From a virus: a DNA stretch of 36,440 bases. This document shows, one piece after another, positions 1-36,440 of this stretch (the stretch's first letter is position 1; each line of letters begins with the position of its first letter). The position numbers and the translations under genes were made by a program. The stretch covers positions 1 through 36,440 of the IMG/VR virus record IMGVR_UViG_3300045993_000165, one strand, 5' to 3'. The notes beneath the pieces were generated by a model that saw only the letters and a list, made by a program, of their open reading frames with translations, searched no databases and had not been told where the DNA came from.

Positions 1-32
1 ACATTCATGCACAGAACTATAGTGACTCACTT
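1..32. repeat. 32-nt sequence identical to the window end (36409..36440); assembly overlap or terminal redundancy, indicating a closed circular map
   Basis: acattcatgcacagaactatagtgactcactt is present at both extremities of the window. Confidence 0.9.
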
Positions 33-1169
33 AGAGCATTACTGATAGCAAAGTATCCTAACACAGAGAAGTATAATAACAGCAAAGCAATAGATAGATA
101 TCTTAAGAGACACATAGCAATCATTATTGATGACATGCATACAGTCTATACAAGAGCAAGACATAAACTATATAAGGAATACTTTTACATAGATATCACT
201 AAACTAAGAACTACATGGGGTCGCTTAACTCTTAATGGTAGATCGTGTTGGGGTACAGAAGTGCTATATAGACTTATGGTTGTAGAGATCTATCACGGAC
301 ATAATGGTATGTCGAGTGCCATAGATATAAAGAACCCGCTTCTACTGAAAGCAATCAGTGAGTGTGCTGATCACTACAACCCGAGACCTATCGTAATAGA
401 AGCAGATGAAGCAGATATAGTTGATACCTATTGTAATAGAAAGACACTTGAGGCATATGCAGCAGATCAGTCAAAGGATATCGTTCTAAGAAGAAAAGCA
501 AAGCAGATACTCAACTCATTAGATATGCACGACTGTTTCAAACAAGTGATCAAACGGCCAAGAATTGACCGCACTTATTTGCTTGGCCTCAATATACAAC
601 AGTGTAAAAAAGAACTTCGTGAGGCCATACTATCAGGTCAATACGAGTACGACTTAAATTGCGCGGTTTTGGCTCTCTTTGCAGCAGTAGCGCACAAGTT
701 AAGCAACAAGCCCTATGCTACTATTTTAAACTACGTTCACAACAGACATGCTATACGTCAACAGATAGCAGATGAGACAGGTTTAAGCATAGAGGAAGTC
801 AAGGAAGCACTTATAGCAGTGGGGTTTGGTAAGAGGGCTAAGAAAGCAAATGCTGTAGCAGTGATAATGTTTGCAAGTAAAACAGGTAAAGAAATCATAG
901 ATGAGTTTAGAAAAGCATCAACTGTTATCTATAAAGCACATAAAGAGGTAGGTGTTTCAAGATCTAAGAAGTTATCGTCGCTATTCTTTCAGTTCGAGTC
1001 TGAGTTTATGCGTGAGTTTGTATATCAAACAGGTCAAAAATGCAACTTGCCTATACATGACAGCGTTATATTGCTAAAACCTGTTAACATACAGCAAAAT
1101 GTTGCTAAAATGATGCTTTCGTTTACAGATCACATGGAGTATTTTGATGTTACAGGAGGTTTGATATGA
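3..1169 (+). CDS. C-terminal 388 codons of a wrap-around 431-aa ORF (start ATG at 36282): compact family-A/T7-like single-subunit polymerase-like protein
   Basis: The frame is open from nt 3, with no stop upstream of the tracked ATG at 135, and continues in phase from 36282 through the 32-nt overlap. Motifs seen: TTWGR (210-224), YEYDLNCAVLALFAAVAH (Asp at 651-653), KEALIAVGFG (801-830), PIHDSVIL (1056-1064). The stop overlaps the next start (ATGA at 1166). Confidence 0.6.
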   Translation: MHAQNYSDSLRALLIAKYPNTEKYNNSKAIDRYLKRHIAIIIDDMHTVYTRARHKLYKEYFYIDITKLRTTWGRLTLNGRSCWGTEVLYRLMVVEIYHGHNGMSSAIDIKNPLLLKAISECADHYNPRPIVIEADEADIVDTYCNRKTLEAYAADQSKDIVLRRKAKQILNSLDMHDCFKQVIKRPRIDRTYLLGLNIQQCKKELREAILSGQYEYDLNCAVLALFAAVAHKLSNKPYATILNYVHNRHAIRQQIADETGLSIEEVKEALIAVGFGKRAKKANAVAVIMFASKTGKEIIDEFRKASTVIYKAHKEVGVSRSKKLSSLFFQFESEFMREFVYQTGQKCNLPIHDSVILLKPVNIQQNVAKMMLSFTDHMEYFDVTGGLI

Positions 1170-1537
1170 ATTTATCCGAAGAAGACTACATGATAGAGAA
1201 ACTCAAGGGCGAGTTATTAAGTGGAAATGCCGATAGAAGTTTCTTTTTACCTTCAGATTCCCCATTTGTACCATATGACTGGACATTTGAAACATATGAT
1301 GAGTGGGTAGAAAGAAAACTAAATGAAAAAGGCCCTATGCAGAAATTACCGGTAACACAAGAACTAACTTCATTTATGGATACAGTTATGTGGTTTGGAA
1401 TGCACGAGGGTAAACTTATAAAAGATATACCACTTGGATATATTTTGTGGCTAACAAAAAATCTTGATAATGGTTTTGAAAGAAATCAGTTCTTGAGAGA
1501 ACTCAAACGACGGTATCAAGATATGGAGAACAGTTAA
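1166..1537 (+). CDS. Hypothetical protein with DUF3820-like C-terminal motif (MWFGMHEGKLIKDIPLGYILWL)
   Basis: AGGAGG RBS at 1154-1159 and ATGA coupling to the upstream gene. The motif resembles the F-G-K-x-K-G...P..Y..W signature of DUF3820, recalled from memory. Confidence 0.55.
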   Translation: MNLSEEDYMIEKLKGELLSGNADRSFFLPSDSPFVPYDWTFETYDEWVERKLNEKGPMQKLPVTQELTSFMDTVMWFGMHEGKLIKDIPLGYILWLTKNLDNGFERNQFLRELKRRYQDMENS

Positions 1538-1608
1538 ATGTAAGAGATAAATATCTGCGTGGGCTACTGTCATTGCCCACATGTCGTAAAAAAGCGCTCC
1601 TTGCTTGG

Positions 1609-1644
1609 AAGCCCGCTATCTTAAAGGGTAGCGGGCTTTTTATT
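1609..1644 (+). terminator. Rho-independent terminator
   Basis: 10-bp stem aagcccgcta/tagcgggctt (1609-1618 / 1629-1638) with a 10-nt loop, followed by a T-run. Confidence 0.75.
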
Positions 1645-1713
1645 GGATGGATAAATAAAAGAGTGTTAAGCATAATGCCACACTAATAAGACGATATCCT
1701 AAAGGATCGAAAT

Positions 1714-2334
1714 ATGGAAGATGACGACGACAATGTGATACCTATCACACCAAAAACAAAGTTCAAACCAAGACAACATAAACCTACCAGAAATGTTTTT
1801 GATCCTACCAAGGAACGAAACGACATGACAGGCTATGCACCGTCACCCGGCTCTAAGGGCGGTCGCACATGGAAACCCGATACTATTGGCAGATATAAAA
1901 GCGGTGTGCTTGACTGGTCAGTTGACGAACTTATTGCATACAAGCAAACAGGTGCAACGCCAAAACGAATTCCTGATGTCGATATATTATACAAACTAGG
2001 TAAGGCAGGTGTTTCTATTATGAACTCATGCGATATATTTGGTATCAGTGCTGACAAGTTTAGTAGTAACCCCGACTGGAGCGATGCACATGCAGCAGGT
2101 CGTGCTCAACTTGGTAGTAAAATACGCACAAGTTTAGTTGAGGATGCACTAGAAAGAGACAACACCACAGTCAAAATATATCTAGACAAAATACTTGGTG
2201 GTGATAGAGAACAACCACAGGTAGTAGTTAATATTAAAAACAACGAACTACAAGAGTACTCAACAGAGGATCTTATCAATCTAGCATTCAAAGAAACACC
2301 CGATGACAGCACCGAAGCAGACAACAAAGAGTAA
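1714..2334 (+). CDS. Putative terminase small subunit
   Basis: 206-aa ORF immediately upstream of, and overlapping, the large terminase. It has a basic N-terminus, an HTH-like segment (LYKLGKAGVSIMNSCDIFGISADKF) and an acidic tail. The call rests on position and composition. Confidence 0.5.
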   Translation: MEDDDDNVIPITPKTKFKPRQHKPTRNVFDPTKERNDMTGYAPSPGSKGGRTWKPDTIGRYKSGVLDWSVDELIAYKQTGATPKRIPDVDILYKLGKAGVSIMNSCDIFGISADKFSSNPDWSDAHAAGRAQLGSKIRTSLVEDALERDNTTVKIYLDKILGGDREQPQVVVNIKNNELQEYSTEDLINLAFKETPDDSTEADNKE

Positions 2335-3769
2335 GATAAAGGCTGAATTGTGGAAGCGTGGTGCATTGCACTGGATTCTATATCCTCACCAACTACTTGT
2401 ATATAACAAAGTAAGAGAAATTCTTGCAAGTGACGACCCGTCTATGAACTCCTATGTGATAGACTGTGCTCGTCAGTTCGGTAAGTCCTTCATTATGTTT
2501 TTAATATCAGTTGAGGAATGTCTACGTAGACCAAATATAACCGTTGTGTATGTTGGACCACTCAAGTCTCAAGTAAACGAAATCATTAACGGTAACACAT
2601 TTGGCACTATGTTTGCTACTTGTCCACCTGACTTAACACCTAAGTATGATGCATCAACACTTGCATTTCCAAATGGCAGTCGTATTAGACTTGCTGGTAC
2701 TGACCAAAAGAACTATACCAACTTGCGCGGTGGTGCTGCTCACTTAGTAATACTTGACGAAGCAGGCTTTATGTCTGATCTTGAAACTGGTGTATTGCCA
2801 ACTGTAGAACCAATGACCAAAACCACAGGCGGTAAAGTAATATTTGCAAGCACACCACCCGATACATTGGATCACGACTATATACAAATACTGCGTGATC
2901 ATGACGAAGCAGGGCTTATTAGCACATTTACTATTTGGGATGATAAGTCACTAACAGAAATGCAACTACAAAAGATTATCAATCAGTGTAGGGGTAGAGA
3001 AACCACTAAGTTTAAGCGTGAGTATGAATGTCAACGTATTGTAGAGTCTAGTTTGCAAGTGGTTCCTGAACTTACAGAAGAAAAAGGAAAGCAACTTAGT
3101 ATTAACTTTGACTATAGGGGTGACCCATTATTAAAGTATTATCATAGATATATTGTGGTTGATACTGGTGTACGTGATAAAACAGCGGTGATATTTGCAC
3201 ATTACAACTATAGAAACAAGAAAGCAGTGATAGAAGCCACGTTAGACTTGCAAGGCAGTGAGTATAACACTGCAAAACTAGCAGATATGATAGAAAAGAA
3301 GCGTGATTTGCTGTGGGATAAGGACTTTACCGGTGAGTTACGCTATATTGCAGATAGTAACAACTTGATTGTTATAAATGACTTGAATATTATCTATAAG
3401 TTACCATTCATCGGCACAAACAAAGGTAGACTAGACGAAATGGTACAAAAAGTGCGTGATTGGGTGTATGATAACCGCATTTTATTCACGCCTGACGCTG
3501 CGGATGCACTAAACTGCACAAAGTTTGCTATTTGGAGCAAGTCACGCACTGAATTTGCTCGTTCAGCGAAATGGGGTCACTACGACTTAGTTGCCGCTAT
3601 CACCTACCTAATCCGTAATATTAACGAATATAAAGACCCTTTACCAGTAAATTCGCCTGACAGATATAATACATTCACTCCGCATGTTACACCCCCGAAT
3701 GTGTTACAATCAACAAGGGAACTTGAGGGTGTATTTTACAACCCACGCAAAGGCCTATCATACAACTAA
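2303..3769 (+). CDS. terL: Terminase large subunit
   Basis: Walker A-like CARQFGKS, Walker B LVILDEAGF, and a C-terminal nuclease-type acidic strand (YIVVDTGVRDKTAV). At 488 aa it is followed by the portal block. Confidence 0.85.
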   Translation: MTAPKQTTKSKIKAELWKRGALHWILYPHQLLVYNKVREILASDDPSMNSYVIDCARQFGKSFIMFLISVEECLRRPNITVVYVGPLKSQVNEIINGNTFGTMFATCPPDLTPKYDASTLAFPNGSRIRLAGTDQKNYTNLRGGAAHLVILDEAGFMSDLETGVLPTVEPMTKTTGGKVIFASTPPDTLDHDYIQILRDHDEAGLISTFTIWDDKSLTEMQLQKIINQCRGRETTKFKREYECQRIVESSLQVVPELTEEKGKQLSINFDYRGDPLLKYYHRYIVVDTGVRDKTAVIFAHYNYRNKKAVIEATLDLQGSEYNTAKLADMIEKKRDLLWDKDFTGELRYIADSNNLIVINDLNIIYKLPFIGTNKGRLDEMVQKVRDWVYDNRILFTPDAADALNCTKFAIWSKSRTEFARSAKWGHYDLVAAITYLIRNINEYKDPLPVNSPDRYNTFTPHVTPPNVLQSTRELEGVFYNPRKGLSYN

Positions 3770-3777
3770 GGAGAAAT

Positions 3778-4083
3778 ATGGGAAGACCTAAAATATATAG
3801 TAATGACGAAAGAATTAATAGAGCAAACTACCTTAATCACGCAAGTAGAGCACGTCGAAGAGGCATTGACTTTCATTTTACATTGGAAGAATGGCTCGAT
3901 ATGTGGATAACATCCGGACATTATCACGAAAGAGGTGTTAAAAGAGATCAATATGTTATGGCACGTAAAGGACCCGACATAGGGCCTTACTCAGTAGATA
4001 ACGTTGTTATTCAACTTTCTACTATTAACAATAGCGACGGGCATAAAGGCAGAAAATATCCAACAAAAAGGAAAACAATATGA
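3778..4083 (+). CDS. Small HNH-type (His-Me finger family-like) homing-endonuclease-like protein, paralog 1
   Basis: AAGGAG RBS. ARRRGIDFHFTLEEWLDMW...YVMARKGPDIGPYSVDNVVIQLSTINN resembles the A+KRGIxFxLT...SxDRIDxxxGYxxGNVxxIS..aN pattern of small phage HNH endonucleases. It is roughly 45 percent identical by eye to the core of ORF 30486..30938. Catalytic residues are not confidently identifiable. Confidence 0.5.
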   Translation: MGRPKIYSNDERINRANYLNHASRARRRGIDFHFTLEEWLDMWITSGHYHERGVKRDQYVMARKGPDIGPYSVDNVVIQLSTINNSDGHKGRKYPTKRKTI

Positions 4084-4310
4084 AATTACCAAAAACAGTC
4101 GAAGTAGTAGAAATACTCAAAGCAAAACCAGAAGCAGTAGATGCAGTTTCTGGCTTAATAGAGCGTAACTTAGAGTTAGAAGAGATATTTGAAATGTTAC
4201 AACCACTCTTATATCAACTTAGCACTATGTTATACACCAATGATGAACCAGTTGAGTTAAGCACTTTAGTAGTGCAAGCAGTAGAAATGTTAAAAGGAGT
4301 TAAACATTAA
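4080..4310 (+). CDS. Hypothetical protein (76 aa, acidic)
   Basis: ATGA overlap with the upstream gene and TAATG overlap with the downstream gene. Confidence 0.6.
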   Translation: MKLPKTVEVVEILKAKPEAVDAVSGLIERNLELEEIFEMLQPLLYQLSTMLYTNDEPVELSTLVVQAVEMLKGVKH

Positions 4311-4552
4311 TGAAAAAAGAAACTAAAAACCCAAATGATCCTATTGAGAAAACAGTAGATGTAGCACCTGCATGTGAATATTACAGGTTGTTTAAGACAG
4401 ACCGCAATATGTTTTGTGTAGAAACAGTTAAAGTAAAGGGAACTGAAATAGTTGAAGTGATCAGAACCGATCCAACCTTCATGCCTATTGCATTTGATCA
4501 AATGCGCCGTAAAACTGTTGGTATGTTTTTCCAAGCATTAGAGTCAGCATGA
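4310..4552 (+). CDS. Hypothetical protein (80 aa)
   Basis: AAAGGAG RBS at 4292-4298; translationally coupled on both sides. Confidence 0.6.
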   Translation: MKKETKNPNDPIEKTVDVAPACEYYRLFKTDRNMFCVETVKVKGTEIVEVIRTDPTFMPIAFDQMRRKTVGMFFQALESA

Positions 4553-4791
4553 TTTATCTAAGTATTGCATTAGTGATCATTGCAGGTATGGCAGCATATC
4601 TTGCAAACAAAATCATAGATAGAAAATATGTAATAAATACTGTATCTGCACCAGATGCAGATGCCGTTGCGGCTTTCGAAGAACAACTCAAGAAGTTTGA
4701 TGAGAGACTAAACAATACCTGGGGAACCGTCAGTGCTATCAAAACAGAACTGGAATCTATTAGGTTAGCAATAGCAATAAAAGGTAGGTAA
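4549..4791 (+). CDS. Hypothetical membrane-anchored coiled-coil protein (80 aa)
   Basis: N-terminal hydrophobic helix IYLSIALVIIAGMAAYLANKII, then a charged helical segment. ATGA overlap with the upstream gene. Confidence 0.6.
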   Translation: MIYLSIALVIIAGMAAYLANKIIDRKYVINTVSAPDADAVAAFEEQLKKFDERLNNTWGTVSAIKTELESIRLAIAIKGR

Positions 4792-4794
4792 TAC

Positions 4795-6846
4795 ATGAAT
4801 GATTTAGTGAATAATACAGAGCCAGTTGAGGAAGACTACTGGGCGGCAGGTGATACACGGATGTGTGCAGATGAAGTTATAAAGCGTTGTGATGACTACT
4901 TTACTTTCTGTCAATCCAAAGGATGGTTTACGCTTTGGAGACGCCTATACTATGCGTATAATCCAAATCGATACTCACTTGCACAAACAGTACAAGCAGG
5001 TGAAAGTGCAGAATATCGCACTATTAAAGTCAATCACTTCCGTAACTTACTAGAACATATTCAAACTTTAAGTATTACAGATAGGCCAGCATGGCAACCA
5101 CAGTCAACAAATACCGATTCTAGAAGTCAAAAACAAACTATTATCGCACAAGGTGTTCTAGACTATATGATGCGTGAAAAGCGTGTAGAACGACATTTGA
5201 AAGATGCTACTAGAAATGCACTGTTATTCACAGAGGGCTTCGTATCCGAAACTTGGGAACAAGATGCAGGTGAGGCACTCAGTCAAGACGAAACAGGTAA
5301 CACACAACATAGTGGTGACCTTAAGTACTCAAGTCACGAACCAGTTGATGTTGTACGTGATCCAAACTTGAAAGCATTTAATCAAAGATCCTGGGTGGTT
5401 ATTCGCACATACGAAAACAAATACGACTTAGCAAAGAAGTATCCAGAATATGCAGAAGAAATCACTGCACAAAAAGTTGGTGTCACTGTTAAGAATCACT
5501 ACCTGGGTGGCCAATACTTAGACCGCAGTGTTGAAAGTGACCAAATACCACTACTTACATTCTATCATGTAAAATCAGCAGGTTGCCCAGATGGCCGCCA
5601 AATGACTCTACTTACTGATGGCACTGTCCTAGTTGACGGCATCCTACTATATAAGCATATACCACTACACCGTATTGTATCAAATGATCAAATCGGCACA
5701 CCAATGGGTATGTCAGTTAGTGTTGACTTGCTACCATTACAAGAAATGTTAGATGCACACTATACTACTATTCTAAGCATTAACGAAAACTTTGCAATAC
5801 CAAAGATACTATTACCAATAGGTAGTAACATCATGGCAGATAGTTTAAGTGCAGGCTTTCAAGCAATCAGTTATAATCCACAAGGTGGCAAACCCGAAAT
5901 AATGAATATGCCAACCGCCCCAGACGGGTTATTCAAAGCAATGATTCAACTACAACACGATATGGAAACAATCAGCGGTGTAAATTCAGTTAGCAGAGGA
6001 AATCCCGAAGCATCCCTAAGAAGTGGTTCAGCATTAGCCTTAGTGCAATCAATGGCAATACAGTTCCATGCCCCACTACAGCAATCCTATATTAGTTTAC
6101 TTGAAGATGTAGGTACTGCCACTATACAAATAATGCAGGACTATGCAGATGCACCACGTATTATACAAATAGCAGGTAAGCGTAATAGAGGTATTATACA
6201 GCAAAGTTTCAGTAATAAAGATATTGACAGTATCAGCAGAGTACAAGTACAAGTAGGTAATCCACTTAGTAAAACAGTAAGTGGTAGATTAAGTATCGCT
6301 CAAGACTTGTTACAGAACAAGATTATCACTAATGCTGCCGAATACCTGATGGTGCTCGAAACCGGTGAGTTAGAACCACTAACACAAGGACCAACATTAG
6401 ACTTACTAAACTTAGCAAGTGAGAATGAAATGTTACTTGACGGCACTGATATTCCTGTATTGTTTACTGACAATCATCAACTACATATACAAGAACATGC
6501 TTCATTAGCAAGTGATCCACAAATACGCACTAATCCAAACCAGTTCGGTATTATTGCTAAACACATCATGCAGCATATTACTATGTTGAGTGATCCCGAC
6601 TATCAAAACTTTAGAATGCTTACCGGTCAGCCATCCATACAGGGCGGTATACCAACAAATGCACCACAGCAACCCGGTACCCCACAAGGTAATCCAGCAG
6701 GTGCCACTGCATTAAGTGCAGCAGGTGGACCAAACACACAAGCAAAGCCAACTAATGTAGCCCAGATGGCCGGTAATGTGCAACAACCACAAATGCCAAA
6801 GAACGCATTGACAGGTGAACAAGCACCACAACATCCACCATTATAA
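4795..6846 (+). CDS. Portal protein (putative)
   Basis: 683-aa ORF between the terminase block and a scaffold-like ORF, with a Q/P/G-rich disordered C-terminus. The assignment is by size and synteny; the family was not verified. Confidence 0.7.
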   Translation: MNDLVNNTEPVEEDYWAAGDTRMCADEVIKRCDDYFTFCQSKGWFTLWRRLYYAYNPNRYSLAQTVQAGESAEYRTIKVNHFRNLLEHIQTLSITDRPAWQPQSTNTDSRSQKQTIIAQGVLDYMMREKRVERHLKDATRNALLFTEGFVSETWEQDAGEALSQDETGNTQHSGDLKYSSHEPVDVVRDPNLKAFNQRSWVVIRTYENKYDLAKKYPEYAEEITAQKVGVTVKNHYLGGQYLDRSVESDQIPLLTFYHVKSAGCPDGRQMTLLTDGTVLVDGILLYKHIPLHRIVSNDQIGTPMGMSVSVDLLPLQEMLDAHYTTILSINENFAIPKILLPIGSNIMADSLSAGFQAISYNPQGGKPEIMNMPTAPDGLFKAMIQLQHDMETISGVNSVSRGNPEASLRSGSALALVQSMAIQFHAPLQQSYISLLEDVGTATIQIMQDYADAPRIIQIAGKRNRGIIQQSFSNKDIDSISRVQVQVGNPLSKTVSGRLSIAQDLLQNKIITNAAEYLMVLETGELEPLTQGPTLDLLNLASENEMLLDGTDIPVLFTDNHQLHIQEHASLASDPQIRTNPNQFGIIAKHIMQHITMLSDPDYQNFRMLTGQPSIQGGIPTNAPQQPGTPQGNPAGATALSAAGGPNTQAKPTNVAQMAGNVQQPQMPKNALTGEQAPQHPPL

Positions 6847-6932
6847 CATACCTATCTAATATTAACAATAATAGGTAATCCACTAAGATAGGTAGTGGAC
6901 CCTATAACATAACGCAAAACAAAGGAAGCAAT

Positions 6933-7772
6933 ATGTCAGAAGATATCAACCCAGCAGCAGCCCAAGTGGTAGACCAAGCACAACAAACTAACACCAATAG
7001 TGTGCCAGGTAGCCTCCCAGGTGAAACCAAAGCCGAAACAGTAGCACGCATGTATAAAGTGAAAGTTGACGGCATAGACACAGAAGTGGACGAAGCAGAA
7101 CTATTGAAAGGTTACACTCACTCCAAAGCAGCAAGTAAACGTATGGAAGAAGCAGCCCTTCAAAGAAAGGAAGCAGAACAAGTATTACGAATCTTCAAAG
7201 AGAATCCAAAAGAAGCATTCAAACTACTAGGTAAGGATGCACGAGCATTTGCTGAACAAGTGATCAATGACGAACTATCCGATGCATTACTATCCCCACA
7301 AGAAAGAGAACTACGCGAATACAAAGCAAAAGTCGATGCATATGAATCCGAATCAAGAAGTGCCAAAGAGCAGTATGAAAAAGAACAAGCAGAAGCAGAT
7401 ATAAACAAACAAGCCGAAAGTATACAAGCAGATATTATCACTAGTTTAGAAACAGCAGGCTTACCCAAAACTGAAAGAACAGTATCACGCATTGTATACT
7501 ATATGCAAAGTGCTATTGAAGCAGGATACAATGTAATGCCAAAGGATGTGATTGACCAAGTAAAGCAAGACTATATAAGTGACTTCAAGTCAATGATAGG
7601 TGGCTTGAGTGAAGATCAAATCGAAATGTTCCTAGGTGCAGACTTAGTACGCAAAGTAGCAAAGTCAACTGTGAAAGCACCGGTAGTAAAAACTGTACCA
7701 AAAGCAGTGAATGTAAAGACTGAAGAAACAACTAAGAAACAACTGAGTCCACGAGACTTCTTTCGCTCGTAA
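6933..7772 (+). CDS. Scaffolding protein (putative)
   Basis: 279 aa, strongly E/K/A/Q-rich with helical coiled-coil character, directly downstream of the portal. Confidence 0.6.
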   Translation: MSEDINPAAAQVVDQAQQTNTNSVPGSLPGETKAETVARMYKVKVDGIDTEVDEAELLKGYTHSKAASKRMEEAALQRKEAEQVLRIFKENPKEAFKLLGKDARAFAEQVINDELSDALLSPQERELREYKAKVDAYESESRSAKEQYEKEQAEADINKQAESIQADIITSLETAGLPKTERTVSRIVYYMQSAIEAGYNVMPKDVIDQVKQDYISDFKSMIGGLSEDQIEMFLGADLVRKVAKSTVKAPVVKTVPKAVNVKTEETTKKQLSPRDFFRS

Positions 7773-7777
7773 TATAT

Positions 7778-7806
7778 AAGCCACTCTAATACGTGGCTTT
7801 TTCTTG
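7778..7806 (+). terminator. Rho-independent terminator after the scaffold gene
   Basis: Stem aagccac/gtggctt (7778-7784 / 7793-7799) with an 8-nt loop, followed by tttttcttg. Confidence 0.7.
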
Positions 7807-7815
7807 TATGAATAT

Positions 7816-7843
7816 TTGCTTTATTTAGTAGATATGTTATAAT
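7816..7843 (+). promoter_or_regulatory. Sigma70-type promoter with extended -10
   Basis: TTGCTT (7816-7821), 16-nt spacer, then TGT-TATAAT (7835-7843). AAGGAG RBS at 7854-7859 precedes the ATG at 7865. Confidence 0.65.
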
Positions 7844-7864
7844 ACATGCTTACAAGGAGCAAGT

Positions 7865-8107
7865 ATGAACATAGAAGTATTAATCGGCTTGGCTATAGCA
7901 ACATCAATGTGGCAAAACAACTGGACACCCGGTACCAGCATGGAAGAAGTGTTAGAACAAGATCCTGAGTTTGCTGCTATACGTGAACAGGCAGATAATA
8001 ACCTTTCGTGGTTAGAAAGTGGTCTTGAGATAGAACTAACAACGGCGTTGGATGTTGTTGAAGCGATCTGGGCTGGCAGTGAAGAGGACTATGAGGAGTT
8101 ATTATGA
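7865..8107 (+). CDS. Small, highly acidic hypothetical protein (80 aa)
   Basis: Strong RBS and its own promoter. About 20 of the 80 residues are Asp or Glu (counted by eye). Confidence 0.65.
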   Translation: MNIEVLIGLAIATSMWQNNWTPGTSMEEVLEQDPEFAAIREQADNNLSWLESGLEIELTTALDVVEAIWAGSEEDYEELL

Positions 8108-8163
8108 AATATCAAGTTATGATTGAAGGTGATGGTGGAGGTCAGTACACAGCCCTGCCGGGC
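8104..8163 (+). CDS. Possible 19-aa micro-ORF (MKYQVMIEGDGGGQYTALPG)
   Basis: ATGA overlap with the stop of the 80-aa ORF. Its 3' half contains the first partial copy of the ggtggaggtcag repeat. Coding status is uncertain. Confidence 0.2.
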
Positions 8164-8166
8164 TGA

Positions 8167-8243
8167 TTTTGATCGAGTAGAGTCGAAATGGTGGAGGTCA
8201 GTTTTGATCGAGTAGAGTCGAAATGGTGGAGGTCAGTTTTGAT
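8167..8243. repeat. 35-bp tandem direct repeat, 2.2 copies
   Basis: ttttgatcgagtagagtcgaaatggtggaggtcag at 8167-8201 and 8202-8236, then ttttgat. A partial copy, gatggtggaggtcag, lies at 8131-8145. Confidence 0.9.
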
Positions 8244-8409
8244 AGGCAAATAGTCTGACCCCCACCCTCGAAACCCACAATCTCAGAAGCACTTCCCACC
8301 CCCTCCCTATGCTGCTACTGTGTCGAATAGAGTTTCACCTCGCACTCTGAAACTCATTGTATCTCGCACAGTAGGCCTAGGCTAAGCGGGGTAAGCCGTT
8401 TCACGGCAG

Positions 8410-8523
8410 ACCTCGTATAGCACGAAGTGCTATACAAGGTATAAATTTCGCCTTATTTGTATGGTTTTCTAAGCCTATCCATCACCGTGGGTATCCTGTA
8501 TAGCACTTCGTGCTATACGAGGT
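8410..8523. repeat. Inverted pair of palindromic hairpin elements (GTATAGCAC-GAA-GTGCTATAC and GTATAGCAC-TTC-GTGCTATAC)
   Basis: The element at 8410-8440 is nearly the reverse complement of the one at 8494-8523. Each has a perfect 9-bp stem and a 3-nt loop. Confidence 0.85.
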
Positions 8524-8701
8524 GATTGCCACCTAGGCAACACGTTACCACCATGCGAGGCCTAGGTGTTCATTTAGGCTTTCAAAATGCCACGAGGTGA
8601 GCCTATCTTATTATACTATATATCTCGCTGTATGTCAACCCGGTGGGACCGTGAAACGGCACCTAGACGGAATGGTTATCTAGGATAGAAAGGTTAGGGA
8701 A

Positions 8702-8781
8702 TAGAGTTTCGATAGGGTTTCGTTGAGCCAGATAGAAACTTATTAGAGTTTCGATAGAAATGTTTTTGAAAGAGTTTCGCC
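8702..8781. repeat. Iteron-like direct repeats of TAGAGTTTCGATAG / AGAGTTTCG
   Basis: tagagtttcgatag at 8702-8715 and 8744-8757, and agagtttcgcc at 8771-8781. A degenerate gggtttcg lies at 8716-8723. Related copies: tagagtttc at 8328-8336 and tagagtcga inside the 35-bp repeats. Confidence 0.7.
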
Positions 8782-8845
8782 GAGGGGCATTTACCTATCA
8801 AAGTGCCTATGCTAAACGGGTTCTAAACCGTATCAAATGCCTATA

Positions 8846-8908
8846 AGAATACCTAGCATTCTGCTAGATTGCCCTATACATTTCGTTAGAATACCTAGCA
8901 TTCTGCTA
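8846..8908. repeat. 21-bp direct repeat, 2 copies, 42-bp period
   Basis: agaatacctagcattctgcta at 8846-8866 and 8888-8908. Confidence 0.9.
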
Positions 8909-8940
8909 ATAATAAAATCTTTTGTCGTACGAGGCTACCA

Positions 8941-8987
8941 ATGGAAGTCTTTATGACTTCCATGAGGTCCGTGTTGCGTAGCAACAC
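8941..8987. terminator. Two adjacent hairpins between the convergent arms (possible bidirectional termination zone)
   Basis: atggaagtc/gacttccat (8941-8949 / 8955-8963) and gtgttgc/gcaacac (8971-8977 / 8981-8987). The flanking U-runs are weak. Confidence 0.4.
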
Positions 8988-9002
8988 AACCAACTTTATT
9001 CT

Positions 9003-9215
9003 TTATGAGTCAAATGGTAGATTAATAATCGGGAGAGGAACTTCTTTGAGTTTTCTCTCGTAGTCTCTTTTATCTGACAAATATGTAAGATAAAGCATCA
9101 CTACTATACATAATGCTAATACTCCGTACCAACTAATAATACTCGCAAGTATTGGAATAGCAGGTATTAGGCCTACCAACACACAAAATATAATAAGGCC
9201 GGCAATAACTTTCAT
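9003..9215 (-). CDS. Small two-transmembrane protein, holin-like
   Basis: 70 aa with two hydrophobic helices and a charged C-terminus (SDKRDYERKLKE). It is the last gene of the minus-strand arm. Confidence 0.4.
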   Translation of the reverse strand: MKVIAGLIIFCVLVGLIPAIPILASIISWYGVLALCIVVMLYLTYLSDKRDYERKLKEVPLPIINLPFDS

Positions 9216-9226
9216 ATTATATTGTG

Positions 9227-9619
9227 TTACATTGGGAACCAGCCAATATCACTCTTCCAACCAAAGTTAGTATTTGGTGTTTCGACTCCTGCTGTATCAA
9301 CTCCTGTCATCCTAGACATACAGAAAGCCGAATATGTTTTCTTATCTATTACATACTTTACAGTTACAATGATAATAGGTTCTGTCTGAGCACCAAATAC
9401 TCGCATTGTGCCTTCTGTTAGTAAACTCTTGATAGAGAACTTCTTATCTATCATTTGAGTTTCTCTCATCTGGTCCATTAAATGCACATTACAGGCTTCT
9501 GCCTGGGACTTCAACATTAGTATTATACCTGTATTACCTTTTAACTGCATTGTAGCAGCAGTCGATGTCATGCTTGCACTAATACCTATGCAGCATATTA
9601 AAGCGTTTAGGAGTTTCAT
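9227..9619 (-). CDS. Putative secreted/periplasmic protein with N-terminal signal peptide (130 aa)
   Basis: The tracked ORF starts at a TTG (9667). The ATG at 9619 gives MKLLNALICCIGISASMTSTAA..., and that ATG overlaps the stop of the upstream 52-aa ORF (ATGA). Confidence 0.55.
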   Translation of the reverse strand: MKLLNALICCIGISASMTSTAATMQLKGNTGIILMLKSQAEACNVHLMDQMRETQMIDKKFSIKSLLTEGTMRVFGAQTEPIIIVTVKYVIDKKTYSAFCMSRMTGVDTAGVETPNTNFGWKSDIGWFPM

Positions 9620-9774
9620 TTTGCTTGACGTTTGGCAGCACGAGCAGCATCTTCGGCTTCGCACCAAAGGCGACGATCTCTCTCACCACATGTTTCGTTA
9701 TTATTCTTAACGAATATATCAACTTGTGGCATTACAAACATGCACATAAACAAATATAAAAATAGATAGATCAT
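9616..9774 (-). CDS. 52-aa membrane-anchored protein (not in the ORF track)
   Basis: AGGAG RBS 5 nt upstream of the ATG at 9774. Product: MIYLFLYLFMCMFVMPQVDIFVKNNNETCGERDRRLWCEAEDAARAAKRQAK, with an N-terminal transmembrane segment and a basic tail. Confidence 0.5.
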   Translation of the reverse strand: MIYLFLYLFMCMFVMPQVDIFVKNNNETCGERDRRLWCEAEDAARAAKRQAK

Positions 9775-9812
9775 ATAAACTCCTATACAGCACTATTGCT
9801 GTTTATGTGTTT

Positions 9813-9841
9813 ATTATATACTATTTAGTAGATGTTGTCAA
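9813..9841 (-). promoter_or_regulatory. Perfect consensus sigma70 promoter (TTGACA-17 nt-TATAAT) on the minus strand
   Basis: The minus strand reads G-TTGACA-acatctactaaatagta-TATAAT-AA. On the plus strand this is tgtcaa at 9836-9841 and attata at 9813-9818. It overlaps the stop codon of the 399-aa gene and faces the 9774-9003 cassette. Confidence 0.7.
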
Positions 9842-11020
9842 CTCGTCCAGATCAGTAATCTTGCCGTCAGTATTAGTTTGTGCTCTACCTTCTGGAGTAG
9901 ATTGTAACTTCATTGCTTCTTTACGCTTGTCATCTTCGCTTGATTGTGCGGCTGAAAGATAGTCCGATAATCCGCCGAATGCGCCTGGACTACCACCGGC
10001 AACTTCGCTTGCGTCTTTTGTTGCTGCTTGAGTTACTAGTTGATTTACTACACCTGCTGCTGGTGTTGCACCTGCTGCTAATATCTTTGCTGGTATGGGA
10101 CTCAATGCTACTTTGTGACCTATGCGGGTACCTAGTTCACCTATCATCTGTCTACCGGCACCATGTGCACCAACAGCGGCACCACCTAATGCAGCAGTGA
10201 GTGGATCGACAGGACTTCCTGCTACATAGTTTAGGCCACCGCCTATAACACCACCCAATACACCTTCTGCACCGGTTTTTGTTGCTTCACCTACAATCTT
10301 ACCCCATGATGGTGTTGCTTCTGCTATAACTGCTCTTGCTGCAGGTTCTAATGAGTTAACAGTGAATGTCTTTCTCTTCTCAAGTAAGTTTACTAGATGT
10401 TGTCCTGCTTCGGGCAATGTTATTCCAATCTCTTTTATAAGTTTTGGTTCTGTACTGTTTACTACACGCTCAAGCACTTTTTCGTAGCCAGGGGGTTTAT
10501 CTTTTAATAAAGACTTCATTGTGGTGATGATTGTGTTTTTCGTAGAGTTCTCTGCTGCCTTAACTCCGCCTTTAACTATCGATCCCGGAAGAGTGGCTAA
10601 TACACCACCCAATGCACCACCTGTGGCTACATCTTTGACTAGATCGTATCCACTCTTATCACTATTACCATATGCATCTACTGCACCCATTGCGGCATTA
10701 GTGGCACCTTGACGTGCAAGTGAGCCTCCTGCTGTTGCTAATAGTGCTGGAGCACCACCAACTATGTTACTTGCTAGACTGATACCCGGGTGGGCATTGC
10801 TTGCTACTTTATTATTTTCTAAGTATGCTTTTAGATTTGCCTTTGTATCACCCGGATTTAAGAGCGCACTAATGCGTGGTGCTAGACCAAACGTGGCACC
10901 ATTGGCGAAGCCTCTTACTGCGGCATCACTCTTACTGCCAGGTTGAAACCAACCGGGCTCTTCAGTTGGTTCATCTTTCTTTGATTTTGGGATTACATAG
11001 TTGTCTAAGTCTAATGCCAT
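9821..11020 (-). CDS. Gly/Ala-rich virion (internal/ejection-type) protein, putative
   Basis: 399 aa with glycine-zipper-like hydrophobic stretches (GGALGGVLATLPG, GGVIGGGLNYVAG). It lies in the structural operon. Confidence 0.4.
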   Translation of the reverse strand: MALDLDNYVIPKSKKDEPTEEPGWFQPGSKSDAAVRGFANGATFGLAPRISALLNPGDTKANLKAYLENNKVASNAHPGISLASNIVGGAPALLATAGGSLARQGATNAAMGAVDAYGNSDKSGYDLVKDVATGGALGGVLATLPGSIVKGGVKAAENSTKNTIITTMKSLLKDKPPGYEKVLERVVNSTEPKLIKEIGITLPEAGQHLVNLLEKRKTFTVNSLEPAARAVIAEATPSWGKIVGEATKTGAEGVLGGVIGGGLNYVAGSPVDPLTAALGGAAVGAHGAGRQMIGELGTRIGHKVALSPIPAKILAAGATPAAGVVNQLVTQAATKDASEVAGGSPGAFGGLSDYLSAAQSSEDDKRKEAMKLQSTPEGRAQTNTDGKITDLDELTTSTK

Positions 11021-11021
11021 A

Positions 11022-12722
11022 TTATTGCCTATTAAGTTCGTTTATTTGCTTGAAGCCTGCTTTCTTTAGTTCATCAACTTTTGCTGGACTTGCTAATCCA
11101 CGAGCACCTGTTGTCGGATTATACAAGTAAACCTTTGCCTTAGTTTGTGAATCATCAAAGCCTGTAGCAGTACCTTTCTCTTGAATATACTTTGTGTATG
11201 ACTTTTGGCGATCTTCTTGTCTTGCTACTTGTTCGTTGAATGTCAACATTTCGTTTTGGAATGCAGTTGGGCTTAGTTGCATTATACGTTGTACTTCATC
11301 TTCTAGTTTAATAGGAGCGGCACCACCTGCTGCACCATATGCTGACTTAGCAGTAGCAAGTGAGTTTATGGTAGACTTCATTCTTTCGCTTTCAGACGGC
11401 ACCATCTTAGCAATCCAATCTTGCACTTTACCGGTTGCAGGGAATCTACCTGCTGCTCTATCTGATGCACTGCGTTGTGCTAGTCCACCGGTTAATGCAT
11501 CAATACCATACTTACTTGCAATAGCACTTTGCACTCTACCATTAGCATCTTCTGATGCTGCTGCTGTTTGTGCGCCTGTTGTGAGTGAGGAAGGTGATGC
11601 AGTAACACCACCAACACTAACACCTAAGTTGAGACCTGGTGGTAGTTTTGTTCCTTGTTCTGTAACTGTACCAAGCACTTTTGTACCGAGTCTAGTTTGA
11701 TCGGCGCTTGCATTTGCTTGATTGGCAAGTCCTTGTGCTTGTGCAGTTTGGCCTTTCTTCAATAATGCTTCTAAGTTGTCACCTGATAACTTAGCGATAG
11801 GTGCTGCTTCAATACCTGTCATTGAATCGGGCACCATTGTTTGTATTTGCTTATCATCATACAAGCCTGTCTGTTTCAACATTGCTCTTGCACTGTTACG
11901 CATTGCAACACTTTGTGGGGACTTGGCATCCATTAGTAACTGTGTTACTTGTGTGTTTGCTGCTGTTCCAACTAGTTCAAGTTGTAGTTTCTTTTGGTTA
12001 AGTTGTGCTTCTTTAGCACTGATATCGAACTTACCTGACTTTTCAAGTTGACCCATTACTTCACCTGCAGATAATAGTCCTTGCTTGTATAGTTCAATAC
12101 CATTCTTGGCAAACTCTTGCTCACGAGTTACTTTACCAGTAGTTTGATACTTGTCCATTTCGTCACGGGCTTTTTGCTGTGCTTCATATGCGTTAACAAC
12201 TTCGGCACCACCTCTACCCATTGCAAGTTGACCTGCTGACTGTCCCGGCTTGTTTAGTGCTGCTCTACGTGCATACTCTGCTTCTGCTGCTGCTTGCCTA
12301 TCTTTGTTACCTGCGTGGTCTGCTAATGCAAACTGTTTCAGTAATATATCATTTGGGTTGATATCACCATATGTTTGTTGAGCGATAGTACCTTGTGGTG
12401 CTAGGTTACCTGGCTTTGCTACTGGTGCTGTATATGTATCCGGCACCTGTGTTGATACATCCTCTGCTGGAGAAGTAGTAACTGGCTGCTTTTGTGCAGT
12501 GATCTGTACTGGTGGCAGTGCTGGTTTACCTTGATTTTGTATCTGTGTTGCAGTTTGCACTACAATCTTAGCCAAGTCCATTGGATCCAAGTCTTTAGCA
12601 GCAGGATCAGAGTTGATTGCTTGCGTATAGATATCCATAATGCCGGCATCTGTAGCATTTGGTAGGCTTTGTTTTACTGCCTGTACGAATATGCCAGGAG
12701 GCATTGCTATATTATTTGCCAT
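11022..12722 (-). CDS. Ala/Gln-rich virion protein, putative
   Basis: 566 aa of low-complexity, helical composition, contiguous with neighbouring structural genes. Confidence 0.4.
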   Translation of the reverse strand: MANNIAMPPGIFVQAVKQSLPNATDAGIMDIYTQAINSDPAAKDLDPMDLAKIVVQTATQIQNQGKPALPPVQITAQKQPVTTSPAEDVSTQVPDTYTAPVAKPGNLAPQGTIAQQTYGDINPNDILLKQFALADHAGNKDRQAAAEAEYARRAALNKPGQSAGQLAMGRGGAEVVNAYEAQQKARDEMDKYQTTGKVTREQEFAKNGIELYKQGLLSAGEVMGQLEKSGKFDISAKEAQLNQKKLQLELVGTAANTQVTQLLMDAKSPQSVAMRNSARAMLKQTGLYDDKQIQTMVPDSMTGIEAAPIAKLSGDNLEALLKKGQTAQAQGLANQANASADQTRLGTKVLGTVTEQGTKLPPGLNLGVSVGGVTASPSSLTTGAQTAAASEDANGRVQSAIASKYGIDALTGGLAQRSASDRAAGRFPATGKVQDWIAKMVPSESERMKSTINSLATAKSAYGAAGGAAPIKLEDEVQRIMQLSPTAFQNEMLTFNEQVARQEDRQKSYTKYIQEKGTATGFDDSQTKAKVYLYNPTTGARGLASPAKVDELKKAGFKQINELNRQ

Positions 12723-14304
12723 TATTCTTTCCTTCTAGTTTTAAAATTCTTTGATGTTGATTGGCTATTACAGCAAGTGCTTTACTCATTGCTTCTGGCT
12801 TTTGGACCATTTTGCCTGCTGGAGTATTTACTACTGAGTCAGGCATGCCTTTTTCCATATCTTGTGCAAGTATTCCTGCCTGCATAGGGTTCTTCTTATC
12901 ACCCTTGTAGCGATATTTATAGCCCGACATAGTTGCCATCATTTCGTCTACTTCCTTATCTGTAAGTTTCTTCTTATCAGTCTTAAGGTTTTTATCACTT
13001 AACCAATCCAGCCAGCCGCTGTCTGTTGCAGTATCACCTAAGTTTTCAAGTGGGCCTGTTCCGTTAAATGCTGAACCGAATGCGTCTGCCGCAGTTGTTA
13101 CACCTGCTCCTGCGTTTGGTATAGATGCCCAGTCAACTATGTTAGAAACTTCAGCAGCGGTTGCTGGTGTAAATACTCCGTTTAAGAACTTACCAACTTT
13201 CTCTACTCCGTTTACTACTGTCTTAACTAAGCCACCTGCTCCACCACTGCCGTTAATTTGATTACCTAACCAATCAAGTTGACCGGTTGTGTCTTTTGCT
13301 TGTGCTGCGCCAAGTGTGGCTAAGTTCTCGCCTGCCTTTAGTTGTGCTGCGGCTGCTGCTTTGTTCTTATCAAGTAAGTTAGTAAAGGATTGTTGTGCAG
13401 TTTGTAGTGGCATCATCAACTGTGTATTCTTAATGCCAACATTCTTACCAGCAATTTCATTTGCAGTATTAAAGTTGAGTGCATTTGCTGCTTGAGTGTT
13501 ACTTGCATTTTGTGCTGCTGCTGTATTAGTTGCTGCGGCATTCTGTTGATTAACTGTGTTAGCAGTATTGAAGTTAGCCAAGTTGGCTGCTTGTTGTGCT
13601 TGTGCATTGGCTGCACTAACTGCATTCTTTGCTTGTGCATTAAACTGATTGATCACATCCTGTGCACTGGCTTTCTGTGCTTCTTGTCCAAACAACTGTT
13701 GGTTTAAGTTTGTATTACCTGTTAAACCTGCCTGTATTGCTGCTAATGCGCGTGCTTGTGCTGACTGTGCTAAGTTTGCACCTGCTGCTGCATTACTATT
13801 TGCTGTTGACTGGGTACCGGCGAGTCTGGCTGCTAGTTCCGCACCAGTACCTGCATTGCCCTGCATTTGTAGTTGTTGGAGTTGACCTGCACGCTGTTGT
13901 GCTGCATTAGCATTGGCTTGATTCATCACTGTATCAAACTGTGCTCTATCTGCGTCTGTTAAGCCTTTGTTCTTACCTATCGTATCAAGTTGACCTAGTG
14001 CAGTTCTTGCACCTTGTATGGTTGATTGATCCGACTGCACACCAGTCATATTGCTTGCTTCTTGCAATGCTGCCTGGAACTGTGCCGGTTCCATATGTCC
14101 TTGTACCTGAGCCATTGCTGCTTGGTACTGCGCAGGGGTCATTGTCCCTTGCTGAACTTGCAACTGTAGTTCTGGTATCAGTGCCATTAAGTCTGGTACT
14201 GACATTTCTGCAAGTGACTTACCTGCATTCGTTAAAAAGTCTTGGGCATCTCCAAGTGCACCACCTGATAGGAAGTTACTTAACCCGCTGAATATATTTG
14301 GCAT
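12712..14304 (-). CDS. Ala/Gln/Asn-rich coiled-coil fibre-like protein with C-terminal peptidase-S74-like intramolecular chaperone domain
   Basis: The last ~95 aa (nt 12712-12999) read SDKNLK...YKYRYKGD...GILAQDMEKGMPDSVV...IANQHQRILKLE. This matches the SDxxLK / Y.Y.YK / G.IAQ[ED] / coiled-coil order of S74 domains. Confidence 0.5.
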   Translation of the reverse strand: MPNIFSGLSNFLSGGALGDAQDFLTNAGKSLAEMSVPDLMALIPELQLQVQQGTMTPAQYQAAMAQVQGHMEPAQFQAALQEASNMTGVQSDQSTIQGARTALGQLDTIGKNKGLTDADRAQFDTVMNQANANAAQQRAGQLQQLQMQGNAGTGAELAARLAGTQSTANSNAAAGANLAQSAQARALAAIQAGLTGNTNLNQQLFGQEAQKASAQDVINQFNAQAKNAVSAANAQAQQAANLANFNTANTVNQQNAAATNTAAAQNASNTQAANALNFNTANEIAGKNVGIKNTQLMMPLQTAQQSFTNLLDKNKAAAAAQLKAGENLATLGAAQAKDTTGQLDWLGNQINGSGGAGGLVKTVVNGVEKVGKFLNGVFTPATAAEVSNIVDWASIPNAGAGVTTAADAFGSAFNGTGPLENLGDTATDSGWLDWLSDKNLKTDKKKLTDKEVDEMMATMSGYKYRYKGDKKNPMQAGILAQDMEKGMPDSVVNTPAGKMVQKPEAMSKALAVIANQHQRILKLEGKNNGK

Positions 14305-14882
14305 TATTCTTTTCCTTTAAGTGATTTTCTTTTAGCCCAACTATTTTTCTGGGCTTCGGCCATTTTTAATTTCTGTTCCTGGCTGTATGGTGGGCGTTTA
14401 TTTCTAGCAATCTTTAGATTTGCTTTATGTTCATCTGTTCTGGTAGGTTTTTTTCTTCCCAGTAAAGATTTTGAAACTTTATCTTTATGTTGTTCTGATA
14501 GTTCTTTATCTTTCCAATATCCTCTATGTCCCATCAATGCTTTTGATCTTTTCTCTTTCGCTGTATCTGATTGAATATATGTTCTGGTACCTTCACCACC
14601 GTCTGTTAGATTAAGCAATGGACCACGTCCTAAATCTTTTCTACCAAATTTAGCAATTAGTTCCTCTTCAACTAATAATGCTAGTTCTTCATCGAATCCT
14701 GCATAGATACCTATTACCGGCTTGACATTATTTTTCTTCATATGCTTTAGTCTAGATACAAATGGCGTATGTTTATTAGATCCTAAATGAGACCAGGCTC
14801 TGTCATTACAGCCTTTGCCTATATAGAAAGGTTCATTATGCCTAGACGGATCGTAATAGATATATGTATAGAAGTTATTCAT
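14304..14882 (-). CDS. GIY-YIG homing endonuclease with NUMOD3-type repeats
   Basis: N-terminal YIYYDPSRHNEPFYIGKG...RAWSH...EEELIAKFGR...LLNLTDGG carries the GIY-YIG, Arg, Glu and Asn elements. The C-terminal half has three basic repeats: SEQHKDKVSKSLLGRK, TDEHKANLKIARNK and SQEQKLKMAEAQKNSW. Confidence 0.85.
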   Translation of the reverse strand: MNNFYTYIYYDPSRHNEPFYIGKGCNDRAWSHLGSNKHTPFVSRLKHMKKNNVKPVIGIYAGFDEELALLVEEELIAKFGRKDLGRGPLLNLTDGGEGTRTYIQSDTAKEKRSKALMGHRGYWKDKELSEQHKDKVSKSLLGRKKPTRTDEHKANLKIARNKRPPYSQEQKLKMAEAQKNSWAKRKSLKGKE

Positions 14883-15108
14883 CGTTTGATACTAATTTAA
14901 TTTTACCACTTTTAATCGCATTATACAGTTCATCTAGTTTTTGAGCCTTGTATATTAAGTTTAGGTGCCTGCGATCTTTAACCTTATCTATTTCGTTAGG
15001 ACTCATCCCCATATGCAATGCATAGTGGCGAAGTTGTTCTAATATCTTCGGTTGTTCGTTTATATCCTCGAACTCAGGGCAAACATTTCTTATATCGTGT
15101 CTTGACAT
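14875..15108 (-). CDS. Hypothetical protein (77 aa)
   Basis: The tracked start at 15126 is a TTG. The ATG at 15108 has a GAGGAA RBS and avoids overlap with the upstream stop at 15110-15112. Confidence 0.55.
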   Translation of the reverse strand: MSRHDIRNVCPEFEDINEQPKILEQLRHYALHMGMSPNEIDKVKDRRHLNLIYKAQKLDELYNAIKSGKIKLVSNDE

Positions 15109-15109
15109 A

Positions 15110-17197
15110 TTATTTCCTCTTACCAATCCAGTATAGCACTGGCTCGATTATATTTCGTAGTAACTTATGTACGGGTCGTCTATATTTACCCATTAGTTCA
15201 GCCTGGATGTCTATCGTTCTGTTAACTGCGATATATTCAAGCATTTTCCTAACTTGTAAGTGTGACCAGCCGTTACCTTGCTTGTATGCATAATCAACAA
15301 GTGGTAGAAACACTCTATGATATCCTACTTGATGCTCAGGTTTTAAGTGCGTAACTGCATACTTGATCCACACTTTGTTTTCAGTATATGGTAAGCCGTA
15401 TAGATCATTCATTGCTGTGCAGATAATCTTTCCACCACCACCACCTTCGCCACCACCTTCACTTACTGAGCCGGACTGCCCTTCACTGGCTCCAACTGAT
15501 ACACTACCCGGGCTATCACCCGGTGCATCACCCGGACTTGCACTTACTGATGCACTTGCATTATCACCTGCATTACCACTTGATAAACCTACGTTGTCAG
15601 AGGTGCTTGCTGGTGCTGCACTTACTGCACCTGCTGCATCTAAGCCGCTTGTGGGTGCCATGCCTTCTGCTGCTGCTGCTGCATTTGCATCTGAGTTGGC
15701 TGCTACTGCTTCTGCCGAGTCTGCTGCATTGGCTGCATTAGTGGCTGCTGCATTTGCTGCGGCAGCATTTTCCCCTATGTTACCATCTGCTGTTGCTGCT
15801 CCGGAAGGACCTGCTGGACCAACTGCTCCTGGCTGGCCATTTGTTGCCATTGAGTTGCTTATTGCTTGCCCTATCGCTGAACCAACAATAGAACCAATAG
15901 GGCCTGCAATGGCGCCGCCAATAGTACCACCAATGGTAGCACCGGTAGAAATGCCGTCACCCACTACTGCGCCGGTCATTGCATCACCTATTGTTGAACC
16001 TATACCTGTTGTGCTTACTCCATTAATACCTAATGCACCCGCTATACCGCTTGTTGCACCTAAACCACTAGTTTCACCTGAACTTGTGTTACCACCTGCT
16101 GGACCAACAGACTCACCCGGACCTATACCACCCTCACCTTGTGTTGGTGTAGTAACTGGTGTTCCACTTGAGGAAGGGCCTGTAATAATGCCTGTAGCGG
16201 GGTCATATCTGCGACCATCAGCCATTAGCACTAATTCACTGTCCGGTGTAACTACAGGTGGTGTAGTAACTGGAGGCTCAGTAACTACAGGAGGTGTAAC
16301 TGTAGTGGTTGGATTAGCAGCATTGTAACTTGCTAATAAATCAACCATTTTCTGGTATGCAGTTTCATTTGCAGTATTTGCTGTTGTTTGTTGTTGGTCA
16401 AACTGTGTCTGCTGGTTAGCGTTACTTGCTGCGAGTTGCGCTAAAAACGCGTCTGTTGCTGCCTGTTGCGTGGCTGCATTATTATCTATCACTGCTTGTG
16501 CTGCGGCAGCATCTTCTGCTGTTTTTGCTGCTGCTTTATCAACATTTTGTTGATCGATAAGTTTGCTCAATGCTGCTTGTTTATCAGCCACTTGCTTTTG
16601 TGCATCAGTTACCAATGCCTGATTAGTAGTGGATGCAGTATTAAACGTTGTATTGAGTGGTGCCACATTGTTTGCTGCTGTTGCTACTTGATTATAGGCA
16701 GGCATAGTGTTCTGCATAAGGAACTGATCTAAGTTTAATGCGCCTGTGCTGGTATCCTTATTAGAGATATCACCTATCATCTGTGTTCTACCACCAACTG
16801 TACTTGCTCTATCTGCTTCTGTATTTGCAGCATTTAGGCTATTGAGTGCAGTGGTGCCTTGATCACTTGATGCCCAACTTGTTGGACCAGTATATGTGCT
16901 CTTCTGTGTCTTGCTTGGATCAGCAGCATCTGGGTTGAATATATTTGTGCCAGTTGATACTTTATTAGCAAACTCGTTGCTTGAAGTTGTTAGTGCATTT
17001 TGTGCTGCATCAGTTACAGAGTTAATGTTGCCTGCTACTTGTGTTCCAAGTGATTGTGCACCACCTTGGTTGGCATCTAAATACTTCTGTAAGTTATTGA
17101 ATGTACCTTGCTTTTGTGCATTGGGATCAATGCCGTTGGTTTGACCAGTAGTTTCTGTCTGATCATCAAGCGGATTCCATTTTTGAACGTATGCCAT
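15110..17197 (-). CDS. Large low-complexity virion protein with a conserved-looking Cys-initiated C-terminal globular domain
   Basis: 695 aa: a Q/N/T/A-rich N-terminal half, a PVVT repeat, a long G/A/S tract ending in GGGEGGGGGK, then IICTAMNDLYGLPYTENKVWIKY... Confidence 0.45.
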   Translation of the reverse strand: MAYVQKWNPLDDQTETTGQTNGIDPNAQKQGTFNNLQKYLDANQGGAQSLGTQVAGNINSVTDAAQNALTTSSNEFANKVSTGTNIFNPDAADPSKTQKSTYTGPTSWASSDQGTTALNSLNAANTEADRASTVGGRTQMIGDISNKDTSTGALNLDQFLMQNTMPAYNQVATAANNVAPLNTTFNTASTTNQALVTDAQKQVADKQAALSKLIDQQNVDKAAAKTAEDAAAAQAVIDNNAATQQAATDAFLAQLAASNANQQTQFDQQQTTANTANETAYQKMVDLLASYNAANPTTTVTPPVVTEPPVTTPPVVTPDSELVLMADGRRYDPATGIITGPSSSGTPVTTPTQGEGGIGPGESVGPAGGNTSSGETSGLGATSGIAGALGINGVSTTGIGSTIGDAMTGAVVGDGISTGATIGGTIGGAIAGPIGSIVGSAIGQAISNSMATNGQPGAVGPAGPSGAATADGNIGENAAAANAAATNAANAADSAEAVAANSDANAAAAAEGMAPTSGLDAAGAVSAAPASTSDNVGLSSGNAGDNASASVSASPGDAPGDSPGSVSVGASEGQSGSVSEGGGEGGGGGKIICTAMNDLYGLPYTENKVWIKYAVTHLKPEHQVGYHRVFLPLVDYAYKQGNGWSHLQVRKMLEYIAVNRTIDIQAELMGKYRRPVHKLLRNIIEPVLYWIGKRK

Positions 17198-17611
17198 TTA
17201 TACCACCAAGAAAGTTATGTTATAGGTAGAAGTTACTTCTAACCCGTGTATGTAGTTAATAGTTATTGTTGGTGGATTCACATTCTTATTGATAGTCCAT
17301 GTAATCACCGCACCTGTATATACTGCTGCACCACTTGTTTTATTAATAGAACCTATTATACAGCAATCAGGGATACCACCACCTGTATATGTAAATGTGA
17401 TAGGAGTAAATCCGCCTGTTGCATAGTCAGATAATGTAGTAAAACTCGTAGTGTATTTCATTCCTTGCACGTTTTGACCAATCACTAAGTTCTTAGTGAG
17501 TGTCTGCACAACAGTTTCACAAAACACATTCAGAGAGGCAAACATGCCACCAAGCCAACTAGGTGCAGTTGGATAATCTGCTGCTGCAAAGCGTCTAAAT
17601 ACAGGTAACAT
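17198..17611 (-). CDS. Hypothetical structural protein (137 aa)
   Basis: TAATG coupling to the upstream gene; beta-rich composition. Confidence 0.5.
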   Translation of the reverse strand: MLPVFRRFAAADYPTAPSWLGGMFASLNVFCETVVQTLTKNLVIGQNVQGMKYTTSFTTLSDYATGGFTPITFTYTGGGIPDCCIIGSINKTSGAAVYTGAVITWTINKNVNPPTITINYIHGLEVTSTYNITFLVV

Positions 17612-20184
17612 TATTTCTGCCTTGTGCTCGTTGTTACATAGCGGATATCTAAGCCTGACCAGCCAAACTTAGTAAAACATTCAGCATTAGCAATATTGAC
17701 ATACAACCAACCTGCACGTTGTACCTTTTGTGGTATAATGCGTCTAATCTTACCTTGCACTACTTGCTCTCCACCCCATACAGAGGCGCCCCAAATATCA
17801 ATACCCCAGCCACCTGAGTTAACAGGTACCAAAGTGTCTATATATGGATTACTAATAGTATTGCTTGAAATGCCAGCAGTTAAACTACTGAAACTCTGTT
17901 CAGTGAATATGTATATGATTTCAGTAAACTGCTTATTCATACCTGGGTTTTGACAGTCAATCTGCACTGTTTGCACATCTGTGTATATAGGTGTGTATAG
18001 TGTTACATCACCTGCTGCCCAATCAGGAAATGCATCAAGCACTAATGTAGTGAAACTAGCATCGCTTGTTACTGCCATAATGCGTGCTTGTGCGCTTGTA
18101 GATACTTGTTTAATGGACCAACCTACTGCTACATCAACACCTGTTGGTAATGCTGGATTAGCAATAACAACAACATTTGATCTACCAGTTGTAGTGGTAG
18201 TAGTGCTGTATTGGTTATCTGCATAGTCATCAATAGTAAAGTCTTTTCGTTCTTTGTAGACATAACTGTTGTTTGTACCAGGTGCTGAACCTTCCAAACT
18301 ACCAAGATACATTTTACCGTCTTGCTTGAATATCAACCCGCAACTTACCCCAAGTGTCCATCTAGTCCAAACTTGAGTTAAGTGGTTATACACATATTGT
18401 TGGGTTGCCTGTGTATCGGCAGCATCTGTCGGCATAGCAAGTATATACTTTCGTGCGGATTGATAAGCGATACCCCACGCTGCTTGAGTCAGGTTGGGGA
18501 ATAATGTAGGAGAGGTGTTCTCGATAATAGTTTTATCTAATAGGAACGACATAATCTGTGCATCAGAATCACTTAGTGCCACCACACCCTGATCTGATAA
18601 GAAATACACTTTATTGTCTAGTTCTGCGGCAGTATTGTCTGCCAATATACGAACGTTGTAGTCGATTGGAGTTATAGTGAATGGTGGAGCCGCATTACTA
18701 ATACGGAATACACCATCGTCTTTAAGTACCATAACGCCGTCTCGTAGTGGTACTATCCGTCTAATAGGCTGATTTGCACTACCTATCTCAATATAGTTTA
18801 CAACAGGAACTGCTTCTGGCTGGTTGAACTTGCTATAATATATTCTATTTGGGCGGGCATCATTTGTACTCGTGATAGGTAGTGCCTGTTCCCAGCATAG
18901 ATTGTTACTTGTTGTAATAGTGAATGTATCTGCTGTAAGTGAAAGTCTATCAAACCTTAACTGTCCTGGTAAATCGTTCGTTGATGACACATAATAACCA
19001 GTTACAAGTGTATTTCCTGCAAATCCATTAGCAACTAATGCTATGTTTGATGCAGTTACTTGGATATCATATCCCGGATTGCCTGTATTGCTTACTTGAA
19101 ACTGCCCTAGTGCGTCATTATTAGCGCCACCTATCGCTGTAAGTGCAAAACTAGTACCACCAAACTCATTTGCAGTAAAAGTAATAGTGTCACCTGGTAC
19201 AATGGCATTTGCGCCATTGGATGCACCTGCACTAATCAGTGTAATATTGGCAGTTTGTAATGTGCGAGTGTTGGCATAGAAAGCATATTGCTTGAATGTG
19301 CATATATCCATTGCCCACGGAGGTCTAAAGTTACTTTGTAAAATACCATCTTGCCCTTGATTTGTGTATAATGCAGCACCCGTAGCAAGTGCAACAGGGG
19401 TAATATCATCCACTGTTATAGTTGCTGTACCAGTACATACATCTTCATATACAAGTGACATTTCGTCATCTGGAACACTTGTTAAGTTAGGGCTGGCATT
19501 TCCTCTATATAACTGGTATATAAAGTTTGTTGGGTTCAGTTGTACTTCTTTTGGTAGTTGAAATGTTACTTCTGCATTTGTAGCATTGCCTGTGTTGTTT
19601 ACAACAACAATTCTACTCGATGGGGCACCTAATACCAACTGGTTATTATAGTCTCTATACCCAAATACCACTCGATATGCTACCGATGTAGTATCAGGTA
19701 AAAAGCCAGTAACACCTAAAGCGGTGCCAGTCCCACTTAAACCAGGTGGGCTACCTGCTGGGCGTGGGCTACCTGCTGTATTATCAAGTCTATATGTACC
19801 ATCACGTGTAATAAAGTAGAAGTTCTTGTTTGTTTCAATACCACGTACTCTACTTGCTGCATTTGTTGGTGCAGGTACAGGATAATCACCCGAATATGTT
19901 GTAAAAACACCATCAGAGTTTATATCAACCATCATATTACCGTTGGTTGTGTTGATTAGTTTAGTGTTGTTATACTGAAGTATGCTACTAACGCCGTCAC
20001 CCTCTAATGTATAGAAACTATTGTCGAATCCACGACGTGTTTCTACTACAGATGGCCTATCAATCACTACATTATCGGCAATAGATAATGCACCTTGTGG
20101 TGCATTATTACCAAAAGTAGACGGATTTAGTATTAATCCGTGTATTGCTAGTTGAATACTCGATGGAGTATTTGCATCAGACAT
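17611..20184 (-). CDS. Large virion/tail protein (857 aa), possibly tail tubular B/nozzle-like by size and order
   Basis: The tracked start at 20199 is a TTG. The ATG at 20184 forms a TAATG junction with the upstream stop. No diagnostic motif was recognised. Confidence 0.35.
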   Translation of the reverse strand: MSDANTPSSIQLAIHGLILNPSTFGNNAPQGALSIADNVVIDRPSVVETRRGFDNSFYTLEGDGVSSILQYNNTKLINTTNGNMMVDINSDGVFTTYSGDYPVPAPTNAASRVRGIETNKNFYFITRDGTYRLDNTAGSPRPAGSPPGLSGTGTALGVTGFLPDTTSVAYRVVFGYRDYNNQLVLGAPSSRIVVVNNTGNATNAEVTFQLPKEVQLNPTNFIYQLYRGNASPNLTSVPDDEMSLVYEDVCTGTATITVDDITPVALATGAALYTNQGQDGILQSNFRPPWAMDICTFKQYAFYANTRTLQTANITLISAGASNGANAIVPGDTITFTANEFGGTSFALTAIGGANNDALGQFQVSNTGNPGYDIQVTASNIALVANGFAGNTLVTGYYVSSTNDLPGQLRFDRLSLTADTFTITTSNNLCWEQALPITSTNDARPNRIYYSKFNQPEAVPVVNYIEIGSANQPIRRIVPLRDGVMVLKDDGVFRISNAAPPFTITPIDYNVRILADNTAAELDNKVYFLSDQGVVALSDSDAQIMSFLLDKTIIENTSPTLFPNLTQAAWGIAYQSARKYILAMPTDAADTQATQQYVYNHLTQVWTRWTLGVSCGLIFKQDGKMYLGSLEGSAPGTNNSYVYKERKDFTIDDYADNQYSTTTTTTGRSNVVVIANPALPTGVDVAVGWSIKQVSTSAQARIMAVTSDASFTTLVLDAFPDWAAGDVTLYTPIYTDVQTVQIDCQNPGMNKQFTEIIYIFTEQSFSSLTAGISSNTISNPYIDTLVPVNSGGWGIDIWGASVWGGEQVVQGKIRRIIPQKVQRAGWLYVNIANAECFTKFGWSGLDIRYVTTSTRQK

Positions 20185-21215
20185 TACCAACGCCCCCAAG
20201 ATGAGCCTTTACTTGCTCTAAATGCACTGTTTGTTGGTATTAACTTGATTGGCTTGCCAACTACTCGTGGTGCAATCATCAATAATGCCATTTTAATCAT
20301 ACTATTGTATGTGTCTTCTGCTGTTTTCTGTCCTGTTCTATCACCTGCTGACTCAAGCACCATTGTCGCTGCTTTCTGTACCAGCACTGGTAATAAGTCT
20401 TTTGGTATGTTTTGTGCAAAAACACTGGTACCTCGTGGGCAAATCCAGTCACCTGCTACAATATTTGCACCTGTACCAGCCGGCAATGTGATAATATTTG
20501 AAACGCAGTTAACAAGTGTAGCATTGTGTATTGGTGCATAACTTGTATATACTGTGGTTGCAACTGATGCATCTTGAACATAGTCGTGTGGTAGATCACC
20601 ACTTATTGCACAAACTCTAGTAAAACCTGCATACCACGGAAGCACCTTATCTAATGTGCATACATCACCGGTAATACTAACCACCATACCAGCATCAGTA
20701 GTTAAGCACAGATCAGCAGGAGGGCGTTGATAGGTAATACGAACTATTTTGCCACTTGCAAGTCCATACGGAAATATTTGCAGTTGATTTCCTTGTAAGT
20801 AAAAGCCACCAACATATTGGTTGTTCATTTGTGGTAATACAACCAATGCATTACCGAAACTGAGTGCGGCTGCTTGTGTAGGTGTTAGTCTTGGCACATT
20901 ATAAAAACTGCCGTCTGTACCAACTATATACACATCACGCAGACGTAAACCACTGGATTCACCGGGTACCATTACCCAGTTTTTAACATTTGTGGGTGGG
21001 CTACCTGCTGGATACGTAGGTATAACAGGCATTTGAGTGTCCATTGTTACTACGAAATGCTCTTCTAGTGTGGCTTCTATAGCAGGTACTATAAATCCTT
21101 TCAGTGCTTGGTCTAAAAAGTTGAGTAATACATCGTCAGAATATGCAGCACCACTGTCTGGTATTGTTTCTCGTTGCTTTACTAACTCGATGAGTCCTAA
21201 AGTTGTATCATCCAT
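20184..21215 (-). CDS. Virion protein (343 aa), possibly adaptor/tail tubular A-like by order
   Basis: AAGGAG RBS. The call is positional only. Confidence 0.3.
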   Translation of the reverse strand: MDDTTLGLIELVKQRETIPDSGAAYSDDVLLNFLDQALKGFIVPAIEATLEEHFVVTMDTQMPVIPTYPAGSPPTNVKNWVMVPGESSGLRLRDVYIVGTDGSFYNVPRLTPTQAAALSFGNALVVLPQMNNQYVGGFYLQGNQLQIFPYGLASGKIVRITYQRPPADLCLTTDAGMVVSITGDVCTLDKVLPWYAGFTRVCAISGDLPHDYVQDASVATTVYTSYAPIHNATLVNCVSNIITLPAGTGANIVAGDWICPRGTSVFAQNIPKDLLPVLVQKAATMVLESAGDRTGQKTAEDTYNSMIKMALLMIAPRVVGKPIKLIPTNSAFRASKGSSWGRW

Positions 21216-21226
21216 TTATGGACTCC

Positions 21227-21451
21227 TTATTTGCTGGCAAGAAACTCTTTTAATGAAAGTTTTTTACCTACCTTTTCTTCGTCGTCTTCGTCTGCTACTT
21301 CGTCAGTAGGTTCGGAAACTTCTTCACTTTCGTCTTCCTCTACAAGACTAGGTTTTTCTTCTTTTGGGCCGAACTTCTTGCCGTCCTCACCAAGCATAAA
21401 TGCCTTAAGCATATCTAATACTTGTTTTTTCATTTCTATTTCGTTTGACAT
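21227..21451 (-). CDS. Small, highly acidic protein (74 aa)
   Basis: GAGGAA RBS and an acidic tract, VEEDESEEVSEPTDEVADEDDEE. Confidence 0.6.
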   Translation of the reverse strand: MSNEIEMKKQVLDMLKAFMLGEDGKKFGPKEEKPSLVEEDESEEVSEPTDEVADEDDEEKVGKKLSLKEFLASK

Positions 21452-21482
21452 AATGTTTCCTCTACTTATTTAGTTGATTATT

Positions 21483-23552
21483 TTATCTTAGTTCTGACCA
21501 GTAACTTATACCCGAGGCTGAAGTAACTTTATATGTGTATCCGGCCGGTACTATAAATGACGGAGTTACAGTAATATTAACTGCACCAACAGAAAACATT
21601 GTTGTTCCATTAACTATAATTGTTGTTCCGGAGTTACTATCACAAATAACCATAACTTGAATCGGTTTCGATGTGCTGTTTGTATATGTGGTGCCCGATG
21701 TTCTTGATGCTGTTAAGTTCGACCAAGATTGACCAACACCTACTCCTTGAGCATTAGTACAGTTTGATAAATCACCACTGCTCGGTGTACCTAGCACGCC
21801 ACCCGGTGAATACTTGGCGTTGAATAAACTCCAATCAGCCGCTGTTAAGGCACCGCGATTGGTTGCATTAGCAGTTGGAACATTTAATGTAATAACTGGT
21901 GTGGTAGTGCTATTTGCTACAGTTGATGTAATATTAACACCTGTTGAACCAATAGTTAGTGCAGCCACAGAAGTTACTGTGCCTGACCCGCCTGTTCCAC
22001 TTGCTGCTGCTGTAATGCGTCCTTTGCTATCAACTGTTATACTTGCATTAGTATAACTGCCTGGAGAAACTGTTGTATTTGCTAATGTAAGCGGTATACC
22101 TGTAGTGCCTGTTCCAGTAGCATCACCGCTTACTGTAATATTTTGATTACCTACAATATACCCTGTGTTTGACGCAGCATATACAATGCCTTTGGCAGAT
22201 ACAGAAACTGTATTATAGGTGCCTGCTGCTACACCACTTGCCGCTAATGTTGCTGCAAAAGTGCCTGTACCTGTACCTGTTACATCACCTGTCAACGTAA
22301 TAGTTTGAGGTGTTCCACTTGCTACTGCTGTAATGCGTCCTTTGCTATCAACTGTTAAACTGCTATGTGTATATGAGCCGGGTGTCACTGCTGTATTTGC
22401 TAATGTTGTTGCAAAAGTACCGGTGCCACCACCTGTTACATCACCAGTTAATACAATAGATTGGTCACCTGTGTTTGACCCGCTTGCTGTACCGCTAATA
22501 TTACTACCTGTGACTGTTCCACTTGCTGCCACACTTGTTGGAGTGATTGCACCTAGTCCTATTGATATATTGGGTGTAGTGGTAGCAGTTGCTACAGAAG
22601 CAGTGACTCCGTTACTTGGTGTAACTGCAACACTTGTTACAGAACCTGCACCGGGAAATGCTGCCCAGGAAGTATCTGCTCCGTCTGTGATAAGAACTTT
22701 GCCAGCGTTAGTGGCCTGAGATGGTGCAAGTGCATTAAATGATGCATTTGCAGTAGTCTGTCCTGTTCCACCTAAAGCAATCGGTACTGTTACTGCTAAA
22801 GTTGTTGTGAAACTTCCTGTTCCACTACCAGTTACATCGCCAGTTAACGTTATTGTCTGATCACCTGTGTTTGTGTTAGAACTAGTGCCGCTATGAGTAC
22901 CACTCAAGTTACTACCAGTTACTGTTCCCACTGCTGCTACACTCGCGGGGGTGATTGCACCGAGTGTCAGTTCTAAAGTAGGTGTCACTGTAGGGTCAGT
23001 TACTACACCAGATACACCATTTGCATTAGTGAAGGTAAAACCAACTACAGATCCACCTGATCCACCACCGCTTGCACCCCATTTAAGCCCTGTCGGGGAT
23101 GAACTATCAGCGGTTAAAACTAAGCCATTTGCACCGACAGGCAATCTATCATTAATAGTGCTGAATGTGTATAAATCACCTTTGGTGGTAAGTGGACTAC
23201 CACCTGCACCACCCGAGCCGATAGGACTACCAGCAAAGTAGAGTTCATTACCGACTATTGAAAGTTGTAGGTCACCCGAGTTCAACGAGTTTCTCCAAGT
23301 AATAGAATCTGTATTTGAAAGTCTTAGTACACCAGTTTCTGCTGTCTGTATTGATGCTGATCTAAAGAACGGTGCTCTTAGACCATTTGCATTACCAAAG
23401 TCTACATCATTTGTAAGTGTAAATGTTCCGCCAGATAAGGTTAGAGACCCGCTTGCTAATGCAGTTAGGTAGTTTGTAACTGATTGCCCCCATCCTCTTT
23501 CACCTGTTACAGGGATAATGTATGGTAGGCCGTTGTATATTACTGTTGACAT
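21483..23552 (-). CDS. Tail fibre protein with phage-fibre repeats
   Basis: Four repeats of the type GDQ(T/S)I(T/V)LTGDVTG.GTG.F..TLA...V.PGSYT...(T/I)VDSKGRIT...SG. Confidence 0.75.
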   Translation of the reverse strand: MSTVIYNGLPYIIPVTGERGWGQSVTNYLTALASGSLTLSGGTFTLTNDVDFGNANGLRAPFFRSASIQTAETGVLRLSNTDSITWRNSLNSGDLQLSIVGNELYFAGSPIGSGGAGGSPLTTKGDLYTFSTINDRLPVGANGLVLTADSSSPTGLKWGASGGGSGGSVVGFTFTNANGVSGVVTDPTVTPTLELTLGAITPASVAAVGTVTGSNLSGTHSGTSSNTNTGDQTITLTGDVTGSGTGSFTTTLAVTVPIALGGTGQTTANASFNALAPSQATNAGKVLITDGADTSWAAFPGAGSVTSVAVTPSNGVTASVATATTTPNISIGLGAITPTSVAASGTVTGSNISGTASGSNTGDQSIVLTGDVTGGGTGTFATTLANTAVTPGSYTHSSLTVDSKGRITAVASGTPQTITLTGDVTGTGTGTFAATLAASGVAAGTYNTVSVSAKGIVYAASNTGYIVGNQNITVSGDATGTGTTGIPLTLANTTVSPGSYTNASITVDSKGRITAAASGTGGSGTVTSVAALTIGSTGVNITSTVANSTTTPVITLNVPTANATNRGALTAADWSLFNAKYSPGGVLGTPSSGDLSNCTNAQGVGVGQSWSNLTASRTSGTTYTNSTSKPIQVMVICDSNSGTTIIVNGTTMFSVGAVNITVTPSFIVPAGYTYKVTSASGISYWSELR

Positions 23553-23561
23553 TTTATTCCT

Positions 23562-25166
23562 TTAACCTAGTCTTGCTTCTACAGCATCTACTTTGGCTGA
23601 CAGTTCTTGGATTGCTTTTATCATTGGTCCAATCAGTTCTTCATATCCGATAGATAATGCATCATCACCGCCGCCTAGTTTATGATCTTGATACCCACCA
23701 AAGTCAACACCAAAGTGTTCCATTGCTTGCTTAACTTCTTGGGCAATAAGCCCGTGGTGTTTTCTATTACGAGTTTTACTACCATCATGAGTAAGGTTAG
23801 ACAGTTTAGATGCTTCAAGCCAGGAGTCAGTTCTGCTCTTAAATTGCTCGTCTGTTTCATCTACTTCCCTAATAGGTGCAGGAAGGCGATAATCTTCGCG
23901 CATATCCCACTTAAAGTCTACAGCACGTAAGAAGTTGATAAAGTCTAAACCTAGTGTGGTATCAGTAACATCTGCTTTGTCTCGAATATCTGAACGGTTC
24001 TGCAATGCACCATATGCATATGATGTAACAGCACTATTACCTAGTTGAAGTTGGCAACTACCTGTTACTGCAGAACACCAACCTATCGACGAGGAATTAA
24101 TAGTATTTAATGCTGTATAGAACGATTGCGGGCCGACTGCTGTATTACACGAACCAGTTGTTGTAAATTGCAATGCACCCATACCAAATCCTGCATTTTG
24201 ATTACCTGTGGTCAGGCTTCCGGCGGCTCTCCCTACTACTGTATTATTACTACCTACTGCACCTGTCATTGATGTATCACCTACTACAACATTACCATAA
24301 CCGGTAGTATTTTGATATAGTGTTCGCCACCCTATAGCAATATTTTGGCCGCCTGTGGTATTACTACACAAAGAGTAATACCCGATTCCTATGTTTGCAA
24401 GCCCTCCTGTATTCAAGGATAGACTTCTTTCACCTATTGCTACATTCCAACAACCGGATGTGTTTTTTTGTAGCGCACAATAACCAACTGCAATATTACT
24501 ATACCCTACTGTATTTTTCTCTAAGGCGCTAACACCAATCGCCACATTGTTAATACCTGTGGTAATATTATTAAGTGTTAGATATCCTAAACTTGTATTA
24601 AACGGTGTTGCGCTATTAGTGACACCTAGTAAACTACTGCCACCACCTGCACCACTGAATCCACTTGTACCTGTAGCACCAGATACGCCACTGTAACCGC
24701 TAGTGCCGACACCGGTAGCACCGCTGATACCACTATAGCCAGATGCACCTGTTACGCCATTTGAGCCACTTACACCACTATAGCCACTTGTACCTGCACC
24801 GGCCGGACCTGTAGCACCACTAATACCACTATAGCCAGATGCGCCTGTTACGCCATTTGAGCCACTTACACCACTATAGCCAGATGCGCCTGCTGCTCCA
24901 GTAGTGCCAGAATAGCCACTTACACCTGCTCCAGTAGCGCCTGAGTAGCCACTAGTGCCTGTACCGCTGTAACCGCTAGTTCCACTTGTTCCAGTAGTGC
25001 CAGAATAGCCACTTACACCATCTGCACCTATAGTTCCATTTGTGCCACTATAGCCAGAGACACCACTTACACCACCAGATGGCCCTATGGCTCCACTAAA
25101 CCCACTAAAACCGCTGTAGCCGGATATATACCCGCCACCCAGCAGATCATTTAAATATATTGCCAT
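23562..25166 (-). CDS. Tail fibre: collagen-like GXY region, Hep_Hag/YadA-head-like repeats and C-terminal peptidase-S74 intramolecular chaperone domain
   Basis: GYSGxSG triplet repeats over about 170 aa, then NN.AIG..AL..NTxG repeats. The C-terminus (nt 23562-23993) reads SDIRDK...DFKWD...GLIAQEV...IKAIQELSAKVDAVEARL. Confidence 0.8.
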   Translation of the reverse strand: MAIYLNDLLGGGYISGYSGFSGFSGAIGPSGGVSGVSGYSGTNGTIGADGVSGYSGTTGTSGTSGYSGTGTSGYSGATGAGVSGYSGTTGAAGASGYSGVSGSNGVTGASGYSGISGATGPAGAGTSGYSGVSGSNGVTGASGYSGISGATGVGTSGYSGVSGATGTSGFSGAGGGSSLLGVTNSATPFNTSLGYLTLNNITTGINNVAIGVSALEKNTVGYSNIAVGYCALQKNTSGCWNVAIGERSLSLNTGGLANIGIGYYSLCSNTTGGQNIAIGWRTLYQNTTGYGNVVVGDTSMTGAVGSNNTVVGRAAGSLTTGNQNAGFGMGALQFTTTGSCNTAVGPQSFYTALNTINSSSIGWCSAVTGSCQLQLGNSAVTSYAYGALQNRSDIRDKADVTDTTLGLDFINFLRAVDFKWDMREDYRLPAPIREVDETDEQFKSRTDSWLEASKLSNLTHDGSKTRNRKHHGLIAQEVKQAMEHFGVDFGGYQDHKLGGGDDALSIGYEELIGPMIKAIQELSAKVDAVEARLG

Positions 25167-25180
25167 CTGTTATCCTTAAG

Positions 25181-25453
25181 TTAAACCCAAGTTGCTATTG
25201 CTACTTGCTTCCATGTATCTGTTGCAGTGCAAACATAGATAAAGTCTGCATCCCATGCAATAGTACCTTTCACGCCTGCTGCTGTTGCACTTGCAGGGGT
25301 GCTTGTTGCTACTACCAATAGTGGTGTAGTTACACTTGCAGGAGTAATAGCGTTGTTATTTGGAATAGCAACTCCACCTACCGTTAAATGTTCTACATCT
25401 ACTCTACCTGTTACACCTAGATTGCTCCAGGAATTTATTACGCCAGTTGTCAT
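25181..25453 (-). CDS. Small fibre-associated protein (90 aa)
   Basis: The C-terminal motif GTIAWDADFIYVCTATDTWKQV resembles small domains inside the 1488-aa fibre (DGTTWRVV, GATGWEGV). Confidence 0.5.
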   Translation of the reverse strand: MTTGVINSWSNLGVTGRVDVEHLTVGGVAIPNNNAITPASVTTPLLVVATSTPASATAAGVKGTIAWDADFIYVCTATDTWKQVAIATWV

Positions 25454-25477
25454 ACTATTTCTCCGTTTATATATTTA

Positions 25478-25939
25478 TTACTTCTTGTCATATATGTTTA
25501 AGTGGCTTGGTTGAACGTGTGTTGAAACCAGTTGATCCACTTTTGCATGATATGCTGCCACCGAAACCTCTATCTCGTGCATCTCTAATGATAGAGAACT
25601 TATGTTACCAGTCGTCCACACAAATGCTGCTATAATAAGTGACTGAATAGCACCTAATACCCACACACCTATCTTGTAACTTCCCCTAAACTGATTCAGT
25701 AAGGCGGCTTCATTTTCGGCATGTTCGCTAAAGTCTTTTCTATGATCTCTAAATGCAGTTACGTGATCATTCAATCTACCACTAATATCTTCTACTGCAA
25801 TAGTATTTTTTATTAGTGATTGATTGATGTTGTTTAGGACCATTAGGGTGGCACGTTTCTCAGAATCATTTTCGGCACTAATCATTGCCTCTATATCTAG
25901 TGTATTCATATGATCGGTTGCCCTTTTATTGTATTCCAT
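25478..25939 (-). CDS. Membrane protein of unknown function within the fibre cluster (153 aa)
   Basis: One clear hydrophobic helix (IGVWVLGAIQSLIIAAFVW). TAATG coupling to the 1488-aa gene. Confidence 0.5.
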   Translation of the reverse strand: MEYNKRATDHMNTLDIEAMISAENDSEKRATLMVLNNINQSLIKNTIAVEDISGRLNDHVTAFRDHRKDFSEHAENEAALLNQFRGSYKIGVWVLGAIQSLIIAAFVWTTGNISSLSLEMHEIEVSVAAYHAKVDQLVSTHVQPSHLNIYDKK

Positions 25940-28900
25940 TAGAAGTTACACTCTAAGTAAACTTGTGAAAGATGAGTAGCAGTTGCTGTTGCAGTAGCAT
26001 TATTTGCTCTGAAACATCTCCAATATAATGCTGCTGTATTTAGTGGTAGTTGAGTACCGGGGGTGCCGGCAGTTATTTGGCCACTTACACTTGCTGTGCC
26101 TGATATTAGGTTGCTTACTTTGTAATAAACTGTATCAGATACGTTAGTTGGCGCATATAATACTAATCTATACATATCGGTTTGTGAACTGCTCTTTGGA
26201 AAACCGCCACCTAATCCGATAGGCGTTTGTGCAGCACTACCACCGTAGTATAAACTCATATTAGTATCACCTGTTGCTGCACCAATACCAATAATATTAG
26301 TAAATGTAGCAGGAGAAGTAGTTGCTACTGGAGCAGTTGTAATATTTGTTAATCCAGCGAAACAAATTGCAGTTGCTAATGTATCATTTGGACCAAAAGT
26401 AATAGAAAGAAAGAATCCACCAGCAGTTCCTGTACCAAGGGTCATTGGTGTTCCGTTAGCGGCGGTATAATATCCACTTGCTAAACCTGCTGTACCTGCT
26501 GATACAGATGAAGTTCTTGGGAAACGAGTAAATCTATTTGTTATCGATGGAACAACGGCAGTTGAGGTAGCAATAATAGTTGGCGCAGTCATACCCGACA
26601 CAACTGGTGTTGCTACACCTTGCGTTGGTTGAATCCAACCAATGATCTTATCCATTTTACACGCCTGTAACATATAATCAACACCCGTCTGATCCTTCCA
26701 CTCAGGACTTGTTCTACCAGCCACTGCTTCACTATACATCAGTCCGACACCATCATTCGGTGTTGGTGGACTTGTTGGTGCATTAGGTAGTATTAAACAA
26801 ATATTTTCGTCATCATATGGATTAACTTCAACACCTTCCCAACCTGTGGCACCTTTACTTGTAATATTTAGAGTTGCACCACGCGGAATAGGAAGTGCCA
26901 CATTAGCAGCAAGCGCATCGATAGTTTGACCACTACTTGGATACACATTTAATGTATTTGCTCCGTGGTTTACAATAACATATGTTTGACCGACTGTAGC
27001 AGCACTCATTGCTGGTAATACAGCACCGGTATTCGCAGCCACTGTGCTAAAGAATGTAGTGGTTGCAGTAATCGCTGTAGCGGTTCCTTGTGTAGAACCT
27101 GCTGCTGATGCACCGTTTGTTGTAGTTTCTGGCGCCACAGGTCCAAGACCGTTCACATACAAACCAGTAGAGTCTACTTTGAGGCGTTCTGTTGTACCCG
27201 ATCCAAGTAGAACTGTATCTGATAGAGATGTACTGCCGTTTAACGAGCCTATAACGGTATTATTAATACCGGTAGTTATACATTTGCCGGCGTCCAAACC
27301 TATACCTATATTTCTACAACCAGTTGAAATATTATAACCCGCTGCACACCCAATCATAACATTGCCGCTACCGGTTGAATTACATGTCAGTGCTGTATAG
27401 CCTAATGCTATATTATTGTCGCCGAGGGTATTAAATCTAAGAGTACTACACCCTATTGCAATATTATAATCACCTATTGTATTAGCATTTAGAGCCTGAG
27501 AACCTATTGCTAGGTTGGCAAGTCCGGTTGTACTTGCTTGTAATGCGCCTGCGCCAAATGCATAATTGTCGACACCGATTGTATTTTTATTAAGTGCATT
27601 AAGTCCGATTGCAATATTATCGGCGCCTGTGGTGTTTGATGCTAATGCGCCTGTACCGATTTTTAAGTTATTAAAACCGTCTAAAGATGAACCACCACCA
27701 CTGCCACTAAACCCGCTTGTTCCTGTAGCACCACTATATCCACTTACACCGCTATATCCGCTACCGGCAAATGCGCCATCTATACCACTATAACCACTTA
27801 CACCACTATAGCCACTTGTACCTGCTGTTCCATTAGATCCGCTTACACCACTATAGCCACTTGTTCCTGCTGTTCCATTAGATCCGCTTACACCACTATA
27901 GCCACTTGTTCCTGCTGTTCCATTAGATCCGCTTACACCACTATAGCCACTTGTACCTGCACCTGTAGCGCCGCTGTAGCCACTTACACCGCTGTAGCCA
28001 GATAACCCAGAGAATAGTGTATTATTAACGTATAGTCCACTGTTATCGACTCTAATACGCTCACAGGTACCTGCACCGAGTAATAATGTGCAAACACACC
28101 CTGCTCCACCTGGTAATGAGCCAATAACTGTATTACTTGTACCAGTTGTAATCGAACAACCCGATATATTACCTATACCAATATTATTACTAGCATTACT
28201 ATACTGTAATGCAGATGAACCTATCGCAATACCATAGGATCCTGCTATGTTAGATGCTAATGCTAAACAACCCAATGCATTATTATTGCTGCCGTTATTT
28301 AAGGTTAATGCGTGCCATCCTAATGCGTTATTATTACACCCGCTTGTTGTTCCACACATTGCCTCATAACCGATAGCAAAGTTATTATGGCCGGCGGATA
28401 GATTTCTTAATGTTTTATATCCTTGAGCATAGTTATTATTACCTGTACCCGATAGGTAAAGTGCAGCATATCCTTGAGCAAAGTTATTACAGCCTGTGGT
28501 ATTACCGTATAACGACACATAACCTATAGCAGTATTATTACTACCTGTTGTATTTTTACATAAGGTTCCTGCACCGATTGCTAAGTTATTATTACCTAGT
28601 GTATTACTACCTAGTGCTCCGCCGCCTATACCTAAACTATTACGTGCGTTCATTGCAGCAACACCGCTGAAGCCACTTACGCCACTGTAGCCACTAGTTC
28701 CTGTTCCTGTGGCACCACTATAGCCAGATACACCACTTGCTCCGTTTGTGCCACTATAGCCACTTACACCAGATGCACCATTTGTTCCACTATAACCAGA
28801 TACACCACTATAGCCACTAGTTCCTGTTCCTGTGGCACCACTATAGCCACTTACACCAGATGCTCCGTTTGTGCCACTATAACCAGATACACCACTAACA

Positions 28901-30405
28901 CCTATATGCTCGTGTGACATTCTTAATAATGTACCATTACTAAAGGCACCGGCAGCAACATTATATGTAACTACGAATGTATGATATGCTCCGCTATCTG
29001 TATTGGATGTTACATTAAATCTTGCATATACATTATCATTAGTTTGATCTTTAAACTCTAAGGTATCACCGACCCCTATAGTATTTAGATAGGCACCTAA
29101 TGTGGTACCTGTATTATCAGCATCTTGTATCCATACTGTAGTAACAGATGCATAAGCAGAGTTATTAAATCTAACACCACCGTTACTCATTCCTACACCG
29201 CTTGCTGTAGTGGTGCTAAATGTCATTCCTACGCCGGACGATACACCGCTGAAACCACTTACACCAGAGAAACCACTATATCCACTTATACCGCTATAAC
29301 CACTTGTACCGGTTGCTCCGTTAGATCCACTTATACCGCTATAACCACTTGTACCGGTTGCTCCGTTAGATCCACTTATACCACTATAACCACTTGTTCC
29401 TGCTGTTCCATTTGAACCACTTACACCACTATAGCCACTGGTACCAGTTGCTCCGTTAGATCCACTTACACCACTATAGCCACTTGTGCCTGAATATCCA
29501 CTTAGTCCGTCAACACCAATAACCCCATTTGTACCTGAATATCCACTTGTACCTGAAGCACCTGTAGCGCCACTATAGCCACTTGTACCTGAAGCACCTA
29601 TTGCTCCACTAAACCCGCTATATCCGCTACCAGCAAATAGGCCGTTTAGACCACTTGTTCCGCTATATCCACTAACACCGCTTGCTCCGTCTACCCCAAT
29701 GACACCGTTTGCACCGCTATATCCACTTATACCTTGAGGGCCTGCTGTGGCAACCACACGCCATGTAGTGCCATCATATGTAAATGTTACTGTAACTCTA
29801 CCAATATCAATAATGAGTGGTCCTGCCAGACCATCAAATGTATGTCCGTTGCCGTTTATTGTTAGATTATTTGTTGCAAAGTTATCGTTATCTGTTATAA
29901 CGATTATGCTGCCAAGCACTGGAGCAGCGGGGAATGTCATTGTCCACGGGCCGCCTGCTGTACTTGCTAGGTATTGAGTATCTACAGTTGCATTTGTTGT
30001 TGTGGATACTGTTGTCCACGCTTTTAGAATACCGCTAAAACCACTATAACCCGATGTTCCGTTTGTACCATTTGAACCACTATATCCACTTTTACCACTA
30101 TAACCAGATGCACCATCTACGCCTATTATGCCATTTGATCCACTATAGCCGCTGTATCCACTAATACCGCTATAACCCGAGCCACCGCCGCCACCTATAA
30201 TAGGTAAGCCGTTGAGTGTTAGGTTATCGGAGTTATCAAGTGCTAAGTTACCAACGTGTCCAGTTGTGCTATTATACAATCCATCAATAGGAAGTACCGC
30301 GCTTGCTAATAGTTGTTGGAGTTGGAGTGCGTTGTTACTATATCCTGTATCGCCTGTTGTAGGCCATAAAATAGTTACTCCTCTGACCGTTATTGGTGAT
30401 GCCAT
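25939..30405 (-). CDS. Giant modular tail fibre (1488 aa) with multiple collagen-like GXY blocks and Cys-containing Hep_Hag-like beta-repeat blocks
   Basis: At least five GYSG.SG.NG collagen-like blocks alternate with globular segments and with two arrays of about 14-aa NN.A.G..AL..NT.G repeats. GAGGA RBS. Confidence 0.8.
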   Translation of the reverse strand: MASPITVRGVTILWPTTGDTGYSNNALQLQQLLASAVLPIDGLYNSTTGHVGNLALDNSDNLTLNGLPIIGGGGGSGYSGISGYSGYSGSNGIIGVDGASGYSGKSGYSGSNGTNGTSGYSGFSGILKAWTTVSTTTNATVDTQYLASTAGGPWTMTFPAAPVLGSIIVITDNDNFATNNLTINGNGHTFDGLAGPLIIDIGRVTVTFTYDGTTWRVVATAGPQGISGYSGANGVIGVDGASGVSGYSGTSGLNGLFAGSGYSGFSGAIGASGTSGYSGATGASGTSGYSGTNGVIGVDGLSGYSGTSGYSGVSGSNGATGTSGYSGVSGSNGTAGTSGYSGISGSNGATGTSGYSGISGSNGATGTSGYSGISGYSGFSGVSGFSGVSSGVGMTFSTTTASGVGMSNGGVRFNNSAYASVTTVWIQDADNTGTTLGAYLNTIGVGDTLEFKDQTNDNVYARFNVTSNTDSGAYHTFVVTYNVAAGAFSNGTLLRMSHEHIGVSGVSGYSGTNGASGVSGYSGATGTGTSGYSGVSGYSGTNGASGVSGYSGTNGASGVSGYSGATGTGTSGYSGVSGFSGVAAMNARNSLGIGGGALGSNTLGNNNLAIGAGTLCKNTTGSNNTAIGYVSLYGNTTGCNNFAQGYAALYLSGTGNNNYAQGYKTLRNLSAGHNNFAIGYEAMCGTTSGCNNNALGWHALTLNNGSNNNALGCLALASNIAGSYGIAIGSSALQYSNASNNIGIGNISGCSITTGTSNTVIGSLPGGAGCVCTLLLGAGTCERIRVDNSGLYVNNTLFSGLSGYSGVSGYSGATGAGTSGYSGVSGSNGTAGTSGYSGVSGSNGTAGTSGYSGVSGSNGTAGTSGYSGVSGYSGIDGAFAGSGYSGVSGYSGATGTSGFSGSGGGSSLDGFNNLKIGTGALASNTTGADNIAIGLNALNKNTIGVDNYAFGAGALQASTTGLANLAIGSQALNANTIGDYNIAIGCSTLRFNTLGDNNIALGYTALTCNSTGSGNVMIGCAAGYNISTGCRNIGIGLDAGKCITTGINNTVIGSLNGSTSLSDTVLLGSGTTERLKVDSTGLYVNGLGPVAPETTTNGASAAGSTQGTATAITATTTFFSTVAANTGAVLPAMSAATVGQTYVIVNHGANTLNVYPSSGQTIDALAANVALPIPRGATLNITSKGATGWEGVEVNPYDDENICLILPNAPTSPPTPNDGVGLMYSEAVAGRTSPEWKDQTGVDYMLQACKMDKIIGWIQPTQGVATPVVSGMTAPTIIATSTAVVPSITNRFTRFPRTSSVSAGTAGLASGYYTAANGTPMTLGTGTAGGFFLSITFGPNDTLATAICFAGLTNITTAPVATTSPATFTNIIGIGAATGDTNMSLYYGGSAAQTPIGLGGGFPKSSSQTDMYRLVLYAPTNVSDTVYYKVSNLISGTASVSGQITAGTPGTQLPLNTAALYWRCFRANNATATATATHLSQVYLECNF
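27797..27963. repeat. 45-bp tandem repeat, about 3.7 copies, inside the giant fibre gene
   Basis: cttacaccactatagccacttgt(a/t)cctgctgttccattagatccg starts at 27797, 27842 and 27887, with a partial copy at 27932. It encodes repeats of GSNGTAGTSGYSGVS. Confidence 0.9.
29281..29490. repeat. Diverged 45-bp tandem array, about 4.5 copies, inside the giant fibre gene
   Basis: ccacttataccgctataaccacttgtaccggttgctccgttagat repeats with point differences. It encodes repeats of GSNGATGTSGYSGIS. Boundaries are approximate. Confidence 0.75.
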
Positions 30406-30452
30406 AGATGTTTATCCTCGAAATGCGTAATGTATTTATGACTCGCGAAAAA

Positions 30453-30480
30453 TTGTTATTTTTGCAAATAGTGTTATAAT
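30453..30480 (+). promoter_or_regulatory. Sigma70-type promoter with extended -10 for the isolated plus-strand gene
   Basis: TTGTTA (30453-30458), 16-nt spacer, then TGT-TATAAT (30472-30480). The TGTTATAAT element is the same as at 7835-7843. Confidence 0.6.
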
Positions 30481-30485
30481 AAAGT

Positions 30486-30938
30486 ATGATAAATGCTAAA
30501 GACAAATATAGAAATCATATGGGTAGAGCCCGTCGCAGAAATATACCATTTCTTCTTACATTTGATGAATGGTTGTCCATATGGGAACAGTCCGGACATT
30601 CAAATAATCGCGGCCCCAATGAGGGACAATATTGTATGTCGAGGTATAACGATCTTGGAAACTATGAAGTTGGGAATGTATTTATTCAACTATCTTCAGA
30701 AAATGCAAAGCAGGGAAGGACCGGCATGAGAGATGGTATACGAACGAAACTTAATGCTGGCGAGTTGTATACAAAAAGAGTAAGATCGATTAGAACAGTA
30801 CCATTAAGAAAAGTCATGGTTAAAGATATTATTTATAATACTATTAAAGAAGCATCTAATGAGTTAAATGTATCTCAACAGTGTATTAGAAGTAGAATAG
30901 TTCAGAAATATGATAATGGGTCTTATCGATATCTGTGA
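30486..30938 (+). CDS. HNH-type homing-endonuclease-like protein, paralog 2, with C-terminal NUMOD1-like HTH
   Basis: GRARRRNIPFLLTFDEWLSIW...YCMSRYNDLGNYEVGNVFIQLSSENAK is paralogous to ORF 3778..4083. The C-terminal IIYNTIKEASNELNVSQQCIRSRIVQ is NUMOD1-like. It is the only plus-strand gene inside the minus-strand arm. Confidence 0.55.
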   Translation: MINAKDKYRNHMGRARRRNIPFLLTFDEWLSIWEQSGHSNNRGPNEGQYCMSRYNDLGNYEVGNVFIQLSSENAKQGRTGMRDGIRTKLNAGELYTKRVRSIRTVPLRKVMVKDIIYNTIKEASNELNVSQQCIRSRIVQKYDNGSYRYL

Positions 30939-30943
30939 CTCGT

Positions 30944-30970
30944 AAAAAAGGGACCGAAGTCCCTTATTTA
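30944..30970. terminator. Bidirectional rho-independent terminator
   Basis: aaaaaa-gggac-cgaa-gtccc-ttattta: stem 30948-30954 / 30959-30965 with an A-run on one side and a T-run on the other. It lies between two convergent genes. Confidence 0.75.
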
Positions 30971-30984
30971 TAGTTGTTAAACTA

Positions 30985-32253
30985 TTAGGATGTGATCCCT
31001 GTAAGTTTAGTACACACGGCTGGGCGTGTAACTAAAACAGATTGCTGACTGAAAATCCTAAAAGTAAATCCAGCAGTTGTTGGGGACTGAATAAAGATCT
31101 GTCCGTTATCTGTACCAGGAATGTTAAACGACACATCGCTGGATCCAATACGCACTGCGCGTTTTGTTGGGAACATAAATGCTTCGCCTTCCTTACAATA
31201 CTTGTGAGCCATAATGCTTAACTTACCGTTTTGGCTATGGAACTCAAGTGCTTCGAAGCCGCTAACGACTTTCTTAGAACTGTAAGAACTATCCAACATA
31301 CGATATGCCATTTGCTCTGTAGACAATGATTGCCATACGCTTGGGTTGACGTAAACATCAACATCTTCGCTTAAACCACGTGCAGAAGCAACTGCCACCG
31401 CGGATTGTAGTTTAGCAAGTGTCAAAGCACCGCCAACTGCATATGTGTTTGCTTTCCATAGCGAGTATGTAGCAGCGTTAATACCGAACAAAGAACCTGT
31501 GTTTAAGAAGATCTTGTCAAGTCCAACTGCTTCATCAGCGCCGTCAGTACCTGCACTGTAGAAACGCAAATAACCATTTGCAACATCTGTACCGTTGTCG
31601 ATAGCAGCGATGTCGCCTGTTGAGCCAGTTACAGTAATAGTTTTGTTAACTACGTCGATAGCCGACACAGTAACAGCACCGTCTGTATTCATAGCAGCAC
31701 CAGCAGATGTATAAACATCAAGTGCAGCACCTTCCAGTGGTGTCCACAAACCAGCACTCCATTCACCTGTTGCAAATGCAAGCGTTGTGCTTGTTGTGTT
31801 TACATTAGTGGATGTAGCAACTTGACCAAGACCTGTTGGAGATTGACCATACAACAGAGCAATTTCAAGTCTACGACCGAAAGATTCCATTGCATCACCC
31901 ATCACTAAGTCAACAGCATTGCGGAACGAGTTGACATTGTCAGAACGTGCCACTGCTTCATACGAAATACCAGATTGTTCCAAGATAATAAAACCGTCAA
32001 CTACTGCGTTTTGTGTCTTCATAGACGAAGCAGGATTCAAGTTGAATGTTCCATTATTCGGGCGGCTATAGGTAAACCCTTGCTCTGAACGTACGATGAC
32101 GGGAGCATTATATTGATTACCTAATAGGTAGTCACGTCCTTGGAATTTAATACCACGGGTTAAGAGAGATTCTTCGGGGATCAAATTCTCGATTTGATCA
32201 GCATAGGCCATCTTGAAGAGGCCATTTAAGTCAGTTGTTGTAGTTCCAGCCAT
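30985..32253 (-). CDS. Major capsid protein (putative, HK97-fold type)
   Basis: 422 aa, A/G/T/S-rich, with an AAAGGA RBS and a ~180-nt leader, ending at a strong terminator. No other ORF in the genome is capsid-like. The family was not verified. Confidence 0.65.
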   Translation of the reverse strand: MAGTTTTDLNGLFKMAYADQIENLIPEESLLTRGIKFQGRDYLLGNQYNAPVIVRSEQGFTYSRPNNGTFNLNPASSMKTQNAVVDGFIILEQSGISYEAVARSDNVNSFRNAVDLVMGDAMESFGRRLEIALLYGQSPTGLGQVATSTNVNTTSTTLAFATGEWSAGLWTPLEGAALDVYTSAGAAMNTDGAVTVSAIDVVNKTITVTGSTGDIAAIDNGTDVANGYLRFYSAGTDGADEAVGLDKIFLNTGSLFGINAATYSLWKANTYAVGGALTLAKLQSAVAVASARGLSEDVDVYVNPSVWQSLSTEQMAYRMLDSSYSSKKVVSGFEALEFHSQNGKLSIMAHKYCKEGEAFMFPTKRAVRIGSSDVSFNIPGTDNGQIFIQSPTTAGFTFRIFSQQSVLVTRPAVCTKLTGITS

Positions 32254-32436
32254 AATATATTTTCCTTTATAAAAATTGGCGTTAAAAATATAAGTGATAG
32301 CAAACCTATGCTATTACTTTGTCCTTTACGCATTTCTCTATTTTAAGGATTAGCCAGCAGCGTCCCATTCACTAGATGAATGTGTATAATCGTGTAGATG
32401 GGTTACCGCTACGGGGCTCATCTACAAAGTTATTTA

Positions 32437-33042
32437 TCATTTTGAATAAAAGTTTTCAAATAGGTCTGTAGTAAGAATATTTTTATCAAGATCACCTGTC
32501 ATATTACCAAATGTATCCCAATCAGTGGTAGTATGTCTGCTAAACATTTCGAGTTTATTTTGAAATGGATGCATACGAGTTATTCTTTCTCGAATATCGT
32601 GGGGTTTTTCGCTATGAACTGTTCTTGCTTTTGATAGAAACTGTCGTTCGTTTCGCGAACCTCTTGGCTGCGGTATCTTACCTTTTTTACCTACTATAAC
32701 TAGTTCTATCTGCGACATAGTATAATTACCGGGGTTTACTACCTGTTTATCCCATACAAATGCAATAGTTGTATATTTAAATCCCCACGAAGTAAGCACT
32801 TCGATAGCAACATCAAGCATAGGACTTCCTACCCACATATAGCATAAACAATCATCATCTGTAATAGTTGATACCGGCATTGCTTTTATATCTTCTATTT
32901 GCATTGTATCATAATGTGTAGAAGCGGACCCCGATAATAGGTCTGCAGATCCGCCATGCTGGGAGTTATTATATTCCCATGGCGGATCTGCGTATATTAC
33001 TTGATATTTTATTTCTATCTCTTCTATTGTTTTATAGTGCAT
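32437..33042 (-). CDS. MT-A70 family N6-adenine DNA methyltransferase
   Basis: Catalytic DPPW motif (VIYADPPWEYNN) near the N-terminus. The length (201 aa) and the downstream WGF..(V/I)W pattern are typical of the family. Confidence 0.8.
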   Translation of the reverse strand: MHYKTIEEIEIKYQVIYADPPWEYNNSQHGGSADLLSGSASTHYDTMQIEDIKAMPVSTITDDDCLCYMWVGSPMLDVAIEVLTSWGFKYTTIAFVWDKQVVNPGNYTMSQIELVIVGKKGKIPQPRGSRNERQFLSKARTVHSEKPHDIRERITRMHPFQNKLEMFSRHTTTDWDTFGNMTGDLDKNILTTDLFENFYSK

Positions 33043-33045
33043 ATT

Positions 33046-33447
33046 TTATCCGAATAAAGATGTTGGTAATGGTTCTATATTATTTAGGAATGTTATGCCT
33101 GGTATAGTTTTAAGGCCTTCAAACATTTGTGATCCTTCTCTTACAAAATAATATCTGGGCTTTGGTTTTATCCATATCGCTAGTTCGTGTTTATCAGTAG
33201 GTGGTTGTTCGTCAAATCTAAATGAAATTATGCCACATACATTAAGTGACTTGTGACATATGATATTACCCACTTTCTGTTCCCATGCACATCCGTTACC
33301 ATACCCAATAGAACGCATATCCTCGGCATCAAACGGATACTTAGTATCTATTAAATATTTCTTAAAGGTACCAGTATCTAATAACTCTTCCGGGTTATCT
33401 ATTAGGTATTGTACCGCTATTTCTCTAAACTTTAGTTCTGTTGTCAT
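33046..33447 (-). CDS. Hypothetical protein (133 aa)
   Basis: The ATG at 33447 has an AGGAG RBS, whereas the tracked ATG at 33471 has none. It lies immediately upstream of the methyltransferase. Confidence 0.55.
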   Translation of the reverse strand: MTTELKFREIAVQYLIDNPEELLDTGTFKKYLIDTKYPFDAEDMRSIGYGNGCAWEQKVGNIICHKSLNVCGIISFRFDEQPPTDKHELAIWIKPKPRYYFVREGSQMFEGLKTIPGITFLNNIEPLPTSLFG

Positions 33448-33495
33448 AACACTCCTATGTAATAGAAGCATTATATATTATTTATCTATAGAAAG

Positions 33496-33714
33496 TCAAG
33501 CAGTAGAGGCTGGTTTTAGTTTCTGACCCCCGCCAATTCCGACTATTAAAGCAGTAATACCTGTACCAAAGTTCAGTATATCGAAGGTATTACTCTTAAT
33601 AGTTACATACACTTGCAGTGAGATAGCAGCAAATAGCGCAAGAGCGCCTAAGAAGGCGATAATATCGAACGATGTGCCGTCTCTCTCAGTGAAAATGTCT
33701 TTTAAAAACTTCAT
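33496..33714 (-). CDS. Small two-transmembrane protein (72 aa)
   Basis: Hydrophobic helices FDIIAFLGALALFAAISLQVYV and ITALIVGIGGG. ATGA overlap with the upstream gene. Confidence 0.5.
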   Translation of the reverse strand: MKFLKDIFTERDGTSFDIIAFLGALALFAAISLQVYVTIKSNTFDILNFGTGITALIVGIGGGQKLKPASTA

Positions 33715-33935
33715 TCTATATTAAGTTTGTCAGCAACCATGTTAATCACTTTAATCGACTTCTCTAAGTCAAATACATTATCTGTAATAGAAAAGTTTTC
33801 TATAATGAGATTTATTACTTCTTGTCGTGTTTTATAACGCTGGTCGAACATCTGCACTATACACAACAAATACTTCTCTATATCGTCGTCGGGTATGAGT
33901 GCAGTTTCTTCCTCGCTTATTTTGAGTAGTCTCAT
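33711..33935 (-). CDS. Hypothetical protein (74 aa)
   Basis: Translationally coupled on both sides. Confidence 0.55.
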   Translation of the reverse strand: MRLLKISEEETALIPDDDIEKYLLCIVQMFDQRYKTRQEVINLIIENFSITDNVFDLEKSIKVINMVADKLNIE

Positions 33936-34450
33936 TTCTTCCTATATGTTACTGTTACAGTATCTATCTCAAATAAGTTATCAAATGTAGTTTCTATTAC
34001 CGGTTCTACTTTCTTTTCTACAAACGGTGCAGTGAATGTAACTGCTTTTGGTCTACCACTTACTTCTACAAACTCAAACTCCTCCCAGTTACTAAACATA
34101 TCTATCTTGATTAGTTCTTGAGTTACCATTGTTAGCAACTTGCAAGTTATTGCAGATAGATCTCGTTGAGTGCCTATCGTTAAGTTGTCGAGTATACCTT
34201 CCACTGCACTTTTAATGCTATTCATACCACCACCGGCTTGTTTACCCTTCCATGGCAGTTTTGCGGTTGGTCTTGCTAGTTGTTTACCTATTGCGTTAAA
34301 CTTAGCATCGTCGCAGGTTTCGCAATCCTCGCATATTTGAAATACTTCTGTTAGCCAGTTCATAATGAACTTCTTATCGCTAATATGTATTTCTCTATAC
34401 TCTGTAGTTGCCATTGTATCTTTAATTCTATATTCAAATTGTATTTTCAT
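33932..34450 (-). CDS. Hypothetical protein (172 aa)
   Basis: AAGGAG RBS 5 nt upstream of the ATG at 34450, preferred over the tracked ATG at 34465. Confidence 0.55.
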   Translation of the reverse strand: MKIQFEYRIKDTMATTEYREIHISDKKFIMNWLTEVFQICEDCETCDDAKFNAIGKQLARPTAKLPWKGKQAGGGMNSIKSAVEGILDNLTIGTQRDLSAITCKLLTMVTQELIKIDMFSNWEEFEFVEVSGRPKAVTFTAPFVEKKVEPVIETTFDNLFEIDTVTVTYRKK

Positions 34451-34838
34451 AAATGCTCCTTGCATCGTTTGTTCTACCTAACATGTTCTCCCACATTTTA
34501 ACAGTAAAGTTTGAGGAGTTCAATGTTTCGTCTCTTAGTGCATATACTAAGTTCCAACTGCCATCTGGACCTGTAAAGAATGCTATTGATCTAGGAATAT
34601 ATGCTTCTCCCATCTTTACTTTCTTTTCTATGTATTTTGCAATACTAACAAATGGCAATACATTCACTACTAATGGTATCTCTATGTATTGTAGATATAC
34701 TTGCATTTCCAGTGTAGGTGTTTGTGTATGATGCCTAGTTAGCAGTTCGTCTAATACGGTTATTAGTTGATACTGCTTTTCTGTTATTGCTTGCGTGTCG
34801 TAGTTTGTTGGTTTCTTAAACCATTTTAATATATCCAT
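34434..34838 (-). CDS. Hypothetical protein (134 aa)
   Basis: AAGGAG RBS overlapping the upstream stop. Confidence 0.55.
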   Translation of the reverse strand: MDILKWFKKPTNYDTQAITEKQYQLITVLDELLTRHHTQTPTLEMQVYLQYIEIPLVVNVLPFVSIAKYIEKKVKMGEAYIPRSIAFFTGPDGSWNLVYALRDETLNSSNFTVKMWENMLGRTNDARSIYENTI

Positions 34839-34847
34839 TATTGCTCC

Positions 34848-35180
34848 TTAAAGTAACTTCTCGAAATCTGTCAAATACATCATTACCAATGCGGGCTTGT
34901 GATTGCCACGCATTATAACAAGTGGTGTGAGTCCTTCTGCGTTGTCTGCCGCTTGTGTCATAAAGCGATAGTCTTGTGCTAACGCTTCTGTGCGTTTGCC
35001 TTCTATCGCGTAGGGGAATAGTTTTCTAATAGCAGGTGATAGTTTCAAATCCATGCCCGGCTGGCTTGTAGTTGGAACCACTATATCGGCATCACTAAAC
35101 TCAGGGAACTGAGTGTGAAGCCATGCTTTGATTTCCACTATTAAACTTCGGCCTTTGGCCTTCCTACCAGCCGTGTTCAT
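34848..35180 (-). CDS. PD-(D/E)XK nuclease, Holliday-junction-resolvase-like (putative)
   Basis: 110 aa with the ordered elements KGRSLIVEIK (Glu), PGMDL (Asp) and AIEGK (E-x-K). Size and layout resemble Hjc-type resolvases. Confidence 0.5.
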   Translation of the reverse strand: MNTAGRKAKGRSLIVEIKAWLHTQFPEFSDADIVVPTTSQPGMDLKLSPAIRKLFPYAIEGKRTEALAQDYRFMTQAADNAEGLTPLVIMRGNHKPALVMMYLTDFEKLL

Positions 35181-35365
35181 ACAGAAAGTCCTAATACTCT
35201 ACGTTCTGTTACATAGGCGTCCCATAGCGGTCTTAATGTTGGATATGTGTTTAACTCATATTCGTTCGGGCCGCGCTTGCCTGTGTAGAACTCTCTACGA
35301 TTGATCTCGTTATTTAGAACTCTTACCTGTTCACGCATTTCATCTATTGTTAGTGTAAATCCCAT
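35177..35365 (-). CDS. Hypothetical protein (62 aa)
   Basis: ATGA and TAATG coupling. Confidence 0.55.
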   Translation of the reverse strand: MGFTLTIDEMREQVRVLNNEINRREFYTGKRGPNEYELNTYPTLRPLWDAYVTERRVLGLSV

Positions 35366-35799
35366 TATTCAGCCTCCAAATATTCATATCCACCTTTCTT
35401 TCTACCTATCTTTTGATATACACCCGATAGAGTGATACCCTCAGCCTTTGCTGCTTCTGTTAGTGAAGAAAATACACCTAGTGGTGTCCTTATTTTCCTA
35501 CCAGGTGTAAGGCATACCGTACTACAGACACCAAAGTATCCTCTGTAGTCAGCATAGTCATTACCTGCCTTAGTTTTTAAGCCTTCACCTGTTTCGCGTT
35601 GAAGTTTGCCACGCAAGCATCTATGTATAATACACGAGGGATCTTCCCCGTGTGCTCTACCTGCTGCTTTGAAACTATTGAATGTTCCAAGTGGTGTTGT
35701 TACCGCTGTTGAGTGAGGGTTATTCCTTGAGGTTTTCTGTCTCACTTCGTCCGTCACTACGAACCCTTTCTGTCTTCCCGATGTTGTATTCCTTGTCAT
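35365..35799 (-). CDS. Stand-alone protein with two NUMOD1-like HTH repeats
   Basis: The internal repeat TPLGTFNSFKAAGRAHGEDPSCIIHRC / TPLGVFSSLTEAAKAEGITLSGVYQKI matches the homing-endonuclease-associated NUMOD1 pattern. AAGGA RBS. It overlaps the upstream ORF by 80 nt. Confidence 0.55.
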   Translation of the reverse strand: MTRNTTSGRQKGFVVTDEVRQKTSRNNPHSTAVTTPLGTFNSFKAAGRAHGEDPSCIIHRCLRGKLQRETGEGLKTKAGNDYADYRGYFGVCSTVCLTPGRKIRTPLGVFSSLTEAAKAEGITLSGVYQKIGRKKGGYEYLEAE

Positions 35800-36103
35800 A
35801 TATTGTAAATCCTTGTTTTCCTTTCATAAGCCATCTATACACTGTAGGGGCTTCTATGTTATAAAATGCCATCGCCTCTTTTACTGAAAATGTACCGTCT
35901 AAGGATTGTATCAACGTTGACCCTCGTGGGCGACCCTTATCAATCCTAGGTGGTTTAGTGTATTCCACATCTGGTTCGTTCCTTCTTATCATTACCGACT
36001 TAATAGGTGCCTTAAACACATATTTCTGTAATGATGGACAAAACGAGTCCGGTACCTTATCAACATAAACTTTTATCAATTCATCAAACTCTTTTTGATC
36101 CAT
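35720..36103 (-). CDS. HTH DNA-binding protein, first gene of the leftward (early) operon
   Basis: FSVKEAMAFYNIEAPTVYRWLMKGK is an excisionase/MerR-like HTH, preceded by the basic tract KGRPRGS. Confidence 0.5.
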   Translation of the reverse strand: MDQKEFDELIKVYVDKVPDSFCPSLQKYVFKAPIKSVMIRRNEPDVEYTKPPRIDKGRPRGSTLIQSLDGTFSVKEAMAFYNIEAPTVYRWLMKGKQGFTIYDKEYNIGKTERVRSDGRSETENLKE

Positions 36104-36176
36104 ATTTACTTTCTTATTATATTTATCGGCAGTAATAAAATATATGCTGTATTTACGGTATTATGAGGCGTATTTT

Positions 36177-36226
36177 TTGAATACTGGTAAATATCATTGT
36201 AATGTACACATATAATGTGTTATACT
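36177..36226 (+). promoter_or_regulatory. Two overlapping sigma70-type promoter candidates for the polymerase-like gene, with a small palindrome
   Basis: First candidate: TTGAAT (36177-36182), 17-nt spacer, TAATGT (36200-36205). Second candidate: TTGTAA (36197-36202), 18-nt spacer, TGT-TATACT (36218-36226). The palindrome ACACAT-ata-ATGTGT lies at 36206-36220. Confidence 0.45.
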
Positions 36227-36281
36227 GTATTGTTATAAGCACATACATCCAACCACATATCATTAAGGAATACACTCTCAC

Positions 36282-36440
36282 ATGACAACACTATCTCTCA
36301 CACAATCTCACAAAGATACTCACACAGTCTCACGCATAGTCTCAAGCATAGTATCTCAAAGAGACACTACAGATACTCACACAGTCTCACGCATAGTATC
36401 TCACATAGACATTCATGCACAGAACTATAGTGACTCACTT
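36282..36440 (+). CDS. N-terminal part of the wrap-around 431-aa polymerase-like ORF (continues at nt 3 after removing the 32-nt overlap)
   Basis: The ATG at 36282 is preceded by an in-frame TAA at 36264-36266 and by AAGGA 12 nt upstream. Nt 36411 is in phase with nt 3. Confidence 0.55.
   Translation, partial: MTTLSLTQSHKDTHTVSRIVSSIVSQRDTTDTHTVSRIVSHIDIHAQNYSDSL
36314..36397. repeat. 27-nt perfect direct repeat, 2 copies, 57-bp period, in a TCTCA-rich tract
   Basis: agatactcacacagtctcacgcatagt at 36314-36340 and 36371-36397. gcatagtatctca also recurs at 36346-36358 and 36391-36403. Confidence 0.9.
36409..36440. repeat. 32-nt copy of window positions 1..32
   Basis: Exact identity with the window start. 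Confidence 0.9.

Follow-up and report, generated by a model that had tools for sequence, protein, structure and literature searches.

The 431-residue open reading frame (ORF) that spans the joined ends of the viral sequence studied here (the window, 36,440 nt in total) encodes a minimal polymerase of family A (Pol I-like) that belongs, as a divergent and hitherto unannotated member, to the TV-Pol family, and it probably initiates the replication of the phage genome. Both ends of the window carry the same 32 nt (positions 1-32 are identical to 36409-36440), and collapsing this overlap gives a circle of 36,408 bp, on which the ORF extends along the plus strand from an ATG at 36282 to a TGA at 1167-1169. 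The junction-spanning frame claimed in an earlier sequence-only reading is recovered in this way; if the ends are joined naively and the overlap retained, the ORF stops after 67 residues. The ATG at 36282 is the sole in-frame ATG, GTG or TTG upstream of the conserved helix starting at residue 44. The 5' part of the gene (36282-36408, plus strand) encodes residues 1-42, a T/S/H-rich extension that is disordered in the AlphaFold model (pLDDT below 50 over residues 1-30) and is found in a narrow clade only, with distant relatives beginning at approximately residue 44.

Conservation was assessed in an alignment of 136 relatives at around 20% identity; five close homologues of the polymerase were found, and an exhaustive profile search with its family recovered 817 representative clusters. 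Motifs A, B and C, as originally recognised by eye, are conserved in this alignment far above chance. The aspartate of motif A, D260 (nt 651-653), and the lysine of motif B, K310 (nt 801-803), are present in all 136 sequences, and the second putative catalytic aspartate, D396, in 133 of 133. The preceding histidine, H395, is retained in 130 of 133 (H395-D396-S397 occupy nt 1056-1064). At the end of motif B (F318-G319, nt 825-830), position 318 is Phe or Tyr in 135 of 136 relatives and the glycine is present in 132. Overall, R233, Q242, R249, G319 and H395 are each at least 95% conserved across the 136 sequences. These observations support the view that the protein is a pared-down member of the single-subunit family A/T7-like polymerase superfamily and retains both Asp residues of the active site. 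The parallel drawn between IADETGLSIEEV and Klenow AAEVFGLPLETV was likewise recovered by hhalign, which pairs K310 with K758 of Klenow and K522 of T7 DNA polymerase (DNAP), and F318-G319 with Y766-G and Y530-G, respectively.

The assignment of TTWGR (residues 113-117, nt 210-224) as the TGR-type motif could not be upheld, as this string lies in a separate N-terminal domain and is moderately conserved (G116 in 107 and R117 in 72 of the 136 sequences). The equivalent of Pol I TGRLSSxxPNLQN is DRTYLLGLNIQQ, with the pattern GRxYxxGxNLQ, located 27 aa N-terminal to D260. Its TGR-type arginine is R233, present in 134 of 136 sequences; Y235, G238 and L241 are conserved too, as is Q242 (133 of 136). 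Measured from R233, the successive motif spacings are 27, 50 and 86 aa, compared with 37, 53 and 124 in Klenow, 46, 47 and 132 in T7 DNAP, and 112, 94 and 181 in T7 RNA polymerase (RNAP). Because the proposed RNAP-like distance to motif A rested on the misassigned TxxGR, the spacing argument for an RNAP falls; from R233 this distance is Pol I-like. The HDS form of motif C, also taken as an RNAP signature, does occur in the window protein but is not a feature of the family, in which the residue following HD is Cys, Gly or Ala, and Ser in two sequences only. The Cys at D+3 of the window protein, another resemblance to T7 RNAP, is similarly unconserved.

Several residues of canonical family A enzymes are missing. 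The steric-gate position (D+5) is Val, as first read, and is Ser, Val, His or Ala across the family; the position of Klenow Y766 and T7 RNAP Y639 was also correctly identified as Phe, with 105 Phe and 30 Tyr among the 136 relatives. The O-helix arginine (Klenow R754) is missing throughout the family, as are the equivalents of the steric-gate Glu and F762: position 306, that of the Arg in RxxxK, is Ile in the window protein and Glu, Val, Ile or Thr elsewhere. An equivalent of Q849 is missing in the narrow clade, and one of E883 in the window protein. As neither the O-helix Arg nor the steric-gate Glu nor an equivalent of F762 is present, the choice between dNTPs and rNTPs as substrate is unpredictable, in agreement with the earlier reading. 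R291 and R295 are conserved close to the site of the missing O-helix Arg and might substitute for it.

The AlphaFold model of the full protein (pLDDT 91, pTM 0.84) gives the following domain layout; an earlier model built from six sequences (pLDDT 58) was discarded. Residues 44-186 (nt 3-431, plus strand) form an alpha/beta accessory domain, modelled with pLDDT above 90 and of conserved length in the superfamily. It contains TTWGR and lacks conserved acidic residues, and only L57, G116, G142, L192 and A209 reach 60% conservation in the N-terminal region; it may be the remnant of an exonuclease-like domain, or serve in DNA binding. The earlier statement that there is no recognisable active exonuclease agrees with this and with searches of Pfam, PHROGs and NCBIfam, none of which identified one. 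A short putative thumb of two modelled helices follows (residues 189-197 and 203-214; nt 432-521, plus strand), designated by the topology described for TV-Pols (PMC2579912). In most relatives this part is longer by approximately 15 aa, with a median insertion of 15 aa after residue 204.

The remainder of the model corresponds to the palm and fingers of a polymerase. From the arginine beta-hairpin, which would contact template and primer, to the motif A strand (nt 528-653, plus strand), the model has hairpin strands at 221-227 and 235-237 with R233 (nt 570-572) within the conserved GRxYxxGxNLQ, then GLNIQ (with Q242), and a short helix at 246-252 just before the strand that bears motif A. This helix, ELREAIL, includes R249 and corresponds to IRQAF of Pol I; the distance from Q242 to R249 is 7 aa, compared with 13 in Klenow. 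D260 is predicted to end the strand formed by residues 257-261. The fingers (residues 264-386; nt 663-1031, plus strand) carry Y287, R291 and R295, an O-helix-like helix at 306-318 and a FQFE helix with E375. They are followed by the motif C beta-hairpin (strands 392-394 and 397-400; nt 1047-1073, plus strand), with H395-D396 (nt 1056-1061) placed by the model at the turn. The absence of a specificity loop is confirmed, motifs B and C being 86 aa apart.

The structure also bears on family membership. The best 50 Foldseek matches in the PDB are all family A DNA polymerases, at probabilities of 0.99-1.00, and include Aquifex Pol I (E = 5e-5), T7 DNAP, apicoplast Pol, Klenow, Taq, Bst, Pol nu and DpoZ. 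In the viral library, the best named matches are V13-type replication proteins of virophages and giant viruses (E values from 9e-9 to 3e-6; TMq 0.44-0.47, rmsd around 5 Å), to which canonical PolA compares poorly (TMq approximately 0.35). The Zamilon ortholog of V13 matches the model with E = 2.8e-6 and TMq 0.44; Zamilon ORF9 shares 67% identity with Sputnik V13 (PMC3991649), which is a founding TV-Pol (PMC2579912). At the profile level, the family aligns with Klenow residues 652-765 with TGR, NLQ, IRxAF and K-x7-[FY]G in register. The profile similarity to canonical PolA is weak (hhalign P = 3.7e-4 against the single Klenow sequence and 0.04 against an alignment of six DNAPs), and such comparisons with small home-made DNAP and RNAP alignments are too weak to classify the protein alone. 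The family HMM finds a single match in Ma-LMM01, an ORF at 22746-24266 (27 bits) adjoining IS605 transposases, which hhalign aligns over all motifs (probability 85%, P = 6.5e-6) and which also lacks the RxxxK arginine; from its position beside transposases, it is probably the Ma-LMM01 TV-Pol named in 2008.

No Pfam family was matched by the polymerase or by ten of its relatives, PHROGs, NCBIfam and PADLOC gave no match either, and profile searches against PDB sequences returned no PolA. Of the comparisons that had been proposed, those with Pfam and with PDB sequences identified no polymerase, and the modelled structure gave a family A polymerase. Matches to a sigma70 factor (through the string ETGLsIEeVK) and to ribosomal protein S15, from phmmer and hmmsearch against the PDB, were dismissed as chance. 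Weak sigma70 and HTH_15 matches could suggest a sigma factor or an HTH regulator; this was rejected, as the profile E value worsened to 0.13 and the structure is that of a polymerase. A role in anti-phage defence was likewise discarded, given the lack of a PADLOC match and the location of the gene in the core early phage operon.

TV-Pols are polymerases with a family A core carried by transposons, plasmids and viruses (Iyer, Abhiman & Aravind 2008, Biol Direct 3:39; PMC2579912). They include the Ma-LMM01 element and the V13-type proteins of Sputnik and Zamilon, in which the polymerase is fused to a D5 helicase, and they are described as linked to D5-like helicases or, in mobile elements, to genes for a resolvase, an integrase or an IS630/IS605 transposase. 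The window protein resembles them in its short thumb, its hairpin arginine (R233), RRM-like palm with two Asp, compact fingers with an invariant Lys and lack of a nuclease, and in falling within a size range of 400-600 aa. The resemblance extends to carriage by viruses, plasmids and transposons, to a structural match that is better with V13-type proteins than with canonical PolA, and to profile-level homology with the Ma-LMM01 ORF. Resolvase and IS630 genes lie beside relatives, and the phage itself has no detected helicase, integrase or transposase. It differs in that its whole family lacks the finger Arg of RxxxK while keeping the Lys (K310), in having an alpha/beta N-terminal domain where TV-PolN is all-helical (PMC2579912), and in having no fused or adjacent D5-like helicase, nor one that recurs in 19 related viral loci. 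The gene is also located in a tailed phage as the sole detectable replication gene, with phased repeats at its 5' end.

A second point of reference is provided by the CcPol-MP/PolA-SSB primases of SCCmec and Bacillota mobile elements (Bebel et al. 2020, PMC7581432; Rice 2023, PMC10061031). In common with these, the window encodes an A-family polymerase that lacks an exonuclease and is carried by a mobile element, with a short pre-motif-A helix, a small coupled ORF immediately 3' and a plausible role in replication initiation. However, CcPol has a steric-gate Glu (E174) and an F762 equivalent, both lacking in the window family; its operon includes the helicase Cch2, whereas that of the window consists of the polymerase, ORF2 and a terminator. 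MP is an OB-fold protein, whereas ORF2 contains PF12843 and is not present in all close relatives, and CcPol is called PolA by NCBI domain searches while the window family matches no Pfam, NCBIfam or PHROG model. Canonical family A enzymes (Klenow, T7 gp5 and apicoplast Pol) share the palm, fingers and thumb architecture, the order TGR-NLQ, IRxAF, motif A Asp, K-x7-[FY]-G and HD, and a similar A-to-B distance (50 aa compared with 53 and 47). By contrast, the window protein is about half their size, with no active 3'-5' exonuclease, a truncated thumb, a shorter interval between motifs B and C (86 aa against 124-132) and no equivalents of R754, E710, F762 or E883, and it lies below detection by Pfam DNA_pol_A and by profile searches of PDB sequences.

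At least 21 further viral contigs, mostly of 22-42 kb, carry genes related to the polymerase, so its presence in a 36 kb phage is less unusual than initially supposed. Resolvase and IS630-type transposase (DDE_3) genes adjoin one relative, P0160; another is in an operon with repA on a 7.2 kb plasmid, and a recombinase is found on Polaromonas plasmids. Integrases account for three of the neighbour proteins at related viral loci. At 19 of these loci, no recurrent helicase, primase or polymerase was present among the 25 most frequent of 48 Pfam families. A tblastn search of approximately 50,700 GenBank phage records with the polymerase and its relative P0013 gave no match, and a search with the close-clade alignment identified the known contig alone, with nothing in 185,579 species genomes. 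P0013 and a further relative, P0009, are on contigs of around 2 kb that give no gene context. Within the window, a Pfam and PHROGs scan of ORFs of at least about 60 aa, except four of 76-101 aa between 3778 and 4791, detected no other polymerase, helicase or primase; with the same four ORFs set aside, the description of this as the only polymerase-like gene holds. No integrase or transposase was found in the phage genome, which does encode a RusA-type resolvase.

The gene is preceded by an AT-rich divergent intergenic region (36104-36281, up to 75% A+T) that separates it from the leftward early operon, represented on that side by an HTH gene on the minus strand (35720-36103). A candidate sigma70-like promoter, identified by its match to the consensus, lies at 36197-36226 (TTGTAA-18-TATACT, with an upstream TG). 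Overlapping the start of the gene is an array in which ten (T/A)CTCA(C) units are phased (36276-36408, plus strand) at a spacing of 10-14 bp, or 20-21 bp where one is skipped; it includes two 38 nt near-repeats (36314-36351 and 36371-36408, 89% identical). TCTCA occurs eight times within 135 nt, whereas 200 shuffles yielded 2.4 occurrences on average and never more than 4. Of the 20 TCTCA sites that the genome carries on its plus strand, these make up 8. The array lies within the coding 5' end and is confined to the narrow clade; it may be a protein-binding or iteron array, and may be an origin. A repeat-rich region at 8108-9226 is the other candidate origin. The extremes of GC skew fall on strand switches, so that replication and transcription cannot be told apart by it.

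Downstream, the polymerase gene overlaps ORF2 (1166-1537, plus strand, 123 aa) through an ATGA, such that the two are translationally coupled. The C-terminal domain of ORF2 is PF12843 (DUF3820/QSregVF_b; 26.1 bits, cut-off 22), and the protein shows weak similarity (E = 0.003-0.007) to Pol III epsilon-like proteins, in their C-terminal tails; no relative was found in the PDB. It is a candidate accessory protein of the polymerase, and a homologue is found near the polymerase gene in one of two close relatives (L001) but not in the other (L002). The two-gene unit ends in an intrinsic-terminator-like hairpin (1610-1642, plus strand), in which AGCCCGCTA and TAGCGGGCT flank a 10 nt loop, followed by TTTTT; the small and large terminase genes are next. 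This hairpin was read from the sequence, the terminator scan having missed it because it was limited to loops of up to 8 nt.

The favoured interpretation is that this divergent TV-Pol initiates phage replication, most likely as a primase-polymerase or an origin-proximal DNA polymerase. The polymerase and ORF2 would be transcribed as a short early operon from the divergent AT-rich region, and the enzyme would synthesise DNA at the origin, either de novo or by extending a transcript. The resulting primed or displaced-strand structure could then be taken over by the host replisome (DnaB and Pol III, via the restart machinery), which would explain how the phage manages with no helicase, primase or other polymerase of its own. 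The fold, the conserved active site, the family relationship and the lack of other detectable replication genes are observed, whereas catalysis, synthesis of DNA in preference to RNA, priming de novo and the hand-over to the host are inferred. The precedent is CcPol, an active DNA polymerase that becomes a dNTP primase once joined by MP, and whose short pre-motif-A helix has been linked to room for the initiating nucleotide (PMC7581432). Among the observations that weigh against this interpretation, no D5-type helicase was detected in linkage with the gene, although such linkage was what first led to primase activity being proposed for TV-Pols; and ORF2 is missing beside the gene in one of the two close relatives. 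An enzyme that is solely a primer-dependent DNA polymerase, with no primase activity of its own, is a less probable reading that retains appreciable weight. CcPol by itself only extends primers (PMC7581432), the fold and motifs are DNAP-like, and the promoter region directly 5' of the gene could supply a transcript as primer. It would extend a host RNAP transcript in the manner of Pol I at ColE1-type origins, or act in gap-filling, repair or recombination-dependent replication, the last of which would suit the RusA-type resolvase. The very short thumb and the lack of any processivity or proofreading module speak against a bulk replicase, and the short pre-motif-A helix resembles that of de novo initiators; in other respects the sequence data fit this reading and the favoured one alike.

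A minimal single-subunit RNAP, transcribing part of the genome or synthesising RNA primers, towards which the earlier reading had leaned, seems improbable. TV-Pols are related to DNAPs and T7-like RNAPs alike (PMC2579912), the lack of a steric-gate Glu means that rNTPs are not obviously barred, and the HDS and D+3 Cys of the window protein are T7 RNAP-like. However, no RNAP is found among the best 50 structural matches, the motif spacing is that of a DNAP, the equivalent of Tyr639 is Phe in most of the family, and neither HDS nor the Cys is conserved. Pfam RNA_pol does not match the 431-aa protein, profile comparison with the T7, SP6, phiKMV and Syn5 RNAPs finds nothing (hhalign P = 0.26-0.44 against RNAP alignments), and there is neither a promoter-binding domain nor a specificity loop. 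No exact 14-mer, a strict criterion, recurs in the window at three or more sites over 300 nt apart, and the one 12-mer to do so across the whole genome is coding; sigma70-like promoters and the terminator-like hairpin are present. N4 RNAPII (gp15/gp16), whose gp16 subunit bears the catalytic motifs on approximately 400 aa, had been put forward as the nearest precedent. It belongs to the same broad superfamily, with an HD motif C, and gp16 aligns over 11 columns of that motif only (hhalign P = 0.002). The window genome has no homologue of the second subunit, and neither elements for promoter recognition nor dispersed promoters; closer precedents are the TV-Pol family (PMC2579912) and CcPol (PMC7581432). 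Least likely of all is a polymerase-derived but mainly non-catalytic initiator that binds its own TCTCA array, as lambda O or RepA would, and recruits host factors. The gene is first in its early operon, a plasmid relative shares an operon with repA, and the phased array in the 5' coding region beside an AT-rich stretch is reminiscent of ori-lambda, which lies within gene O with its repeats adjoining an AT-rich stretch. Against this, only a narrow clade has the array and the N-terminal extension, and the metal-binding Asp pair, Lys and hairpin Arg are invariant or nearly so in 136 divergent sequences, which implies selection for catalysis. Origin binding and catalysis are mutually compatible.

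A bolder form of the initiation hypothesis, offered tentatively, is a helicase-less, one-enzyme module in which the polymerase recognises the iteron array in its own gene, or the repeats at 8.1-9.2 kb, and primes de novo. The accessory N-terminal domain would perhaps recognise the array, and the adjacent AT-rich DNA would be opened or exploited; as there is no steric gate, primers might consist of RNA or of RNA and DNA mixed, before the host replisome takes over. If true, this would add to the lambda O/P-type and primase-helicase routes a third way of firing phage origins, based on PolA, and would stand for a superfamily, as yet uncurated, that comprises 817 sequence clusters or more. The pairing of one enzyme with candidate cis-elements offers a simple system for PolA-type origin firing independent of a dedicated helicase or primase, and the 431-aa protein is a compact candidate for family A function in the absence of the steric-gate Glu and O-helix Arg. 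To our knowledge, CcPol is the only TV-Pol to have been characterised biochemically, with a partner protein needed, and none from a phage has been. TV-Pols were predicted to be primase-polymerases in 2008 (PMC2579912), and identifying one here supplies the small phages of this clade with a replication enzyme. As the family matches no Pfam, PHROG, NCBIfam or PADLOC model, its genes are annotated as hypothetical and such phages appear to be free of replication genes. In one plasmid record, a relative is mislabelled as a Clp-protease-domain protein.

Positions 1-32 and 36409-36440 of the window are exactly identical (32 nt), so the contig is circular, terminally redundant or circularly permuted, with a unit of 36408 bp. 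Once this duplicate is collapsed, a single 431-aa frame runs from ATG 36282 to TGA 1167-1169, as the sequence-only reading had proposed; joining the ends with the overlap left in place gives a stop after 67 aa. There is no in-frame ATG, GTG or TTG between ATG 36282 and M88, the conserved structured part of the protein starts at residue 44, and ATG 36282 is the sole usable start. The source database calls only a 297-aa fragment, because the contig ends split the gene. This is an example of junction-crossing genes being cut short in the source annotation.

No match to the protein was found in Pfam, PHROGs, NCBIfam or PADLOC, nor by tblastn against ~50,700 GenBank phage records. Sequence and profile searches of all PDB chains returned chance matches only: one to sigma70, based on the short string 'ETGLsIEeVK', and one to ribosomal protein S15. 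Close homologs, at ~50% identity, number just five among 5.8 billion clustered proteins. An exhaustive HMMER search of 1.84 billion representatives with a profile of these homologs identified 817 proteins at E <= 1e-3 (a lower bound, with clusters defined at 50% identity), mostly of ~460-570 aa, with 165 of the 817 reaching E <= 1e-10. The signature GRxY…NLQ / YD / K…GFGA / HD is common to at least 817 clusters, and none of the members tested fits any Pfam, PHROG, NCBIfam or PADLOC model. This is a superfamily without any curated model.

Conservation was scored across 136 aligned sequences that are ~20% identical to the query. None of them departs from D260 or K310, and R233, Y235, L241, Q242, R249, L253, Y259, Y287, R295, G319, E375, H395 and D396 are at least 90% conserved; hence motifs A, B and C had been correctly recognised in the sequence-only reading, all of whose residue coordinates were right. 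Its choice of 'TTWGR' as the T/DxxGR motif was wrong, since G116 (107/136) and R117 (72/136) are less well kept and both lie in the N-terminal domain; R233 is the true equivalent. Column profiles define seven signature blocks: G-R-x-Y-x-x-G-x-[NS]-L-Q, [KR]-x-V-R-x-A-A-L, Y-D, Y…[RK]…R, K-x3-T-A-x-G-[FY]-G-A, Y-Q-x-x-E and L-L-x-x-H-D-[CGA]. The first three match the Pol I string TGRLSSxxPNLQNIP…IRxAF…D(YSQIELR), and hhalign places the family profile on Klenow residues 652-765 with these blocks in Pol I register, K310 pairing with Klenow K758 and T7 DNAP K522, and F318-G319 with Klenow Y766-G and T7 DNAP Y530-G. The steric-gate Glu, the F762 equivalent and the O-helix Arg are lacking from the family, and the Tyr766/Tyr639 position is mostly Phe. 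The Gln equivalent to Klenow Q849, a minor-groove contact, is kept in 119/135 superfamily members and lost in the window's narrow clade, which has F, R or A instead (nt 987-998, residues 371-374).

Measured from R233, the distances from Arg to motif A, from A to B and from B to C are 27, 50 and 86, compared with 37, 53 and 124 in Klenow, 46, 47 and 132 in T7 DNAP, and 112, 94 and 181 in T7 RNAP, all taken from reference sequences of annotated records. The layout is that of a compressed DNA polymerase and not, as previously suggested, of an RNA polymerase.

An AlphaFold model built with a 6-sequence alignment was unusable (pLDDT 58), whereas the 136-sequence alignment gave a pLDDT of 91 and a pTM of 0.84, with values below 50 for residues 1-30 only and an average of 54 in the fourth block of ten. 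The model comprises an alpha/beta N-terminal domain (44-186), two short helices taken as the thumb (189-197 and 203-214), a beta-hairpin bearing R233 (221-227 and 235-237), a short helix bearing R249 (246-252), a strand with D260 at its end (257-261), a helical fingers block (264-386) that includes the K310 helix (306-318), and a beta-hairpin with H395-D396 at the turn (392-394 and 397-400). The predicted topology is that of family A palm, fingers and thumb. The best 50 Foldseek matches in the PDB are all family A DNA polymerases (probability 0.99-1.00), including Aquifex Pol I (E = 5e-5), T7 DNAP, apicoplast Pol, Klenow, Taq, Bst, Pol nu and DpoZ, with no T7-type or N4 RNAP among them. Of predicted viral structures, the best matches are three uncharacterised uncultured Caudovirales proteins (TMq 0.48-0.63), followed by virophage and giant-virus replication proteins (E 9e-9 to 3e-6, TMq 0.44-0.47, rmsd ~5 A); canonical PolA fits more poorly (TMq ~0.35). 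Among the virophage and giant-virus matches, a 778-aa protein from Zamilon is orthologous to Sputnik V13, with 67% identity over its full length (PMC3991649).

A role as a transcriptase, one of several options named by the sequence-only reading, which leaned towards an RNAP with N4 RNAPII as its closest precedent, is unlikely. Profile comparison with four T7-like RNAPs, N4 mini-vRNAP and N4 RNAPII yields nothing beyond an 11-column match to motif C of gp16. The DNA-polymerase-like spacing and the lack of any RNAP among the best 50 PDB matches both argue against it, as does the absence of a promoter-like motif dispersed through the genome.

The TV-Pol family was defined by Iyer, Abhiman and Aravind in 2008 as proteins of 400-600 aa whose thumb consists of two antiparallel helices, whose beta-hairpin bears an Arg that is absolutely conserved, whose RRM-like palm holds two Asp and whose fingers carry RxxxK, and which are never linked to nucleases (PMC2579912). 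Transposons, plasmids, prophages and viruses encode them, among these Sputnik (V13) and an element of Microcystis phage Ma-LMM01, and they accompany D5-like helicases or else genes for a resolvase, an integrase or an IS630/IS605 transposase (PMC2579912). Of these features the window protein shows the fold, the hairpin with its Arg, both palm Asp and the fingers Lys, and it has no nuclease; the Arg of RxxxK is missing from its family, which has E, V, I or T at position 306. Among 39 ORFs of Ma-LMM01, an HMM of the 136-sequence alignment matches only a 506-aa ORF (22746-24266), which aligns with the family over 190 columns with all motifs in register (hhalign probability 85%, P = 6.5e-6). It adjoins an IS605-type transposase pair, and from this genomic context is probably the TV-Pol named in 2008. 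A 465-aa superfamily member in a Rhodoferax MAG and wastewater contigs (L008-L012) forms a divergent pair with a 219-aa serine resolvase and adjoins an IS630-type DDE transposase; the unit, repeated on ~20 contigs, resembles the mobile elements described in 2008 and seems to be active. Further relatives are found on two small Polaromonas plasmids (pW9NP1, 37-1653; pH8NP1, 6095-7600), and on one of them the gene directly precedes repA. In RefSeq they go under 'hypothetical protein' and 'Clp protease N-terminal domain-containing protein', the second name seemingly a misannotation. On these shared features, the Ma-LMM01 match and the mobile-element and plasmid relatives, the protein is therefore filed as a divergent TV-Pol, not a canonical Pol I or a T7/N4-type RNAP.

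The two divergent arms of the genome begin at an AT-rich region (36104-36281, up to 75% A+T), and the polymerase gene is the first of the plus arm, heading a short early operon. It is translationally coupled through an ATGA overlap to ORF2 (1166-1537, plus strand, 123 aa), which bears PF12843 (DUF3820/QSregVF_b) and is weakly similar to the tails that end Pol III epsilon-like proteins of NCBIfam at the C-terminus; a 60-aa PF12843-domain homolog lies near the polymerase gene in one close-relative locus (L001) and is absent there in another (L002). A hairpin with a T-run (1610-1642, plus strand) follows ORF2, and then, on the same strand, a probable small terminase, kept upstream of TerL in two relatives, TerL and a P22-like portal. 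The minus arm encodes an HTH protein, small early ORFs, a RusA-like resolvase, an MT-A70 methylase, an SU10-like major capsid protein, and collagen-like fibre, adaptor and virion proteins; homing-endonuclease-like ORFs occur on both strands. The two close relatives for which enough sequence is available share this arrangement. The window genome yielded no detectable helicase, primase, SSB or second polymerase, in keeping with the earlier view of this as its only polymerase-like gene. In 21 further viral contigs, most of 22-42 kb, the superfamily gene sits amid small early-type ORFs. When 131 larger neighbour proteins from 19 non-redundant loci were pooled and scanned with Pfam, the families recognised included terminases, portals, coat proteins, lysozymes, integrases and methylases, with no helicase, primase or polymerase family among the 25 most frequent of 48, those listed (a single occurrence could be hidden).

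The family A active site is intact and strongly conserved, the thumb is truncated, and the protein carries no proofreading signature. CcPol, which belongs to the TV-Pol family, is active as a primer-dependent DNA polymerase and turns into a dNTP-using primase when joined by the small protein MP; the helix before motif A is short in CcPol, which was proposed to give the initiating nucleotide room (PMC7581432; PMC10061031). The corresponding helix of the window protein (246-252) is short too, and NLQ lies six residues closer to the (I/V)R motif than in Klenow, but CcPol keeps the steric-gate Glu and F762 equivalent, which this family lacks. The enzyme probably starts the synthesis of phage DNA at an origin, either de novo or by extending a transcript, after which the host replisome would complete replication.

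A candidate origin lies within the gene itself. Ten (T/A)CTCA(C) units lie within the first 130 nt of the ORF, each 10-14 bp from the next (20-21 bp across a skipped unit), and TCTCA occurs eight times within 135 nt against a maximum of four in 200 shuffles. The stretch encodes a disordered T/S/H-rich N-terminus confined to a narrow clade, and the array is weaker in close relatives. Its position next to AT-rich DNA resembles ori-lambda, where a repeat array in the initiator gene O adjoins such DNA.

TV-Pols have been known since 2008, when their presence in viruses was noted, and the fold of this new, divergent and unannotated member is no great surprise to a specialist. What is new or useful is that a small tailed phage carries such an enzyme as its one detectable replication gene, without a helicase association, with canonical fingers and steric-gate residues lost and a repeat array embedded in its gene, in a superfamily of at least 817 clusters that lacks a curated model; the biochemical questions are directly testable.

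A second candidate origin is the ~1.1 kb at 8108-9226, where the two transcription arms converge, which has no ORF of at least 70 aa, no tRNA and no Rfam match, and is also a candidate for a pac site or for a regulatory/ncRNA region. Exact repeats, both direct and inverted, crowd this stretch. A 35-bp tandem repeat occupies 8167-8243, and the 15-mer ATGGTGGAGGTCAGT occurs three times; each arm of a 32-nt inverted repeat (8410-8441 / 8492-8523) is a palindrome in its own right; a 21-mer and a 14-mer are each present twice at 42-bp spacing; and AGAGTTTC(G) is found four times. GC skew is no guide here, as its extremes fall at strand switches.

The SU10-like major capsid gene (30985-32253, minus strand) is ~24 kb from the terminase and portal genes (2303-6846, plus strand), so the head module is split between the arms. 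Homing-endonuclease/HNH-like ORFs at 14304-14882 (minus strand) and 30486-30938 (plus strand) are inserted amid structural genes, the latter on the strand opposite to its neighbours, the 1488-aa collagen-like fibre and major capsid genes. Two minus-strand proteins with collagen-triple-helix repeats, of 534 aa (23562-25166) and 1488 aa (25939-30405), are presumably tail fibres; one ends C-terminally in an endosialidase-chaperone (Peptidase_S74), and repeats of these two genes dominate the tandem-repeat output.
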